DNA from: a bacterium
GTDB taxonomy: Bacteria; Verrucomicrobiota; Kiritimatiellia; CAIKKV01; CAITUY01
Reading direction: 5' to 3'
DNA length: 64,000 nt
NCBI GenBank assembly: GCA_037132275.1
Contig: JBAXPK010000007.1
Span: forward strand, 518 to 64,517
Shown: one piece after another, positions 1 to 64,000 of the stretch
How positions within the stretch are numbered: position 1 is the stretch's first letter
Layout of the letters: every line of letters begins with the position of its first letter
The notes under the pieces: model-generated
What the model saw: the letters and a program-made list of their open reading frames with translations, nothing else
Databases searched by the model: none
Told to the model about the DNA's origin: nothing
Program-made: the position numbers and the translations under genes

Positions 1-1
1 C

Positions 2-1873
2 GGCAGCCTGACGGCGGCATCCCTGAGTGTGGCGAGCGGCGCGACTCTGGAATATACGCCCAGTAGCGCCCCGATCACGGTGACGGGCGCCCTGACGTTG
101 AACGGCACGCTGAACATCACGGGCTCGGGCTTCGGTGTCGGCACCTACACGCTCTTCAACTACGGCTCGCTCAGCGGCAGCGGGCTGGTCGTAGGCTCGG
201 TGCCTGATAGTTCTCATCGTTACTCCATCTCGACCAACGCGCCAGGTGAGGTGCAACTCCTTGTCGAGAACACTCCTCCCTCGGTGTCCCTTGTGGCGCC
301 GACCAGCGGGGTGACGTACCTGCGAGGCCAGACGGTGTCACTGGCGGCGACGGCGGCCGATGACGTGTCGGTGGCCGGGGTGACCTTCACTGTAGACGGT
401 GTTCTGGTGGGAACCGACACGGTGGAGCCCTACACGGCGAGCTGGACGGCCACGACGGTGGGCAGCCATGAGCTGACGGCGGTGGCGCAGGACGGAGCCG
501 GGTTGATGAGCACGTCGACGGTGACGGTGACAGTGGCGCAGCCTTCGGTGACGCATGTGGGGGCGACCTACAGCGAGGGGAATGCAAACGGCCATGAATA
601 TGGGGTTGATGCCTTCACCAGTATCCAGGGCGCGATCGAAGCGGTGCAGGCCGGAGGAACGGTCTGGGTGACAAACGGCGTCTACAACACGGGTTCGACG
701 AACCTGAACGGGGTGGAGACGCGTGTGGCGCTGACCAAGGCGGTGACGGTGCGCAGTATCAACGGCGCGGCCGTGACGGTCATCGAGGGCGCGGCGGATA
801 AGTCCGCGACAAACGGCCCGTCGGCCGTTCGGTGCGCCTATGTGGGCGGCGGGGCGTCATTGGTCGGCTTCACGCTGACCAACGGGCATACCCGTGAGCT
901 GCCGACAGGGAGTTACACCCCCGCGTGGGACTTACAGGTTTTCGGTGGCGGTATCTTCGCCGAGGCGGGCGGACTGGTTTCGGATTGCCTCATCAAGGGC
1001 AACACGGCGAGCCTGGGTGGTGGCGGCGCGGCGGTCGAAAGCGCGGCGACGCTGCGCGACTGTGTGGTGGTCGGCAATAGTTCGCCCTACGGCGGCGGTG
1101 TGGCGGCGCTGACCACGGCTATGGTGGAGAGTTGCACGCTGAGCGACAACAGCGCGAGCACGCAAGCTGGCGGGTTGTATGCCGACCATGCGGTCGTGCG
1201 CAACACGATCATATGGAGCAACACGGCGCCGACGTCGGCTGAGTACTTCCGCAGCGCTGGCACGTTCCTTCGGAACTGCGCCAAGCCGCTGCCCGTGGGC
1301 ACGGGGAATATCGCGGTGGCTCCGCAGTTCATCGGTCAGGCGTGGGGCAACTACGCGCTGGCGGGAACCTCGCCGTGTATTGACGCGGGGACGAACCAGT
1401 CGTGGATGACCGGCGCGAAGGATGTGAACGGCCAGACCCGCCTGCAGGACGGTAATGGCGATGGCAAGACGATCGTGGATATCGGCGCCTATGAGTTTGG
1501 TGCGGCGCCGAGGCTGGTGATCACGGCCAATGGGTTCAACGCGCCGTTGACGGTGGCGGCAGGCGAGCGGGTCCAGGTGGCGATCACGGTGAACAAGGGG
1601 GCGGGCGTGCCGAACAAGGACTGGTGGCTGTTGCAGGAGACTCCGGATGCCAATTGGCAGTACTACGACACGGCATCAGGTCTCTGGAAGACGGGCATCA
1701 AGGTCACCTACAAGGGGCCGTTTGCCTCGATGGGCGTGACGCCGATGCTTGAGAGCACGACGCTGCCGGTGGGGACGAACCTGTTCTACTTCGGCGTGGA
1801 CTCCAGGATGGACGGGATCCTGCAGCCAGACAAGCTGATCTACGACAGCGTCCAGGTCATTGTGACGCCGTAA
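2..1873 (+). CDS. Secreted right-handed parallel beta-helix protein with a Big-like domain, 5'-truncated at the window edge
   Basis: Frame is open from base 2, and the reported 29..1873 ORF starts at a GTG, so the gene continues upstream. Gly/Asn/Ser-rich repeats such as GGGIFAEAGG...NTASLGGGGAAV...NSASTQAGG are typical of pectate-lyase-like beta-helices. A Big-like segment is present (VSLVAPTSGVTY...SVAGVTFTVDG). The C-terminal ~100 aa are shared with ORF 20903..22987. Confidence 0.55.
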   Translation, partial: GSLTAASLSVASGATLEYTPSSAPITVTGALTLNGTLNITGSGFGVGTYTLFNYGSLSGSGLVVGSVPDSSHRYSISTNAPGEVQLLVENTPPSVSLVAPTSGVTYLRGQTVSLAATAADDVSVAGVTFTVDGVLVGTDTVEPYTASWTATTVGSHELTAVAQDGAGLMSTSTVTVTVAQPSVTHVGATYSEGNANGHEYGVDAFTSIQGAIEAVQAGGTVWVTNGVYNTGSTNLNGVETRVALTKAVTVRSINGAAVTVIEGAADKSATNGPSAVRCAYVGGGASLVGFTLTNGHTRELPTGSYTPAWDLQVFGGGIFAEAGGLVSDCLIKGNTASLGGGGAAVESAATLRDCVVVGNSSPYGGGVAALTTAMVESCTLSDNSASTQAGGLYADHAVVRNTIIWSNTAPTSAEYFRSAGTFLRNCAKPLPVGTGNIAVAPQFIGQAWGNYALAGTSPCIDAGTNQSWMTGAKDVNGQTRLQDGNGDGKTIVDIGAYEFGAAPRLVITANGFNAPLTVAAGERVQVAITVNKGAGVPNKDWWLLQETPDANWQYYDTASGLWKTGIKVTYKGPFASMGVTPMLESTTLPVGTNLFYFGVDSRMDGILQPDKLIYDSVQVIVTP

Positions 1874-1900
1874 GCAGGAATGATGTTGGTTAGTGGTTCT

Positions 1901-1940
1901 GAACCCGGAGACAACGAGTGTTGTCTCCGGGTTCTCTTTA
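1901..1940 (+). terminator. Rho-independent terminator
   Basis: Perfect 15-bp inverted repeat GAACCCGGAGACAAC / GTTGTCTCCGGGTTC (1901-1915 and 1920-1934) with a 4-nt loop, followed by TCTTT. It lies 28 nt after the stop of the upstream CDS. Confidence 0.7.
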
Positions 1941-2055
1941 AGCGAAGCCCTTGCGCAAAAGCGCCACGCAAAGGTGTAACCACTCCCTAATCCCTGACTA
2001 ACATTTCGGATTCATAGTCAATTCCATTTGTTCAAGGCGTTGACACTGTGCGAAA

Positions 2056-3438
2056 TTGAAATTTATGAGCCAGACAAACAACAACGAAACAGAAGAGAAA
2101 CGGTTCTCCAAATGGCATACTGCCAGTGCGTGCCTCGGCTTGTGTTTCTTTTGCCTGGTATGGGGGGGGATATCCGTCCAGCATGGGTTTTTCCCTGGGT
2201 ATTTGCTTCGCAACGCCTATGAGGGGGCCAAAGCGGCAAGGGCTAGCTTGCACTATTGGCACATGCGATATAGCGACGACCTCTGGTCGACAAACCGGTT
2301 TTCGCGTAGTGGTGTCACGATTCATGACCCGGCCAGGACGTTTGAGGGCTACACCTTGTATACGTCCGGACACAGTCAGGCAGCGGTGCTGATGGATATG
2401 GGCGGGAAGGTTGTCCATGAATGGAAACTGCCCTATGACCAAATATGGGATTCGTCCGGCGAGGTGAAATATCCCCGCCCTCCCCACCAGGTCTTCTGGT
2501 TCAAGGCGAAGGTCTTTCCGAATGGCGATCTTATGGCCGTTGTGGAAGGAAATGGGGGCACACCCTGGGGCCAGGGAATCATCAAGATAGACCGCGATTC
2601 CCGCCTCATCTGGAAGTACCTGGGCTGTGCGCATCACGACTTCAGCATCGGCGACGACGGACGCGTCTACGGGTTGACGCATGCCATCCGTGAGGAACCC
2701 CTAACTAACCTGCCGCTGAGCTATCCCTGCCTGGAAGATTTTGTCGTGGTGCTGTCGCCGGACGGCAAAAAGGAGCAGCAGGTCTCGATGTTCGAAGCCC
2801 TCGCCAATTCGCGTTACAGGCGGGCTCTGGAAGCGGCGCCGAAAACCCCCTACGGGGAATATCTCCATTGCAACGCGGTTCGCGTGGTTGACAAACAGAT
2901 CGTGCGGAATTTCCCCTTTGCGCATGAGGGGCAGGTATTTGTTTCGATCCGTGAATTCAGCGCCGTGGTGCTTGTTGATCTCAGTAAGCGTTCGGTCGTG
3001 AACGCGCTGATTGGTTCATGGAGGTATCAGCATGATCCGGACTTTCTGGATAACGGCCACGTCATGCTCTTCGATAACTATGGCAACATGGAGGATGGGG
3101 GGATTTCGCGTGTCATCGAGTTTGATCCCCTGACCGGCGGCGTGGTGTGGTCTTACCATGGTACGGATGCCAACCCCCTGAGCAGCGAGAAGCGGTCGAA
3201 CGCCCAGCGGCTGCCCAATGGGAACACGCTCATCACGGAATCGGATTCAGGAAGACTCCTCGAAGTGACGACCCAAGGTGACGTGGTCTGGGAATTCATC
3301 AATCCCGTCAGGGGTGGAAAGAAAGGGGAGCTCATCCCGGTCATCAGCACCGGCGAGCGCATCGCGCCGGAAAGCCTCGATCCGTCGTTCCGCGACACTC
3401 TTGCTTCAAAACAAACTCAAACGAAAGGCTCACCGTGA
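2056..3438 (+). CDS. Arylsulfotransferase (ASST)-like beta-propeller protein with an N-terminal transmembrane anchor
   Basis: The ORF opens at TTG 2056; the first ATG is at 2065 (MSQTNNN...). An N-terminal hydrophobic segment is present (ACLGLCFFCLVWGGISV). Repeated propeller-like blocks with HHDF, NGHVMLFDNYGN and NGNTLITESDSGRLLEVTTQGDVVWEF are reminiscent of the Arylsulfotran_2/ASST families. It is the first gene of a sulfation operon. Confidence 0.45.
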   Translation: MKFMSQTNNNETEEKRFSKWHTASACLGLCFFCLVWGGISVQHGFFPGYLLRNAYEGAKAARASLHYWHMRYSDDLWSTNRFSRSGVTIHDPARTFEGYTLYTSGHSQAAVLMDMGGKVVHEWKLPYDQIWDSSGEVKYPRPPHQVFWFKAKVFPNGDLMAVVEGNGGTPWGQGIIKIDRDSRLIWKYLGCAHHDFSIGDDGRVYGLTHAIREEPLTNLPLSYPCLEDFVVVLSPDGKKEQQVSMFEALANSRYRRALEAAPKTPYGEYLHCNAVRVVDKQIVRNFPFAHEGQVFVSIREFSAVVLVDLSKRSVVNALIGSWRYQHDPDFLDNGHVMLFDNYGNMEDGGISRVIEFDPLTGGVVWSYHGTDANPLSSEKRSNAQRLPNGNTLITESDSGRLLEVTTQGDVVWEFINPVRGGKKGELIPVISTGERIAPESLDPSFRDTLASKQTQTKGSP

Positions 3439-3446
3439 ATACACGC

Positions 3447-3695
3447 ATGACCGTATTTTTGTTAGCCATTGTAAGTCTCTTTGGCATTGTGCCTTCGGCC
3501 ATGGCTTATGTCGGACCCGGTGCGGGACTGACGCTGGTCGGATCGTTTATCGGGCTTTGCCTCACCCTGTTGGTGGCTTTGTGGGCTGTCCTTTCGTGGC
3601 CGATTCGCAGACTGCTTAAGCGCAGGGGACGGGGCGCTTCAGGTGGAGAAAAGGCTCCTGAGATGGATCACACACATGACAGCCCCTCTTCTTGA
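3447..3695 (+). CDS. Small hydrophobic membrane protein (2 predicted transmembrane segments)
   Basis: ATG at 3447 lies 9 nt after the ASST-like stop. The sequence MTVFLLAIVSLFGIVPSAMAYVGPGAGLTLVGSFIGLCLTLLVALWAVLSW is strongly hydrophobic with a basic tail. No homolog recognised. Confidence 0.35.
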   Translation: MTVFLLAIVSLFGIVPSAMAYVGPGAGLTLVGSFIGLCLTLLVALWAVLSWPIRRLLKRRGRGASGGEKAPEMDHTHDSPSS

Positions 3696-4131
3696 CCTGA
3701 TTGACACGCGTTTGCTGGGATTCCTGCCTGACTTGGCTAAAATCGCGGTGTGGGCCGTGCTGTGCAGCATCATCTCCATGGCACTCTACCGGTGGCTTTC
3801 CCCGCAGAAGCGGCTGGCGGCGGCCAAAGATGACGCCAACCGGACGCGCCTGACGCTTTCCCGCTACGATGGTCCAGGGGACGGGTTGCCCCCGCTCATC
3901 AGGGCATCGTTACTCGCGGCACTCCGGCATATGGGTTTGTGTTTGGGGCCCGCTCTTGTGTCTTCAATTCCCGTGATCGCCATATTCCTATGGATGAACG
4001 CCGTCTACGGCACACCGGCGCGGGACACCCTGTCATTCGGCCCGTCCTGGTTCAGGGCATGGTATGTGCCGTTCAGTGTCGTCATGCTGGCGGCATCACT
4101 GACGATCAAGAAGGTGTGGCGCATTGTGTAG
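3676..4131 (+). CDS. Hypothetical membrane protein
   Basis: Internal ATG (MTAPLLDL...) of ORF 3643..4131 was chosen to minimise overlap. Hydrophobic segments AKIAVWAVLCSIISMALY, SIPVIAIFLWMNAVY and FSVVMLAASLTI are present. No homolog recognised. Confidence 0.35.
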   Translation: MTAPLLDLIDTRLLGFLPDLAKIAVWAVLCSIISMALYRWLSPQKRLAAAKDDANRTRLTLSRYDGPGDGLPPLIRASLLAALRHMGLCLGPALVSSIPVIAIFLWMNAVYGTPARDTLSFGPSWFRAWYVPFSVVMLAASLTIKKVWRIV

Positions 4132-4155
4132 GCGGGGTCTGCTGGAGTAAGGTTC

Positions 4156-5280
4156 ATGGACAAAACAACACAAGAGAGTTCGGACTTTCAGGTTGACTGG
4201 TTGACAAACCGATTGAGCCAATGGGTCTGGAAGTCGCCGGGGCGTGCTGTTCGGCTGGGGAACCATGAGAGCCGGTGGTTTGCCGATGAATTACAGTCCT
4301 GCCCGGTTCAGAAGCCGGTGTTCATTGCGGGGTTGGCAAGGTCGGGAACCACGATCCTGCTGGAGTTCATGGCGATGCTAGACGGGGTGGCCACCCATCG
4401 ATACCGTGATTTCCCGCTGGTGCATATGCCTATCTGGTGGAACGAGTTCCTGAACCTCACTCCCCGGAAACGCATGGAGCCCGTCGAAAGGAGCCATCGC
4501 GACGGCATTGTGATCACGCCCGAAAGCCCGGAGGCGATGGAAGAGCCCCTCTGGATGAGTTTCTTTCCGCTGGCCCACGACTCGGCGGTCAGCCAGGTGC
4601 TGAATGCGGCCACGGTGAACCCGGGATTTGAAGCGTTTTTCCAAGACCACTTGCGCAAGATCCTGTTCGTGCGCCAGGGTCGCCGCTATGTGTCGAAGGG
4701 CAATTACAACGTCACGCGGCTCGAGTATCTCCTGCGTCTGTTTCCGGACGCACGGTTTGTGGTGCCGGTGCGGGAACCTGCGGGGCACGTGGCTTCACTC
4801 ATCAAGCAGCACCGCATCTTCGGCGAAAATCTTCGAGGCAATCCGCGTGCGCTTGAGTATCTGCGCCGCGTTGGGCACTTCGAATTCGGGCCGGACAGGC
4901 GGGCGATCAATGTGGGGGACACGGTCCTGGCCCGGGAGATTGAAGCGTTGTGGGCCGCCGGCGAAGAGGTGCGTGGTTGGGCCCGATACTGGGCCTCCAT
5001 CCATGGTTTCCTTGCGGGGCGCATGGAATCGGATCCGCTCTTTCGGAAGGCTGTACGACTGGTTCGGTTTGAGGAACTGTGCGAGCGGCCGGCCGCTGAA
5101 CTCAGGAAGATCGCGGAGCATGGTGAGTTTACAGATGCCGCGCGAGGCGCGGACTCTTTCGCGGAACGAATTCGGTTCCCTCGGTACTACGCGCCTTCGT
5201 TCAGTGAAGCCGACGGGATGGCCATTAAGGACGAAACGGCGTCCGTGTTCATGCGACTCATGCGTCTCCAACAACAATGA
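4156..5280 (+). CDS. PAPS-dependent sulfotransferase
   Basis: Carries the 5'-PSB-type P-loop of sulfotransferases (FIAGLARSGTTILLEFM). Size (374 aa) and downstream helical regions fit the sulfotransferase fold. It sits directly upstream of pstS-like and the PAPS-synthesis genes. Confidence 0.6.
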   Translation: MDKTTQESSDFQVDWLTNRLSQWVWKSPGRAVRLGNHESRWFADELQSCPVQKPVFIAGLARSGTTILLEFMAMLDGVATHRYRDFPLVHMPIWWNEFLNLTPRKRMEPVERSHRDGIVITPESPEAMEEPLWMSFFPLAHDSAVSQVLNAATVNPGFEAFFQDHLRKILFVRQGRRYVSKGNYNVTRLEYLLRLFPDARFVVPVREPAGHVASLIKQHRIFGENLRGNPRALEYLRRVGHFEFGPDRRAINVGDTVLAREIEALWAAGEEVRGWARYWASIHGFLAGRMESDPLFRKAVRLVRFEELCERPAAELRKIAEHGEFTDAARGADSFAERIRFPRYYAPSFSEADGMAIKDETASVFMRLMRLQQQ

Positions 5281-5293
5281 AAGGGCTCGTATT

Positions 5294-6244
5294 ATGAAGA
5301 ACAGGCAGTTTTATAATGGGATGTCGGTATTACTTGCCGTGGTTTCGCTTCTGGGCGCAGGCTGCGGTAAGCGGCAGACTGCGCCGGAGGCCCGGATCAC
5401 GGTTTCGGGTGCCTGGGCGCTTTACCCGATGATGGTGAAATGGGCGGAAGAATATAGGAAGTCACATCCCGGGATTCAGATCGATATTTCTGCAGGCGGA
5501 GCCGGAAAAGGGATGACGGATGCCTTATCAGGCGCCGCCGATATCGGCATGGTTTCACGGGATATCAATCCCTCCGAAGCGGGTAAGGGGGCATGGTGGG
5601 TGGCGGTGGTCAAGGATGCCGTGATTCCCGTCATGAATGCCTCAAACCCGAACGGCGGCATCCTCGCCAAACGGGGTCTCAAGAAAGAGGAATTTACCGC
5701 CATCTTTGTGAAGGGAAATGTTCAGGATTGGAGTTTTGCGGGCGGCACACCAACTCCGCTTCATGTTTATACTCGATCAGACGCCTGCGGCGCAGCGGAA
5801 ACCTGGGCCAAGTATCTTGGCGCCAAGCAGGAAGACTTGAAGGGAACCGCCGTTTACGGGGATCCCGGCGTGGCCGAAGCCGTGCGCAAAGACGTGTCAG
5901 GCATCGGGTTCAATAATCTGATTTTCGCCTATGACATCAAGAGCGGTCAACCCCTTCCGGGTATATGCGTCATCCCCATCGACAGCAATGGGAACGGCGC
6001 CGTGGATCCCGGGGAGGATTTCTATGGGACCCACAAGGCGGTCATGCAGGCAATTGCTACGGGGCGTTATCCCTCCCCGCCAGCCCGTGATCTGAATCTG
6101 GTGCATCATGGGCCCCCCCCGTCCGGACCTGTTGCCGATTTTATCAAGTGGGTGCTTGCGGAGGGGCAAGCGTTTGTATCCGAAGCCGGCTATATCGCCC
6201 TGCCCGCTGAAATCCTCAACAGCCAGAAGGCAAAGCTGAAATAG
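5294..6244 (+). CDS. pstS: PstS-family periplasmic oxyanion-binding lipoprotein (phosphate-binding protein homolog)
   Basis: Signal peptide plus lipobox (LLAVVSLLGAGCGK). Alignable to E. coli PstS: SGAWALYPMMVKWAEEY against TGAGATFPAPVYAKWADTY, and SAGGAGKGMTDALSGAADIGMVSRD against [22 protein letters not shown]. Contains a C8 tract at 6113-6120. Confidence 0.65.
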   Translation: MKNRQFYNGMSVLLAVVSLLGAGCGKRQTAPEARITVSGAWALYPMMVKWAEEYRKSHPGIQIDISAGGAGKGMTDALSGAADIGMVSRDINPSEAGKGAWWVAVVKDAVIPVMNASNPNGGILAKRGLKKEEFTAIFVKGNVQDWSFAGGTPTPLHVYTRSDACGAAETWAKYLGAKQEDLKGTAVYGDPGVAEAVRKDVSGIGFNNLIFAYDIKSGQPLPGICVIPIDSNGNGAVDPGEDFYGTHKAVMQAIATGRYPSPPARDLNLVHHGPPPSGPVADFIKWVLAEGQAFVSEAGYIALPAEILNSQKAKLK

Positions 6245-6247
6245 GCC

Positions 6248-7150
6248 ATGGATCGTGATTCCATACGACAGGGACTGGATTGCTGGGGCCGCCGAGGCAT
6301 GGTTGCGACGGTGGCGATGTGCATTTTACTCCTACTGCTTATGGCGATGGGCCTGCTGTGGAAATCCTGGCCCATTCTTAGCTCACATTCACTGGCAGGC
6401 CTGTTTCTTTCCAGCGTCTGGAAACCCCATGGAGGGCAGTTCGGATTTCTGGCCTTCATTCTGGGTTCCTTATGCATTACCGGAGTAGCGGTGCTGCTGG
6501 CCGCGCCGGTTTCGTTGTTAACGTCCATCTATCTGTCCGAATATGCCGGACGCCGGATCCGGGCGTTGATGTCGCCCCTGATCGATCTCCTGGCGGGCAT
6601 TCCCTCGGTGGTTTACGGGGTGTGGGGAGTGCTGGTGGTCGTTCCCCTGGTGAAAGATCATCTAGCGCCGGTATTCGGCCGATATTCATCCGGGTATTGC
6701 GTTCTTTCCGCCGGGGTGGTGCTGGCCATCATGATTTTGCCTGTCGTCATTCATGTGGGCCTGGATGTGTTGAAGTCCGTTCCCCAGGGGTTGCGCGAGG
6801 CCTCCCTGTCACTGGGCGCGAATCGGTGGGAAACGGTGAAGCATGTAGTATTGCGGCGTGCGGCGCCGGGCCTGTTGGCCGCCAATGTTTTAGGCGTGTC
6901 GCGGGCCTTTGGCGAGACGATGGCCGTTCTCATGGTGGCGGGGAACGTCGCCGTGACTCCGAAATCCGCATTCGATCCCGCCTACCCGCTACCCGCGCTC
7001 ATTGCCAACAACTACGGCGAGATGATGTCGATCCCGCAGTATGACTCCGCCCTGATGCTGGCGGCGCTCATGCTTTTCGTGGTGGTACTGGGTTTCAATT
7101 TATTGTCGCGCTGGGTTTTTGCCCGTATGGAGTTGCGCATTTCAGGATGA
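6248..7150 (+). CDS. pstC: Pst-type ABC transporter permease (PstC-like)
   Basis: Six-TM permease with the EAA-like loop (...LREASLSLGANRWETVKHVVLRRAAPGL...), positioned between pstS and pstA homologs. Confidence 0.65.
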   Translation: MDRDSIRQGLDCWGRRGMVATVAMCILLLLLMAMGLLWKSWPILSSHSLAGLFLSSVWKPHGGQFGFLAFILGSLCITGVAVLLAAPVSLLTSIYLSEYAGRRIRALMSPLIDLLAGIPSVVYGVWGVLVVVPLVKDHLAPVFGRYSSGYCVLSAGVVLAIMILPVVIHVGLDVLKSVPQGLREASLSLGANRWETVKHVVLRRAAPGLLAANVLGVSRAFGETMAVLMVAGNVAVTPKSAFDPAYPLPALIANNYGEMMSIPQYDSALMLAALMLFVVVLGFNLLSRWVFARMELRISG

Positions 7151-7154
7151 ACCC

Positions 7155-8003
7155 ATGAGAAAGCAGATTGAAGAAATTGCCGCCAAAATCCTGATGATCG
7201 GAGCCGCCGTGGTGGTGGCCGGGATGGTCGTTTTGATTCTCGGAACCGTGTTATGGCGCGGCCTCCCGGCGTTGAGTTGGGAAATGATCTCGCAGACTCC
7301 GTCCGGCGGTTACTATCTCGGAAAGGGCGGCGGCATTCTCAATGCCATCGTCGGGTCACTTTCGGTGGCCGGTGGCGCAACCCTGCTGTCGCTCGGCCTG
7401 GCTTTGCCAGTGGCGTTGAGCCTGAATGTCTATTTCAAGACCCATTCCCGACTGGCGGGTTGCGTCAGGGGCTCGTTGGATGTGCTGTGGGGTGTGCCCT
7501 CCATTGTCTATGGCGCCTTCGGGTTTGCGTTTATGCTTTGGCTCGGACTCCGCGCTTCCCTCCTGGGGGGGATTATCACCGTGGCTTTGATGATCCTCCC
7601 CATCATGATCCGGGCCATGGATGAAGTGATTCACATGGTTCCGCACGAGATGCTGGAAGCCTCCGATGCCCTGGGTGCCACCCGGTGGGAGGGCGCCTGG
7701 AAGGTAATCCTCCGGCAGGCGCTTCCCGGACTTGCCAGCGCGGCGCTGATCGCCTTCGGGCGGGGGATCGGGGATGCCGCCTCTGTTCTTTTCACGGCGG
7801 GATTTTCGGACCGGATTCCGATGTCACTTGCGGATCCTGCTGCGACCCTGCCGCTGGCCATATTCTTCCAGTTGGGTACCCCGTTCCCGGAGGTTCAGCA
7901 ACGGGGCTATGCTGCGGCGCTGATATTAACGGCCATCGTGCTGACGGCCAGCGCTCTGGCGCGTCTGGTCAGCCATCGGGCGGGACGGTTTGTAATTCGA
8001 TGA
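7155..8003 (+). CDS. pstA: Pst-type ABC transporter permease (PstA-like)
   Basis: ATG at 7155 lies 4 nt after the pstC stop; the longer 7119 start would overlap. TM-rich sequence with the EAA motif (EASDALGATRWEGAWKVILRQALPGL). Confidence 0.65.
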   Translation: MRKQIEEIAAKILMIGAAVVVAGMVVLILGTVLWRGLPALSWEMISQTPSGGYYLGKGGGILNAIVGSLSVAGGATLLSLGLALPVALSLNVYFKTHSRLAGCVRGSLDVLWGVPSIVYGAFGFAFMLWLGLRASLLGGIITVALMILPIMIRAMDEVIHMVPHEMLEASDALGATRWEGAWKVILRQALPGLASAALIAFGRGIGDAASVLFTAGFSDRIPMSLADPAATLPLAIFFQLGTPFPEVQQRGYAAALILTAIVLTASALARLVSHRAGRFVIR

Positions 8004-8013
8004 AGGACATACC

Positions 8014-8775
8014 ATGACAGCCAATACCCCTATTGAAGTGAAAGACCTGAATGTGCATTACGGCACGATCCATGCTTTGAAAAATATCCACGTTAGTATC
8101 CCCAATTGCCAGATCACGGCAGTCATCGGCCCCTCGGGGTGCGGTAAGTCTACCTTGTTGCGTTCGTTCAACCGCATGCTCGACACCATGGATGATGTGC
8201 GGGTCACAGGCGGGGTGCTGGTCGACGGTGAGAATATTTTTGCGGCCAATGCGGATGTGCCGCGTCTACGCCGCAAGATGGGACTGCTTTCTCAGCGGCC
8301 GTTTCTCCTGCCTATGTCGATCTATGACAATGTGGCCTACGGGCCGCGCATCCATGGGATCAGCCGCCATTCCGACCTGGATTGCACCGTGGAAAAATAC
8401 CTCCGGATGGCCAACATGTGGGATGAGGTCAAGGATCGTCTTCGCGAGCCCGCTGCAAAGCTGTCGATCGGTCAACAGCAACGGCTCTGCCTGGCGCGGG
8501 GCCTCGCTGTGGAACCCGAGATTATCCTGGCGGACGAGCCCACCTCGGCGCTGGACCCGATTTCAAGCCGTCACATTGAACAACAATTCCGAGAGTTACG
8601 GGCTGACTACACGCTGGTGATGGTGACCCATATTCTTCGGCAGGCCCGTCGCCTGGCCGACTATGTGCTTTTCATGTATCTGGGTGAACTCATCGAGCAC
8701 GGGCCGGCGGCCGAACTGTTTGAGAATCCCCGCGAGGAATTGACGAAGGATTATATCAAGGGAACGATCAGTTAG
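8014..8775 (+). CDS. pstB: Pst-type ABC transporter ATP-binding protein (PstB-like)
   Basis: Near full-length colinearity with E. coli PstB: Walker A AVIGPSGCGKSTLLR, PMSIYDNVAYG, LSIGQQQRLCLARGLA, ILADEPTSALDPIS and LFMYLGELIEHG. Length of 253 aa matches PstB rather than CysA. Confidence 0.8.
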   Translation: MTANTPIEVKDLNVHYGTIHALKNIHVSIPNCQITAVIGPSGCGKSTLLRSFNRMLDTMDDVRVTGGVLVDGENIFAANADVPRLRRKMGLLSQRPFLLPMSIYDNVAYGPRIHGISRHSDLDCTVEKYLRMANMWDEVKDRLREPAAKLSIGQQQRLCLARGLAVEPEIILADEPTSALDPISSRHIEQQFRELRADYTLVMVTHILRQARRLADYVLFMYLGELIEHGPAAELFENPREELTKDYIKGTIS

Positions 8776-8786
8776 GAGGCCAGGCC

Positions 8787-9308
8787 ATGGTGAGTAGTAA
8801 GATTCAACCTGCAGTCGTGTGGTTCACCGGATTATCAGGGTCCGGCAAGAGTACCCTTGCTGAGAAGGTGGAGCACGCCCTGAAGATGCGTGGCGTGGAC
8901 ACCGAGATTCTGGATGGCGACCGGGTTCGCGCGGTCTTTCCGAGCATCGGGTTCTCCCTTGAGGAGCGCAACGCGCATATCCGCCGCATGGGCTTCATGG
9001 CGGGTCTCCTTGAGAAACACGGTGTGGTGGTGCTGGCGAGTTTCGTGTCGCCTTATGCAGAGGCCCGCCAGGCGGCGCGGTGGCAATGCCGCAATTTTAT
9101 TGAGGTCTATCTTTCCACCCCCCTCGCCGAATGCGAGCGGCGCGATGTGAAAGGTCTCTACGGCAAGGCGCGCCGGGGCGAGATCTCCAACTTCACCGGA
9201 GTCAGTGATCCGTATGAAGTTCCGGAGAATCCGGATCTGGTTATCGACACCACCGCCATGAGTGTGGAGGAATCTGTTGCCCTGGTTCTGGGGAGATTGC
9301 AGTCATGA
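8787..9308 (+). CDS. cysC: Adenylylsulfate (APS) kinase
   Basis: [16 protein letters not shown] Walker A and an LDGDRVR loop. A 173-aa standalone kinase domain. Confidence 0.8.
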
Positions 9309-10210
9309 CAATCCATTCCCTGACCCATTTGAAGCAACTGGAAGCCGAGAGCATTCATATCATGCGCGAGGTGGCCGCAGAATTCGAGCGGCCGGTCATG
9401 CTTTACTCGGTCGGGAAAGACTCATCGGTCATGGTGCGGCTGGCCCAGAAGGCCTTTTACCCCGGACGGATTCCCTTTCCACTGATGCATGTGGATACAG
9501 GTTTCAAATTCGGGGAGATGATTGAGTTCCGTGACCGGTTTGTGAAGGAGATCAAGGCGGATCTTATTGTGCATCAGCATGAAAAATCAGCCGACCTGTC
9601 GGTGAATCCCTTTGCCCTCGGAACCCAGAAGTGCTGTGCGATACTTAAGACGCAGGCTCTGGTGGAAGCCATACGCAAACATAAGTTTGACGCCGCTTTC
9701 GGGGGCGCCCGCCGCGAGGAGGAGAAATCGCGGGCCAAGGAGCGGGTGTTCTCCTTTCGGGACGAGCTCGGGCAGTGGGATCCCAAAAACCAGCGTCCGG
9801 AACTGTGGAGCCTCTATAATACCCGGGTCAACACAGGCGAATCCATCCGAGTATTCCCCATCTCCAACTGGACCGAGTTGGATGTCTGGCAATATATCTA
9901 CATGGAAAAGATTCCGGTGGTGCCCATGTACTTTGCGCAGGAGCGCGACATGATTGTGAGGGATGAGCAGTTGATTCCGTTCCAGGAAACCACGCCGCTC
10001 AAACCGGGCGAACACCCCTGCAAAGTGCTGAGTCGATTCCGCACCCTGGGCTGTTATCCCTGTACCGGGGCCATCCGGTCATCGGCGTCAACGGTGGCGG
10101 AAATCATCGAGGAAATGATGGTCGTACGCATCTCCGAACGTTCGACCCGCGTGATTGATCATGACGCCGAGGGCTCGATGGAAATGAAGAAACGGGAAGG
10201 GTATTTCTAG
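9305..10210 (+). CDS. cysD: Sulfate adenylyltransferase subunit 2 (CysD/NodP)
   Basis: Near-identical block structure to E. coli CysD: [38 protein letters not shown] (PP-loop SxGKDS), [22 protein letters not shown] and [15 protein letters not shown] overlap with cysC. Confidence 0.9.
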
Positions 10211-10211
10211 A

Positions 10212-12143
10212 ATGAATGCGATTGAGGCATTTCTGGCGGAGAATGAGAAGAAGGATCTGCTTCGGTTTTCGACGGCGGGCAGCATTGACGACGGCAAGTC
10301 AACCCTGATCGGCCGTTTACTGCACGACTCAAAGAATGTCTACGAGGATACGCTGGCGTCGATCAAAAAGGCGTCTCGTGAAAAAATGTCGGAGGAACAG
10401 ATCGACCTTGCCTTGCTCACTGACGGTCTTAAGGCAGAACGCGAGCAGGGGATCACCATTGACGTCGCCTACCGCTATTTTTCGACACCGCGCCGGAAAT
10501 TCATCATCGCCGACACGCCCGGACACGAGCAATACACCCGGAATATGGCGACCGGCGCCTCGACCGCCAATCTTTCGGTTGTGCTGGTGGATGCGCGTCA
10601 TGGCATCCTTCCCCAGACGCGGCGCCATGCGTTTATCGCCTCCCTGCTGGGGGTGCCGCACATGATTGTGGCCGTGAACAAAATGGATGCCGTGGACTAT
10701 CGGGAAGACGTCTTTCAGGCGATTCGCGACGAGTTCGCTGAGTTTGCCTCGAAGCTGGGCATCAAGGATCTGCGTTTCATTCCGCTGAGTGCCCTCAAGG
10801 GCGATAACGTCGTCCATCGCAGTGGAAACATGACCTGGTACCGGGGCGAAAGCCTGATGGAAATCCTGGAGAACGTCTACATCGGCAGCGACCATAATCT
10901 CGTGGATCTGCGGTTCCCCATCCAATATGTGGTGCGCCCGGATATGGGCTTCCGCGGCTATGCCGGAGTTGTCACCTCCGGTGTCATCCGTCGGGGGGAT
11001 GAGGTGTTGGCGCTCCCTTCGATGAAAGTCAGCCGGGTCAAATCGATTGTCACCTTTGATGGCGACGTGGAAGAGGCCTGTTCGCCCATGTCGGTAACGG
11101 TCACCCTGGAAGACGAGCGTGATATCAGCCGCGGGGAAATGCTGGTCCGTCCGCATAACCTTCCCAAAATGGACCGGCGTTTTGAAGGCATGGTGGTGTG
11201 GATGGGGGATGCCCCAATGGATCTGAATGCCAGCTATTTCATCAAGCACACCACCCGCCTGACCCGGTGCCGGGTGGACGAAATCCGTTACAAGGTGAAT
11301 GTGAACACCCTGGCCAGAGAGGCCATGACGGGACTCGCCTTGAATGACATTGGCCGGGTTGTCTTCACCGCCAATCAACCCCTGTTCAGTGATTCCTACG
11401 AGAAGAACCGGGGAACCGGCTCATTTATCCTGATTGACCCCGTGACCAACGCCACTGCGGCAGCCGGGATGATCATTGATCGCGAACCAGCGGAACAGCT
11501 TGTTTCCCGCATCACCCCCGGGGTAGGGGCGCACACGATGAGCCGGCATGGCCGCCAGATCGAGGCCGGGGAGCGGGTGGCGCGTTATGGGCAGAAGCCG
11601 GCGACCCTGTGGCTGACCGGTCTGGTGGGATCGGGAAAATCAAGTCTGGCTGGCGCGCTAGAGCGGAAGCTTTTCGACTTGGGCGCCGTCAGCGTTGTCC
11701 TCGATGGTTCGAATGTGCGGTCGGGCCTCAACCGTGAACTGGATTTCACGTCCGAGGGGATGGCCGAACATCTCCGCCGCGTCGCTGAGATGGCTCGGCT
11801 CCTGAACGATGCCGGGTTGGTGGTTATATGCGCCTTTGTTTCCCCTCATGAAAAGGTGCGCCGGCAGGTGGCTGAAATTATTGGAATCGACCGGTTTCTG
11901 GAAGTTCACGTGGATGCGCCCCTTGAGTGGTGCCAGGCTCACGACCACACTGGGTTCTATCAGCGGGCCGAGGTAGGCGAGGTGCGCAACGTGGCGGGCA
12001 TCAGTTTTCCTTATGAAGCGCCGACCACGCCCTCGCTCAGGGTGTCGACGCCGGATATGACGCCTGAAGGTGCTGTATCAATCGTCATGAACCTGCTGCG
12101 TAAACAAGGGATATTCCCGGTCGGTGCTCTCTCAAATGAGTGA
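10212..12143 (+). CDS. cysN: Bifunctional sulfate adenylyltransferase subunit 1 (GTPase) / APS kinase, NodQ-like
   Basis: N-terminal EF-Tu-like GTPase ([27 protein letters not shown]). C-terminal APS kinase ([33 protein letters not shown]). 643 aa. Confidence 0.85.
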
Positions 12144-12176
12144 AGTTAATACTTTGCTGGCAGGGGTGATGCCTAA

Positions 12177-12590
12177 TTGAAGATTCCAAACAGCGTGGAA
12201 CGCGTTCTTAAATTTGGCGTGGTCGGGGTCTTGACCTTCGCGCTGGATCTTATTCTTCTTTATGTTTGTATCGACTGGTTGGAATGGAATTACATTATCG
12301 CGACGGGAATCGCGTTCACAATGGCCGTTTCTGTAAACTATTATGGCGACCGGCGCTGGGTGTTCAAAGGCACTCTCAGGTCCATCCGGGCGGGGTATGT
12401 TATTTTCATGGTCATCGGATGCGTGGGCGCGGCCATTGCCATGGTCGGCATGTCCGTCCTCGTGGGGGTTTTCCACATTCATTATTTTGCATCGCGCATC
12501 GCCATTGCGAGCCTGGTGGGCCTGTGGAACTATTTCATGAACCTCTATGTAAACTTTCAGGTGACAGGCAAGCACGGGGAGGCTTCCTGA
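12177..12590 (+). CDS. GtrA-family membrane protein
   Basis: TTG start. FGVVGVLTFALDLILLYVCIDWLEWNYIIATGIAFTMAVSVNYYGDRRWVF is typical of GtrA-like four-TM proteins associated with glycan translocation. Confidence 0.55.
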   Translation: MKIPNSVERVLKFGVVGVLTFALDLILLYVCIDWLEWNYIIATGIAFTMAVSVNYYGDRRWVFKGTLRSIRAGYVIFMVIGCVGAAIAMVGMSVLVGVFHIHYFASRIAIASLVGLWNYFMNLYVNFQVTGKHGEAS

Positions 12591-12633
12591 ATCTGTTTCC
12601 CGTCCCCGCAGCCCGGGTGTGCCGGCTTGCGAG

Positions 12634-12664
12634 CATCTAACGTGAGCGTTGTTGTTTCCTAACA
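12634..12664 (+). promoter_or_regulatory. Bipartite conserved motif CATCTAACG-N10-TGTTTCCTAACA (copy 1)
   Basis: Sits 42 nt upstream of the ATG at 12707. An identical bipartite arrangement with the same 10-nt spacer recurs at 12922-12952. Confidence 0.4.
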
Positions 12665-12706
12665 TAGGGTGTCTATCGTCTTTCCAAGTTAAGGAGGAAT
12701 GACGAT

Positions 12707-12895
12707 ATGAAATGTTTAAAATGCAACGACGAAGTAGATATTAAGAAGAACGAAATCCCGCCACGTTGGTACGGGCATTACGAGAACGCGAAACTCGCGA
12801 AGCTCATGTGCGTGGAATGCCTTGTGACCCATAAAGAGATATGGGATTTGGTACGGACGGGGTGTGGGGGTGGTAAGCAAGCCCTTTCGGCTTGA
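12707..12895 (+). CDS. Small zinc-ribbon-like protein (62 aa, CxxC...CxxC)
   Basis: Strong Shine-Dalgarno AAGGAGGA 7 nt upstream. Cys pairs at C3/C6 and C35/C38 (MKCLKCN...MCVECLV). Flanked by the conserved motif pair. Confidence 0.4.
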   Translation: MKCLKCNDEVDIKKNEIPPRWYGHYENAKLAKLMCVECLVTHKEIWDLVRTGCGGGKQALSA

Positions 12896-12921
12896 CTGTT
12901 CTCGTCCACCCTGCTGACGAA

Positions 12922-12952
12922 CATCTAACGAGCGGGTCGCTGTTTCCTAACA
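12922..12952 (+). promoter_or_regulatory. Bipartite conserved motif CATCTAACG-N10-TGTTTCCTAACA (copy 2)
   Basis: Same 9-mer and 12-mer with the same spacing as copy 1. It lies 51 nt upstream of the ATG at 13004. Confidence 0.4.
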
Positions 12953-13003
12953 GGGTTGGCTTATGATGTGGTTTTTGATCGTTTACAAACGGAGCAACAT
13001 ATC

Positions 13004-13330
13004 ATGGCAAAGAAGGCAGTGAAAAGCGCGGTGACGACGCGTGCAACGGTAAAACCGCAACTACCCCGGCGTAAGCGGGTAACATTCCGGTTTCAGGCGA
13101 AAGAAGGAGCCGATGTGCGTGTGGCGGGGAGTTTTAACAACTGGGATCCCAAGGCCCGGCTCCTGAACCCGGCGAAGGGAAACGGCGAGTACGCCAGTGC
13201 GATTCTGCTTCCGGCGGGACGTCACGAATACAAGTTCATCGTGGATGGCCAATGGCTTGGTGATCCGGTCTGTGCTGAGAAGGTTCCGGACGGGCACGGC
13301 GCGATGAATAGCGTGGTTGTGGTCGAGTAG
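13004..13330 (+). CDS. Small CBM48/AMPK-beta-like glycogen-binding-domain protein
   Basis: The ORF opens at TTG 12956, but an ATG at 13004 fits the upstream motif spacing. VTFRFQAKEGADVRVAGSFNNWDP...EYKFIVDGQWLGDP is the hallmark of CBM48/E-set N-terminal domains. Confidence 0.5.
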   Translation: MAKKAVKSAVTTRATVKPQLPRRKRVTFRFQAKEGADVRVAGSFNNWDPKARLLNPAKGNGEYASAILLPAGRHEYKFIVDGQWLGDPVCAEKVPDGHGAMNSVVVVE

Positions 13331-13379
13331 GTGGGTGCGGTATCGCCCCGGGTACTCCGATAACGGGGCAACCAAAACG

Positions 13380-14318
13380 ATGACACGATTTCCTGGCGTA
13401 TTATTGTTGTCTTTCCTGGGCATGACGGCTACCGCCCTGGCCGGTGCCGACACAAATTTTTTCTCTGAGGTCGCCGGGCGATTTCACCCGTCCAAGCCGT
13501 CTGCGGTCATGAATTACGACGTGAGCTACGCTCTGATGAGTATTCGTCTCAAGCGCGTCGCCAGCGCCACGATGACCGCCACCGAGGGGGTGTGGTGCGG
13601 TAGCGTCTCCAACTCGTCGAGCCCCGCCTGCATGATCGATTTTTTTGTCGCCACGCCCCGGGGCGACGAGGGCGAGATGAGTCTATATAAGCGCACGGTC
13701 TCCGTGCTGACCCTACCGGATTTGAAACTCATTACGTATGTGAAGCAAAACGATGAATTCATCAAGCCGTTCTTCGGGAAAGGGCGGCGGATGAAATATA
13801 CCGAGGAGTATAACTTCGAGCCCGCCGCTATGACCTACCGCCGCCACGATTTTGTGACCGGCACGGTGGAAACGAATCTCCAGGGCATGGCCGACCTGGC
13901 TAGGCAGAGCACGGAAGTCGCCGATGTGATCCGTGCCTTGTATGCGTCCTACCAGGGGGCCCCGGCGGTCGGTCGGCCTGTGGCGGACAAGATTCATTTT
14001 AACGTGGATGGCGCCGTCCGGACGTTCGATCTCAAGATGAAGAAGGGACGGATATCAGTCCCTGTTCTGTCTCGGAAACTCATGGCGTTGTATGCCGACA
14101 TCCAGCCGGGGGCGGGATGTACCGACCGGAATGAAAGCTTTTCCATGTGGTGCGTGCCGTTCAAGGAACTCTCTCGTGAAACGAATGATCCGAAACTGCA
14201 GCAACTTGCCGAAACGAGTCTGGAGTGCTCCATGGTGCCCTTATCAGGAGAGTACGCTTTGTTCCTGGGCAGTTTGCAGTGCACGCTCGCCACCATTGGC
14301 ACCCATTCCTGGGATTAA
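13380..14318 (+). CDS. Secreted hypothetical protein
   Basis: ATG at 13380 gives a signal peptide MTRFPGVLLLSFLGMTATALAGA. No recognisable domain. Confidence 0.4.
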   Translation: MTRFPGVLLLSFLGMTATALAGADTNFFSEVAGRFHPSKPSAVMNYDVSYALMSIRLKRVASATMTATEGVWCGSVSNSSSPACMIDFFVATPRGDEGEMSLYKRTVSVLTLPDLKLITYVKQNDEFIKPFFGKGRRMKYTEEYNFEPAAMTYRRHDFVTGTVETNLQGMADLARQSTEVADVIRALYASYQGAPAVGRPVADKIHFNVDGAVRTFDLKMKKGRISVPVLSRKLMALYADIQPGAGCTDRNESFSMWCVPFKELSRETNDPKLQQLAETSLECSMVPLSGEYALFLGSLQCTLATIGTHSWD

Positions 14319-14407
14319 GCTCAACCCTAGGGGCCGGGCGCGATGCCGGGGCAGTACTGACTAGACCCCAATGAAATCCTAATGGTTGTCAAACATTGCT
14401 CTAACGA

Positions 14408-16810
14408 TTGAATGTTATAATTCACATCCATATGGAATCAGCTACGGGTACAATGACAGGCGGCGATGATCTGGCAAGGCTCCGCAGCCTGTTGCAGATG
14501 GGTGAAGGCGGTGACCGCCTGGCTGAGGCGCTGCCATTCGGCATTGGCGATGCGACGGCAGGCGCCGAGAACGAACTGCAGACGGTGGTAACTGGTCCTC
14601 GCGAACAGGTAGATCTGGCCCGTGCGGTGGAGGAATCGAGCTACTTCAAGAACCTCATGCGGCGCGCCGCCGTGGGGGAAGCCTCCAAGAGCCTGGTTCG
14701 GGACATTAAGGATTTCCTGGCGGACAACCGGGAGTCGGCTTGGGAGAACAGTTGGGTGTACTTCCCGGCAGACCTCATGACGCCTTATGCGCAGTCCGTG
14801 TTCGAGGGGGATCTGTATGCCGACAAACAGGCGCCGGGCGTCCGCCGATCAGATGCAGGCCGTTTTGAGATTCAACGCAACGGGATCCGTTGCGTTCGCA
14901 TTCCCGTAAGTTATCTCCTGAAGCTGGCACTGGCCGATGCCATCAGCTTCGGTCGGGAACCGCACCCGGTGGTTCGCAGCACAGGCGAGAGGCTGATGCG
15001 TCATTTCCTCAACGACAACACCTCTCCCGAGACGCTGTCGTTCCACACAGTGGGTTCATCGTCCGAGCCGGGATTGGGCCGTGCGCTGGCAGAGGAGACG
15101 CTGAGGCGTTTTCTGCTGGTGCAGTTTCTGACCATGTACGCGAACGAGAAGTTCGAGCTGCGCGCAAGGGGGCAGCAGACGCTGGTCTGCCTCGCGCCGC
15201 ACACCCCCCGGCGCCAGAAGCAGTTGAATGAAATGGTGGCGGACTCGTTCTATCGCGACCTCTTCATGAGTCCATGCCTGTCAGGGTGGGATCGCGGGGA
15301 GGACAAGTACCATTATATGATCCTGTGCCACGAGGTGCTTTCGCGCAGCCGGCTCAACACCATGGCAAAGCTGCGCGAGTGTGGCATTCTTTCACGGGAT
15401 TTGGTGACCCTGCCGACGGTGTCCAACACGAGCCTGGCCAACAACGGCACGCATATCACCCTGGGCAGCCGCCGCCTTACCGCCTTGATGGCCCCCGGCG
15501 GGGGCAATGGGTTCACGGCGCAGGACGAAAAACGGACGGGCGACCTCGTTGTAAAGATTGTTGAACATTTTCTCCCCCTCTTTGTCGGGACTTACACAGC
15601 GGCGCCGCACCGGTTGGATTTTCGCGACTTTCATCCGGAGTCAGTGTTGGGATTTCTGCCGCACGAACTCGACTTCACCCATTTGCGCATGTTGTGGCGG
15701 CGCTGGCAGGGCAAGGCCGATCTCAAATGCCTGGGGGTCACGCTGACGCCCTTCGGGCCGCGTGCGCTGGATCGTTTCCTGGCCACGGTGCTCGGGTTAC
15801 GCGGCGACTGGGTGCCGGATCAGCGCCTGATTGACTACCTTGTCTCGCCCCTGAGCACGGACCACAGTCCGGCCCTTGACGGGACGATAGGCAATGATGA
15901 GCGGCTCAAGCGGGATCTGGCCCAGATGGGTGTGTTTGACCCACGGATGTCTTTCTACTCCCTGTATCGCCAGCGGATTTTCTCCAAGATGGGATTCTGC
16001 GGGTTTGAGGGGCGCCACTACAGCCAGTTCGCGAGCATCACCCGGGACATGGCTGCGGCCACCGATATGCAGCGGCTGGTTACCGCGTTGGCCTACCAGT
16101 ATGTGTTGACTGGCGCCGTGACCCATGTAGACATCCCGGACACGCCTGAAGTCGAGAGCGAACGGCGCCAGGTCTTTTTCGGGACGGCCATCGGTATCCC
16201 GACGTTTTTTGTCAGAACTCAGACCTCGAACCGGTTTCTCCAGCATATCCTGGGACGAGCGGCACGAACCCGTGATAGTCACCGGTATTCGGGGCGCACC
16301 CGCGTTTATAACGACGAATACCGCCGGGCACTAGTGGCAACCCTGGAACATGACGGTGCGGGGCTGATCGAATCCCTCGGGCTCGGTGAGACCGTGAGCG
16401 ACCTGAAGCGGAGAATCGAGCCGGCCGGAAAAGGATCGGCGCTGGACGCCCTCCTCACGGGAATTCTGGACGAGGCGGGAACCTCATCACCGCTGAAAGC
16501 GTCCGCAGGGACATTCAACGAGGCGGCGGAACGCTACTACCGGGACACCCTGCTGAAGAATTTTGTGGCTGAAGCGCTTGATTTGTTCGCCCGCGACCTG
16601 AAGGAACTCGCAAGCCGCTCGTCTGGCGGTGGGGAGGAGGCGAAGGCCCTATTGTCGGCGCTAAACGGGGAGGATCCGACTTCCTTCCTGGAGGCGGTAC
16701 GGGGCACGGTGCTGGAAGGGAAAGTCTCCCAGTCCGTTCTGGTCAAGCTCATCAGCCTCGTACTGCTGGTCATCCGCCACCACTGTGAAGAGAACGGAGG
16801 CAAACCATGA
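14408..16810 (+). CDS. Large (about 800 aa) cytoplasmic protein of unknown function
   Basis: Long ORF with coding-like composition, no signal peptide or TM, and no P-loop or other motif I can recognise. Start uncertain (ATG 14408, 14432 or 14453). Its stop overlaps the psd start (ATGA at 16807-16810). Confidence 0.5.
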   Translation: MNVIIHIHMESATGTMTGGDDLARLRSLLQMGEGGDRLAEALPFGIGDATAGAENELQTVVTGPREQVDLARAVEESSYFKNLMRRAAVGEASKSLVRDIKDFLADNRESAWENSWVYFPADLMTPYAQSVFEGDLYADKQAPGVRRSDAGRFEIQRNGIRCVRIPVSYLLKLALADAISFGREPHPVVRSTGERLMRHFLNDNTSPETLSFHTVGSSSEPGLGRALAEETLRRFLLVQFLTMYANEKFELRARGQQTLVCLAPHTPRRQKQLNEMVADSFYRDLFMSPCLSGWDRGEDKYHYMILCHEVLSRSRLNTMAKLRECGILSRDLVTLPTVSNTSLANNGTHITLGSRRLTALMAPGGGNGFTAQDEKRTGDLVVKIVEHFLPLFVGTYTAAPHRLDFRDFHPESVLGFLPHELDFTHLRMLWRRWQGKADLKCLGVTLTPFGPRALDRFLATVLGLRGDWVPDQRLIDYLVSPLSTDHSPALDGTIGNDERLKRDLAQMGVFDPRMSFYSLYRQRIFSKMGFCGFEGRHYSQFASITRDMAAATDMQRLVTALAYQYVLTGAVTHVDIPDTPEVESERRQVFFGTAIGIPTFFVRTQTSNRFLQHILGRAARTRDSHRYSGRTRVYNDEYRRALVATLEHDGAGLIESLGLGETVSDLKRRIEPAGKGSALDALLTGILDEAGTSSPLKASAGTFNEAAERYYRDTLLKNFVAEALDLFARDLKELASRSSGGGEEAKALLSALNGEDPTSFLEAVRGTVLEGKVSQSVLVKLISLVLLVIRHHCEENGGKP

Positions 16811-17823
16811 TGGCACACCAGTATGTGGAACGGCGGAGTGCGTGCGCCGTCGGCGAGACGTTTTTTGGCGACCCGGTTGTCTCTTTTTTGTATTCACGGA
16901 TCCGTGAGGAGTCAGGGTGGTTGTACCGGGCGCTGACCTCATCCCGGCTGACCAACCTGCTGGGGATATTGCAGTTCGATGTCCGTCCCCGCGATCCCGC
17001 CCGTATGCGTTGGCGGCTGGCATCGGCGTGTGGAGTGGACTTTTCGGAATGTGCCGACCCGTTGGAGACTCTCGATACGGCGCGCAAGGTCTTTGAGCGC
17101 AAGATTCGCTATTGGGAGTGCAGGCCCATGGATCCCGATCCCGGGGCGATCGTATCCCCTTCGGATGCCCGTCTCTTGGTGGGTTCGTTCCAAAAGGTTT
17201 CCGGTTTGTTGCTCAAAGAAAAATTCTTCCGCTTCGAGGAATTGTTGGGCGATGATAAACTCGGCTGGCAGGAATCGTTCCGCGGCGGGGATTATGCCGT
17301 GTTACGACTGACGCCCGACAAGTACCATCGCAACCATGCGCCCGTGACCGGGGTGGTGAGGGATATCTACGAAGTGGACGGGGTCTTCCAGTCCTGCCAC
17401 CCCGCTGTCGTCATTGCCCAGGCCACGCCCTATTCCAAGAACCGGCGGACGGTTACGATCATTGACACCGATGTGCCGGGCGGAACACAAGCCGGGCTGG
17501 TGGCGATGGTCGAGGTGGTGGCGCTGATGATTGGCGAGATTGTGCAGTATTACTGTCAGGAGCGATACGATGCCCCCTTGGCAGTGTATAAAGGATTGCA
17601 CCTCTTGCGAGGATGCCCAAAGAGTCTGTTCCGCCCCGGCAGTTCCACGGTTGTGCTGGTGTTTCAACCGGGGCGCATCCGGTTTAGCGAGGATCTTGTG
17701 GCAAACCTCCGGCGTACCGATGTGAGGAGTTGTTACAGCGATGGAGAAGGAGGCGCCGTGGTGGAAACCGATGTGGCAGTCAGGTCAACCATTGCCCGCG
17801 TCGTTCCGGGAGGCCAGGCATGA
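16807..17823 (+). CDS. psd: Phosphatidylserine decarboxylase proenzyme (pyruvoyl-dependent)
   Basis: LTPDKYHRNHAPVTGVVRDIYEVDG against E. coli [25 protein letters not shown]. A GSST-type self-cleavage site (FRPGSSTVVLVF against KLGSTVINLF). 338 aa. Confidence 0.7.
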   Translation: MMAHQYVERRSACAVGETFFGDPVVSFLYSRIREESGWLYRALTSSRLTNLLGILQFDVRPRDPARMRWRLASACGVDFSECADPLETLDTARKVFERKIRYWECRPMDPDPGAIVSPSDARLLVGSFQKVSGLLLKEKFFRFEELLGDDKLGWQESFRGGDYAVLRLTPDKYHRNHAPVTGVVRDIYEVDGVFQSCHPAVVIAQATPYSKNRRTVTIIDTDVPGGTQAGLVAMVEVVALMIGEIVQYYCQERYDAPLAVYKGLHLLRGCPKSLFRPGSSTVVLVFQPGRIRFSEDLVANLRRTDVRSCYSDGEGGAVVETDVAVRSTIARVVPGGQA

Positions 17824-18923
17824 GCGCCGCCATCGTCGTGGGAATCATGACGCTCTGCCTCGGGGTATTGTTTTTCTGGGCGTTTCGCGTCCTGCCCGGC
17901 GAGCCGTGGCAAATTCTGGCGGTATGGCCGCGCCAGAAGGAGCCTGATGGCACATGGCGCGGTACGAACCTGACTTACTATGGTCTATTCAATGGTCTAG
18001 GATTGGCGGTGGCGGTGGCGGTGACGGTGTTTCTGCTGGGAACCATGCGAATGCCGCTGCCCTATGTGGCGTGGTGTGTCTTTGTTCTCCTGGCGGTCAC
18101 GGTTCCTGCTTCCAAAATTGTCAATCGCATGGTGGAGGGACATTGGCACGGGTTCACCATTGGAGGGGCCTCATTCGTCGGGATGGTGGCGGGCCCCTGG
18201 TTGGTCTGGGGTATTTCCCGCCTGACTCTGTCAGCGGAGGAAGGGGCGATGGCGACGGTGTCTGTGATGGGTGCCATAGCGTGTGCCTATGCGTTGGGTG
18301 AAGGCATCGGGCGGTTAGCCTGCATCAGTTTCGGCTGTTGTTACGGGCGACCGCTGGCGGACTGTCCAGCCTGGCTTTCAAAATTATTCACTCACGGGGC
18401 TTTTGTCTTTGAGGGACGCTTAAAAAAATCCTCTTACGAACACAGGTATGAAGGCAAACGCCTGATTCCTGTGCAGGCCCTGACCGCCATCATCTCCAGC
18501 ATGGCCGGGCTCGTCGGCATGGCGGTATTCCTGGGCGGGCATCCGGTTCTAGCCTATGTGATGCCGGTTGTCGCTACGCAGGTGTGGAGGTTTGTGTCGG
18601 AATTCCTGCGGGCGGATTACCGGGGGGCGGGGCGGATTACTGCCTACCAGGGCATGGCCCTTGCGGGAGCGGCCTATACGGTGGCGCTTGGCCTTCTGTG
18701 GTCCGGCACGCTGGCGCTTACTCCCGATGTGGCTCGCGGCCTGGCGTTGCTATGGACTCCTGGCGCGATTCTATTAATTGAAGCCGTCGCCCTCTTTGTT
18801 GCCATTCGCATGGGCCTCAGTACAGTCACAACGGCCAGAATTCATTTCGGCCTCAGGCAGGATGGCGTGCCACCCGTGTCCCCTGCCTTGCGAACATCTG
18901 ACGGCTCGCTAACTCAGGACTAA
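17820..18923 (+). CDS. Divergent Lgt-family (prolipoprotein diacylglyceryl transferase-like) membrane protein
   Basis: ATGA overlap with psd. Multi-TM. WHGFTIGGASFVGMVAG against Lgt W.GGMSFHGGLIG. GEGIGRLACISFGCCYGRP against Lgt GAGRLGNFINGELWGR, with GN/NGE replaced by AC/GCC. WRFVSEFLRADYRG against Lgt FRIIVEFFRQPD. Confidence 0.5.
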   Translation: MSAAIVVGIMTLCLGVLFFWAFRVLPGEPWQILAVWPRQKEPDGTWRGTNLTYYGLFNGLGLAVAVAVTVFLLGTMRMPLPYVAWCVFVLLAVTVPASKIVNRMVEGHWHGFTIGGASFVGMVAGPWLVWGISRLTLSAEEGAMATVSVMGAIACAYALGEGIGRLACISFGCCYGRPLADCPAWLSKLFTHGAFVFEGRLKKSSYEHRYEGKRLIPVQALTAIISSMAGLVGMAVFLGGHPVLAYVMPVVATQVWRFVSEFLRADYRGAGRITAYQGMALAGAAYTVALGLLWSGTLALTPDVARGLALLWTPGAILLIEAVALFVAIRMGLSTVTTARIHFGLRQDGVPPVSPALRTSDGSLTQD

Positions 18924-18942
18924 TCTTTCTGCGGCATAGTCC
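18917..18942 (+). promoter_or_regulatory. Palindromic motif GGACTA-N14-TAGTCC containing the GACTAATC core (site 1)
   Basis: GGACTAATCTTTCTGCGGCATAGTCC overlaps the stop of the Lgt-like gene and lies just upstream of the secreted-protein gene. Its arms covary with site 2. Confidence 0.4.
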
Positions 18943-18950
18943 GCTGATCT

Positions 18951-19703
18951 ATGGCCGGTTCCCATAACCCTATCATGTCGGCGGGAGTCCTTCTCCTGAC
19001 TCTCTGCCTCCTTCCTGTCCACGCGGCCCATCCTCGCTTCTCTATCCCATCCCCAATCGCGCAGCCCTCTCCACTCACGAATAGGCCATCATTAATACCT
19101 TCCCCTTCCTTCTCTCGCTATTCCATCATCCTGACCCGGATGCCATTTGGAAACGAGGCGCCCTCTGTCGCCACTGCGGCCCGGGCCGAGGCCGCGGACA
19201 TTCCGGCTGAAAGTTTCTCCAAGACCCTTACGCTGTGCGCGATTACCCGAAGCCATGACACCGGCAAAGTCCAGGTTGGGCTTGTGGACCATGAGACCCG
19301 AAAAAGTTACTTCCTTGGCGAGGGTGATAAAGAAGATGGCCTGGAACTGAAGGAGGCCGATTATGTGGAGGAGAAGGCGTTACTCGCGATGGGGGAGAAG
19401 GAAGTGTGGTTGACGATGAAGGCGGGGGCGATGAAGACCCCTACGGGTGTCCGCAATCCATTCGGTTTTGAGAGCGCAACGTCTTCTCCACCGCCAAGCC
19501 CCGATGAGTCCGGAACCATGACCTTAGCGGCTATGAGCGGGGAGGCGGAGCCTGCCGCCGACAGTTTTAAGAAGCTCGTTATGAGTTCTCAAATGGAACT
19601 GCTTCGCGCCCGTGGCGCCAAGGGCCCGCCCTTGCCCATGGCCCTCACGCCAGAAATGGATGATCAACTCGTCAAGGAAGGCGTCCTCGCCCAGACGGAG
19701 TAG
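18951..19703 (+). CDS. Secreted Pro/Ser-rich hypothetical protein
   Basis: A signal-peptide-like N-terminus (alternative start MSAGVLLLTLCLLPVHAA at 18975). Low-complexity PSP-rich region. Flanked on both sides by GACTAAT motifs. Confidence 0.4.
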   Translation: MAGSHNPIMSAGVLLLTLCLLPVHAAHPRFSIPSPIAQPSPLTNRPSLIPSPSFSRYSIILTRMPFGNEAPSVATAARAEAADIPAESFSKTLTLCAITRSHDTGKVQVGLVDHETRKSYFLGEGDKEDGLELKEADYVEEKALLAMGEKEVWLTMKAGAMKTPTGVRNPFGFESATSSPPPSPDESGTMTLAAMSGEAEPAADSFKKLVMSSQMELLRARGAKGPPLPMALTPEMDDQLVKEGVLAQTE

Positions 19704-19745
19704 GACAGAACGACATGGCGGGCGAGTATGAGCGCCCTTACAAAG

Positions 19746-19783
19746 TTCTGACCGCAGACTAATTCGAGACTAATCATTCTGCG
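19746..19783 (+). promoter_or_regulatory. Tandem AGACTAAT direct repeats (11-bp register) plus palindrome AGACTA-N14-TAGTCT (site 2)
   Basis: AGACTAATTCG AGACTAATCATTCTGCGGCATAGTCT lies 60-100 nt upstream of the response-regulator start. An 11-bp direct-repeat register is typical of OmpR/PhoB-family binding sites. Confidence 0.45.
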
Positions 19784-19843
19784 GCATAGTCTGACCCAGA
19801 TTATATCCCGGGCGCTGTTCCCGTTCGCAGGGACGACTATTCT

Positions 19844-20542
19844 ATGGCTGTTGCTCAGAAACATATACTGATTGTTGAAGACGAGGATGATATCCTTGAG
19901 TTGGAGCGCTACAATCTGACGCGGGAGGGCTTCAGCGTGGCCGCAGTTTCGCGCGGCGAGGATACCCTCAAGGCGGTGACCCAGAAGAGGCCGGATCTCA
20001 TTCTCCTGGATCTCATGCTGCCGGGTATGAACGGGCTTGAAGTGTGCCAGAAACTCAAAGCAGATCCCTCAACCGCCGACATCCCGATCATCATGGTCAC
20101 AGCCAAAGGCGAGGAATCGGACATCATTGTGGGGCTGGAACTCGGGGCGGACGATTATGTGAACAAGCCCTTCAGCATCAAAGTGCTCATTTCCCGCATC
20201 CGTGTTGCGCTGCGCCGTCAGCCGATCAAAGCTTATGACCAGAAGCATGGCCTGCGGGTCGGTGACGTGGAGATCAATCCCAGCCGTTTTCAGGTGAAGA
20301 TCAAGGGAAAACCCATTGTGGGGCTCACGGTGACAGAGTTCCACCTGCTTCACTTTCTTGCCAGCCGTTCAGGCCGTGTCATGAACCGGCAACAGATCCT
20401 GGATGCTGTGCGCGGTGAGGATATTGCCGTGACTGAGCGGGCGGTGGATGTCCAGATGGTCGGCTTACGCAAGAAGCTCGGCTCCGCCGCAGATTACATT
20501 GAGGCCGTGCGTGGAGTGGGATACCGCTTCAGGGACGGCTGA
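19844..20542 (+). CDS. OmpR/PhoB-family response regulator (orphan, no adjacent kinase)
   Basis: REC domain (ILIVEDEDDI...LILLDLMLPGMNG...IIMVTAKGEE). C-terminal winged helix (...GLTVTEFHLLHFLASRSGRVMNRQQILDAV...VGYRFRD). Confidence 0.85.
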   Translation: MAVAQKHILIVEDEDDILELERYNLTREGFSVAAVSRGEDTLKAVTQKRPDLILLDLMLPGMNGLEVCQKLKADPSTADIPIIMVTAKGEESDIIVGLELGADDYVNKPFSIKVLISRIRVALRRQPIKAYDQKHGLRVGDVEINPSRFQVKIKGKPIVGLTVTEFHLLHFLASRSGRVMNRQQILDAVRGEDIAVTERAVDVQMVGLRKKLGSAADYIEAVRGVGYRFRDG

Positions 20543-20628
20543 GTCCTGCTGTGACCCTGTCGATGGCCCGCTGATCGCGCCTCCACACCTCCTTAAAACA
20601 CGTTTTCCACCCTTTCGGTGTCTCCGTA

Positions 20629-20636
20629 AGACTAAT
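20629..20636 (+). promoter_or_regulatory. Third AGACTAAT core copy (site 3)
   Basis: AAGACTAATTGAAAAAAACGG lies in the 360-nt AT-rich intergenic region upstream of the secreted-protein gene at 20903. Confidence 0.3.
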
Positions 20637-20902
20637 TGAAAAAAACGGAAGCTCTAATTCACTCCAAACGCTCATTTTTCATGATGCTGATGTTTTCAAA
20701 GGCTTAGGAGGTGCGCGAAGTCGGTCGGCATGGTCGGCAACAAGGCGCGGCAAGAAAGAACAGAGAAGGAGGTGAACACGAGAAAAGACGGGGATGGAAT
20801 ACGGAAGAAGGCGTGAGTCGATAACCAGTAAGATAGCATTTAACTTGAGCAAGATCATAAACGGAAAAGTTAAGACTAAAGAAACAAACAGGAATAAAAA
20901 GA

Positions 20903-22987
20903 ATGAAGAAGAATCAAAAAACTAAAATATTAGGACTGATGTCCGCTGCGGCGTTATCGCTCGGCATGCAGCAGGCCGGGGCCGCCGACGTCACAGTGTC
21001 GGCCGATATTACTGCGAATACAACGTGGTCGAGCAATAACGTGTACAAATTGGATCGCCTGATCTTCGTCAAGAACGGGGCGACCTTGACCATCCAACCT
21101 GGGACGGTTGTCCGCGGATTGCCGATCGGCCCCGTGCCACAGCAACCGGGAACGTTGCTCATCGCGCGCGGTTCGAAGATCAATGCCCAGGGCACGGCGG
21201 CGAACCCGATCGTGTTCACGGACCAGTATGACAACAATGTCGGGTCAAATCCCGGAAGCGTTGTCAATGGTAATGACTATGGCGCGCTGAACAACCAACT
21301 CACCGGGCAGTGGGGTGGCTTGATTCTCGCGGGCAAGTCCTACATTGCCTGGGACGGGATGGACAGTGTTGGCGTCTACACGCCGGACGGTACGGTCGCC
21401 ACAGCGATCGAAGGTCTGAGCAGCACGAGCGACATCAACTACGGCGGTAACAACGACCTCGACAACAGCGGCGTCTTAAACTACGTCTCGGTTCGTTATG
21501 GTGGTTACATCCTCGGGTCGTCGAAGGAAATCAACGGTATTACCTGCTGCGGCGTGGGCCGTGGTACAACGTTGGATCATCTCGACGTCTACAACACCAA
21601 GGACGACAATATCGAGTTCTTCGGCGGCACAGTCGGCATGAAGCACTTGATTGCCTGGGGTGGTAATGACGACGGGATTGACACCGACACCGGCTGGCGC
21701 GGCAAGATCCAGTTCGCGATGGTGGTTCAGGGTTACAACACCTTGGTGGGCCCTGCCCCCCAGGCTCCTGACTCCGGCGACAAAGGGTTGGAGTGGGACG
21801 GTGCGGGCGACAGCACGGGGTTCAATGACGATCCCCAGTCCTGTGGCACGATGTTCAACTTCACGCTCGTCGGCATGGGCTCGAACTCCATGGACCAGGC
21901 GAACACCGCCTTCAACCTGCGCGACAACGCGGGTGGACGGTTGTACAACGGCCTTGTTCTGGATTTCGGTGGCGGTTGCACCCTGATCGAGGGTAACACC
22001 AACTCCTGGCCTCTTGGCGCAAACTGCTCGGCGATGAAACTGTTCCAGGACTATGCCCAGGACAGCTACTTCACCAGCGGCACGAACAAGCAGGGCGTGG
22101 CTCTGACCTACAAGCCGGCCAATATCAACTACATCGGCTATCCCGATGCCATCGCCGGGTCCAAGAAGATGGAATTCAAGAAGATTGCGTTCTGGAACAT
22201 GGGCATCCCTCATTCCATCGGTATGAATGCCGGGTTCGACACCACTGCCGGCAAACTGCTGTGCGGGTCGGACAATGGTCGTTTCTCAACCCATGAACAC
22301 TTCGGTTTCTACCCGGACAATACGGGTTATGACATCGTCGCGGCGGGCAACGCAGGCGGCAATACGGTTGAAGCAGCTCTTCCGATCCAGTACTACGAGC
22401 GGGACGCTGTCGCGGCCACATTCCAGCCGACGTTCCGTTCGGGTGCTCACCCCTACACCAACGTCAAGTTGATTGACCCCCGCGTCACCACCAACCTTAT
22501 GACCAAGGGTATCATGCCTCCGGCCGACGGATTCTTCACCCCTGTGAACTTCCTTGGCGCAATGGGCACGAAGAACTGGGCGGGTCCGTGGAGCACGGCG
22601 TGGCGCTTGGGTGGTTTTGTGACCAACGGCGTGCCTACCGGCGACGAAACCGGTATCGTGCCTAAGATCACCAAGACCGGCTCGGGTTCCACCGGCAAGG
22701 TGAACATCTCGCTGGCCAACGACTCTTATCTGGGGACGCAGGCGGACTTCTGGCTGATTGCAGCCAAGGGAACCACCTACTACCACTACAACTTGGCCAA
22801 CAACAAGTGGGTGTTAGGTCTCAATCCCACCTATCAGGGGGCCTTGATCGACCTGGGTGTGACCCCGATGTCGATGACGTACCTGCCCACAGGCAGCTAC
22901 ACGGTGTACTTCGGTGTGGATCTGGTCAAAGATGGCGCTCTCCAGTTGGACAGCCTGTCTGTCGCGGCCGTGACCTACACGCGGTAA
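20903..22987 (+). CDS. Large secreted protein; C-terminal ~100 aa domain shared with CDS 2..1873
   Basis: Signal peptide MKKNQKTKILGLMSAAALSLGMQQAGA. Gly/Asn/Thr-rich. C-terminus DFWLIAAKGTTYYHYNLANNKWVLGLNPTYQGALIDLGVTPMSMTYLPTGSYTVYFGVDLVKDG aligns with the C-terminus of the first CDS. Confidence 0.6.
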   Translation: MKKNQKTKILGLMSAAALSLGMQQAGAADVTVSADITANTTWSSNNVYKLDRLIFVKNGATLTIQPGTVVRGLPIGPVPQQPGTLLIARGSKINAQGTAANPIVFTDQYDNNVGSNPGSVVNGNDYGALNNQLTGQWGGLILAGKSYIAWDGMDSVGVYTPDGTVATAIEGLSSTSDINYGGNNDLDNSGVLNYVSVRYGGYILGSSKEINGITCCGVGRGTTLDHLDVYNTKDDNIEFFGGTVGMKHLIAWGGNDDGIDTDTGWRGKIQFAMVVQGYNTLVGPAPQAPDSGDKGLEWDGAGDSTGFNDDPQSCGTMFNFTLVGMGSNSMDQANTAFNLRDNAGGRLYNGLVLDFGGGCTLIEGNTNSWPLGANCSAMKLFQDYAQDSYFTSGTNKQGVALTYKPANINYIGYPDAIAGSKKMEFKKIAFWNMGIPHSIGMNAGFDTTAGKLLCGSDNGRFSTHEHFGFYPDNTGYDIVAAGNAGGNTVEAALPIQYYERDAVAATFQPTFRSGAHPYTNVKLIDPRVTTNLMTKGIMPPADGFFTPVNFLGAMGTKNWAGPWSTAWRLGGFVTNGVPTGDETGIVPKITKTGSGSTGKVNISLANDSYLGTQADFWLIAAKGTTYYHYNLANNKWVLGLNPTYQGALIDLGVTPMSMTYLPTGSYTVYFGVDLVKDGALQLDSLSVAAVTYTR

Positions 22988-23013
22988 TCCCTTTGCATAG
23001 TATATGAAGGAGG

Positions 23014-23048
23014 CTGGCAGCAGGGGTGACCCTGCTGCCAGTTTTTTT
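23014..23048 (+). terminator. Rho-independent terminator
   Basis: 12-bp stem CTGGCAGCAGGG / CCCTGCTGCCAG with loop GTGA, followed by TTTTTTT. It lies 27 nt after the stop at 22987. Confidence 0.8.
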
Positions 23049-23170
23049 GTCTACAAAAGGGTGGGAGGGCGTCGTGATATAAAGAATGCAAACCCAAAAC
23101 ACACACGGGTTTAATATCAGGCTAACAATCGGAACCTATAATCACGCCTTTAATCAAAGGAACACATCTC

Positions 23171-24400
23171 ATGACAAACAGATTTTGGGCACAAACCAAC
23201 ATCTTCACAACACTGGCGATCACAAGCGGCCTTATGCTGGCATTAGCCGGAGGATGCAAGCCGTCTGAGCCGTCTCTTCCAACTTCAAGAAACGCAGGAC
23301 AGGCCGGACCCCTCGGATATGGCTGGGTTTTCGCGTGTGCGATCACCAATGATGAGATAGACCTGAGTGACCGCTGTCTGGCCCAGAAAGCGGTGGCTCT
23401 TGCCTATCTAGCCGAAGGTAATGTCGAAATGGCCCAGGCGTGTGCGTTGCAGATCGAGGATTACAGCCGGGGAATGGTACTCGCCGCCATCGCGGAGTGG
23501 CTTGTCGCGCATAACGAGTCTGAGAAGGCCGAGGCATTGCTTCCGGCGCTGGAAGCCAGTGGATTTGTGGCGAAGGATTGGCAGCGTGAGTACATTGGTT
23601 CGGCCATCATACGGGTTCAAGCCCTATTGGGTAAGGAGCAAGTAGTGGTCAAGAACGCCGCAAAATTCAGCGACCACTCCCGTCTTGGGGGTGATGTCGC
23701 GGCGAGTCTGGCACTCGTGCTGGCGCGAACTGGCCGCGTGGATGAAGCCACGGGCATTCTCGGAAATCTGACGCAGACGAACGGGCTTAATACCGCAGAT
23801 TCAAGCGTGAAAGGGTACTTGGATATGGCCGCGTTGGGGCGACTTGACCGGGGTGCGGTGACGCAGGCGCTCGTCAAGGCCTGGGAAGCGGCGGGAACCA
23901 TCCGGCCGCCCCGGCGGTGGGATCTGCAGTTAGAGGTGATTGATGCCATGACCAAACAGGGGATGTCCAAGGACGCCCTCGAACATCTTGCCCTGACATC
24001 CTCCAACATCACGATCGCCGTTAAACTTCCCCCGGAGGTTCACTCCGCGATGCTCTGCCAGTGCGCGCTGTTATGGAAAAAACTGGGGCAACCACAGAAC
24101 GGTGAGGCTCTGCGCGGCGAGGCAGAAAAAGCCATTGCTCGAAAAATGGAAGTGATCTTCCAGCCCGGTGCCTACGCGATCATCGCAACGATGTACGCCG
24201 AAGCCGGCGATCTAGCACAGGCCAGAACGTGGTATGGCCGCGCCCTGGACGTGGCCGCCGGTCTTGAGAACCGCCGACCCAGGGCCCAGGCTGGCGTGGA
24301 AGTGTGTGAGTCGTTGGCAAGACATAAAGAGGTTATTGATGCGGGCATCCAAAAGAGGCTTGAACGCCTCAACGGGACATTTGATGTCGCGCAACCCTAA
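23171..24400 (+). CDS. Helical-repeat (TPR-like) lipoprotein
   Basis: Signal plus lipobox (LMLALAGGCKP). Alpha-helical Ala/Leu-rich repeats. The 3' end overlaps the downstream receptor start by 17 nt. Confidence 0.45.
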   Translation: MTNRFWAQTNIFTTLAITSGLMLALAGGCKPSEPSLPTSRNAGQAGPLGYGWVFACAITNDEIDLSDRCLAQKAVALAYLAEGNVEMAQACALQIEDYSRGMVLAAIAEWLVAHNESEKAEALLPALEASGFVAKDWQREYIGSAIIRVQALLGKEQVVVKNAAKFSDHSRLGGDVAASLALVLARTGRVDEATGILGNLTQTNGLNTADSSVKGYLDMAALGRLDRGAVTQALVKAWEAAGTIRPPRRWDLQLEVIDAMTKQGMSKDALEHLALTSSNITIAVKLPPEVHSAMLCQCALLWKKLGQPQNGEALRGEAEKAIARKMEVIFQPGAYAIIATMYAEAGDLAQARTWYGRALDVAAGLENRRPRAQAGVEVCESLARHKEVIDAGIQKRLERLNGTFDVAQP

Positions 24401-27400
24401 AGGGTGGTTGTTGGCGGTTGTTTTGATTACGGGACTCGCATGGGCACTGCCAACCTGCGGGCAGATTCCTTTTGGGGGGATTCGCGGTTCGGTTTCAGAT
24501 GCGGAGTTCGGAGGCCCGGCGGCACAGGCCACGATCCAGGTGGTGGAACTGAACAAGGGGCAGGTCACATCGGAGGACGGGCATTTCATTGTCGAGGGAT
24601 TGCCGCCGGGAAACTACACCATAACGGTCTCAAAGCCGGGTTACGAGCGGCATGTCCAATCGGCTGTAATCGTGGTAGCCGGGGCGTTGACGGATTTGGC
24701 GATTGAGTTGAAGGGTGAATTCACCGAGATGGAGGAATTGACGGTGCGCGACTTGGAATTGACGGATACCGCGAGCGAAACCGGCCTGCTGAACCTGCGC
24801 CGCAATACGCTGTCGTTCCAAGATTCCGTCAGCAAGGACATGATGCGGCGCGCCGGGGCAAGTGATGCGGCCGGGGCGCTGAAACTGGTCGTTGGTGCCT
24901 CGGTGGTGGACGGCAAGTACGCCACCGTTCGAGGCATGAGTGACCGGTATGTCGGGGTTGCGCTGAATGGCATGCGTGTACCCAGTTCCGATCCCAAGAA
25001 GCGCGCCGTACAATTGGATATCTTTCCTTCCGGAACGATCGAGAGCATGACCGTGTCCAAGACCTTCACCGCGGATCTGCCGGGTGATTACAGCGGCGGC
25101 GGTGTCAATATCCGGACGATTTCGATTCCTGAAAAGCCGTTTATGAAAGCATCCCTATCTCGTGAGGTCAATGGGCAGTTTACCGGGAAAGATGGCTTCG
25201 TCACCTACGACGGGTCGGGGTGCAGCCAGTGGGGTCGCGATCAGGGGTCGCGGGCCATGCCGACGGATTTGGCGAACATGACTCGGAATCCGATTCTTAC
25301 CAGTAGCATTATCGCGGGTGGTTCACTGCCGTCGAGCTTCTCGTTACACAATCAGTTGGTGGACGCCGATCATCCGCAAGACCCCGTCTATGCGGAGTAT
25401 GACCGCATTACCCGTTCCCTCTCCCCTGCCATGGGTGTCAAGTTTACCAAGGTGCCCGACGGGAACTATGGGTATTCGCTGAGTGGAGGCAGTCGCAAGG
25501 ATGTGGGAGGCGGCTGGACGGCGGGGGGGATTGGCGCGTTCACCTACAGCGACAAGTTTACGGTGCAGGATGCGGCCGAGCAGTCCTACTCGCGGGCCGA
25601 GTTCGGAGGTGTGAATCTCGCGGACAACAACCAGTTCCGCCGCCAGACCGGGAGTCAGGAAGTCAAGGACAGCATGCTGGCGTCGGTGGGATTGGCCCAA
25701 GGGGATGAGCAGGCGTTTGGATTCACATGGCTCAGGACTCAGGCCGCCACAGACCGTGCCTCCATCAGAAATGACATGACGTTTCCCAATACGATGCCTG
25801 TGGATGCTCAGGTGGATCGGGTTCAGGGCATCCAGTACACCGAGCGATCCACGGATTCCAAGCAGTATACCTGGCATCGGAAGTTTGATCCGGTGGAGGT
25901 TGAGTTGTTCGGGGCGCACAATGTCGTTCGACAGTACGATCCGGATACGCGGCGTTTCAAAGAACAAGTTTCGCGGTCGGGGCCGGAGGAGTGGAATTTT
26001 ATCATTCCCCAACCCTCCAGCGTGATGTCCGTCTACAATGCTGCGCGTATCTGGCGTGATATCGAAGAGGATAACACCCAAGAGGGAATCAACCTTAACC
26101 TCCCCTTCAAGGCAAACGATTCCGATGGCCGATTCAAACTCGGCGCACTCAAAGACATGACCCAGCGGTCGTTTACTCAGTCGGCTTTCACCTATCTCGG
26201 GGTGTCGCGGTTCCGCCAGAAGCCCCCCGCTGACAGTTCCGATGCTGATGCGCAGAAGTGGTACACCAATGATGTCAAGAGTGCCGATTTCAAGACGACC
26301 TCGTCGGATCCCTCCGCGTTGTGGACGGATACTTTTACGGCTGACAATAATATCGGCGCCGGGCCCTATCAGAACGAAATGCGGTGGTATATCATTCCGC
26401 AGATCGGGCAGAATAACGTAAACTATCAAGCCAGTCAGGATCTTCCCTCAGGGTATTGGATGCTGGATTATCCGTTAACGTCGCGACTCAAGGCCCTTGC
26501 CGGCGCCCGGCTTGAAGTTACCGACATTTCGATCGATCCGATTTCGGCTTATGAAGCCATCCAGCCGGGAAGTTATTCCTACTCGGTGTTGACCCTGGAG
26601 TCGGGCGCGTATTCCTTCAAGCCCGCCACGCGGGCTGACGTCCAGACCCATATGCAGGAGGCGGACTGGTTGCGCTCGATGGGTCTGGTGTACGAACTCG
26701 CCCCGAAAATGAACCTTCGGGTCAACTGGTCGCAGACCATTGCTCGTCCCACCATTCGGGAGTTGGCCCCGGTGCTGTCGGTGGATCCCATCGAAAACGA
26801 GAATTTTGTCGGTAATCCGAACCTGAAGGTTTCGCATGTGGAAAACGATGACGTGCGATGGGAGTGGTTTCGGAAGCCGGGCGAGGTGTGGGCGGTCAGC
26901 TGGTTTTACAAGAAGATCACCGATCCTATTGAAAAGATCTCCTTTAACTATTACGGTGACCCGTATGTCGTGGCGGTCAACTATCCTGAGGGCCAGGTTT
27001 CCGGAATGGAATACGAGGCCCGAAAAGACCTCGATTTCCTGCCTGGGCCTTTCGGATACCTGCATGTGGGCGCCAACTATACCCGCATGAAATCACTAGT
27101 GGTGTTGCCCGATGAATATGCGAACCGGTTGAAGAACTACGATCTTTATCCCGAGGAGCGGGATCCTTCCGACGAGTATGTGTCGCCCTTTGACCAGTTT
27201 GCGAAGGGCTTTGTCTTCAGTTTCTTTAATATGGAAGATGTTGGGAAATCGAAGGGGGCTACGCGTGACATGGAGGGGCAGCCGGATTTTCTATTCAACT
27301 TCAACTTGGGATATGACATTGAGAAATGGGGAACCTCCATCAACTGGTTCTATAACATTCGCGGCGATATGCTTAAGACCGGCGCGGCAGTGGCGGATTA

Positions 27401-27614
27401 CGCCATTCCCGATGTGTACACCAAGAAGCTAGCAACGGTTAACCTGGGTCTGACACAGAAGCTTACCAAGACTGTAAGTTGCACCGTCGGTGCCCAGAAC
27501 CTTCTGGATCAGGAGATCCGGGAAGTTTACCGGCTGCCGGATGGCAAGGAGATCCCCAAACGAAGCTACCGCGAAGGGATTCGCTACACCTTCAGCATTT
27601 CAGGAACCTGGTAA
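24384..27614 (+). CDS. TonB-dependent outer-membrane receptor with an N-terminal carboxypeptidase-regulatory-like domain
   Basis: ATG at 24384 gives a signal peptide MSRNPKGWLLAVVLITGLAWALPTCGQ. CarbopepD-like region (IQVVELNKGQVTSEDGHFIVEGLPPGNYTITVSKPGYERHV). Plug domain (ATVRGMSDRYVGVALNGMRVPSSDP). C-terminal aromatic residue (...SISGTW). Confidence 0.75.
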   Translation: MSRNPKGWLLAVVLITGLAWALPTCGQIPFGGIRGSVSDAEFGGPAAQATIQVVELNKGQVTSEDGHFIVEGLPPGNYTITVSKPGYERHVQSAVIVVAGALTDLAIELKGEFTEMEELTVRDLELTDTASETGLLNLRRNTLSFQDSVSKDMMRRAGASDAAGALKLVVGASVVDGKYATVRGMSDRYVGVALNGMRVPSSDPKKRAVQLDIFPSGTIESMTVSKTFTADLPGDYSGGGVNIRTISIPEKPFMKASLSREVNGQFTGKDGFVTYDGSGCSQWGRDQGSRAMPTDLANMTRNPILTSSIIAGGSLPSSFSLHNQLVDADHPQDPVYAEYDRITRSLSPAMGVKFTKVPDGNYGYSLSGGSRKDVGGGWTAGGIGAFTYSDKFTVQDAAEQSYSRAEFGGVNLADNNQFRRQTGSQEVKDSMLASVGLAQGDEQAFGFTWLRTQAATDRASIRNDMTFPNTMPVDAQVDRVQGIQYTERSTDSKQYTWHRKFDPVEVELFGAHNVVRQYDPDTRRFKEQVSRSGPEEWNFIIPQPSSVMSVYNAARIWRDIEEDNTQEGINLNLPFKANDSDGRFKLGALKDMTQRSFTQSAFTYLGVSRFRQKPPADSSDADAQKWYTNDVKSADFKTTSSDPSALWTDTFTADNNIGAGPYQNEMRWYIIPQIGQNNVNYQASQDLPSGYWMLDYPLTSRLKALAGARLEVTDISIDPISAYEAIQPGSYSYSVLTLESGAYSFKPATRADVQTHMQEADWLRSMGLVYELAPKMNLRVNWSQTIARPTIRELAPVLSVDPIENENFVGNPNLKVSHVENDDVRWEWFRKPGEVWAVSWFYKKITDPIEKISFNYYGDPYVVAVNYPEGQVSGMEYEARKDLDFLPGPFGYLHVGANYTRMKSLVVLPDEYANRLKNYDLYPEERDPSDEYVSPFDQFAKGFVFSFFNMEDVGKSKGATRDMEGQPDFLFNFNLGYDIEKWGTSINWFYNIRGDMLKTGAAVADYAIPDVYTKKLATVNLGLTQKLTKTVSCTVGAQNLLDQEIREVYRLPDGKEIPKRSYREGIRYTFSISGTW

Positions 27615-27618
27615 TTCA

Positions 27619-28545
27619 ATGAAGAAGGACGGCATCAACAAAGGACTGAAGCAGAGCTGGGCATGGGCGCTGATCTCGGCGCTTTTTGTCATGCCTGTCG
27701 CGGACGCGGCGGAGCCCGGCCCCGGGGAGTCCGGAGTTGCCCAGCCACCTGTCTCCGCCATGGTTGCGTCGGCGCCGGGCTGGTGGGGTGCAATGGCCCG
27801 GCAACCATGGGCGAAGCGATTGGCCCGCATGTGGACCGGCGAGGAGCCGGATGATGCCAGCAGTGCGGTGATGGGTGGGCGCATGGGTGCTTTCCTGGAT
27901 GTGGTTGAACAGGGCAACTTGTTTCACATTTTCCGGAAAGGAGGGCCGATCATGTGGCCCCTGTTTTGCGCCGCGCTTTTGTCCTTGGGCACCGTTTTGG
28001 AACGGGCCGGTTTTTTCACCTTGGAGCGTTTTCGCAGGAATGCCGCCGAGCAACGGAAATTCATGGCGGCGCTCAGGGATGGGAGCATCGAGCAGGCGGC
28101 CGCGATTAGTGCTGGCAGTCGCTTCTATGTAGTGCGTGTGCTCGGTTACGCAGTGTCCCATTCAGGATCCGCCTTGGAAGGGGCGATACAATATGCCAAG
28201 GAACGTGAACTGCACCGGTATCGCCGGGGCATCCCCATGCTGGATACGGTGATCACCCTGGCGCCGCTGCTCGGTTTGCTGGGCACGGTGACGGGTATGA
28301 TGGCGTCATTTTCACTGATCGGTGGCGAACTGGGCGCCCCGGGGGCGATCACGGGCGGGATTGCCGAGGCCCTGATTGCCACCGCGTTCGGACTGGGTAT
28401 TGCGATTACCAGCTTGATTCCCTTCAATTTGATGAATCAGAAACTGGAGACCGCAACCCAGGAGATTGATGAAGCCGCCAGTGCGATGATGATCCTGCTC
28501 GCGGGGCGGATGGGGTTCCCTCATGGGCAAGGAGGCGTCGCATGA
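27619..28545 (+). CDS. exbB: MotA/TolQ/ExbB proton-channel protein (ExbB paralog 1)
   Basis: GPIMWPLFCAALLSLGTVLER...LDTVITLAPLLGLLGTVTGMMASFSLIG...GGIAEALIATAFGLGIAI. Signal-like N-terminal periplasmic extension. Confidence 0.75.
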   Translation: MKKDGINKGLKQSWAWALISALFVMPVADAAEPGPGESGVAQPPVSAMVASAPGWWGAMARQPWAKRLARMWTGEEPDDASSAVMGGRMGAFLDVVEQGNLFHIFRKGGPIMWPLFCAALLSLGTVLERAGFFTLERFRRNAAEQRKFMAALRDGSIEQAAAISAGSRFYVVRVLGYAVSHSGSALEGAIQYAKERELHRYRRGIPMLDTVITLAPLLGLLGTVTGMMASFSLIGGELGAPGAITGGIAEALIATAFGLGIAITSLIPFNLMNQKLETATQEIDEAASAMMILLAGRMGFPHGQGGVA

Positions 28546-29246
28546 TCGGGCGCGTGTTGGGATTCATCTTCGGTATCTCGATTCTTGCAGGTGTGTTGCT
28601 GTTCGGGGGCCTGCTCATGCCCCAGGGCAAAAAGAACGCCCACATTAAAAACGTCGAACTGCTTTCAGGGGACATGCAAAAGGAAGAAAAGAAGGTGGAG
28701 CAGCCTCCGCCTGAAAAACCGCCGGAGGAACTGCAGGCTCAAAAGGATCAGCCGCCGGAGATCAGCGAGGTTACGGCCGCTCCCCAGATGTCCGATAATA
28801 CCCCGGCACTGGACGCCGCAAGCCTGAGTTCCATCATGTCGGCGCTGAATCCCGGGAGCGGAGGCGGCGAATTCGGGTCGTCCGTTAACCTAGCCTCAGG
28901 CGGCCGCATCGGGGGAACCGGTAAGGCTGGCAGCCAGGCAAGCGAGGGCCTGGACAAGGCTTTCGGTATGGACGATATCGATCAGAAGCCACGGGTCATT
29001 GTCCAGACGCCCCCAGCGTATCCGGCCGAGTTGCGGGGCAAGAAAATGGGAGGCGTTGTGCAGGTTGCCTTTGTCGTGACGACGACAGGTCAGGTCTTCA
29101 ATCCGCGTGTGGAGACTGCCTCCCATCCGGCCTTCGGGGCGCCGGCTCTAGCTGCCGTGCGACAGTGGAGGTTCGAGCCCGCCGTCAGGGGCGGGACCAG
29201 AGTGAAATGCCGGATGCGGGTTCCGATCAAATTTCAGGCGGGGTAG
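28542..29246 (+). CDS. tonB: Energy transducer TonB
   Basis: N-terminal TM, Pro/Glu/Lys-rich spacer (EQPPPEKPPEELQAQKDQPPE), and a C-terminal TonB domain (PPAYPAELRGKKMGGVVQVAFVVTTTGQVFNPRVETAS...AVRQWRFEPA). Confidence 0.8.
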   Translation: MIGRVLGFIFGISILAGVLLFGGLLMPQGKKNAHIKNVELLSGDMQKEEKKVEQPPPEKPPEELQAQKDQPPEISEVTAAPQMSDNTPALDAASLSSIMSALNPGSGGGEFGSSVNLASGGRIGGTGKAGSQASEGLDKAFGMDDIDQKPRVIVQTPPAYPAELRGKKMGGVVQVAFVVTTTGQVFNPRVETASHPAFGAPALAAVRQWRFEPAVRGGTRVKCRMRVPIKFQAG

Positions 29247-29249
29247 TTC

Positions 29250-30656
29250 ATGAAGACCATCAAACACTATTACTGGCTTGGCTTGGCTGTTGCCCTGTGG
29301 GGCGCGGCTACGCTTTCCGTTCAGGGAGTTCCGTCAACGGCAACGAATGCGGCGCCCCCCTCCGCGGCGATCGCGGCCTTGTGGAAGGATCCCGTGTTCC
29401 AGAAACAATTCGTCGGGAGCTACGGGATCTCGGCGGAACTCGAGCCCCGGGTGACGCCGGAGGAAGTGGCGCTTCTGGAGCGTCTCCGCCCATTGATGGG
29501 GACGAATCTTCGCGCGGCGGCCAAGTTGTTGGAGAGTGAAATCAAGCCAAATTCCTCGGCGATGCTGGATTTCAACCTGGGCAGTATCTATTTCCAGCAG
29601 GACCAGATGGACAAGGCGGCGCGGCGCTATCGCCGCGCCGTGGAGAAATTCCCCTCCTTCCGCCGGGCGTACCGCAATTTGGGCATGATCCAGGTGCGTG
29701 ACGGGAAATACGACGAGGCCATTGCGAGCTTCACCCGGATGATTGAATTGGGCGGTGGCGACGCCTATTCCTATGGTCTTCTGGCATTCGCGTATGCGGC
29801 GAAGGATGACTATCTGGCGGCCGAAGCGGCGTATCGCAATGCCTTGCTGCTCCAGCCCGACAACACGGAATGGCGACTGGGGCTGACCCGGTGTGTATTC
29901 AAGCAGCAGAAATTCGAGGATGCCGTCTCGCTTCTCGACGTGCTGATCCAGCACTATCCGGAGAAGCCGGAATTCTGGCTCCTGCAGGCCAATGCGTATC
30001 TTGGTCTGAAACGGCCGTTGAAGGCGGCGGTCAATCTGGAATGTCTGGATCGCATGCAGAAAGCCTCGCCCGAAAACATGGTTCTGCTGGGGGACTTGTA
30101 TCTGGGCGAGGATTTGGCGGATCTGGCAGCACAAGCCTACGGGTTGGGCCTGTCGGGGGAGCCCGCCTTACCTACGGCCCGTGTAATCCGGTGCGCCCAA
30201 CAACTGGCAGCCAAGGGCGCCTTCGGGCAGGCGAGGTTCGTCGCCGCCCGTCTTCGTGCCCTGCGCGAGAAATCGCTGGAGCCCGCAGACCGTGCACAAT
30301 TGGCCAAACTCGATGCGCGCATTGCCTTGGCGCGTGGGGATGAGGGGCCCGAGTTGGTGCGGGCGCTGGAGGAGACCCTCAAGTTGAACCCTCTGGATGG
30401 CGACGCCCTGATGCTGATGGCCCAATATTTTTCACGCAAGAATGAATCGGAACGAGCCGTCCTGAACTATGAACGTGCGGCCGAAATCCCGGAGTTTGAG
30501 GTGCAGGCCCGGACGCGGCATGCGCAGTTGCTGGTCGGCCTGGGTCGGTTTAACGATGCGCTGCCTCTGCTCCGGCGGGTACAGGAAGTGAAACCGCGCG
30601 AGGAGATTGCCCGTTACCTCGAGCAAATCGAACGTATTGCAAGGAGTAAACGATGA
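29250..30656 (+). CDS. Secreted TPR-repeat protein (TtpD-like)
   Basis: Signal peptide plus multiple TPR-like 34-aa repeats (AYRNLGMIQVRDGKYDEAIASFTRMIEL...). Confidence 0.65.
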   Translation: MKTIKHYYWLGLAVALWGAATLSVQGVPSTATNAAPPSAAIAALWKDPVFQKQFVGSYGISAELEPRVTPEEVALLERLRPLMGTNLRAAAKLLESEIKPNSSAMLDFNLGSIYFQQDQMDKAARRYRRAVEKFPSFRRAYRNLGMIQVRDGKYDEAIASFTRMIELGGGDAYSYGLLAFAYAAKDDYLAAEAAYRNALLLQPDNTEWRLGLTRCVFKQQKFEDAVSLLDVLIQHYPEKPEFWLLQANAYLGLKRPLKAAVNLECLDRMQKASPENMVLLGDLYLGEDLADLAAQAYGLGLSGEPALPTARVIRCAQQLAAKGAFGQARFVAARLRALREKSLEPADRAQLAKLDARIALARGDEGPELVRALEETLKLNPLDGDALMLMAQYFSRKNESERAVLNYERAAEIPEFEVQARTRHAQLLVGLGRFNDALPLLRRVQEVKPREEIARYLEQIERIARSKR

Positions 30657-31441
30657 CGTCAAAGAGAGCTTTGATTATGGCGGCTTTATGCGGCTCTGCC
30701 CTTTGGGCGGCGGCTGGCGCACCGCCGGGTGCGGGGGCGCCGCCCGAGGGTCCGGCCTTGGCGGAGACTAGGCTGGTTCTTGATAAGTGGATCGAGACGC
30801 AGCAGGTTATCGCCCGGGAGCGCAAGGACTGGCAGCAGGGCAAGGATATGCTGGAGTCACGCCTGGAACTGGCGCGCAAGGAGGCCGCGACCATTGACGA
30901 GAAACTCAAGCAGGTCGAGGCGGCCTCGGCGGTGGCAGCCAAACAGCGGGCGGCCATCCAGGAGGACATCACAAGACTCAAACACTCCTCTGAACGTCTG
31001 TCCTCCGCCGCTTACCGTTTGGAAGCCAACATCAGGTTGTCGTTCCCGATGCTGCCCGATCCCGTGCAGACCAAACTCAAGCCGCTGTATGACCGCATCC
31101 CGCTCCATGGCGCCACGACCAAGGTGACCGCAGCCGAGCGGTTCCAGAACGTGTTGGGCATCCTGAGCGAGGCGATGAAGGCCAACAACGAAATCCCCGT
31201 GGTGTTTGAGGTTCGTACCCTTGCGAACGGGAAACCGGCCGAAGTCCGAGTGCTCTATGTGGGGCTGGGTCAGGCCTACTATCTGAGCACGGCAGGGGAG
31301 GCCGGTATCGGCCGGCCCTCCACCAACGGTTGGGTTTGGGAAGCCTCCGACGGAATTGCGCGGGAAGTGCTCAAGGCAATTGAAATACAGGAAGGCAAGC
31401 GCCCGCCCGCCTTCGTTTCCCTGCCGGTGGTGCTTAAATGA
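30653..31441 (+). CDS. DUF3450-like coiled-coil periplasmic protein (TonB-system accessory, TtpB-like)
   Basis: Signal peptide, long coiled-coil, and conserved position in Ttp/TonB2-type clusters between the TPR protein and the large ExbB homolog. ATGA overlaps with both neighbours. Confidence 0.45.
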   Translation: MTSKRALIMAALCGSALWAAAGAPPGAGAPPEGPALAETRLVLDKWIETQQVIARERKDWQQGKDMLESRLELARKEAATIDEKLKQVEAASAVAAKQRAAIQEDITRLKHSSERLSSAAYRLEANIRLSFPMLPDPVQTKLKPLYDRIPLHGATTKVTAAERFQNVLGILSEAMKANNEIPVVFEVRTLANGKPAEVRVLYVGLGQAYYLSTAGEAGIGRPSTNGWVWEASDGIAREVLKAIEIQEGKRPPAFVSLPVVLK

Positions 31442-32868
31442 AAATGATCTTCACAGGAATGATACTACTGGCTTGGACGCTGACGGCGGCGGAGCCCGCT
31501 CCCGGTCCGACGGCCTCTCCGGCCTTGAAAGGGCTGGCCCAGTCGGCCCAGGCGGAATTGGAGCGCGCCACCCGCGAACTCAACGAGTTGAGGGACGAGA
31601 TCGCGACGGCGAAAGTCCCCCTGGCCGAAGAGCTGGCGAAATGGGAGGACAACCTCGTGCAGGGCCGACGCAAACTGGATCAGGCCCAAAAGATGGCTGA
31701 TTCGGGAACTATGGAAATGGTCGCGCTCAAGGCGGAGCAGAAGTCACGTGAGGACGAGTTGGCATACATCGCCAATTTGCTGGACGAGTATGCCCGAACC
31801 TGCGAGACCAAGGCTTCAATTACCGAACTGCAGGTGCTGGCCTCGGCCTTGGAGGCCGCAAAACAGGCTCCCAACAATCCGACCCTTTCTTCAGACGACC
31901 GGTTTGACCGCCAGGTGGCCGTGGCCGATTTGACCTGTACCCGGCTGGCCGAGGCGATTGGCGGAGCGCGTTTTGGCGGCACTGCGGTGGGTCCGGACGG
32001 GACGGTTGAGGAGGGGCAGTTCCTTACGGTTGGCCCGGCGGCGATGTTTGGTTCGACAAACGGTTCATTGGCCGGGGTTGTGCTCCCGCAACCGGGCTCC
32101 TCAAAGCCCATGGTCCGCCCTTTGGAAGGTGAGCTGCAGACCGGTCTGGCTGGACTCATCGCTACCGGCAAGGGTGCTCTGCCGGTGGATCCGTCGCGCG
32201 GCGGCGCCTTGAAGGCGCTGGTCCATAAATTCGACATTGTAGAGGTTTTTAAAAAAGGGGGCCCGATCATGTGGCCGCTGTTGGTGGCGGCCGCCCTGTC
32301 ACTCCTGACTGTCGTTGAGCGCCTCATCTTTTTGACGCTCGAGCAAAGCCGCCGCAATCCGCAGGCCGTCCAGCGGTTTCTTGAGGCCGTGACCGACGGC
32401 GACTTCGAACGGGCGCTCGCCGTCGGGGGGAAATCGCGTTTCTTTGTGCTGAGGGCGCTGGCCTATGCGCTCGAACACCGCGAGAAGTCCATTTCGAATG
32501 CGCTGCTGTTCTCCCAATCACGTGAAATGCGGCGCTACCGCCGCGGGATTCCCGTTCTGGACACGGTCATCACGCTCGCTCCGCTGCTGGGCTTGCTGGG
32601 CACGGTGACGGGCATGATGGGATCCTTTGCCCTGATCGGCGGCGAGCTCAGCGCCCCCGGGGCGATCACGGGAGGTATCGCCGAGGCGTTGATCGCGACC
32701 GCGTTCGGCCTTGGCATCGCCATCACGAGTCTCATCCCTTTTAACATGTTGAATGCGCGCATGGAAGAAGCCCGGCAGGAAATGGAGGCGGCGGCCATCC
32801 AGCTGGAATTGCTCGTGAACCGCCCGGCAGGCCCGTTGGAGGCCATGGGCCAACATCAGACTAATTAA
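31438..32868 (+). CDS. Large MotA/TolQ/ExbB-family protein with a periplasmic N-terminal extension (TtpC-like, ExbB paralog 2)
   Basis: 476 aa. C-terminal channel domain (GPIMWPLLVAAALSLLTVVER...LDTVITLAPLLGLLGTVTGMMGSFALIG...) is near-identical in motif content to paralog 1. An N-terminal coiled-coil of about 250 aa follows a signal peptide. Confidence 0.7.
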   Translation: MKMIFTGMILLAWTLTAAEPAPGPTASPALKGLAQSAQAELERATRELNELRDEIATAKVPLAEELAKWEDNLVQGRRKLDQAQKMADSGTMEMVALKAEQKSREDELAYIANLLDEYARTCETKASITELQVLASALEAAKQAPNNPTLSSDDRFDRQVAVADLTCTRLAEAIGGARFGGTAVGPDGTVEEGQFLTVGPAAMFGSTNGSLAGVVLPQPGSSKPMVRPLEGELQTGLAGLIATGKGALPVDPSRGGALKALVHKFDIVEVFKKGGPIMWPLLVAAALSLLTVVERLIFLTLEQSRRNPQAVQRFLEAVTDGDFERALAVGGKSRFFVLRALAYALEHREKSISNALLFSQSREMRRYRRGIPVLDTVITLAPLLGLLGTVTGMMGSFALIGGELSAPGAITGGIAEALIATAFGLGIAITSLIPFNMLNARMEEARQEMEAAAIQLELLVNRPAGPLEAMGQHQTN

Positions 32869-32881
32869 GGAGAATGAATCG

Positions 32882-33304
32882 ATGCATGGCGGTGGAGGCG
32901 GTGGACCAGGGAAAAAGGCACGGATCGAGATCATCCCGCTGATCGACATCATATTCTTTTTGCTGGCCACCTTTATCATGGTCTCGCTGTCCATGACCCA
33001 GAATCAGGGCGTTTCGGTGGCGTTGCCGAGCGCGGCTTCGGCGGCCTCGTTGGGCGACCAGCAGGAAATGCAAAAGTCAGTCACCCTGAGTGTCACGGAA
33101 AAAGGCGAGGTGTTCTACAACAAGGAAAAGATTTCGATCGCGCAGTTGCCGATGCGGCTGCAGAACTACAAGACCACCAGCAAAGACCCCAAGGTGATTG
33201 TCAACGCCGATGCGGGGGCGAATTTCAAAAATGTGGTGGCAGTTCTGGATGAAGCCCGAAAGTGCGGGATCGCCAAAGTGGGGATAAACACGGACAAAAA
33301 ATAG
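32882..33304 (+). CDS. exbD: Biopolymer transport protein ExbD/TolR
   Basis: IEIIPLIDIIFFLLATFIMVSLSM...VALPSA, with a periplasmic C-terminal domain. Confidence 0.8.
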   Translation: MHGGGGGGPGKKARIEIIPLIDIIFFLLATFIMVSLSMTQNQGVSVALPSAASAASLGDQQEMQKSVTLSVTEKGEVFYNKEKISIAQLPMRLQNYKTTSKDPKVIVNADAGANFKNVVAVLDEARKCGIAKVGINTDKK

Positions 33305-33373
33305 CAATCAAGGATGAAAAGGAGAACACGGATGAAAAAGGCAGGAAACAGAGAAGTTAAAACAGGAGGAGCA

Positions 33374-34282
33374 ATGAATAAGATTATCTGGATGACCATG
33401 ATAGTGGCCGGTGGAGTCAGTCTCTGCCCGGCACAGGAGAAGACAAAACTGGATGCAGGCGGTGACTCCATGATTGCCGAGGCGTCGCAGGAGGCGGCGA
33501 CCCCCTGGCGCGTGTCGGGCGGGCTGTTGTACAAGAACTGGCTTTACGAGCATGATGCCCTGCAACAGCGGGGACCCACCACGGCCAAGGGGGGGGAGGA
33601 CTGGGAAAATGGAAGCACCTCCGGGAACGGGTCGGGATTGCAGTTGAAAATGGGACGCGGGGATGGGGTCTTGGACGTGTCCTTTGTCAAGTCCGACCTC
33701 AGGTACGAGTTCAGTAAGCCCAAGTACAAGCAGACTATCGATACCGTGTCGCGTGATTTTGAAGTGACGTGGTCACAAATCACCGGCCGCAACAACCAGG
33801 CCGAGTACGGGACGGTCATGGGGTTCCGTTATCTAGGGATGCAAAAGAACGACACCGCCGTGGAAAACGGAGTGTCCGGGGAGATGAGTAATGGCAATGT
33901 GAACTGGATGATGCTGGAGGGTGGATACACCGGCAACTGGCGGCCTTTTGATACGCCGACATTCCAGGCGCACGGTTCGATCCTGTTCTTCCTGGGCGAG
34001 GCGTCGGGAACCGCCCGCAGCGGCATGGACACGAATGTGACTGATGGCGTCTTTTCAGAAACCTATAGCGACCAGTACTCCCTGGCCTACGGCGGTCGCG
34101 CCTCGTTTGGCGTGGATGTTTCCATTACCAAGAGGGTCTGGGTGTCAATCGACTACATGCGCGAGTGGTTGTATTCGTTCGACGCCACGGACACCGGGAT
34201 CGTGGTTTTCCCGGATAACAGTGATGCGCTGTTCATTGAGAATCATCATGCGGTTATGGCAAGCCTGAACTACGTGTTCTAG
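33374..34282 (+). CDS. Outer-membrane beta-barrel protein (porin-like)
   Basis: RBS AGGAGGA and signal peptide MNKIIWMTMIVAGGVSLCPAQE. Alternating hydrophobic beta-strand pattern. C-terminal ...SLNYVF. Confidence 0.5.
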   Translation: MNKIIWMTMIVAGGVSLCPAQEKTKLDAGGDSMIAEASQEAATPWRVSGGLLYKNWLYEHDALQQRGPTTAKGGEDWENGSTSGNGSGLQLKMGRGDGVLDVSFVKSDLRYEFSKPKYKQTIDTVSRDFEVTWSQITGRNNQAEYGTVMGFRYLGMQKNDTAVENGVSGEMSNGNVNWMMLEGGYTGNWRPFDTPTFQAHGSILFFLGEASGTARSGMDTNVTDGVFSETYSDQYSLAYGGRASFGVDVSITKRVWVSIDYMREWLYSFDATDTGIVVFPDNSDALFIENHHAVMASLNYVF

Positions 34283-34313
34283 TGTGCCCTGGGGCAAACA
34301 CGGGAGATATATT

Positions 34314-34949
34314 ATGCATACAGGCGCCTCAAGGTGGCGGCAGGGAATGGCTGCGGTCTGCTTGACCGGCCTCATGGCCGGTTGTGCTACAACGGGAACC
34401 ACCGTCGTCTCGAAAACCGAGGGAGGGCGTGTTGCGGAGGGGCAACGCCTCCTTGTGGTATCGCAACTGGCCTCGCTGGACGAAGCCTGGGCCGGGGCTT
34501 TCGCGAAGGCTATCGTTTCCGAACTCAGGAAGGTCGGCTCGCCAGCCCAGATTCAAAGTCGATCCCCCCTGGCACTGCAGAGCGACAAGGTCCGGTATGC
34601 GGATCAGATTGCGGAGTTCAAGCCGGATCTGGTTCTGGTCATCGAACCCGGCGATGGAATGGTTGACGCCCGGGGGAGAAGTTTCAAGCGAACGTTTGAG
34701 GCTGGAGTATTCCGGAATTATGCCGAACGGGGCCGTCGTGATTTGTCCTGGCGAGGCAAGATCGTGCTTGAGCCGGCGGGGGCGTTTGTCACGGCCGATG
34801 ACATGCCCGCCTTGGCCCGGGATTTGGTGGCCAGGATGATGGCTGACGGAGTGCTTCCGAAACCGAGACGAATCGTTATTATTTCGACCCCGGTGACTTC
34901 AAAGGCGACTGCCGTGCGCCCTGAATCCACGAGAGGCTTTGGTCGTTAA
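34314..34949 (+). CDS. Hypothetical lipoprotein
   Basis: Lipobox LTGLMAGCATTG. No recognisable domain. Confidence 0.4.
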   Translation: MHTGASRWRQGMAAVCLTGLMAGCATTGTTVVSKTEGGRVAEGQRLLVVSQLASLDEAWAGAFAKAIVSELRKVGSPAQIQSRSPLALQSDKVRYADQIAEFKPDLVLVIEPGDGMVDARGRSFKRTFEAGVFRNYAERGRRDLSWRGKIVLEPAGAFVTADDMPALARDLVARMMADGVLPKPRRIVIISTPVTSKATAVRPESTRGFGR

Positions 34950-35121
34950 GCTGATTCAGAAGTAACACCCTGCTAATTGTTTTCAAATCCAGCATTCGTT
35001 TACTCTGTCCGCAGTGAGTCATGGAGCGCGGATCAGGGATGATGCGCGTGGCGTAATGGGTTGTGATGAGGCGTCCGGCGTTGCGTTGCGGGCGCGTGGA
35101 AATTATGGAGGATTGAACGAA

Positions 35122-36300
35122 GTGAACAATCGTGACCGAATACATCAACATCGCCTATCCACCGCCGTCGTGTGTGTCGGCCTTGCCATGGGATTGACGT
35201 TTTGCTCTTCCTGCAGCACTCCACCAGCGGCGGACGATGGGATTGTAGGTATTATCTACAACGCAGCGGTTCGTCCCGACACCGGACATATGGTCGGGAA
35301 ACCCATGGTGACGCAACCGACTCCGGCAGTTGCCGTGCAGGGTACGGTCACCCCGGATTCTCCGGTGACGACCAGTTCCCCGGCAAGCGGGTCCTCGACG
35401 AATAGCTCGCTCGAAGGACAATATTGCTACCGAATATCCCCCGGGGATGTGCTTGCCATTTCCTATTTTGCGCACCCCTTGATCGACCTGAAAGAATACC
35501 TGATCGACAGCCAGGACGTCCTGACGATTACGGTGGCCGGGCAGGATGCCCGCACGGCGGATGTGGTGGTGCGGCCCGACGGAAATATTTCCTTCTATCT
35601 GATCGGCGACGTATCCGCGCGGGGCCTGTCTGTGTCCCAGGTGCGTGAAGAGATCACCAAGCGGATGGCCAAGTTCATGCCGGCGGCTGAAGTCACGGTT
35701 ATGCTCAAGGTGGCCAATGCCCTTACCAGTGAATTTCTCAACACGCTCAGGAGTAATACAGACTTGGGCGCGACGCGCATTATACAGGTTCGGTCGGATG
35801 GCACGGTGACCTTTCCGTTGGTCGGAGAAGTCCGCGCCATGGGGAAAACCCTCCCCGAACTATCTCGAGAGGTTGAAAAGAAGTACGACCTGTTGTTCAG
35901 GCGAGGCATTTCGGTGAGCCTGAACCTGAATTCCAGTTCGGTCGGGAACATCGCCGTCCTGGGAGAGGTGCAGAATCCAGGACGTTACACGATCAGCAGC
36001 CCGGTCAGCCCGTTCTTCGCCTTGGCCATGGCGGGTGGCGCCAAGGAAACCGGCAGGAAATCGCAGGTCGTGGTTGTGAGCCGCCGTCCGGATGGCAAGG
36101 TGGGTTGGACGGTGGTCAATCTTGATATTGACTCCGGCCAGCCGCTCGGCCCGGAAATCGCCCTCGCTCCCCAGGACATGCTGTTGGTGCCCAAGACCGG
36201 GGTATACAGCCTGAATCTATTTGTGGAACAGTATATTCGCAGGATGATGCCAGTGAACACAAGCATGGGCTTCGGCTACAATCTAAACCATGTATTCTAG
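35122..36300 (+). CDS. Polysaccharide export outer-membrane protein (Wza-like)
   Basis: GTG start after a GGAGG RBS. Poly_export/SLBB features (YRISPGDVLAISYF...VRPDGNISFYLIGDVSARGLSVSQVREEITKRMAKF...QVRSDGTVTFPLVGEVRAMGKTLPEL). Confidence 0.75.
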   Translation: MNNRDRIHQHRLSTAVVCVGLAMGLTFCSSCSTPPAADDGIVGIIYNAAVRPDTGHMVGKPMVTQPTPAVAVQGTVTPDSPVTTSSPASGSSTNSSLEGQYCYRISPGDVLAISYFAHPLIDLKEYLIDSQDVLTITVAGQDARTADVVVRPDGNISFYLIGDVSARGLSVSQVREEITKRMAKFMPAAEVTVMLKVANALTSEFLNTLRSNTDLGATRIIQVRSDGTVTFPLVGEVRAMGKTLPELSREVEKKYDLLFRRGISVSLNLNSSSVGNIAVLGEVQNPGRYTISSPVSPFFALAMAGGAKETGRKSQVVVVSRRPDGKVGWTVVNLDIDSGQPLGPEIALAPQDMLLVPKTGVYSLNLFVEQYIRRMMPVNTSMGFGYNLNHVF

Positions 36301-36309
36301 GAGAATCTC

Positions 36310-38373
36310 GTGACGTCGTATAATGATCTTATAAAAAGTTCGCTCCGTTTGTTGATCTATCACCGGCAGCGGATCTGGTGGATTACCACCCGTATCCTTG
36401 TGGTGACCGTTGTGATTACCGCCTTCTGCCTGGCGTTTCGCCCCCGGTATGTGGCCCGAACCACGATTACCATCCTTCCAACACGCAGTGAGATCGGGTA
36501 TGCGAGTCAGAGCGGTAACTGGGCCTCCAGCCCCGCGACCTTGCTCGGCAAAACTTATGAGGAAACCCTGTCCAGCCTGACCCTCGCGCAGGATGTGGCG
36601 CGCACGTTGCTGGAGCGGGATCGGGCGGAATATAACAACGGCGGTCCGTTGGGCCATATGCGCCGTCAACTGATCGGACCGGCCTTTGGTTTCTTCAACA
36701 AGGTGCTGGCGTTGCTGAATACCGGACGATGGGAGACCCAGGATCCCGCAGTAGCATTGGGCCAAGCCATCCAGTATCGCACCGACGTCAAGAATTTGCA
36801 GGGCTCGTATGTCTATGAGATTGCCGTCACCTGGGAGAATCCCAAGATCGCGGCGACCATGGCGAACCTGATCGCGGAACGCAACGTGGCCTTGACCTTG
36901 AAAGCCAACCAGGAAGAGATGCGAACCACCCGCGAGTTCATTGAGAAGCGGATTGTCGAGACCAAGAGCGAACTGACGGACGTGGATAAGAAGATCAGGG
37001 ATTACCGCGTCAGTGAGAAGCTCTACGCCGCCTCAACGGACTTGGATCTTAGCCTCCAGGAACAGTCGCAATACCAACGGGAACTTACGGCCATCCAGGT
37101 TAATCGGGCTCAATTGGACACCAAGATCGATGCGCTCAAGGCCTACCAGACACCGGTGGCCATGGTGGCGATCGAGTCGGAACGGGCCGAACTGAAAACG
37201 CGGGAAACCGCAATCCAAAAGGCCATTGATGCGCAAATGGCAAAATTGGACAAGTTGCCTGCCAAGGAGGCCGGGCTGTTGGACTTGTACCGGACCCGGT
37301 TGACCACGGAACGTGCCCTGGCCGCGCTGCAGGATCGGCTGCTTGACACCAAGGTATCGGAAGCGGCGCAACTCAGTACCGCGCGGGTGATTGACAAAGC
37401 CATCATACCCCTCTATCCCGAGGGACCGCTTATGCTCAAGAATATCCTGGCCGCGATCATTGTCGGCCTGCTCTTATCCGCAGGCTTTGTCTTGATGATG
37501 GAGGCGTGGCGTCCCGGGCTGAGAAGCCGCGAAGACCTTGGCGTTGAAAGCGATACCCTGCTTGGACTCGTCCCCTTTGTCACTCCGAATGACCGTGATG
37601 CGATAGGACACGGCGATCCCGACGAGGAGAAACAGGGCGGGGGCCTGCCAGAATTCTTTCGCAGTTTGGTGTATGGGCGCCACGGCACCGTGGAGCACCG
37701 CCGCATCGCCAAGCGGCACCTGGAGCACCTGTTGCTTCGCCTAACGGATGGCTCCGTCGTCCCGCTACCGCGTATTTGCATGTTTGTGAGCCTTAACGGT
37801 GGCGAGGGGAAGACTTACCTCATTGAGCAACTTGCCAAACTCGCCAGGGAGGCGGGGCTTAAAATCCTGCTTATTGACGCAAACTTCGGAGCCCCCGGGT
37901 TATGTCAACTATTTGGCCGTCCGCCTGCAGCCGGGTTGGCGGAGGTGCTGTCCTGTGCCGCCGAGGTTAAGGACGTGGTGGTATCCGTCAGTCCAGGTGT
38001 GGATATGATCGGCGCCGGTCTTATGAGAATTAATTCACAGGCAAAATGGGCGGTGGAGGCCACCCGCGTGGCGATGGCTGGACTGGGGGCGGGTTATGAC
38101 CTCATCCTGGTTGATTCCGGGGCATTGCGCAGTGATCCTTCAGTAACCCGCTTGCTTCCCCTGATGACGGATGTCCTGTGCGTCATGGATGCGAAAACAT
38201 CACGACGTAACGATGCGGTGGAGGTGCGGCAGCGTCTTGATGGCGCCAAAGTCAAAGTCAGGTTCATTTTGAACAAGAAAATATACTCGGGCGATTATCT
38301 CTTCGAGGCCGGAACAAATGGGCACGTAGCGTCGGAAAGTGCGGCCAGACCGCTGGCGCGAAGCCGTGTGTAA
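36310..38373 (+). CDS. Polysaccharide co-polymerase / tyrosine autokinase (Wzc-like, PCP-2a)
   Basis: An N-terminal Wzz-type domain with two TM segments and a long coiled-coil. C-terminal Walker A-like SLNGGEGKTYL within a CapB/BY-kinase-like domain (ILLIDANFGAPGL...LILVDSG). Confidence 0.7.
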   Translation: MTSYNDLIKSSLRLLIYHRQRIWWITTRILVVTVVITAFCLAFRPRYVARTTITILPTRSEIGYASQSGNWASSPATLLGKTYEETLSSLTLAQDVARTLLERDRAEYNNGGPLGHMRRQLIGPAFGFFNKVLALLNTGRWETQDPAVALGQAIQYRTDVKNLQGSYVYEIAVTWENPKIAATMANLIAERNVALTLKANQEEMRTTREFIEKRIVETKSELTDVDKKIRDYRVSEKLYAASTDLDLSLQEQSQYQRELTAIQVNRAQLDTKIDALKAYQTPVAMVAIESERAELKTRETAIQKAIDAQMAKLDKLPAKEAGLLDLYRTRLTTERALAALQDRLLDTKVSEAAQLSTARVIDKAIIPLYPEGPLMLKNILAAIIVGLLLSAGFVLMMEAWRPGLRSREDLGVESDTLLGLVPFVTPNDRDAIGHGDPDEEKQGGGLPEFFRSLVYGRHGTVEHRRIAKRHLEHLLLRLTDGSVVPLPRICMFVSLNGGEGKTYLIEQLAKLAREAGLKILLIDANFGAPGLCQLFGRPPAAGLAEVLSCAAEVKDVVVSVSPGVDMIGAGLMRINSQAKWAVEATRVAMAGLGAGYDLILVDSGALRSDPSVTRLLPLMTDVLCVMDAKTSRRNDAVEVRQRLDGAKVKVRFILNKKIYSGDYLFEAGTNGHVASESAARPLARSRV

Positions 38374-38387
38374 GGAGCGTCGCCGGG

Positions 38388-39773
38388 ATGGGGGCGATCT
38401 TTAAAAACGGAGCCACGAGCGCCCGCATGGCGGCTTGGGCATGGTGGGTGTTGTTATGGATCGCCATAACAGGGGTGACCCTGTTTGTGGATACAATGCC
38501 GGGATGGACCCGTTTGTATCTGTTGACGGCGTTCGGGTTGGGAAGCGGTTTGATCCTGGTGCGGTTACGGCCCCGTAAGATCCCTGTCCTGAACTACCAC
38601 AGTGTGTCTGCGGATCCGGAGTGGTTACAGATTGGAGACCGTGTGTCGCTCACGCCGACCGCCTTTGAGCGCCAACTGGCGTATCTGGCACGGCAGGGAT
38701 ACCAGAGTTTGTTTGTCAGCGAGGTGCATACCCTTCTGGCCGGGTGCCATAATCCGGAATCGCAGGTCAAGCATGTGGCGCTGACGTTCGATGATGGCTA
38801 TGCGGATAATTGGATCGCTGCTTTTCCTTTGCTCAGGAAATATGGCATCAAGGCAACGATATTTGTCAGCACCGGTTTTATTGCCGATGCGGATCGGTGT
38901 CGGCCGACCATCGGGGAAGCGATCCCGGATGCCTTGGACTGGAGCGGGTATCTGACGTGGCCCGAATTGCGTGCCATGCAGACCAGCGGCCTGGTAGAGA
39001 TCCAGTCGCACGGCGGTTCGCATTCGCGTGTGTTTTCGGGGCCGGAATTGCAGGGCTTTGTCGGGCCGGGCAAGCCGAATCTGTGGTTGCTTTGGAATAA
39101 CCGCCCTGAAACCCGGAAGGGATGGTGGCGAGAGTTGGAGGATGACCGTTCATTGTGGGGTCATCCGGTATTCCGGCAGGCGCCCGCGCTGGCCCACCGG
39201 GCCTATCATCCTGACCCGGACGCAGTGGCAAGCCTGATGTCATGGGCGGGGGGTGCCGGAAGGGCTGTCTTTGCCGGGTCGGATTGGGAACGCTGCTTGT
39301 TTGAGGAGTGGCGTCGTGAGCGTCATGTGCATGGCGCCCCGGGGAGCCGTGAGGGCCGCGAGGAATATGAGCGGCGCGTTGAGGAAGACCTGGGTGAATC
39401 CAGGAAAATATTGGAGCGGGAACTGGGGGTGATGGTGGATGTGTTGTGCTGGCCGGAAAACTGTTTCTCTGAAGAAGGCGAGCAAATGGCGCGCCGCATG
39501 GGTTATCTGGCCACGGTTTCCAATCGGCACAGGAGCCGGAATGTTGTGGGAGAAGCGCCGGAATCCATTGTACGTGTGTTCATTGGAGGCCGGGCGGCGG
39601 GAGTGAAGTCCCCGTTATTGGACTACGTGGCGTTCATCCTGGAGCTCAAGGTGTTTGAGGGTTGGTACAATTGGTATCCGGTGCTGGCGGTAATGCACTT
39701 AGCCAGGAAGGTTATGTTCACTGCCAGAAGGGTGTGTTCATGTCGCAGGGATTACTTGTCAATTTGGTCCTGA
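38388..39773 (+). CDS. Polysaccharide deacetylase (NodB-homology) with N-terminal TM segments
   Basis: VALTFDDGYADNWIAAFPLLRKYGIKATIFVSTGFI...WPELRAMQTSGLVEIQSHGGSH, the NodB motifs TFDDG and H...H. Confidence 0.75.
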   Translation: MGAIFKNGATSARMAAWAWWVLLWIAITGVTLFVDTMPGWTRLYLLTAFGLGSGLILVRLRPRKIPVLNYHSVSADPEWLQIGDRVSLTPTAFERQLAYLARQGYQSLFVSEVHTLLAGCHNPESQVKHVALTFDDGYADNWIAAFPLLRKYGIKATIFVSTGFIADADRCRPTIGEAIPDALDWSGYLTWPELRAMQTSGLVEIQSHGGSHSRVFSGPELQGFVGPGKPNLWLLWNNRPETRKGWWRELEDDRSLWGHPVFRQAPALAHRAYHPDPDAVASLMSWAGGAGRAVFAGSDWERCLFEEWRRERHVHGAPGSREGREEYERRVEEDLGESRKILERELGVMVDVLCWPENCFSEEGEQMARRMGYLATVSNRHRSRNVVGEAPESIVRVFIGGRAAGVKSPLLDYVAFILELKVFEGWYNWYPVLAVMHLARKVMFTARRVCSCRRDYLSIWS

Positions 39774-41155
39774 TGGTCGGGGTGGTGGCGTTCGCGCTGT
39801 TGACCTGCCTTGCGCCGTCCATGGCCGTGGTGGCGGGGATGGCTTCCATCGTGTTTGCCGCTACAGTGCGGTGGCCGGACTATGTCCCCAAGTGGGGCTT
39901 TTATGCCATCGTGGGCCTTGTTCCGTTAAGTGCGATTGGCGGGCATTTGCCTATCCCTGTTGTCAATTCTCTGACAAAACTGATGTTTCTGCTGGCGTTC
40001 GGATGGTTGCTGATAGGCGGCATTCTAGGCAACCGGCGTTTTGTAGTCGGGCCGCAAGGCCTGGCCGCGATGGCATTCGCCGGGACGTCGGTACTGGCCT
40101 ATATATATTGTGAAAAGACGGAGGCTACCTTTCCCGTCCTGATGCGTTTTCTCAATCACGTGCTTCTGTTCCTTCTCGCGGTTAACGTGCTCAAGACGAA
40201 GCGCGATATCGCCATCCTTTTTGGTGTTATCGTGATCACGTGCCTGGTTTCGGCGGTAGGGGGCATCCTGAGTCCGAACCTGTGGAGTCATGAGCATGGC
40301 ACGGCCGGGGAGCGCCTCGCGGGCTGGACGCTCCAGGATGATGCGCCTACGTTTGGGTTCTTCCTGTTGATGGGTATTTTGATCAGTTTCTATTATCTCC
40401 TGGTGACACGGTTGGCCTGGTTGCGGGTCGCACTGCTGCCGGTGATTGGTATTTTGGTTTATGCCATGGTCTCCACTTATGCGCGGAGTACCTTTATCGT
40501 TCTTGTGGCGGCCGTGGGATTCACTCTTTTCAAGTTGAGAAAACGCATACCAGTGGTGTTCGCCCTGCTTTGCCTGTGCGTGATCACCCTGGCTGTGGCA
40601 CCGCTGATTCCCCGCGCCTTCTATTCGCGGATCACGTCGATTGGGCGCCAGTTCGACAGTGAGGGTCGGAGGGATCCCACGGTTCAATGGCGCATTGATA
40701 GCGCCCGCATCGGATTTGATATGTTCATGCAAAGCCCCCTGATGGGGCGGGGCCCTGGAAACTTTCCCGAAGAGTATCTATCCCGGGAGTTCCGATACGA
40801 CCGGGCCTATCGTCCGAAAAGCGTGGTCGGCAACACCTATGTATCGGTGCTTTATCAAGTCGGTTTCCTCGGGTTTGCGATACTAACCTTGCTCATGTTC
40901 ATGGCATGGCGGGATCTGCGGGCCGTGAAAGCGTCTTATACAGTTGAGGGCGCAGGCGTCTGGCCGCCCGCCTTTTTAAACGACGCGGCTATCCTTCTTC
41001 AGATTCTGCTGGTGGCGCTTTTGATGTTTTCCCTTTTCGGGGCCATTGAGAAGGAGAAGTACCTCTGGGCTGTTCTGGCAACAGCCGCCGTGCTGGCCCG
41101 TATAAGACGCGAGGAATTGCCCCCTGCGATTTCTGCGAAGCCGGTGGAAGGGTGA
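39740..41155 (+). CDS. O-antigen ligase / Wzy-like polysaccharide polymerase family membrane protein
   Basis: About 10-12 TM segments with a large periplasmic loop near the C-terminus. Start chosen as MSQGLLVNLV..., which overlaps the deacetylase end by 34 nt. Confidence 0.55.
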   Translation: MSQGLLVNLVLMVGVVAFALLTCLAPSMAVVAGMASIVFAATVRWPDYVPKWGFYAIVGLVPLSAIGGHLPIPVVNSLTKLMFLLAFGWLLIGGILGNRRFVVGPQGLAAMAFAGTSVLAYIYCEKTEATFPVLMRFLNHVLLFLLAVNVLKTKRDIAILFGVIVITCLVSAVGGILSPNLWSHEHGTAGERLAGWTLQDDAPTFGFFLLMGILISFYYLLVTRLAWLRVALLPVIGILVYAMVSTYARSTFIVLVAAVGFTLFKLRKRIPVVFALLCLCVITLAVAPLIPRAFYSRITSIGRQFDSEGRRDPTVQWRIDSARIGFDMFMQSPLMGRGPGNFPEEYLSREFRYDRAYRPKSVVGNTYVSVLYQVGFLGFAILTLLMFMAWRDLRAVKASYTVEGAGVWPPAFLNDAAILLQILLVALLMFSLFGAIEKEKYLWAVLATAAVLARIRREELPPAISAKPVEG

Positions 41156-41162
41156 CATTACC

Positions 41163-42395
41163 ATGATGGCCCCCGGGGTGGTTCCGGAAATCACAAGTGA
41201 TGCCCTGCATCGGGATTATCCCGCCCTGACGGTGGTCGAGACCCGCTGCCTGCGGGATGTTGCCTGTGGCATTTATCCCTGTTACTTCCGGCGTCTGTCC
41301 GATCGGCTCAGGGTCGCTTCCTCGGCGGTGGCGCTTATTGCCGATATCGGCGATATCCAAATCAATCCGGCATTTCAGCCGCGTGAATACCTGCTTGGTG
41401 ACAATGCCCGGCAACATTTCATTCATGGAACCGCGCGGTTGCCGCAGGCCCTGAAGGATTCCGCCAAGCGGCGGCTGCCCACCGCGCTACTCCGCCGCCT
41501 GTCGAAGGATCGGTTCTGGTATGAATCATGGGCGACGGTTGATGCCCGGGTGTTCAAGCTCAAGCCCTTCGAGCGCGTTACGCCGGAAGGCTCAGCTGAT
41601 ATGTTCAAGCCGGATTTCTCACTCCGCAACGCGGATGCTCTGGTCGAAGGGGTGGCCTGTCATCTGGAGCGTTTCGTCCGGGACATGGAGGAGCATTATC
41701 CCGAGCATGATCACATCATGATGATCGGCGGCAAGGACAGCCAGCTTCTCGCCCTGATCCCCAAGCGGCGTCCGGAACGGTGGCATGTGTTCAGCGCCGC
41801 CCCGAATAGCAGTCTCGTTTTGCAATGGCTGGCGTGGAATAATGTGGAGGCGGCAGAGGTATTCAGCGACGACGGGCGGAACGTGGAGACGCAGAGCGAA
41901 ACGCAACGCAAGATCGTTTGCAGCGATCTCTACTCGGATCCTCGACACATGCGCTGGCTACCGGCACTGCGCCGCATTGCCAGGAGCTTCACCTCCCGAT
42001 GTTTTTTTTGGTCCGGCTCCGCCGCCGATGCGCTGCACGTCGGACACTCGTTTCATCAGCGCTATGCGTCCCGGGATCCCGTGGAATTCTTCGATATCCA
42101 TCTAAAGCGCGTGCCGTGCCTCGTCGGAAACTACCATCAGGTGGTCAAGAACTTTACGGGCTGCCCGTTGCTTTGCCCTTATCAGACGGATGAAATCTGG
42201 CGCGAGGTTTACTCCCACCATGGCCCTGCGGTCATTCCCGCCGGTGTGGATCTTCGCCCCCGTATCGGCGAACGGCTGGCAGGGCGGCCCATCCGCTGGC
42301 TGGACACCAATCCCGGACCTGAGCCCTACCGGTATGAGCAGCCGTTCAATGCCCGTGAAATCTATTTAAAACGATTGAGGAGTATTCGTTCTTAA
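41163..42395 (+). CDS. Hypothetical cytoplasmic protein with a PP-loop-like IGGKDS motif
   Basis: HIMMIGGKDSQLLAL resembles the SGGxDS motif of PP-loop ATP pyrophosphatases, but with the first Ser replaced. No other recognisable domain. Confidence 0.3.
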   Translation: MMAPGVVPEITSDALHRDYPALTVVETRCLRDVACGIYPCYFRRLSDRLRVASSAVALIADIGDIQINPAFQPREYLLGDNARQHFIHGTARLPQALKDSAKRRLPTALLRRLSKDRFWYESWATVDARVFKLKPFERVTPEGSADMFKPDFSLRNADALVEGVACHLERFVRDMEEHYPEHDHIMMIGGKDSQLLALIPKRRPERWHVFSAAPNSSLVLQWLAWNNVEAAEVFSDDGRNVETQSETQRKIVCSDLYSDPRHMRWLPALRRIARSFTSRCFFWSGSAADALHVGHSFHQRYASRDPVEFFDIHLKRVPCLVGNYHQVVKNFTGCPLLCPYQTDEIWREVYSHHGPAVIPAGVDLRPRIGERLAGRPIRWLDTNPGPEPYRYEQPFNAREIYLKRLRSIRS

Positions 42396-42461
42396 TCGAA
42401 TCCTGACGTTCTGCTTGTTGTCGCCTGACAGGTTGTTGGCAGGCTACAGCATGAAAAAGGT

Positions 42462-44165
42462 GTGACAGGCCCTGGGGGGATTGTGGCGTTTGGCGGGGGT
42501 ACTCATTCGATGAACCTTAAAGAAATCTGGATGGAAATAGAGGCGGTTCCGCTGTCGTCGTCCATGCATGAGGTCTTTGACCTGTTTCGCCATCACCGGG
42601 ATTGGCCATTTTTACCGGTGGTGGATGAGGGCAGGCGGGTGGTCGGCGTGGTGAGGGAGCACGACATGAAGGGCCATGCCTACGCCCAGTTCGGGCGCGA
42701 TCTTGTCAAGCGGCATTTGTTAGATGAATTCCTTAAGCCTGCTCTGGTTCTGCCCGTGGGTATTACGGAGAAGGAGTTACTGGATGCCTCGGCGCGGAAC
42801 CCCAATCCCGATGGCGTTGTCTTTACTGAAGAGGGACGGTATCGGGCCGTGTTGCTGAACCGGGCCATCCTGTGCCTGTTTGAACAACAGCATCTCGAAA
42901 CCGAGGTGAGGCTGGCCCAGGCCCAGAAAATGGAGGCCATCGGCACCCTGGCGGGCGGAATCGCCCATGACCTGAACAACATCCTCACTCCGATTCTAGG
43001 ATATGCGGAACTCATGAGTCTGATGCAACGGCAGGGCGAGTCCATTGACAAGGATGTGATTGACCAGATTACCGTGAGCGCTACCCGCGCACGGGAAATC
43101 GTAAAACAGATTCTCGCCTTTAGCCGCCACCAGAAGAGCGAACGCTGTCCCGTCAGCCTGAGCCGTTCCATCAAGGAAACGATTAGAATGATCAGTTCCT
43201 CGCTGCCGGCTACGATTGACATCGAGATCCGCCTGAATGTTGAGAATGACATTGTCCTGATGAATCCCGATGAGATGCACCGCGTCATTATGAACCTCTG
43301 TACCAACGCCTACCACGCCATGAGGGAGCGGGGCGGGCGGATGCAGATCACGCTCGACCACCACCAGGGCCCCGTGCTTGGATGGTCCACATATACCGAA
43401 CTGCTTCTGGGCGACTATCTGCGGCTGTCTGTTGCCGACACCGGAGTCGGCATCGAGCCCGATCTTCTTCCCCGCATTTTCGAGCCGTTTTTTACGACCA
43501 AGAAGCAGGGGGAAGGCACCGGCCTGGGATTGCCCATTGTGCATGGCATTGTGTCGCGTTCCAAGGGGTTGATTTCCGTCGAGAGCCGGGTTGGCAAGGG
43601 CTCCACCTTCCATCTCTATTTCCCGGTTGTGGTGGATGACTCGCACGGCGTCGGGCGGCGGTCTCCCGAAATTAACGAAGGCGAACCCAGTGAGTTGTCC
43701 CCGGTCACCTCGAGAAACCGAGTCCTTTTTGTGGATGATGAATTTGCCGTCACCCGGCTGGCGAGCATGATTCTTCCGAAATACGGTATAGCGGTCGTGA
43801 CAGAGAATGACAGCCGCAAAGCGTTGGCGACCTTTCGGGAGTGTGCCCACGACTTTGATCTGCTGGTGACCGATCAGACCATGCCGGGTCTCACGGGTGT
43901 TGATCTGGCGCGTGAAGCTCTCCTCATCCGGCCCGACCTGCCCGTGATTATGTGCACGGGTTACAGTGAAGCGGTGTCTCCTGAAGAGGCATGCGAGGCG
44001 GGTGTTTGCGAGTATGTGCTCAAACCCCCGGACTTCCAGAAAATGGCCTCATCCATCCGCAGGCAGGTGTGTCTAAGCCAACGGCGTTCAGCCCTGAGCC
44101 AGTTCTCCGCCGGGAGGGGTGTTCCTGCGCCTCTTGCAGGCGTTGGAGGTCTGGATGAGAATTGA
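42462..44165 (+). CDS. Hybrid sensor histidine kinase (CBS pair - HisKA - HATPase - REC)
   Basis: H-box MEAIGTLAGGIAHDLNNIL. N/G boxes (NLCTNAYHAM...GTGLGLPIVHGIV). C-terminal receiver (VLFVDDE...DLLVTDQTMPGLTGVDLA...VIMCTGY). The start may be at 42510 (MNLKEIW). Confidence 0.8.
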   Translation: MTGPGGIVAFGGGTHSMNLKEIWMEIEAVPLSSSMHEVFDLFRHHRDWPFLPVVDEGRRVVGVVREHDMKGHAYAQFGRDLVKRHLLDEFLKPALVLPVGITEKELLDASARNPNPDGVVFTEEGRYRAVLLNRAILCLFEQQHLETEVRLAQAQKMEAIGTLAGGIAHDLNNILTPILGYAELMSLMQRQGESIDKDVIDQITVSATRAREIVKQILAFSRHQKSERCPVSLSRSIKETIRMISSSLPATIDIEIRLNVENDIVLMNPDEMHRVIMNLCTNAYHAMRERGGRMQITLDHHQGPVLGWSTYTELLLGDYLRLSVADTGVGIEPDLLPRIFEPFFTTKKQGEGTGLGLPIVHGIVSRSKGLISVESRVGKGSTFHLYFPVVVDDSHGVGRRSPEINEGEPSELSPVTSRNRVLFVDDEFAVTRLASMILPKYGIAVVTENDSRKALATFRECAHDFDLLVTDQTMPGLTGVDLAREALLIRPDLPVIMCTGYSEAVSPEEACEAGVCEYVLKPPDFQKMASSIRRQVCLSQRRSALSQFSAGRGVPAPLAGVGGLDEN

Positions 44166-44964
44166 GGACAAGAAGCGTCCCTTGCTGGAAAGAGTCGTTC
44201 ACCGTCTTTACCGGTGGCTAATCGTGGCGCATATTCAGGACCCTGTGGTGAAGCAGAGACTGAAAATGTTGTGGTACGCACCGGGGTATTGGCCACTGTT
44301 ACTGCTATGGTCCTTACCATTCCGTACCCGGTTGATGTTGCTGGTTCGGTTTTTGCGGATCGACTGGTGCGTGTTGCATGGGCACACTCCCTTCCAGTGC
44401 GCCGCCGTATGCCGGGCCTTGGCGGAACGGCCAGCTATTCCGGGCGAGGCGATGGTTGAGGCTGGTTGCTGGCAGGGAGGCAGTTCCGCGAAATGGAGTA
44501 TCCTCTGCAAGACGCTCGGATACACTCTTGCCGTCTATGATTCATTCGAGGGGGTGGAGGGCTCGAGGCCGCCTGAGGGCGAATATGATTTCTCAGGAGA
44601 GTATGCCGCAGACGAACACGTTTTCTGTGCAAACATTAGGAAATACGGAGAAGCCGAGGTGTGTCGAACCTACCGGGGCTGGTTCTCCGACACGATGGCG
44701 CCGGACAAAATTTCCTTCAAGGTGCGCACCGCCTATATTGACTGCGACACAGCCAAAGGGACGAAGGAGGCACTAGCCGGACTCGCTCCGGTTTTGACAG
44801 GGCGGGCCTCTGTTTTTTCACAGGACTGCCATATCCCTTCGGTGTTGCGACTGCTCGTTGACCCCGCCACCTGGAGGGATTTGGGTTTGGCGGTGCCGAT
44901 CATGACAAGGATTGATCGACGCCTGGTGCGTTTTGAAGTTGAAACGGGAATGCAGCCTTTGTGA
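44155..44964 (+). CDS. TylF/MycF-family SAM-dependent O-methyltransferase
   Basis: EAGCWQGGSSAKWSI matches the TylF-family E.G.W.GGS motif. About 270 aa. Embedded in the glycan locus. Confidence 0.5.
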   Translation: MRIEDKKRPLLERVVHRLYRWLIVAHIQDPVVKQRLKMLWYAPGYWPLLLLWSLPFRTRLMLLVRFLRIDWCVLHGHTPFQCAAVCRALAERPAIPGEAMVEAGCWQGGSSAKWSILCKTLGYTLAVYDSFEGVEGSRPPEGEYDFSGEYAADEHVFCANIRKYGEAEVCRTYRGWFSDTMAPDKISFKVRTAYIDCDTAKGTKEALAGLAPVLTGRASVFSQDCHIPSVLRLLVDPATWRDLGLAVPIMTRIDRRLVRFEVETGMQPL

Positions 44965-44968
44965 CATC

Positions 44969-46093
44969 ATGACCCGTCCACGCATTCTTCACCTGATCCA
45001 CCACCTGCGCATTGGCGGGGCCGAGACTCTGCTTGTGGAATTGCTGCCGCGTCTGGAGGAAGCAGGATTCGATGTTCACGTTGCCTGCCTTGACGACCGG
45101 GGGCCTCTTTTTGAGGAACTGCAACGGCGGAGCATTCAGGCTCATTTCATCGGGCGAAAGCGCGGGCTCGACCCCGTTGCGGTCTGGCGGCTTGTGCGGC
45201 TGCTTCGAAACCTGCGCATCGACATTCTCAACACCCATTCGTTCTCCGCCGGGCTGTGGGGGCGGATCGCCGCTATTTTGGCGCGCACTCCGCATATCGT
45301 AACCACCATTCATACGGTGGCGGGATGGAGCCAGTCCCTGAAACAGCGGATCGGCAACCGGCTGCTCCAGCCGTTCACCGACCGGATTGTCGCGGTCAGC
45401 GAGAGTGTCCGACGCTCCCTCATCAGGCAAGGACTGCCGCGTGATGCGATCCAAGTCATCTATAACGGGATCCGCGTTGAAGGTTTCAGGCGCTCGACTT
45501 CTGTGGCAGTGGATCGGAAACGGCTCGGACTGCATCCGGAAGGTTGCCTGATTGGCATGATTGGCCGGTGCAGTCCTGAAAAGGGCGGATTTGACTGGGT
45601 GCAGATGATGGCGCACCTTGCCCGCAGGGATGCCAGGGTGCATGGGGTGCTGGTCGGAAACGGTCCCGAGCAGGCTTCCTGGCAAGCGTTGGCAACGGCA
45701 TTGGGAGTTGCGGATCGAATACGGTTTGTCGGGATCAAAACCGATATAGCTCCGTGGTTGGCGATTATGGATGTGCTGGTCTGCCCCTCAATCCAGGAAT
45801 CCTTCGGGATTGCCGCCCTTGAGGCGCAAGCGGCGGGCGTTCCGGTGGTGGCTACCCGCGTGGATGGTTTTTTGGAGGCGTTGCACGACGGCGAAGATGC
45901 CTTGCTGGTGGATCCGGGGAATGCCGCCGGCATGGCGGAAGCGGTTCAAAGTATGCTGGCATCAAATGACATGGCCAGTAAACTGACTGATGGTGGCCGG
46001 AAGAATGTCGCCAGGTTCGGCATTGATAAAACCGTACAACAATATGCCGCGCTTTATAAGAAACTTCTTGGCGCTCAGAACACGAAGTCATGA
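44969..46093 (+). CDS. Glycosyltransferase family 4 (GT-B)
   Basis: ILHLIHHLRIGGAETLL near the N-terminus. C-terminal EX7E-like region (SIQESFGIAALEAQAAGVPVVATRVDGFLE). Confidence 0.75.
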   Translation: MTRPRILHLIHHLRIGGAETLLVELLPRLEEAGFDVHVACLDDRGPLFEELQRRSIQAHFIGRKRGLDPVAVWRLVRLLRNLRIDILNTHSFSAGLWGRIAAILARTPHIVTTIHTVAGWSQSLKQRIGNRLLQPFTDRIVAVSESVRRSLIRQGLPRDAIQVIYNGIRVEGFRRSTSVAVDRKRLGLHPEGCLIGMIGRCSPEKGGFDWVQMMAHLARRDARVHGVLVGNGPEQASWQALATALGVADRIRFVGIKTDIAPWLAIMDVLVCPSIQESFGIAALEAQAAGVPVVATRVDGFLEALHDGEDALLVDPGNAAGMAEAVQSMLASNDMASKLTDGGRKNVARFGIDKTVQQYAALYKKLLGAQNTKS

Positions 46094-48069
46094 AATATCT
46101 ACTGATACTGGGGCTTGTGATCCTGGTCGCCCGCCCATGCGTTGGTGAGAATCTTATCCCTCATGGTGACTGGAGAACAGGAAGTGACCCCTCGCCATGG
46201 GTCGTCGCTCAGGGTGATGGCAAGGTGTTGGGTTTCGACAAAGGCAAGGACGGCAACCGCTGCCTCAAAATCGATTTGCCTCCGGGGCGGTCAATTCGCC
46301 TGGAAATCCCGACTATCACGGTTGATCCCAAGAAGAAGTACAGGTTTCAGTATCAGTACAAGACAACCGCCAAACGGATTGTCTGGTCGACAATTGCGGT
46401 GGAGTACTTCAATCCCGGACGGAGCCTCGGGGCACAGTCGATGGCGTTTCTGGATAACCAGGCAGAGTGGAAGACGAAGGAGTACCTGCTGATCATTCCT
46501 GAAGGCACGACGACGTGCAAGGTTCGTCTGAAGATAACGGAGACCGGGGACTACTGGATAGACGGAGTTTCAATCTCTGAAATCAGCGGCAAGGAAGCCT
46601 CAAGACTATCCCTTGTCGGGAAGATGAAAGCTATCCCCGTCAGGAAGGCCAGGCGACTTCCGGAAATCGCGCCCGAGGGCAAATATTCCGTCAGGCAAGT
46701 CAAGGACGTATGGTGGCTGTTTGATCCCGAGGGTAAGGCGTTCTGGAATGTGAGCCTGTGGGGTGGCGGGCCCATCGGGGAGGACGGGGAATTGCCGCTT
46801 CGAAAGACCATCCAGTCCCGCTATTATATGACCGGTAAGACTAACGAATACTACAATACCGTGTTTGACAACTTAACAGAGTGGGGCTTCAACTCGATGG
46901 GGGCGGGGGTGGAAATCGGGCCGATGAACCGGGCTCTCCAGATGAGACAACTCAACAAGGCGGCCACCCTTCCCTATGTTGACACCCTGGTGTTGAGCAT
47001 CAACCTGCCAGGTCGGGATGGGCACCGGTTGTGGGAGATTGCAGAAGGCCTTTACGGGGTGGGGCGGGTCAAGGTGGAAGACCTGGCGATGGTGGACCGA
47101 AATTCAAAGCCGGTGCTGGGTACCGCAGTGCCCTTTCCCGATGTGTTCAGTGAGAAATTTAGAACTGCCTATGACCTGTATGTGAAGGAGTGGTTTGAAA
47201 AGAGGCGGGCAGGGGATTGTTTTGCGGTCTGCCTGGATAATGAACTGCCCTGGGCGGAACTGCCTCAAGCCATCTATTCGCCAGCCTGTCGCCGGGAATT
47301 CGCGGATTTTGCAAAGGCGAAATTCAAGGGCCGGATTGACGAGTACAACAAGCGCTATAATACGGGACTCAAGACTTTCGAGGAGCTTGACAACACGATG
47401 CCGCATCGATCCGGTGGCGTTGGCGACGAATTGATCTTTGAGTTTCTGAGGCGCTACATCCGTGAGTATTTTGCCTTTCAAATCGCCACGGTGCGGAAGT
47501 ACAGGCCGGACTGTCTCATCATTGGCCAACGGCTCCCCTTCGCTGCGGCCATGGATGGCTTCGGCCGGACGAAAGCCATCTATGATTGGTGCATCGACTT
47601 GTTTTCCGTGTATGACATGATCGGTCTCAATGTCTATCCCCAGGGACAGGACCACTTTACGCGCGACCAGATGCGAACCGTCGAATACTTCCACAAGAAG
47701 ACGGGCCGGCCTCTGGTCATTACGGAATGGTGTATTTGCTGCGAACAATCAGGAGTCCCCACCACGGTTGGTTGGCCGTTGTGGAGCACCGTTCCCACTT
47801 GGGAGGACAGGGGGAACGGATACAGGAACTGCCTGATCCAGTTGGCCAGTTTGCCCTACGTTGTTGGGGCACATTGGTTTTCTTCATACAACGGCTACAC
47901 GTGGATAGAAGGGGTTCGCCAGCCCGCTTATAATCACGGTTTTTATCAGGACGATTACACGCCGAATCCCGTGTTTCTGAAAAAAGTTGTCGAGGCCAAC
48001 AAGATGGTGACGCACATGGAGCGGAAGGCGGGTTTCTCCGTGGATGACATAAAGTACCTGAGGGAGTAG
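46090..48069 (+). CDS. Secreted clan GH-A-like (TIM-barrel) glycoside hydrolase with an N-terminal CBM-like beta-sandwich
   Basis: Signal peptide MKYLLILGLVILVARPCVG. Putative acid/base CLDNELPW and nucleophile VITEWCI motifs. The N-terminal 150 aa are beta-sandwich-like. Confidence 0.4.
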   Translation: MKYLLILGLVILVARPCVGENLIPHGDWRTGSDPSPWVVAQGDGKVLGFDKGKDGNRCLKIDLPPGRSIRLEIPTITVDPKKKYRFQYQYKTTAKRIVWSTIAVEYFNPGRSLGAQSMAFLDNQAEWKTKEYLLIIPEGTTTCKVRLKITETGDYWIDGVSISEISGKEASRLSLVGKMKAIPVRKARRLPEIAPEGKYSVRQVKDVWWLFDPEGKAFWNVSLWGGGPIGEDGELPLRKTIQSRYYMTGKTNEYYNTVFDNLTEWGFNSMGAGVEIGPMNRALQMRQLNKAATLPYVDTLVLSINLPGRDGHRLWEIAEGLYGVGRVKVEDLAMVDRNSKPVLGTAVPFPDVFSEKFRTAYDLYVKEWFEKRRAGDCFAVCLDNELPWAELPQAIYSPACRREFADFAKAKFKGRIDEYNKRYNTGLKTFEELDNTMPHRSGGVGDELIFEFLRRYIREYFAFQIATVRKYRPDCLIIGQRLPFAAAMDGFGRTKAIYDWCIDLFSVYDMIGLNVYPQGQDHFTRDQMRTVEYFHKKTGRPLVITEWCICCEQSGVPTTVGWPLWSTVPTWEDRGNGYRNCLIQLASLPYVVGAHWFSSYNGYTWIEGVRQPAYNHGFYQDDYTPNPVFLKKVVEANKMVTHMERKAGFSVDDIKYLRE

Positions 48070-48933
48070 TCAGGTTGCCGGCTTCCCGCAGGAATGCCGC
48101 TTCCGATAAATCACATAGCGCATATCGGAACAGGTCGTCCTGAAATGTTCGTGAATCTGCGCCGGGGAAGATAGTTCCTCGCATAAGAGGTAGTCTTCCT
48201 GCTTCACCAAATCACAGTTCTTTTCCAACGACTGCTGAATGCGATCCCATTCGATGTGATCGTGAGGGTAGACATGAATGTCGCCTTCCGCGTTCAATCC
48301 GAAAAGTCTTCTATTGATCAGGCGCCGCCACGCAATGATCGAAAATAGCTTAAGGGCCTTATTCCGCAGCCGCACTCCCGCAGGAACTCGCTGCAGGCGA
48401 TGAAGTTGCGTCCGATATTCATAGTAAACAGGTGAATTCCCCAGCCAGAAAGAAGGGCATTTTTCGTGATCGATGAACAGCAAGCCGCCCGGTTTTGTTG
48501 TTCGAATCATTTCTTCAACGGCGCCGAGGTAGTCGGGAATATGATGCAGAACCGAGTAGGTGGCAACCATGTCAAACGTGTCGTTCTCGAAGCCCGCCAG
48601 ATCGGTGCCGTTGAGGAGAAACGTTGTCAGCTTGCGGTTGTTTGGAAATTTCTCAGTCAATAGTTGGAGGCTTTTCTGTGACACATCGGCGGCGACGACA
48701 TTTGCCCCGAGGCGAAGCAGGTGTGTCGTGAGGTTTCCCGTACCCGCTCCCAGGTCAAGAATCGTCCAGGGTTCCGCCGATATAGCCATTTGAGACAGGG
48801 ATTCCCGCAAGACCGTGGCGAGGCGATGCTGTTCTGTCGGGTTGTAGATTTCATAGTGGATGCCATCGTAGTGAGCCGCACAGGCGTTATGCACCCGTTG
48901 GTTATGGAGAACAGCGGGGTCTTTTAAATTCAT
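48070..48933 (-). CDS. Class I SAM-dependent methyltransferase
   Basis: Motif I ILDLGAGTGNLTTHLLRLGANVVAADVS. Acidic residue after beta-2. Confidence 0.7.
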   Translation of the reverse strand: MNLKDPAVLHNQRVHNACAAHYDGIHYEIYNPTEQHRLATVLRESLSQMAISAEPWTILDLGAGTGNLTTHLLRLGANVVAADVSQKSLQLLTEKFPNNRKLTTFLLNGTDLAGFENDTFDMVATYSVLHHIPDYLGAVEEMIRTTKPGGLLFIDHEKCPSFWLGNSPVYYEYRTQLHRLQRVPAGVRLRNKALKLFSIIAWRRLINRRLFGLNAEGDIHVYPHDHIEWDRIQQSLEKNCDLVKQEDYLLCEELSSPAQIHEHFRTTCSDMRYVIYRKRHSCGKPAT

Positions 48934-48934
48934 G

Positions 48935-50128
48935 TCATGTGTGAACGGTCATGTGCCGGTGGGTTTCGGGACTTGCCAGGGACGATTCAGGCCGGTGCGT
49001 TTGCCAGATCACGAAGTTCCTTTTCCGGAGGCAGTTGATGATGGCCGCAAGGGCGGCCAGATTTGCGGTAAAAAAATAGTGGGGCAGGCGAAACAAGGCG
49101 GGGCCGATATTGAGTCGATCCAGCATGGCGCCAATGGCCGAGATCAGGATGAACGAGACTTGAAGCAGGAGCGTCATGCGGTAGAAGGGTTGATGCAGCA
49201 GAAACACGTTGGCAGTGAATGCGGTTAGCGCGAAGACAGGAACCATCCAGCGTAGCAGGCGATGACTGATAACCTGGAGGGCAAACCCGCCGATTCGGAA
49301 CGGATTGAGAACATCGGGTGCGATCCGAAGGCTGGTGAGGCAGCGGGTCATGATTCTGACTTTTCTGGCAAACTCATCCTTCAACTCGGGCAGGACGGCT
49401 TCGCGTGATATTGCGCAGGGCTCGAAGATGTGCCGTTTTTGGTGGTAGCACATGATGAGCAAGGGTTCCATGAAGTCGCTGATCATGGCGGGATCAAGAG
49501 GGATGTACAACGCCCGTCGGACGGCATAGATCGGCCCCGTGGCGCCCGTGCAGGATAACACACGGCTTTCCCATGTCTTAATGTAAGATTCCATGTCGCG
49601 ATAGATTAACTCATGATGAGCCGTTGCCGATCCCCGTGGTGTGAAGTCCACCCGCCGACCTTCCACGCAACCGACATCCTCGCGAGAAAAATGCCAGATC
49701 AACCACTGCAGTGCAGTGGGTTCGTAAAGGGCGTTGGCATCGGAGAACACCAGGATGTCTCCCGTGGCCTGAGCGACGGCGATGTTCTGTGCCGCAGTCT
49801 TTCCCTGTTGCCGCCCTAGCCTGATCAGGTGCACGCCCTGTGCCCGGAATCCGGCCACGATCTCATCCGTCCGATCCGTGGAGCCGTCAGAGACAACGAT
49901 AATCTCCCGTTTCCCACGGGGATAGCCCAGGGAAAGCGCATTTTGGAGTTTCTCCTCAATGACATGTTCCTCGTTGAACGCCGCAATAATAATACTGACA
50001 GACGGCCAGCTATTAGTTGGGGGTGGCGTTGGCTCTCGGTTGAACTGTGACAGGAGCCAGATGATGAGGGGGTAGCCGACATACACATAGACGATGACGG
50101 CTACACTTGACCAGAATAGGAACGCCAT
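48935..50128 (-). CDS. Membrane-bound family 2 glycosyltransferase (processive synthase-like)
   Basis: VSIIIAAFNEEHVIEEKL...VVSDGSTDRT...FSDANA (DxD-like). Q..RW-like HRLLRW. N- and C-terminal TM segments. Confidence 0.7.
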   Translation of the reverse strand: MAFLFWSSVAVIVYVYVGYPLIIWLLSQFNREPTPPPTNSWPSVSIIIAAFNEEHVIEEKLQNALSLGYPRGKREIIVVSDGSTDRTDEIVAGFRAQGVHLIRLGRQQGKTAAQNIAVAQATGDILVFSDANALYEPTALQWLIWHFSREDVGCVEGRRVDFTPRGSATAHHELIYRDMESYIKTWESRVLSCTGATGPIYAVRRALYIPLDPAMISDFMEPLLIMCYHQKRHIFEPCAISREAVLPELKDEFARKVRIMTRCLTSLRIAPDVLNPFRIGGFALQVISHRLLRWMVPVFALTAFTANVFLLHQPFYRMTLLLQVSFILISAIGAMLDRLNIGPALFRLPHYFFTANLAALAAIINCLRKRNFVIWQTHRPESSLASPETHRHMTVHT

Positions 50129-50839
50129 TTAGTAGGTAATCTCCTTGCCGCTGGCGATCACAAAAAACGTCGTCGTCAGAATCCAGAGGTCAAGCCATGT
50201 GCTTTGGTAACGGAGGTAATAGAGGTCGTACACCAGTCGTGCTGACATATCGGGCATGCCGCGGTTATGGATTTGCTGATACCCGGTGATGCCGGGCTTG
50301 ACCAGCAGTCTGATGCGCTGTTCCACATTGTAACGGTTCGCCAACGTCACCACCTCGGGACGCGGGCCGACGAGGCTCATTTCCCCCCGCAGGACATTCA
50401 GCAACTGGGGAAGCTCATCCAGGCCAAAGCGGCGGAGGAATCGGCCCAGGCGGGTCACGCGCGGGTCGTCCTTGAGTTTGTAGACCGGTTCCTCCAGGGC
50501 TTCGATGTTGATGTAATGTTTCAACTGCTCTTCAGCGCCAACCACCATGGAGCGGAACTTGAACATGTTAAAGGGGCGGCCATTCAATCCGGCCCGTGCT
50601 TGCGTGAAGAAGACGGGTCCTCTGCTGGACGTCTTGATGGCCACGGCGATGAGCGCCCAAAGGGGCATGGTGATGATAATTCCCAGAAGGGCGAAGATGA
50701 TATCCGTGCCTCGCTTGATGACTTCCTGTGTTTGAACACTCGTGTTTGTGATTCCACCAGGGGATGGAAGGGCCTCTTCCCATTCGGTGATCGAACCCGG
50801 TTCGCCAACCCATGCCGCCGTTCCGTAATGACCGTTCAT
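50129..50839 (-). CDS. Polyprenyl-phosphate sugar-1-phosphate transferase (small PGT, PglC/WbaP C-terminal-domain type)
   Basis: [13 protein letters not shown]...[14 protein letters not shown] signature of bacterial sugar transferases. A single N-terminal TM. Confidence 0.8.
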
Positions 50840-50903
50840 AATTGTGTCCCCCTGAAATTGGTTGAGTGAAGCAACTGAATGGCAACATCATCCCGAAAAA
50901 CGG

Positions 50904-52445
50904 TTAGCGAGGAATTAGTGATTGGGTATTTTTTGGTCTGGAAGGCGCGGCCCCCGCATCAGCCGGAGTGGGGGCGGTTGCCTCCCGTTCATAGGCCTGC
51001 ATGCGGTGGATGGCAGGCCGCATGATGGCCGTGTAAGCCGCCCAGGCGGCGAGGGCTCCCACCACCACGCGAGCCGGAGACCAGGGGAGAAGCGTTGTCC
51101 AGGGAATGGCAAACAGGATGACTAACACGGCGGCCATGGCGCCTGCGAAGCGACCCCAGGCAAACCAGACCCGCTCCCGTGTCGGGATGCGCCACCAGAG
51201 ATAGCCGGCCACGATCCAGACGGACACCGAGCCGGACAGCGCTATGCCGGGCACGCCCTGGTGGCGCAGTAAGAGATTGCCGATCGCATGGGCGAACACG
51301 GCCAGCAGTCCCATGCCGACCATCCCTTTAAGGTCGCGTCTGATGACATAGAGTCCGGCGAGGCATTGGACGCAGTAAATGGCGGGGATGCTTAGCGCGA
51401 AGATGCGCACAGCGACGATCACGATTTCCGACGAGGGCGCGTCAAACTTGCCGCGCAGGAGGAGGAGGGTGACAATGTCGCGGGCCGCCCAGGCAATAAC
51501 GACAGCCAGCAACATGCCCAGCGCGGAGAGGAACAGCGACCCCTGCTTGGCCAGCCGGTTGGGGTCCGCGATTCTTGCATGAATCCGCACCATCTCGGGT
51601 AACCAGGGTATCAACAGGCTGGTCGAGAGCAGGAAGGGCATCATGCGGGCGAGCCGGTCGGCATAGGAAAACAAGGCGATGGATCCTGGTGCCATGAATG
51701 ACATCATGGCGCGATCCAGGACACCTTCCACCTGCATCTGGATGACGGAGCAGAGCACCACGATGGCGCCCAGCCAAAACGGCAACAGATGACGTGGATG
51801 AACCGGCACCCACCGGGTCGGCAGCATCTGGAAGCCTTTTCGGGTTCCCCATACAAAGAGCAGGAGCCATTGCGAGAAGGCGGCCACCGTCAGTCCCAGG
51901 GTGTAGGCCATGATGCCGCCGTGGCGGCCCAGGGTGAAGAGCGACACAATGGCGATAACGCGCCAGAGGGTCTCGCCCAATTCAGGGACGACAAACAGGC
52001 GGCGCGCATGAAATACGCTTTGTGCGGAGCCGAACAACAGAAACAACAGCAGGGACGGCGCCAGCATGCGGAGCAGCCGTTGTGCGTCATGGGCGGCTGC
52101 GGCGTCGAAGCCCGGCGACGTCAGTTTCACAATCAGGGGAGCGCCGACCCAGATCAGCAGGGTGATGGAAGCGGCGGCGATGATCACGACGATTTGGAAA
52201 TTCTCCGCGAAATCCTTGGGGCCATGGCCTTCGTCCGACTCCACCAGGCACGGCACGGCGGCGGTGCGGATCACCCGCGACAAATCACGCGCCAGGAAAA
52301 CGGCCACGGCCATGGCCACGAACAGGGCATCCACTTCGCGGCTGACGCCAAAGACGGCCGCCAGGCCGATGCTGAGCAGGAGCCCGAGCCCCGAATTTAG
52401 GGCGCGGAGAACGGCCAGTCTAAACCCTGTGGCTCCGAGTGACAC
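50904..52445 (-). CDS. MurJ/MviN- or Wzx-type MOP-superfamily flippase
   Basis: GTG start at 52445 lies 4 nt after the upstream GT4 stop; the ORF-track start at 52835 gives a non-protein-like N-terminus. 12-14 TM segments. N-terminal region LAVLRALNSGLGLLLSIGLAAVFGVSREVDALFVAMAV is typical of MurJ-like proteins. Confidence 0.6.
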   Translation of the reverse strand: MSLGATGFRLAVLRALNSGLGLLLSIGLAAVFGVSREVDALFVAMAVAVFLARDLSRVIRTAAVPCLVESDEGHGPKDFAENFQIVVIIAAASITLLIWVGAPLIVKLTSPGFDAAAAHDAQRLLRMLAPSLLLFLLFGSAQSVFHARRLFVVPELGETLWRVIAIVSLFTLGRHGGIMAYTLGLTVAAFSQWLLLFVWGTRKGFQMLPTRWVPVHPRHLLPFWLGAIVVLCSVIQMQVEGVLDRAMMSFMAPGSIALFSYADRLARMMPFLLSTSLLIPWLPEMVRIHARIADPNRLAKQGSLFLSALGMLLAVVIAWAARDIVTLLLLRGKFDAPSSEIVIVAVRIFALSIPAIYCVQCLAGLYVIRRDLKGMVGMGLLAVFAHAIGNLLLRHQGVPGIALSGSVSVWIVAGYLWWRIPTRERVWFAWGRFAGAMAAVLVILFAIPWTTLLPWSPARVVVGALAAWAAYTAIMRPAIHRMQAYEREATAPTPADAGAAPSRPKNTQSLIPR

Positions 52446-52449
52446 GATG

Positions 52450-53637
52450 TTATGCTCTTCCCGATCGCAGGGGTGACGCCAAGGATGGTAGAGTGGTGAA
52501 CAAACCGAGATAGACGGAGACTTCCTCTTGCAGCGTGAAATGCCGGAGCACCCAAGCCCTGCCACGACGACCAATGTTATCCCACTGGTCTGGCTGGGAT
52601 GATAGTGACCGCAGTTTTCCCGCCAAATCCAGAGTGTTTCCTTCTTCTGCCAGCCACTCCCTGTTTGAAGGGGGAATGGCTTCCGGTATCCCGGCGTGAC
52701 GGGTTGCAACCACAGGCAAGCCTGCCGCCTGTGCTTCCAGAATGGTGATGGGGATTCCCTCCCTATCGCCGTTTCGAGCTGTTCGGCTGGGCAGAACAAA
52801 GGCATCGTGTTCCCGCAGAATCCCAGGGATGTCACGGTTGGATGCCTCCCCTTTGAAGTTCACCCTGTCCTTGACGCCCAGTCTCTGCGCCAGATTCTCC
52901 AGATGACGCCGTTGGGGGCCATCGCCCCATATGTTCAAGCGAAGGGGCAGGAGGGTCAGGTTCCGGATCATCGCTACGGCGTGGAGCAGATCGTCAAACC
53001 CCTTCTTTTCCACGAGTCTCCCGATGCTGACAAGGCGGAAGGCGTCGGGCTGGGGAGGGGGATGGTTGACTGGCGGAAAGCGTGAGATGTCCACGCCGCA
53101 GTGGATTATTCTGATGCGTTCCGCAGGGCAACCGAGTTCAATCAACCGGGCTTTTCCATGTTCCGAGATCGCTACGGCCTGTGTCTTCGATTCCCATAAT
53201 GATGTGTAGGTTCCAGGACGGACGTGGCTCATGAAGAGATCGAACGCGTGAAACACCACGACCAGCGGGATACCCAGGTCGCGAGCCGCTGGCGATATGG
53301 CGGCGCCAGCGCCGCCGAAATGCGCGAGGATGACGTCAGGCCGGATGTCCTGGAGTGTCTGGCGGGTTTTCCGGTACGGTAAGGGAAACCGGTACACTCC
53401 GAGGCAATGTTTTTGAATCGCGAAGGCCGCCTTTTGCGGGAACGAAAGAGGCAGCAGTTTCACCCGGACGAAGGGCCTTTCGCCCTCATTCACCCTGACG
53501 GTTGTCATGACATGATTTTCCGTTCCCGCCTGTTCCAGTCCCTGGACGAGCTCATAGATGAACGTTTCGCTAATCCGGTTGAACTTCGTGCATATATGGG
53601 CGATCCGCATGGTGTCGTGCCTGTTAGTCGAGGTCAA
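52450..53637 (-). CDS. Glycosyltransferase family 4 (GT-B)
   Basis: MRIAHICTKFN...GGAGAA. C-terminal EGIPITILEAQAAGLPVVATRHAGIPE. Confidence 0.75.
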   Translation of the reverse strand: MTSTNRHDTMRIAHICTKFNRISETFIYELVQGLEQAGTENHVMTTVRVNEGERPFVRVKLLPLSFPQKAAFAIQKHCLGVYRFPLPYRKTRQTLQDIRPDVILAHFGGAGAAISPAARDLGIPLVVVFHAFDLFMSHVRPGTYTSLWESKTQAVAISEHGKARLIELGCPAERIRIIHCGVDISRFPPVNHPPPQPDAFRLVSIGRLVEKKGFDDLLHAVAMIRNLTLLPLRLNIWGDGPQRRHLENLAQRLGVKDRVNFKGEASNRDIPGILREHDAFVLPSRTARNGDREGIPITILEAQAAGLPVVATRHAGIPEAIPPSNREWLAEEGNTLDLAGKLRSLSSQPDQWDNIGRRGRAWVLRHFTLQEEVSVYLGLFTTLPSLASPLRSGRA

Positions 53638-53799
53638 TGGACATTAGGAAAATGTCTATATTCCGATATCTCGGTGGTGGGTGTGTTTGCGACACGTTAG
53701 TTTTGAGTTACAAGTGAAGGCTTTCCCGCGCCATATCCGCCACAAGAGAGATGACCTTCCGTGCGGTTAGCAACGCAGGGATGCCCAATCATCACAAGG

Positions 53800-54453
53800 T
53801 CATAATGATACGGTCAGACCGACAGTTTCGCCATTGTGCTGATCGAGCGACATGTCGGCGATGCGGTTGCAATGACCCCCGATCTGGCCGAGGTTGGAGA
53901 CGACCACACATGCTGCCAGCAAAGCCTTGATTGGAATACCCGGTTGGTTGAGGGCGGCTTCAAAACGGGCGGTCAGTCTGCGGTGGACCATGGTGAGTGT
54001 GGCGCAATCTTCCCTGGTGGCATGAGCCGCGTTAGCGTTTTGGGAAACGACAGCGTTGATGGCTTTGGCGCAGGACGTGGCGGCAAGTTTGGCCAGAAGC
54101 GAGATGTCGCGGGCGGTCGCGGGAAGTCCGAGCAACGCGATGGCTCCGGTTTGATGGGCGACTTTCTTGGTCAGGACACCGATCTGGCCCAATTCATGGG
54201 CGATTATGGCCAGGGCGGAAACAGGGTGGAGGTTGTCGTTTGTAGGTGTCTGGAAGGGTAAGATTTCCAGGCATTTCTCCTTGATTTGGATCTTGCGTCG
54301 ATTCCAGTTCTGGGCGTGGCTGATTACGGATTCAGCAGCCGTGTCATTGCCCGTGATGGCGGCCTCAGCCGCCTGCGGAACCTGGCTTTGTATCGAGTCC
54401 GCCAATTCGCGGATTTCATTTTTCAATGCGTCAATCTGAGAGTGTTGTTTCAT
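53800..54453 (-). CDS. PhoU-domain protein
   Basis: Two PhoU-type repeats: LAIIAHELGQIGVLTKKVAHQ against E. coli ISKTIAELERIGDVADKI, and VVVSNLGQIGGHCNRIADM against CARSIERIGDRCQNICEF. Confidence 0.55.
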   Translation of the reverse strand: MKQHSQIDALKNEIRELADSIQSQVPQAAEAAITGNDTAAESVISHAQNWNRRKIQIKEKCLEILPFQTPTNDNLHPVSALAIIAHELGQIGVLTKKVAHQTGAIALLGLPATARDISLLAKLAATSCAKAINAVVSQNANAAHATREDCATLTMVHRRLTARFEAALNQPGIPIKALLAACVVVSNLGQIGGHCNRIADMSLDQHNGETVGLTVSL

Positions 54454-54651
54454 GGGGTGTCCATCTATCGTTAGTCATTCGGTTGGTATATTCCCTCCAG
54501 TCTGTTGGGGCAGTGATAGCGGTGTGTAATAATTCCGTTTGAATGGCGGGTGTTCCAGACAGGTTGAGACAGCGCAGAGGCTGAGGTTCATGTGAGGGGC
54601 AGACCAGCTATGGACGTCGGAAAACACCTTGATCCGTGTCCGCCGGATGAG

Positions 54652-55311
54652 TTATCTCGCCGCCCAGAGCATGCCCCGTAGCACAATCTCGCGCGCTTCA
54701 GAAACCTCGAAGTCCTTGTGAGTATGTCCCCAGCAGGCGACAAACACCCGGCCTTTGCCGTAGGTTTTGGTGTAGGCGTAAGGCATGACGGTGCCCGCCT
54801 GGTAACGATCACGCTCACCATGGGTACCGCTAAAGATCGTACGGCACAGCACGTGGACGCTCGGATCAACGTGAATGAAATATTGCTCGGTGTCGGGCAT
54901 CGTAAAGTTGTTCAAGCCCTTCACGATGGGATGCCGGGGATCCACAATCTCGACCGTGTAGGAGGGAATGCAGTTGCCGGGGTGTGCCACCCATTGCCCG
55001 CCGGTCATCCATTGGTACTCCGTGTGGTTCCGGAATGAGTCAATGATGCCGCCATGCCAGCCGGCAAGCCCGACCCCGGCTCGCACCGCCGCCAGCAATC
55101 CGTCTGCCTGGGGATCCTCGATCTTTCCCATGGTCCAGCACGGGACGATCAAATCCTGAGCCGCCAGGAGATCCTTGTCGGCATAACTGGTTAAGCTGTC
55201 GGAAATCTTCACCTCAAAACCCTTCGCGGCCAGAAGCGGCGCAAATACATCGACCGACTCCTTGGGCGTGTGCCCATTCCAGCCGCCCCAAACCATCAGT
55301 GCTTTTTTCAT
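54652..55311 (-). CDS. ThuA-domain protein (class I glutamine-amidotransferase-like fold)
   Basis: MKKALMVWGGWNGHTP...LIVPCWTMG...GLAGWHGG is typical of the ThuA family. Confidence 0.5.
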   Translation of the reverse strand: MKKALMVWGGWNGHTPKESVDVFAPLLAAKGFEVKISDSLTSYADKDLLAAQDLIVPCWTMGKIEDPQADGLLAAVRAGVGLAGWHGGIIDSFRNHTEYQWMTGGQWVAHPGNCIPSYTVEIVDPRHPIVKGLNNFTMPDTEQYFIHVDPSVHVLCRTIFSGTHGERDRYQAGTVMPYAYTKTYGKGRVFVACWGHTHKDFEVSEAREIVLRGMLWAAR

Positions 55312-55326
55312 ATTGAATTGGCCGTG

Positions 55327-56211
55327 TTATGCGTTTCTGAAGCGCCGGGTAAGATCGCCATAGGCGTCGATGCGGCGATCCCGTAGAAAAGGCCAGATTC
55401 GGCGAATGGTTTCGCTCTGGTCTAAATTCACTTGGGCCATGAGTAGCTCATCCTTTTCCGTCCCGGCGGTAGCCATGAATTCGCCCTGGCAACCGGCGGC
55501 AAAGGTGTGCCCCCAGAAGTTAATGCCGTTGCCCCCGGCGGATGAGGATTCGAAGCCAACCCGGTTGACGCTGAGTACGGGCAGCCCATTAGCGATGGCA
55601 TGTGACCGCTGAATGGTGATCCAGGCGTCAAGCTGGCGCTGTTTTTCGTCCTGAACATCAGCGGGATCCCAACCGATGGCGGTCGGATAAATCAGGATTT
55701 GAGCGCCATCCAGTGCCATCAATCGGGCCGCTTCCGGGTACCATTGATCCCAGCAAACCAGCACCCCCAGTTTGCCAACGGAGGTGGGTATGGCGTGGAA
55801 TCCGAGGTCGCCCGGGGTGAAATAGAATTTTTCGTAGAAAGCGGGATCATCCGGGATGTGCATCTTGCGATACAGGCCGGCAATGGAACCGTCGGTTTCG
55901 AATACTACGGCGGTATTGTGATACAACCCTGCCGCCCGCCGTTCGAAGAATGACCCGACAAGCACGACGTGGTTGTCCCGCGCCGCCTTGGCAAAGGTGT
56001 CCGTCAACGGCCCCGGAATCGGCTCGGCCAGGGAACAAAGTTCCGGATTTTCAACCTGGCAGAAATAAAGAGAGGTGTGCAGTTCGGAGAGAACAACCAG
56101 TTTGGCGCCGGCCTGTGCCGCCTCCCGGATCGCCGCCACGCTCTTGGCCACGTTGGCAACACGATCGGGTCCGAATGAATGTTGGATCAGGGCTGTCTTG
56201 AGCAGTTTCAT
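55327..56211 (-). CDS. aguB: N-carbamoylputrescine amidase (carbon-nitrogen hydrolase)
   Basis: Nitrilase-superfamily catalytic triad context (LVVLSELH...RKMHIP...VLVCWDQWYPEAAR). Adjacent to and co-directional with aguA. Confidence 0.7.
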   Translation of the reverse strand: MKLLKTALIQHSFGPDRVANVAKSVAAIREAAQAGAKLVVLSELHTSLYFCQVENPELCSLAEPIPGPLTDTFAKAARDNHVVLVGSFFERRAAGLYHNTAVVFETDGSIAGLYRKMHIPDDPAFYEKFYFTPGDLGFHAIPTSVGKLGVLVCWDQWYPEAARLMALDGAQILIYPTAIGWDPADVQDEKQRQLDAWITIQRSHAIANGLPVLSVNRVGFESSSAGGNGINFWGHTFAAGCQGEFMATAGTEKDELLMAQVNLDQSETIRRIWPFLRDRRIDAYGDLTRRFRNA

Positions 56212-57236
56212 CCCAATACTCCTTTGGGTAGTTGCATGGTCACACAGTGCAGTGATCCATGCTGGAGAATGAGAGCTGAACAGTCAATGCCGATAATCTT
56301 TCGGCCCGGGAAGGCCTTCCCGATAATATCGAGAGCATGATGGTCCTGCGGATCCGTATAAACCGGGACCAGAACAGCCCCGTTCAAAACCAGGAAGTTG
56401 GCATAGGAGACCGGCAACCGATGCCCCTCTTCGTCGTGCCGGGCTGACGGCCAGGGGAGTGGAAGCAGCCGATAGGGAGTGCCTGCCGGGGTTTTCAGCG
56501 CCCCCAGTTCGTTGGCCATGGCGGACAGTTCAGCGAAATGCTCGTCGGAGGGGTCGTCGCAAGCTTGGTAGATAAGGGTGTCATGTGGGGCGAAGCGGGC
56601 CAGCATATCCACATGCCCATCCGTATCATCCCCTGCCAGATAGCCGTGCTCCAACCACAGGACGCGCGATACTCCGAGATATCGTTTAAGGGTCTCTTCG
56701 GTTTCTGCCCGGTTCAGGTGTGCGTTCCGGTTCGGGTTGGCGTTGCAGGAGGTGGTCGTCAGGAGGGTGCCGTGTCCATCGCTCTCGATGCTGCCGCCTT
56801 CGAGGACGAAATGAATAGGCCGGAGATGGGTTCCGCTAAAGACCCCGTGTTCCTTAAGTTCCTTTGAAATAACGTTGTCGAAATTGGCGTGAAACTTGCC
56901 GCCCCATCCATTGAACAGAAAGTCCAGAAGCACAGGCCGGTCGTTTTCGATGATGGTGATGGGCCCGAAATCGCGTGCCCAGGTATCGTTGGAGGGGATT
57001 GGGAAACAATGGACCCGCTCGGAAAGCGCGGCGGTATGCCGGAGGACGGTATGGACTTCATCAGGGGTGGTGGTGACGACGATAACCTGTCCATGATGGG
57101 AAGCTTCCGCAATGATCCGCGCAAAAGTCTCCCGGGCCTGGTTGATATACGGTTTCCAGTCCGTTCCCTCATGGGGCCAGGCCAGCAAGACACCATCCTG
57201 CTCCTCCCATTCCGCAGGGTATCGAGGGGTATTCAT
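56208..57236 (-). CDS. aguA: Agmatine deiminase
   Basis: PAEWEEQDGVLLAWPH...NDTWARDFGP...VLEGGSIESDGHGTLLTTTSC, the agmatine deiminase family. ATGA overlap with aguB. Confidence 0.8.
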   Translation of the reverse strand: MNTPRYPAEWEEQDGVLLAWPHEGTDWKPYINQARETFARIIAEASHHGQVIVVTTTPDEVHTVLRHTAALSERVHCFPIPSNDTWARDFGPITIIENDRPVLLDFLFNGWGGKFHANFDNVISKELKEHGVFSGTHLRPIHFVLEGGSIESDGHGTLLTTTSCNANPNRNAHLNRAETEETLKRYLGVSRVLWLEHGYLAGDDTDGHVDMLARFAPHDTLIYQACDDPSDEHFAELSAMANELGALKTPAGTPYRLLPLPWPSARHDEEGHRLPVSYANFLVLNGAVLVPVYTDPQDHHALDIIGKAFPGRKIIGIDCSALILQHGSLHCVTMQLPKGVLG

Positions 57237-57247
57237 AAGTTATGAAA

Positions 57248-57943
57248 TTATTTCCCCTGCCCGTAATAGGCAGCGGCCCCATGCTTCCTCAAGTAATGCT
57301 TGTCCAGCAACACTCTTGGCACGGACCTTGTCGCTGGAGCAATCTGAAGGGTCTCGGACGCCAGCTTGCAGAGGAACTCCAGCACCACCGCATTTTCAAC
57401 CGCCGTTGCCGCTGACTTTCCCCAAGTGAAGGGGCCATGGCTGGCCACCAGGACGCCGGGGAAAGCCTGGGAATCAAGGTTCGTGAACCGTTCGACAATC
57501 ACCCGGCCGGTATTCACCTCATAGTCGCCGGAGATTTCCTTTCCCGTCAACAGCCGGGTACAGGGGACCGTTCCGTGATAGTAATCGGCATGCGTGGTAC
57601 CGAGGGCCGGGAGTTCGCGTCGTGCCTGAGCCCAGGCCGTGGCAAACAAGCTGTGCGTATGTACCACTCCGCCAACGTTCGGGAACGCACGATACAACTC
57701 CAGATGGGTTGGCGTATCGGAACTGGGCTTCAAATCCCCTTCCACCACCTCGCCGGTCTTGAGCGAAACCACCACCATGTGCCGGGGCTTCATCCTGGCA
57801 TAAGTTACGCCCGACGGCTTGATGACGATCAGGCCCTGTTGGCGGTCAATCCCGCTGACATTCCCCCATGTCTGCACCACGAGTCCTTCGGCCACCAGCC
57901 GCACATTCGCGGCGCACACGTCCTTTTTAAGTGCTTCCAGCAT
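57248..57943 (-). CDS. araD: L-ribulose-5-phosphate 4-epimerase
   Basis: Colinear with E. coli AraD over the full length (TWGNVSGIDRQQGLIVIKPSGV, VVEGDLKPSSDTPTH, HTHS, LLDKHYLRKHGAAAYYGQ). Confidence 0.85.
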   Translation of the reverse strand: MLEALKKDVCAANVRLVAEGLVVQTWGNVSGIDRQQGLIVIKPSGVTYARMKPRHMVVVSLKTGEVVEGDLKPSSDTPTHLELYRAFPNVGGVVHTHSLFATAWAQARRELPALGTTHADYYHGTVPCTRLLTGKEISGDYEVNTGRVIVERFTNLDSQAFPGVLVASHGPFTWGKSAATAVENAVVLEFLCKLASETLQIAPATRSVPRVLLDKHYLRKHGAAAYYGQGK

Positions 57944-57965
57944 CGATCACCCTCTTCCTATATAA

Positions 57966-59498
57966 TCAGCGCCCGACGCCTTGGAGAAGATGATAGGCGA
58001 TGTCATTCCAGCGGAGCTCATTCTTGAGCGTCGCAAGCGTGGTGCCTTCGCCGATCCGGATCATCTCAATTCCGGTGATGGAGGCGAAATTTTCGAGGTG
58101 TTCAACCGTCACGGCGCTGCTGAATGCGGAGTGGTGCGCGCCACCGGCATAAATCCAGGCTGCGGCCGCCGTCTTGAAGTCCGGCAACGCTTCCCAGGTG
58201 GCGCAGGCCACCGGCAACTTGGGCAGGGGATGGGGTGGTTTGACCACGTTCAGTTCGTTGACAATCAGGCGGAAGCGGTTGCCCATATCCACCAGGGTCG
58301 CATTCAGTGCCGGACCTGGTTTGGCGGTGAACACCAAGCGGGCCGGGTCTTCCTTGCCTCCAATACCCAGCGGATGGATTTGTAGCGAAGGTTTGGCGGC
58401 AGCGATGGACGGGCAGACTTCCAGCATGTGGGCCCCCAGCACCAGTGGCCGCTTCGGGTCAAGATGATAGGTATAATCCTCCATCCAACTCGTACCGCCT
58501 TTGAGGTCGGCCGCCATGGCCTTCATACCGCGTAGCAGGGCGCAGGTTTTCCAGTCGCCCTCGGCGCCGAATCCGTATCCTTCGGCCATCAGGCTCTGGA
58601 CCGCCAAGCCTGGGAGTTGCTTCAGGCCGTGGAGATCCTCGAAGGTGGTCGTGAAGCCTTTGAATCCGCCCTTTTCCAGAAAGGTTCGCAACCCGACCTC
58701 AATCCGGGCGGCATCCTCAAGGCGGCTACGCTTGGCCCCGCCCTTACGCAAGGCCGGTGCCACCGAGTAGGCGCCGTCATAGGCGGCGCACTGGGCCGCG
58801 ACCGCTTTGGAGTCCACGGCATTGATGATCGCGACCAGCTCACTCACGGGATGGGTGTTCACGGAGTAGCCCAGACGGATTTCGGCGGCGACTTTGTCGC
58901 CCTCGGTGACGGCTACCTGTCGCATATTGTCACCGAAACGCACAAACTTGGCGCCCTGAAGATCGTTCCACCCGCGTACGGCGCGTTCCCAGGCCGCAAT
59001 GCGATCCTGAACCTCCCGGTCCTGCCAGTGCCCGACCACAACCTTACGCTCCAGGCGCAGGCGGGCATGGATGAAGCCGTGCTCCCGGTCGCCGTGGGCC
59101 GACTGGTTCAGGTTCATGAAATCCATGTCAATGGACGACCATGGCAGATCGCGGTTGAACTGCGTGTGCAGGTGAAGCATCGGCTTGTGGAAGCCCGTGA
59201 GCCCCGCGATCCACATCTTCGAGGGGGAGAACGTGTGCATCCAAAGGATGATGCCGCCGCACGACGGATCATGATTGGCCTCCGCCAGCGTGTTTCGGAT
59301 TTCATCGGGTGTCTTGACCACGGGCTTGAAGACCATCTTCAGCGGAAGTCGGCCAGAGGAGTTGAACCCGTCCACGATCTTGCCCGAATTTTCTGTCACC
59401 TGGGCCAGTGTTTTGGGTCCATAAAGATGCTGGCTTCCGGTAATGAACCACACAGTCAGATTGTCAGCGATATTTTTCATAGGCATCATTCGATCCAT
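57966..59498 (-). CDS. araA: L-arabinose isomerase
   Basis: [12 protein letters not shown] at the N-terminus. About 500 aa. Metal-binding E/H context typical of AraA. Confidence 0.85.
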
Positions 59499-59663
59499 TT
59501 ATCTCATCGATGATCGTCATCATCACTTCATTAGTCTCATTCCGCCCCGTCATCGGGAGCCCACTCCCGTTGTGTCTGGGCGTGATCGTTTAAGGCACTA
59601 TAACAATTTTTTTTAGCGGCACCAGCGAAACTTCCGCGCCGGTTTCCGGGCCTCGAAATAAGA

Positions 59664-59688
59664 AAACCGCGGTTCAGAGAACCGCGGT
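59664..59688 (-). promoter_or_regulatory. Hairpin with U-tract in the araA upstream/leader region (candidate attenuator or palindromic operator)
   Basis: AACCGCGGTTC-AGA-GAACCGCGGTT, an 11-bp perfect stem built from the self-palindromic decamer AACCGCGGTT in duplicate. On the minus strand it is followed by TTTTCTTATTT. It lies about 165 nt upstream of the araA start. Confidence 0.4.
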
Positions 59689-60185
59689 TAACATGGCGAG
59701 CATATGCCTGCTGCCGGGCGCCCCAGTCGGCCAGTAGACCCGGAACTTTATAGCGCTTGTGGCGCTGTTCCAATATGTCACCAACCTCAGGTCTCCTATA
59801 TAAAAAAGCATAGATTATGCCAGTGGATAACGGTGGTCCACTTTTAACGATACCTTTGCATGAAAGGCTGATAATCCGGAAAAAAATAAAAAAAAGGGCG
59901 CAAAATAGTCTTGTCGCTGTCTCTTGGGAAGGGAGGGAATCTCAGTGTTGAGACAGTCCCGTGCGACATTGCGAATGGACAAACCCTGAGGTTTCGGCCA
60001 TCTTTTAAGGCATGGGACTATATGACAGAGATTATATGAAGGAGACCCATTCCGGGGATCATGAGGAGAGTTCCGGGCCAGGGCTGATGAAATCGCGGTG
60101 GCCGCGTTGGGTTATGATCGCACTCATCTTGTTGATGGCCGGGATTATGGCCATGCATGCAATAAAATAGAGGAGGAGACCCTTT

Positions 60186-60710
60186 ATGAAATGGCTAATA
60201 TTTACGGTTCTTGCGGTGGTCGTGGCTTCAGTGGTTCGGGCTCAATCCGGCACGGGGGTGGTTGTGGGCGCTCAGGCGCCTGAATTTATGGCGCTCGATA
60301 GCGATGGTCGCACCAATAAACTCTCGGATTATCGGGGGAAATGGGTTGTGCTGTATTTTTATCCCAAGGCCTTCACCCCGGGGTGCACAACGGAGTCATG
60401 CAGTCTTCGCGACGGGCATGCCAGTCTGGACGAGCTAAAGGCGGTCATCATCGGGGTCAGTTTGGATACCGTTGAGAAGCAGGCCAAATTCAAGAAGGAA
60501 TATAATCTGCCGTTCATCTTATTGAGCGATTCCGACAAAGCCATCTCCAGGGCCTATGACAATCTTGCCTTGGGCAGCCTTTTTGCCAAGCGCCGCACCT
60601 TCATCATCAGTCCCGACGGGAAAATTGCCCACATCATCGAATCGGTCAAACCCGGTTCCCACGACAAGCAGGTGGCGGATGTGCTGAAGGATCTGCAGCG
60701 GAAAATATAG
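60186..60710 (+). CDS. Periplasmic Bcp/AhpC-TSA-family peroxiredoxin
   Basis: RBS GAGGAGG. Signal peptide MKWLIFTVLAVVVASVVRAQ. Catalytic motif VVLYFYPKAFTPGCTTESC. Confidence 0.8.
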   Translation: MKWLIFTVLAVVVASVVRAQSGTGVVVGAQAPEFMALDSDGRTNKLSDYRGKWVVLYFYPKAFTPGCTTESCSLRDGHASLDELKAVIIGVSLDTVEKQAKFKKEYNLPFILLSDSDKAISRAYDNLALGSLFAKRRTFIISPDGKIAHIIESVKPGSHDKQVADVLKDLQRKI

Positions 60711-60728
60711 AGACGAGGATAAGACCGC

Positions 60729-61562
60729 ATGACGACCGATTCTCTTCCCATCCGTTCCTGCGGGGAGTGTTGTACCCGGTTGGTTGATTTTGGGGTGATG
60801 CTTCAAGGCCGACCGGTGCTGGAGCATATTAATCTCCACATGCATTGCGGGGAACTGACCTCCCTGATCGGGCCGAACGGGGCCGGGAAGACCTCCCTTC
60901 TGCGGGCCATGGTCGGGGAACTTTCGCACACGGGCACACTTCGTTTCATCCATCACGGGAACATTGAGACGACAAAGCCTTTACGGATCGGGTATGTGCC
61001 CCAGAAACTGGAACTGGATCGGACATCGCCAACCACCGTCCTCGACCTGTTTGCCGGGGCGTTAAGCCGCTGGCCGCTTTGGGTGGGAACCCGGAAAGCG
61101 GTACGTGTGGAGGCCCTGTCGAAACTGGAGTTGGTCGGAGGGGAATCGCTCCTCGACCGGCGGCTCTCGGAGATTTCGGTGGGGCAACTCCAGCGGGTTT
61201 TGCTGGCGTTGGCGCTGGCGCCTATTCCGGAACTGCTTTTGCTTGATGAGCCCGTGGCGGCGCTTGACCAGGGCGGCATGGAGCGGTTCTATCAAACCGT
61301 GTCCCGGATGAGGACGGAATATGACCTCTCTATTCTTCTGGTCTCTCATGATCTGACCTCCGCCGCGCAATTTGCGGACCGGATGATCCTGTTAAATCGC
61401 ACGATCCTGTGTGACGGGGCTCCCCGCGAGGTGTTGTTGAGCCCGCTGATCCGCCAGGCGTTCGGATTTGGTTTTACCGCACAGGAGATTGCGGGACGCC
61501 GACCGGCGTTAAAGGATCTGGAGCACGAACAATGCGCTCTCCCGATGGAGGGGATCCCGTGA
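60729..61562 (+). CDS. Metal (Zn/Mn-type) ABC transporter ATP-binding protein
   Basis: Walker A LIGPNGAGKTSLLRAM. Signature LSGGQLQRVLLALAL-like (ISVGQLQRVLLALAL). Walker B LLLLDEP. ZnuC/TroB-like length. Confidence 0.7.
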   Translation: MTTDSLPIRSCGECCTRLVDFGVMLQGRPVLEHINLHMHCGELTSLIGPNGAGKTSLLRAMVGELSHTGTLRFIHHGNIETTKPLRIGYVPQKLELDRTSPTTVLDLFAGALSRWPLWVGTRKAVRVEALSKLELVGGESLLDRRLSEISVGQLQRVLLALALAPIPELLLLDEPVAALDQGGMERFYQTVSRMRTEYDLSILLVSHDLTSAAQFADRMILLNRTILCDGAPREVLLSPLIRQAFGFGFTAQEIAGRRPALKDLEHEQCALPMEGIP

Positions 61563-61582
61563 CACTGTGGCAGACCCTCTTG

Positions 61583-62389
61583 ATGAACCTGCCCTTTGAA
61601 TGGGCCCATTATGATTTTATGGGCAATGCGCTTCTGGCGGTGCTTCTGGTGTCGCCGGTGCTGGCGGTGCTGGGATGCCTGGTGGTCAATAACCAGATGG
61701 CGTTCTTTTCGGAGGCCATGGGGCATTCCGCGTTGACAGGCCTCGCGCTGGGCGCGTTGCTGGGCCTGGCCGACCCGACCGTGACTATTGTGGGATTTGC
61801 GATGTTGCTGGCGCTGGCAATGTTCCTGATGCGGCGGTACAGCGCCGTGCCGCCGGATACCAGCATCGCCCTGGTCATGGCCTTTGTAGTGGCGTTGGGC
61901 GTGGTGCTGTTGTCCCGCGGAGGCGGGTTTGCCAGGTATTCCCGCTATTTGATTGGCGACATTTTGACCATAACGTCCCATGAATTGGGGTGGCTTGCGA
62001 TTTTATCAGGGCTGGTGGGGTGTATTTGGTTGTTTTTGTTCAATGCCTTTTTCTTTGTCAGCCTCAATCGTTCCCTGGCGGCGAGCCGCGGTCTGCCGGC
62101 GGCGTTGCTGGAGGCGGTTTTTTCCGTGCTGGTCGCCGTGGTGGTGGCGGTGAGCATCCCATGGGTAGGCTTGCTGGTGATCAATTCCATGCTGATCCTT
62201 CCGGCGGCTACCGCGCGGAACCTGGCTCGGAATACCCGTTGGTACATGCTGGGAGCGGTGCTGGTCAGTCTTTTTTCCGGCGTGCTCGGCCTCGTCTGTT
62301 CCTACTATTGGAACACCGCCACCGGTGCCACCATCGTTCTTTGGGCCTGCGGCTTCTTTGCCGCTTCATTGGTATTGAGAAGGAGGTAG
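61583..62389 (+). CDS. Metal ABC transporter permease (ZnuB/TroCD family)
   Basis: MNLPFEWAHYDFMGNALLAVLLVSPVLAVLGCLVVNNQMAFFSEAMGHSALTG matches the ABC-3 family N-terminus. The start at 61583 was chosen to avoid overlap. Confidence 0.7.
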   Translation: MNLPFEWAHYDFMGNALLAVLLVSPVLAVLGCLVVNNQMAFFSEAMGHSALTGLALGALLGLADPTVTIVGFAMLLALAMFLMRRYSAVPPDTSIALVMAFVVALGVVLLSRGGGFARYSRYLIGDILTITSHELGWLAILSGLVGCIWLFLFNAFFFVSLNRSLAASRGLPAALLEAVFSVLVAVVVAVSIPWVGLLVINSMLILPAATARNLARNTRWYMLGAVLVSLFSGVLGLVCSYYWNTATGATIVLWACGFFAASLVLRRR

Positions 62390-62440
62390 GGCAGGCGCGC
62401 CGCCGCCCGCCCTACCGGGGCTTGACGCGGAGCGGGTCAA

Positions 62441-63199
62441 TTGCCAGTATCCATGTCTATGACAGAACCGCATGAAATCCTGGATATCCAGCAGCAGTTG
62501 GTGAACAGCGACGTGTCGCCGATGCGGAAATATCTCGCTTTGGTGATCGGGCGGGGGAGTTGGCTGACCTTGATGAAGTATGAACTCATCATCCTGCTCT
62601 GTTCCCTGACGCCGGGGGCCTTGGGTCTGGTGATGCGCAAAGCGCTCTATCCGCTGTTGCTCAAGAAGTGCGGACGGAATGTCGTCTTTGGCGCCAATAT
62701 CGTGCTGCGTCACCCGAAAAAGATCGTCATCGGCGATAACGTGGTGGTCGACGATAACTGCCTGCTCGATGCCAAGGGCGATTCCAATGCCGGCATTACC
62801 ATTGGTTCAGGTGTGTTTATCGGACGGAACACAATTCTCCACTGCAAGAACGGCGACATCATCATCGGCGACGATGTGAATATTGGTTTTAACTGCGATA
62901 TTGCCTCCTCCCACCGGGTGGAAATCGGGCGCAAGGTTCTGATTGCCGCCTACAGCTATATCGTTGGCGGCGGGCATGACTTCTCCAAATCGGATGCCTC
63001 GGTCATGGATCAGAAACGTATTGCCCGCGGGATTACCATTGGCTCCGAGGCTTGGATCGGGGCGGGTGTTATTGTTCAGGACGGCTGCACCATCGGGGAA
63101 GGAACCATCGTCGGCGCCGGCGCCGTGGTGGCGGATAATCTTCCCGCCAAAGTCGTTGCCGTCGGGCTGCCCGCCAGAGTTCTCCGCGCCCGTGATTAA
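62441..63199 (+). CDS. Hexapeptide-repeat (left-handed beta-helix) acetyl/acyltransferase
   Basis: IGDNVVVDDNCLLDAKGDSNAGITIGSGVFIGRNTILHCKNGDIIIGDDVNIGFNCDIAS hexapeptide repeats, with an N-terminal hydrophobic segment. Confidence 0.7.
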   Translation: MPVSMSMTEPHEILDIQQQLVNSDVSPMRKYLALVIGRGSWLTLMKYELIILLCSLTPGALGLVMRKALYPLLLKKCGRNVVFGANIVLRHPKKIVIGDNVVVDDNCLLDAKGDSNAGITIGSGVFIGRNTILHCKNGDIIIGDDVNIGFNCDIASSHRVEIGRKVLIAAYSYIVGGGHDFSKSDASVMDQKRIARGITIGSEAWIGAGVIVQDGCTIGEGTIVGAGAVVADNLPAKVVAVGLPARVLRARD

Positions 63200-63684
63200 C
63201 CGCGTCGATAAAGCGTGACAATAGTCTCGGCGACTTGGAGCGCCGAGTGTGTTGCGGTATCGACCTGATGAGGAAGCGAGGCGTACAGGCCCTTGCGTTT
63301 TGCCAGCAAATCCAAAATGCGCTGCATGCGGTTCTGTTCTTCCAACAGGGGGCGGTTGCGATCCTTCGCGGTACGCTCAAAGATGACCTCGGGTGTGGCG
63401 GTCAGGCACACGACCAAGCCGGTCCGGCTATAGTCGCGAATGTTGTCAGGATTGAGTACCACTCCACCGCCACAGGCGATGACCAGGCCTTTCTCTTGCG
63501 AAAGTTCCTGAGCCAAAGCCCGCTCCAGCGTCCGGAAATGCGGTTCGCCCTCCTCGGCAAAAATACGGGAGATGGGCTTGCCGGCCCGCTCCTCAAGAAT
63601 CGTGTCCATGTCGACAAATTTCATCCCGAGTCGACTGGCCAGTAACTTTCCCACCGTGCTTTTGCCGGAGCCCATGAATCCCAT
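63196..63684 (-). CDS. aroK: Shikimate kinase; the frame stays open upstream of the first ATG
   Basis: GFMGSGKSTVGKLLA Walker A, DMDTILEER, and RALAQEL...VIACGGGVVL. The conserved beta-1 strand NIVLMG is encoded upstream of the first ATG, with no stop before the window edge. Confidence 0.75.
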   Translation of the reverse strand: MGFMGSGKSTVGKLLASRLGMKFVDMDTILEERAGKPISRIFAEEGEPHFRTLERALAQELSQEKGLVIACGGGVVLNPDNIRDYSRTGLVVCLTATPEVIFERTAKDRNRPLLEEQNRMQRILDLLAKRKGLYASLPHQVDTATHSALQVAETIVTLYRRG

Positions 63685-64000
63685 GAGAACGATGTTGGGC
63701 GTGCAGTCCCCTGCCGCCTTGTGCGGCAGGAACGGACGATTGGCAGCAAACGTGTGTGCGTGCTGCCAATCACGTTCACCCGCGACACAAGGTCGCGAGG
63801 GTCTATCGAAAATGAGCCGACCGGCGCAGAACGTTTTTTCGGCACGGCCGGTGAGCCGCCGGCCGTCGAAGGGCGTGTTGCGTGATTTGGAGGCGAATTC
63901 CTCGGCCCGGACGATCCACTCGCTGTCGAGATCCAGCAGGATCAGGTCGGCGGGAGCACCAGGGGCGAGTGTCGGGGCGGGCCGTCCCAGAACGCTCGCC
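63685..64000 (-). CDS. Dihydroorotase-like (cyclic amidohydrolase) C-terminal region, 5'-truncated and in frame with aroK
   Basis: Minus-strand translation ...ADLILLDLDSEWIVRAEEFASKSRNTPFDGRRLTGRAEKTFCAGRLIFD matches the dihydroorotase C-terminal consensus (SKS.NTPF.G..L.G.V). A 35-aa linker follows, then NIVLMGFMGSGKS with no stop codon. Confidence 0.45.

Follow-up and report, generated by a model that had tools for sequence, protein, structure and literature searches.

Two near-identical 26-base sequences that flank a gene for a small predicted secreted protein in this uncultured bacterium each probably form the promoter-proximal half of an activator-dependent promoter of the Pho-box type, present here in two paralogous copies. 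Overall, the region is best read as an autoregulated PhoB-type regulon, a likely reading that would make this ordinary regulation in an uncultured bacterium. The window, that is, the whole stretch of DNA analyzed here, is 64,000 nucleotides long. Site 1 (GGACTAATCTTTCTGCGGCATAGTCC) occupies positions 18917-18942, as an earlier note on this DNA had reported. The sequence given there for site 2 (AGACTAATCATTCTGCGGCATAGTCT) was also right, but its placement at 19757-19783 was 10 bp off, the actual position being 19767-19792; the earlier start coordinate corresponds to an extra upstream AGACTAAT at 19756-19763. The two AGACTAAT copies at 19756 and 19767 are indeed spaced by exactly 11 bp, and a third is found at 20629-20636. 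The 26-mer occurs twice in the window, and none of 100 shuffled sequences contained such a pair. GACTAAT alone was not significantly enriched in the window (6 copies vs 2.8 expected, with 8 of 100 shuffles reaching 6). The likeness between the two sites extends further than first described, with 44 of 58 positions identical from 18885 and 19735 onward.

The GACTAAT pair had been taken as the unit, but what the orthologues conserve is a CTAAY pentamer in arrays of four to five. The conserved unit consists of four to five pentamers (CTTAC/CTGAC/CTAAY) at steps of exactly 11 bp, followed by 10 bp and a -10-like hexamer. Both copies of the promoter around sites 1 and 2 have four direct repeats (CTTRC, CTGAC, CTAAY, CTAAY) 11 bp apart, a 10-bp spacer and CATAGT. 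The features of the window are as follows.

1976..2018, + strand: predicted promoter (GTAAC 1976, CTAAT 1987, CTAAC 1998, 10-nt spacer, CATAGT 2013-18) heading a same-strand pst/sulfation string (2065-12143: arylsulfotransferase-like, sulfotransferase, PstS-like/PstC/PstA/PstB, APS kinase, CysD, CysN/C)
14357..14421, + strand: array of five repeats (CTGAC 14357, CCAAT 14368, CTAAT 14379, CAAAC 14390, CTAAC 14401, 10-nt spacer, TATAAT 14416-21) upstream of a lipid-related operon (800-aa protein, phosphatidylserine decarboxylase, LGT-like protein)
18887..18940, + strand: predicted promoter copy 1, which holds site 1 (CTTGC 18887-91, CTGAC 18898-902, CTAAC 18909-13, CTAAT 18920-24, 10-nt spacer, CATAGT 18935-40)
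18951..19703, + strand: 250-aa predicted secreted protein without family match, between the two promoter copies
19737..19790, + strand: predicted promoter copy 2, which holds site 2 (CTTAC 19737-41, CTGAC 19748-52, CTAAT 19759-63, CTAAT 19770-74, 10-nt spacer, CATAGT 19785-90)
19844..20542, + strand: PhoB-type response regulator of 232 aa, receiver and winged-helix domain (PF00072, PF00486)
20632..20685, + strand: predicted promoter of the 694-aa beta-helix gene (CTAAT 20632-36, degenerate AAACG 20643-47, CTAAT 20654-58, CAAAC 20665-69, 10-nt spacer, CATGAT 20680-85)
20903..22987, + strand: 694-aa secreted beta-helix protein (PF28492 Beta_helix_4, from precomputed annotation of orthologues)
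23111..23142, + strand: predicted promoter of a TPR/TonB-dependent receptor/ExbB/TonB operon (TTAAT 23111-15, CTAAC 23122-26, 10-nt spacer, TATAAT 23137-42)
34951..35004, + strand: box (CTGAT 34951, GTAAC 34962, CTAAT 34973, CAAAT 34984, 10-nt spacer, TTTACT 34999-35004; PWM score 18.4 bits) upstream of exopolysaccharide genes, polysaccharide-export (Wza-like) and Wzc-like
50887..50933, - strand: box (degenerate ATACC 50929-25, CTAAT 50918-14, CTAAC 50907-03, 10-nt spacer, GATGAT 50892-87) upstream of sugar transferase/GT2/methyltransferase genes, overlapping the end of a MurJ-like gene
53685..53711, - strand: weaker candidate box (GTAAC-N6-CTAAC, poor -10, PWM score 16.0 bits) upstream of a GT4 glycosyltransferase gene

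The array of copy 1 overlaps the final ~40 nt of an LGT-like ORF, whose stop codon (TAA, 18921-23) falls within repeat 4. This promoter is predicted to drive the 250-aa secreted-protein gene, which was found in the closest relatives only. The array of copy 2 lies 70-107 nt upstream of the ATG of the regulator gene at 19844. The CTAAT at 20632-36 is part of the third GACTAAT, which had been assigned to the leader of the 694-aa gene; it is actually upstream of the predicted -10, and a purine-rich leader of ~210 nt follows this promoter. The 694-aa protein had no PDB or NCBIfam match, and its gene is the conserved downstream neighbour of the regulator gene. As a separate observation, the 10-bp spacers of sites 1 and 2 are near-identical, for which the box model alone does not account; it would take a duplication of the promoter, gene conversion or some so far unrecognised spacer constraint.

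All strong sites have phased pentamers with the 11-bp periodicity of Pho boxes, in arrays of four to five. The 10-nt spacer precedes an xAxxxT hexamer at 1987, 14390, 18909, 19759, 20654, 23111 and 50918, from which start sites are predicted, and direct reading of the sequence revealed no TTGACA-like -35 hexamer at 17 bp. The composite pattern CWAAY-N6-CWAAY-N11-A-N3-T occurred 6 times in the window vs 0.02 expected, and none of 100 shuffles reached 6. A position weight matrix (PWM) gave 8 window matches of at least 16 bits vs a simulated mean of 0.1, but the scores of window sites are circular because the PWM was partly trained on them. Every PWM match and composite copy points toward a downstream gene. 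Two candidate sites, at 42392 and 53711, have poor -10 hexamers.

The architecture is conserved in relatives. The 11-bp direct-repeat register of OmpR/PhoB type, already recognised in the earlier note, was present upstream of the regulator gene in nine of nine orphan-type loci examined, where the regulators form a distinct identity band (72-100% where measured). CTTAC-N6-CTGAC-N6-CTAAT-N6-CTAAY-N10-CAxxxT persists at these loci although the upstream neighbours vary (glycosyltransferases, PKS, LGT-like). Copy 1 is conserved in L001 (9140) and L003 (9077), and the array of copy 2 is kept in L001, L003, L005, L007, L010, L011, L089 and L090. The promoter of the 694-aa gene is conserved in L001, L003, L007, L011, L089 and L090, the TonB-receptor operon promoter has orthologous sites in L007 (13348) and L090 (13300), and the lipid-related array recurs in L001 (4608).

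The array was also found upstream of six homologues with 53-65% identity, which adjoin a PhoR-type kinase gene and in some cases also pstSCAB-phoU. Phased CTAAY arrays stand directly upstream of pstS beside phoB-phoR-phoU at loci outside the PWM training, as follows.

Fibrobacteria (L015): array upstream of pstS
Pirellulales (L023): arrays upstream of two pstS genes
Zixibacteria (L014): array upstream of pstS

L091, L092, L014, L015 and L023 have boxes ahead of phoB and of genes for phosphate uptake (pstS, porin). Hence, CTAAY/11-bp boxes precede phoB, the porin gene and pstS across Verrucomicrobia-type, Lentisphaeria, Fibrobacteria, Pirellulales and Zixibacteria loci. Our literature search found no description of a CTAAY/11-bp Pho box for these phyla.

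The regulator itself is specifically PhoB-like, which is why we regard the box as a Pho box. Its best NCBIfam model was TIGR02154 (PhoB), at 237.6 bits below the curated cutoff of 296.2; homologues in phoB-phoR-porin-pstSCAB-phoU operons also fell below this cutoff (250 and 249 bits). The closest solved structure was RegX3. Receiver residues D13, D56, T86 and K108 are intact and invariant in the alignment, and the recognition helix (ERAVDVQMVGLRKKL) is common to the regulator and its PhoR-linked homologues, the wing being near-identical too. The regulator is considered an orphan because no histidine-kinase gene adjoins it. No HisKA gene was found within 10 kb of the regulator in the annotated orphan-type loci, and it is not paired with phoR; the closest kinase gene of the window encodes a CBS-HisKA-REC hybrid (42462-44165). 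The window also encodes a PhoU-domain protein, a PstC scoring above its cutoff (274 bits) and PstA- and PstB-like proteins, the genes of these last three lying downstream of the 1976-2018 promoter. The PstS-like protein was a weak match (91 bits vs a cutoff of 206) and sits among sulfate-activation genes, so the transporter may not carry phosphate.

Activation of the PhoB type from direct repeats that replace the -35 element is textbook knowledge. In E. coli Pho promoters (pstS, phoA, phoB), an 18-bp double box stands in for the -35 element, 10 bp from the -10, the same geometry as here. They also share with the window an OmpR/PhoB-family regulator, direct repeats of 11-bp periodicity, a box at the regulator's own gene and extra upstream boxes at strong promoters. 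Aligned with E. coli PhoB, the recognition helix here (VDVQMVGLR) departs at several positions from its counterpart (VDVHIRRLR). Unlike in E. coli, no phoR comes after the regulator gene, four- to five-unit arrays are the rule, and exopolysaccharide, sulfation and TonB-receptor genes are among the predicted targets. The PHO box has been described as lying around the -35 box, and the core TAAY of the window fits the TMAY part of the pan-bacterial consensus NTKTMAYHWWHYNKTMAY (PMC8601176). The E. coli box is CTGTCAT (PMC4415409), as against CTAAY here. A close likeness is the Pho box of the cyanobacterial PhoB, SphR, with CTTAACCT repeats of 8 bp plus a 3-bp linker, three or more tandem units in the 11-bp register and a yTTAAy core compared with CTAAy (PMC1906773). 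SphR belongs to another phylum, one core base differs (TTAAC vs CTAAC), and its binding was proven experimentally, whereas box binding here is a prediction. Streptomyces PhoP, a regulator of the PhoB/PhoP type, is likewise reported to bind 11-nt direct repeat units (DRus, GTTCACC) in arrays that vary in length (PMC2275107), but the sequence is unrelated and this high-GC Gram-positive has PhoP linked to PhoR. The PhoB-PhoR-pstSCAB-PhoU loci (L091, L092, L019-L022, L015, L023, L014) share the regulator subfamily, a recognition helix that is identical where aligned and CTAAC-N6-CTAAC boxes before phoB, porin or pstS. There, however, the regulator is co-transcribed with a PhoR-type kinase (HAMP-PAS-HisKA), while that of the window is solitary and linked to a beta-helix/TonB-receptor cluster.

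According to the leading idea of the earlier note, compensatory changes maintain the 26-mer either as a symmetric operator to which a dimeric repressor binds or as an RNA hairpin. The 6-bp palindromes are real at both sites, with outer pairs G-C (site 1) and A-T (site 2), and a third perfect inverted repeat with arms 14 nt apart occurs at 1995-2020 (TGACTA...TAGTCA, outer pair T-A). Compensatory covariation did not hold up in the relatives, where site 2 orthologues retain just 1-4 of 6 Watson-Crick pairs and site 1 retains 3 in L001 and 5 in L003. In L001, the site 2 palindrome is in another register (AATCAT-N8-ATGATT), so there is no conserved axis. Pair counting across 15 sites gave 66.7% paired vs 62.8% after shuffling, with 40 of 500 shuffles equally high; the palindrome has no covariation beyond column composition. 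RNA folding of the sites was unremarkable (-4 to -7.6 kcal/mol, z-scores -0.3 to -0.8) and no Rfam family matched. Since the -10 hexamer falls on the 3' arm, a hairpin would lie mostly upstream of the predicted start site. An operator or hairpin is thus very improbable, and the "covarying palindrome" is a by-product of the box promoter, arising from the chance complementarity of repeat 4 (GACTA-AT) to the -10 box with one further base (CA-TAGTC). Two direct copies flanking one small, lineage-restricted gene could also suggest an insertion with duplicated ends, in which case the motif would be a mobile or REP-like dispersed repeat and its placement around the 250-aa gene a coincidence. We give this hardly any credence: a search of a public metagenome collection with GACTAATCNTTCNGCGGCATAGTC returned a single match, the orthologous locus, which is 83% identical to positions 18405-19780 of the window; this argues against a dispersed repeat; the 26-mer occurs only twice in the window, and its looser copies all show promoter geometry upstream of genes and are kept at orthologous positions.

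The boxes are dense (~8-10 sites per 64 kb, in most intergenic gaps of at least 60 nt between 1.9 and 53.7 kb), as might be expected if the CTAAY array were a lineage-wide promoter element, read by a housekeeping or alternative sigma factor or another abundant DNA-binding protein, rather than a regulon-specific operator. This is unlikely, since a ~16-kb stretch of neighbouring housekeeping genes (araA to gpsA; L094) had no PWM match of at least 12 bits, and the 688-nt divergent region at 59498-60186 has no box and instead carries an extended -10 type promoter, TGTTATAGT. Moreover, in six 15-20 kb loci centred on PhoR-linked homologues, strong matches were confined to positions before phoB, a Porin_5-family porin gene and pstS, and four to five units phased at 11 bp to about -60 typify OmpR/PhoB binding, not sigma-factor contacts. 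Somewhat less improbable, but still doubtful, is that these are true Pho boxes whose main binding protein is another PhoB, PhoR-linked and encoded at a different place in the genome, the orphan being a Pho-regulon target with another signal and overlapping or diverged specificity. The missing adjacent kinase, the PhoR-linked homologues in related lineages and the separate identity band of the orphan group are in its favour. However, with nearly identical recognition helix and wing, both regulators would bind the same sites, and two regulators of identical specificity in one cell would probably be unusual. A genome scan of three orphan-locus genomes (L009-L011) found no second homologue, with peptide patterns that could miss one, and pstCAB-like and phoU-like genes are already in the window.

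Under the preferred reading, a PhoB-type regulon headed by the orphan regulator, an unlinked kinase would phosphorylate the regulator on Asp56, and the phosphorylated protein would occupy the repeats as tandem dimers in head-to-tail order, with centres near -25, -36, -47 and -58, recruiting RNA polymerase in place of the -35 contact. The position of copy 2 upstream of the regulator gene implies autoregulation, as previously suggested. This and a local regulon are well supported as inferences, since the register is conserved at the regulator gene and the same architecture precedes the 250-aa and 694-aa genes. The regulator would switch on its own gene (positive autoregulation) together with the 250-aa gene; promoters of the same architecture would bring in the beta-helix gene, the TPR/TonB-receptor/ExbB/TonB operon, the lipid-related operon, the pst/sulfate-activation string and the exopolysaccharide genes. 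The predicted regulon, which includes the regulator and two secreted proteins, is larger than the three genes first proposed. The likely signal would be phosphate limitation, which suggests that the TonB-dependent uptake cluster and the sulfation and exopolysaccharide genes may respond to it.

As the mechanism is textbook, the gain lies in annotation and ecology and not in a new principle. What looked like a covarying palindrome can be interpreted as a regulatory code, the CTAAY/11-bp Pho box, which several poorly studied phyla have in common and with which Pho regulons become predictable straight from MAG sequence. It is possible, though we put it forward only tentatively, that in this uncultured PVC lineage, which is Lentisphaerota/Kiritimatiellota-like, PhoB has uncoupled from PhoR and come to head a ~50-kb phosphate-starvation island, in which Pho boxes would turn on genes for sulfate activation, sulfotransferases, membrane lipids and a dedicated beta-helix/TonB-receptor uptake system, as well as for exporting an exopolysaccharide (probably sulfated), with the box shared across Verrucomicrobiota-type, Planctomycetota, Fibrobacterota and Zixibacteria. 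If so, the box could be used for regulon prediction in those uncultured groups, and phosphate scarcity would re-tailor the whole cell surface toward phosphorus-free, sulfated polymers.

The window carries a series of predicted promoters built on a box of CTAAY pentamers at 11-bp steps, distributed around the gene of an orphan PhoB-type response regulator as follows:

1976-2018: box promoter before an arylsulfotransferase-like gene that heads a same-strand string
2065-12143, plus strand: arylsulfotransferase-headed gene string behind this Pho-box-type promoter
14357-14421: box promoter with five units and TATAAT, before the operon for an 800-aa protein, phosphatidylserine decarboxylase and an LGT-like membrane protein
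Site 1: box promoter before the gene for a 250-aa secreted protein
Site 2: box promoter before the regulator gene
19844-20542, plus strand: response regulator, OmpR/PhoB family, 232 aa
Third-core array: box promoter before the gene for a 694-aa secreted beta-helix protein
23111-23142: box promoter with a perfect TATAAT, before the TPR and TonB-receptor operon, with orthologue support
34951-35004: box promoter before Wza/Wzc-like polysaccharide-export genes
50933-50887, minus strand: box promoter before sugar-transferase and GT2 genes

The window contained six matches to the pattern CWAAY-N6-CWAAY-N11-A-N3-T, where 0.02 were expected, and a 22-nt double-box position weight matrix (PWM) trained on 32 sites gave eight window matches of at least 16 bits against a simulated mean of 0.1. 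Every strong site has the orientation of its downstream gene. An earlier 44-nt PWM from 10 mostly orthologous sites was over-fitted, recovering only its four training sites in the window, and was replaced. The box was missing from approximately 16 kb of adjoining housekeeping genes (araA through rnpA, yidC, plsY, gpsA) and from a 688-nt divergent intergenic region (59498-60186); it is therefore no general promoter element. The latter region, an example of the box-independent promoters of this organism, has an A-tract followed by an extended -10 type promoter (TGTTATAGT), as well as A/T-rich blocks.

The order of the first string is arylsulfotransferase-like, small ORFs, sulfotransferase, PstS-family (a weak match), PstC-, PstA- and PstB-like, APS kinase, CysD and CysN-APS kinase, an unusual setting in which a Pst-type transporter sits amid sulfate-activation and sulfotransfer genes. 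A large exopolysaccharide cluster (35014-53610) encodes Wza-like export, GNVR/Wzc-like, polysaccharide deacetylase, Wzy-like, GT4, GH42-like, methyltransferase, GT2, priming sugar transferase and MurJ-like flippase proteins. Within it lies a CBS-HisKA-HATPase-REC hybrid kinase gene (42462-44165) with a weak box upstream (42392, 14.7 bits). A PhoU-domain protein gene is found at 53800-54453 (minus strand); the candidate box before it was rejected for its 12-bp, out-of-phase spacing.

The best NCBIfam model for the regulator was PhoB (237.6 bits, under the cutoff), its nearest solved structure was RegX3, and its receiver catalytic residues are intact. Upstream lie the genes for the 800-aa protein, phosphatidylserine decarboxylase, the LGT-like protein (ending at 18923) and the 250-aa protein, which is without family match and limited to the closest relatives. 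Downstream are the beta-helix, TPR, TonB-dependent receptor, ExbB, TonB and further TPR protein genes. PDB and NCBIfam searches with the 694-aa and 250-aa proteins found nothing. In orthologous loci (72-92% regulator identity), the regulator gene is followed in constant order by beta-helix, TPR, TonB receptor, ExbB and TonB genes, and the genes upstream of the regulator differ. No adjacent histidine-kinase gene was present in any orphan-type locus examined, and the contig extension beyond the window end contained housekeeping genes and no phoR. Lipid-related genes recur beside this regulator: in other orphan-regulator lineages (L005, 2202-9868; L007/L090, 1133-9802, minus strand), it has on its upstream side either glycolipid-type genes (MGDG synthase-like, GT4, acyltransferase) or a large PUFA/PKS-like synthase.

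The earlier note had described sites 1 and 2 as covarying palindromes associated with GACTAAT repeats, an observation that is real and partly mis-located. Site 1 (GGACTAATCTTTCTGCGGCATAGTCC) lies at 18917-18942, as claimed. The sequence of site 2 (AGACTAATCATTCTGCGGCATAGTCT) also stands, but its position is 19767-19792 and not 19757-19783, the 19757 start reflecting an extra AGACTAAT copy at 19756-19763 that does precede the site's own copy by exactly 11 bp. A third copy is at 20629-20636. No shuffle reproduced the 26-mer in two copies, and the GACTAAT heptamer alone was not significantly enriched in the window (6 observed, 2.8 expected).

Upstream of the regulator gene in nine orphan-type loci, four pentamers at exact 11-bp spacing (CTTAC-N6-CTGAC-N6-CTAAT-N6-CTAAY) are followed by 10 nt and a -10-like hexamer (CATAGT, CATGAT, CAAACT, CAAAGT and similar), which supports the direct-repeat and autoregulation reading proposed previously. 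The site 1 array (CTTGC, CTGAC, CTAAC, CTAAT), kept in orthologous loci L001 and L003, has a -10 identical to that of the regulator promoter and runs inside the LGT-like ORF at its 3' end, the TAA stop of this ORF falling within repeat 4. The likeness of the two sites continues upstream (44 of 58 positions), and their spacers are nearly identical. In L005, L007 and L010, the one regulator promoter looks like the distal half of site 1 (CTTGCGAACATCTGAC). The favoured reading is that sites 1 and 2 arose by duplication of an ancestral regulator promoter. The third core is genuine, but it had been assigned to the beta-helix leader; since it is the first repeat of another array (CTAAT, a degenerate unit, CTAAT, CAAAC, N10, CATGAT at 20680-85), its place is before the predicted start site. 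This array is kept in six other loci.

The covarying palindrome, the headline feature of the earlier note, proved incidental: site 2 orthologues retain just 1-4 of the 6 pairs, and site 1 retains 3 in L001 and 5 in L003. At site 2 of L001 a palindrome is present, but in a different register. Across 15 aligned sites, 66.7% of cells were paired versus 62.8% after shuffling, with 40 of 500 shuffles at least equal. The complementarity of GACTA (repeat 4) with TAGTC (-10 hexamer plus one base) is an accident of both consensus sequences. The box site at 1995-2020 is a third one to form a perfect 6-bp palindrome (TGACTA-N14-TAGTCA), here with T-A as the outer pair, and all three window sites with CATAGTC as -10 sequence carry a palindrome with differing outer pairs. 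This is probably a coincidence of the box and -10 consensus sequences, yet specific to this genome; the in-genome coincidence is somewhat striking (P about 1/4, new site) but does not outweigh the orthologue data. RNA hairpins at the sites were no more stable than shuffled sequence, no Rfam family matched the sites at the gathering threshold or at E-values up to 1, and no tRNA genes were found. The motif is not a dispersed repeat: the sole match of GACTAATCNTTCNGCGGCATAGTC in the public metagenome collection is the orthologous locus. A sigma-70 -35/-10 promoter was rejected, as the consensus scan was empty at the sites and no TTGACA-like hexamer lies 16-18 bp away, and sigma-54 and ECF-type promoters do not match in spacing, as judged by eye.

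Comparing the regulator protein with genome contigs gave three close orthologues (L009-L011), the remainder being at most 58% identical, and revealed box-bearing pho loci in several phyla. Homologues with 63-65% identity (L091, L092) are in phoB-phoR-porin-pstSCAB-phoU operons, and in Victivallaceae/Lentisphaeria-type MAGs (L019-L022, 53-55%) a PhoR-type kinase comes next. According to protein accession numbers, these candidate PhoR-linked homologues belong to different MAGs. The element yTAAC-N6-CTAAC precedes phoB in all six loci, the porin gene in L091 and L092, and pstS in L092; no further strong box matches were found in these loci. Phased CTAAY arrays also occur immediately before pstS beside phoBR-phoU in three loci outside the PWM training set, from Fibrobacteria (L015), Pirellulales (L023, before two pstS genes) and Zixibacteria (L014). 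Because the same box precedes phoB, porin and pstS genes in relatives, and the recognition helix (ERAVDVQMVGLRKKL) and wing (VRGVGYRF) are near-identical between orphan and PhoR-linked proteins, we infer that the CTAAY box serves this PhoB subfamily as its Pho box. The cyanobacterial CTTAACCT box, spaced 8+3 bp, is similar (PMC1906773). The CTAAY box also fits the TMAY half of a pan-bacterial PHO-box consensus, in which the box surrounds the -35 element (PMC8601176). In E. coli, the core reads CTGTCAT (PMC4415409). In the Fibrobacteria MAG, phased arrays near the pst-phoBR operon (17815-17841 and 3668-4497) lie upstream of a gene for a methyl-accepting chemotaxis protein and of small uncharacterised genes, which hints at Pho-controlled chemotaxis.

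The phosphorylated regulator would bind the phased units head-to-tail, centred near -25, -36, -47 and -58, and, like E. coli PhoB, stand in for the absent -35 contact. The window's regulator would activate its own gene together with the operons nearby, probably in response to phosphate limitation. From the predicted starts, the 250-aa gene is nearly leaderless or uses a second ATG at 18975, and leaders of about 47 nt (regulator) and 210 nt (beta-helix) are expected. The former contains a small hairpin, GTTCCC...GGGAC (19816-19835), which was marked as terminator-like; L003 and possibly L001 have a related hairpin-forming stretch in the equivalent place. The purine-rich beta-helix leader (20686-20902; approximately 190-270 nt across loci) has counterparts in L001 (10877-11063), L003 (10981-11168), L007 (10894-11122), L090, L011 and L089. 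It has many GGA motifs. A conserved Shine-Dalgarno-like block (GGAAGGAGGTG), nearly perfect in sequence, lies 120-170 nt before the beta-helix start codon and lacks a start codon at normal spacing. It may function as a standby or pausing site, or as the target of a CsrA-like protein.

Taken at the level of sequence, these data support sharpening the direct-repeat and autoregulation reading to a putative PhoB-type Pho-box regulon, of which the main value would be regulon annotation in uncultured lineages of the PVC group and the Fibrobacteres-Chlorobi-Bacteroidetes (FCB) group.
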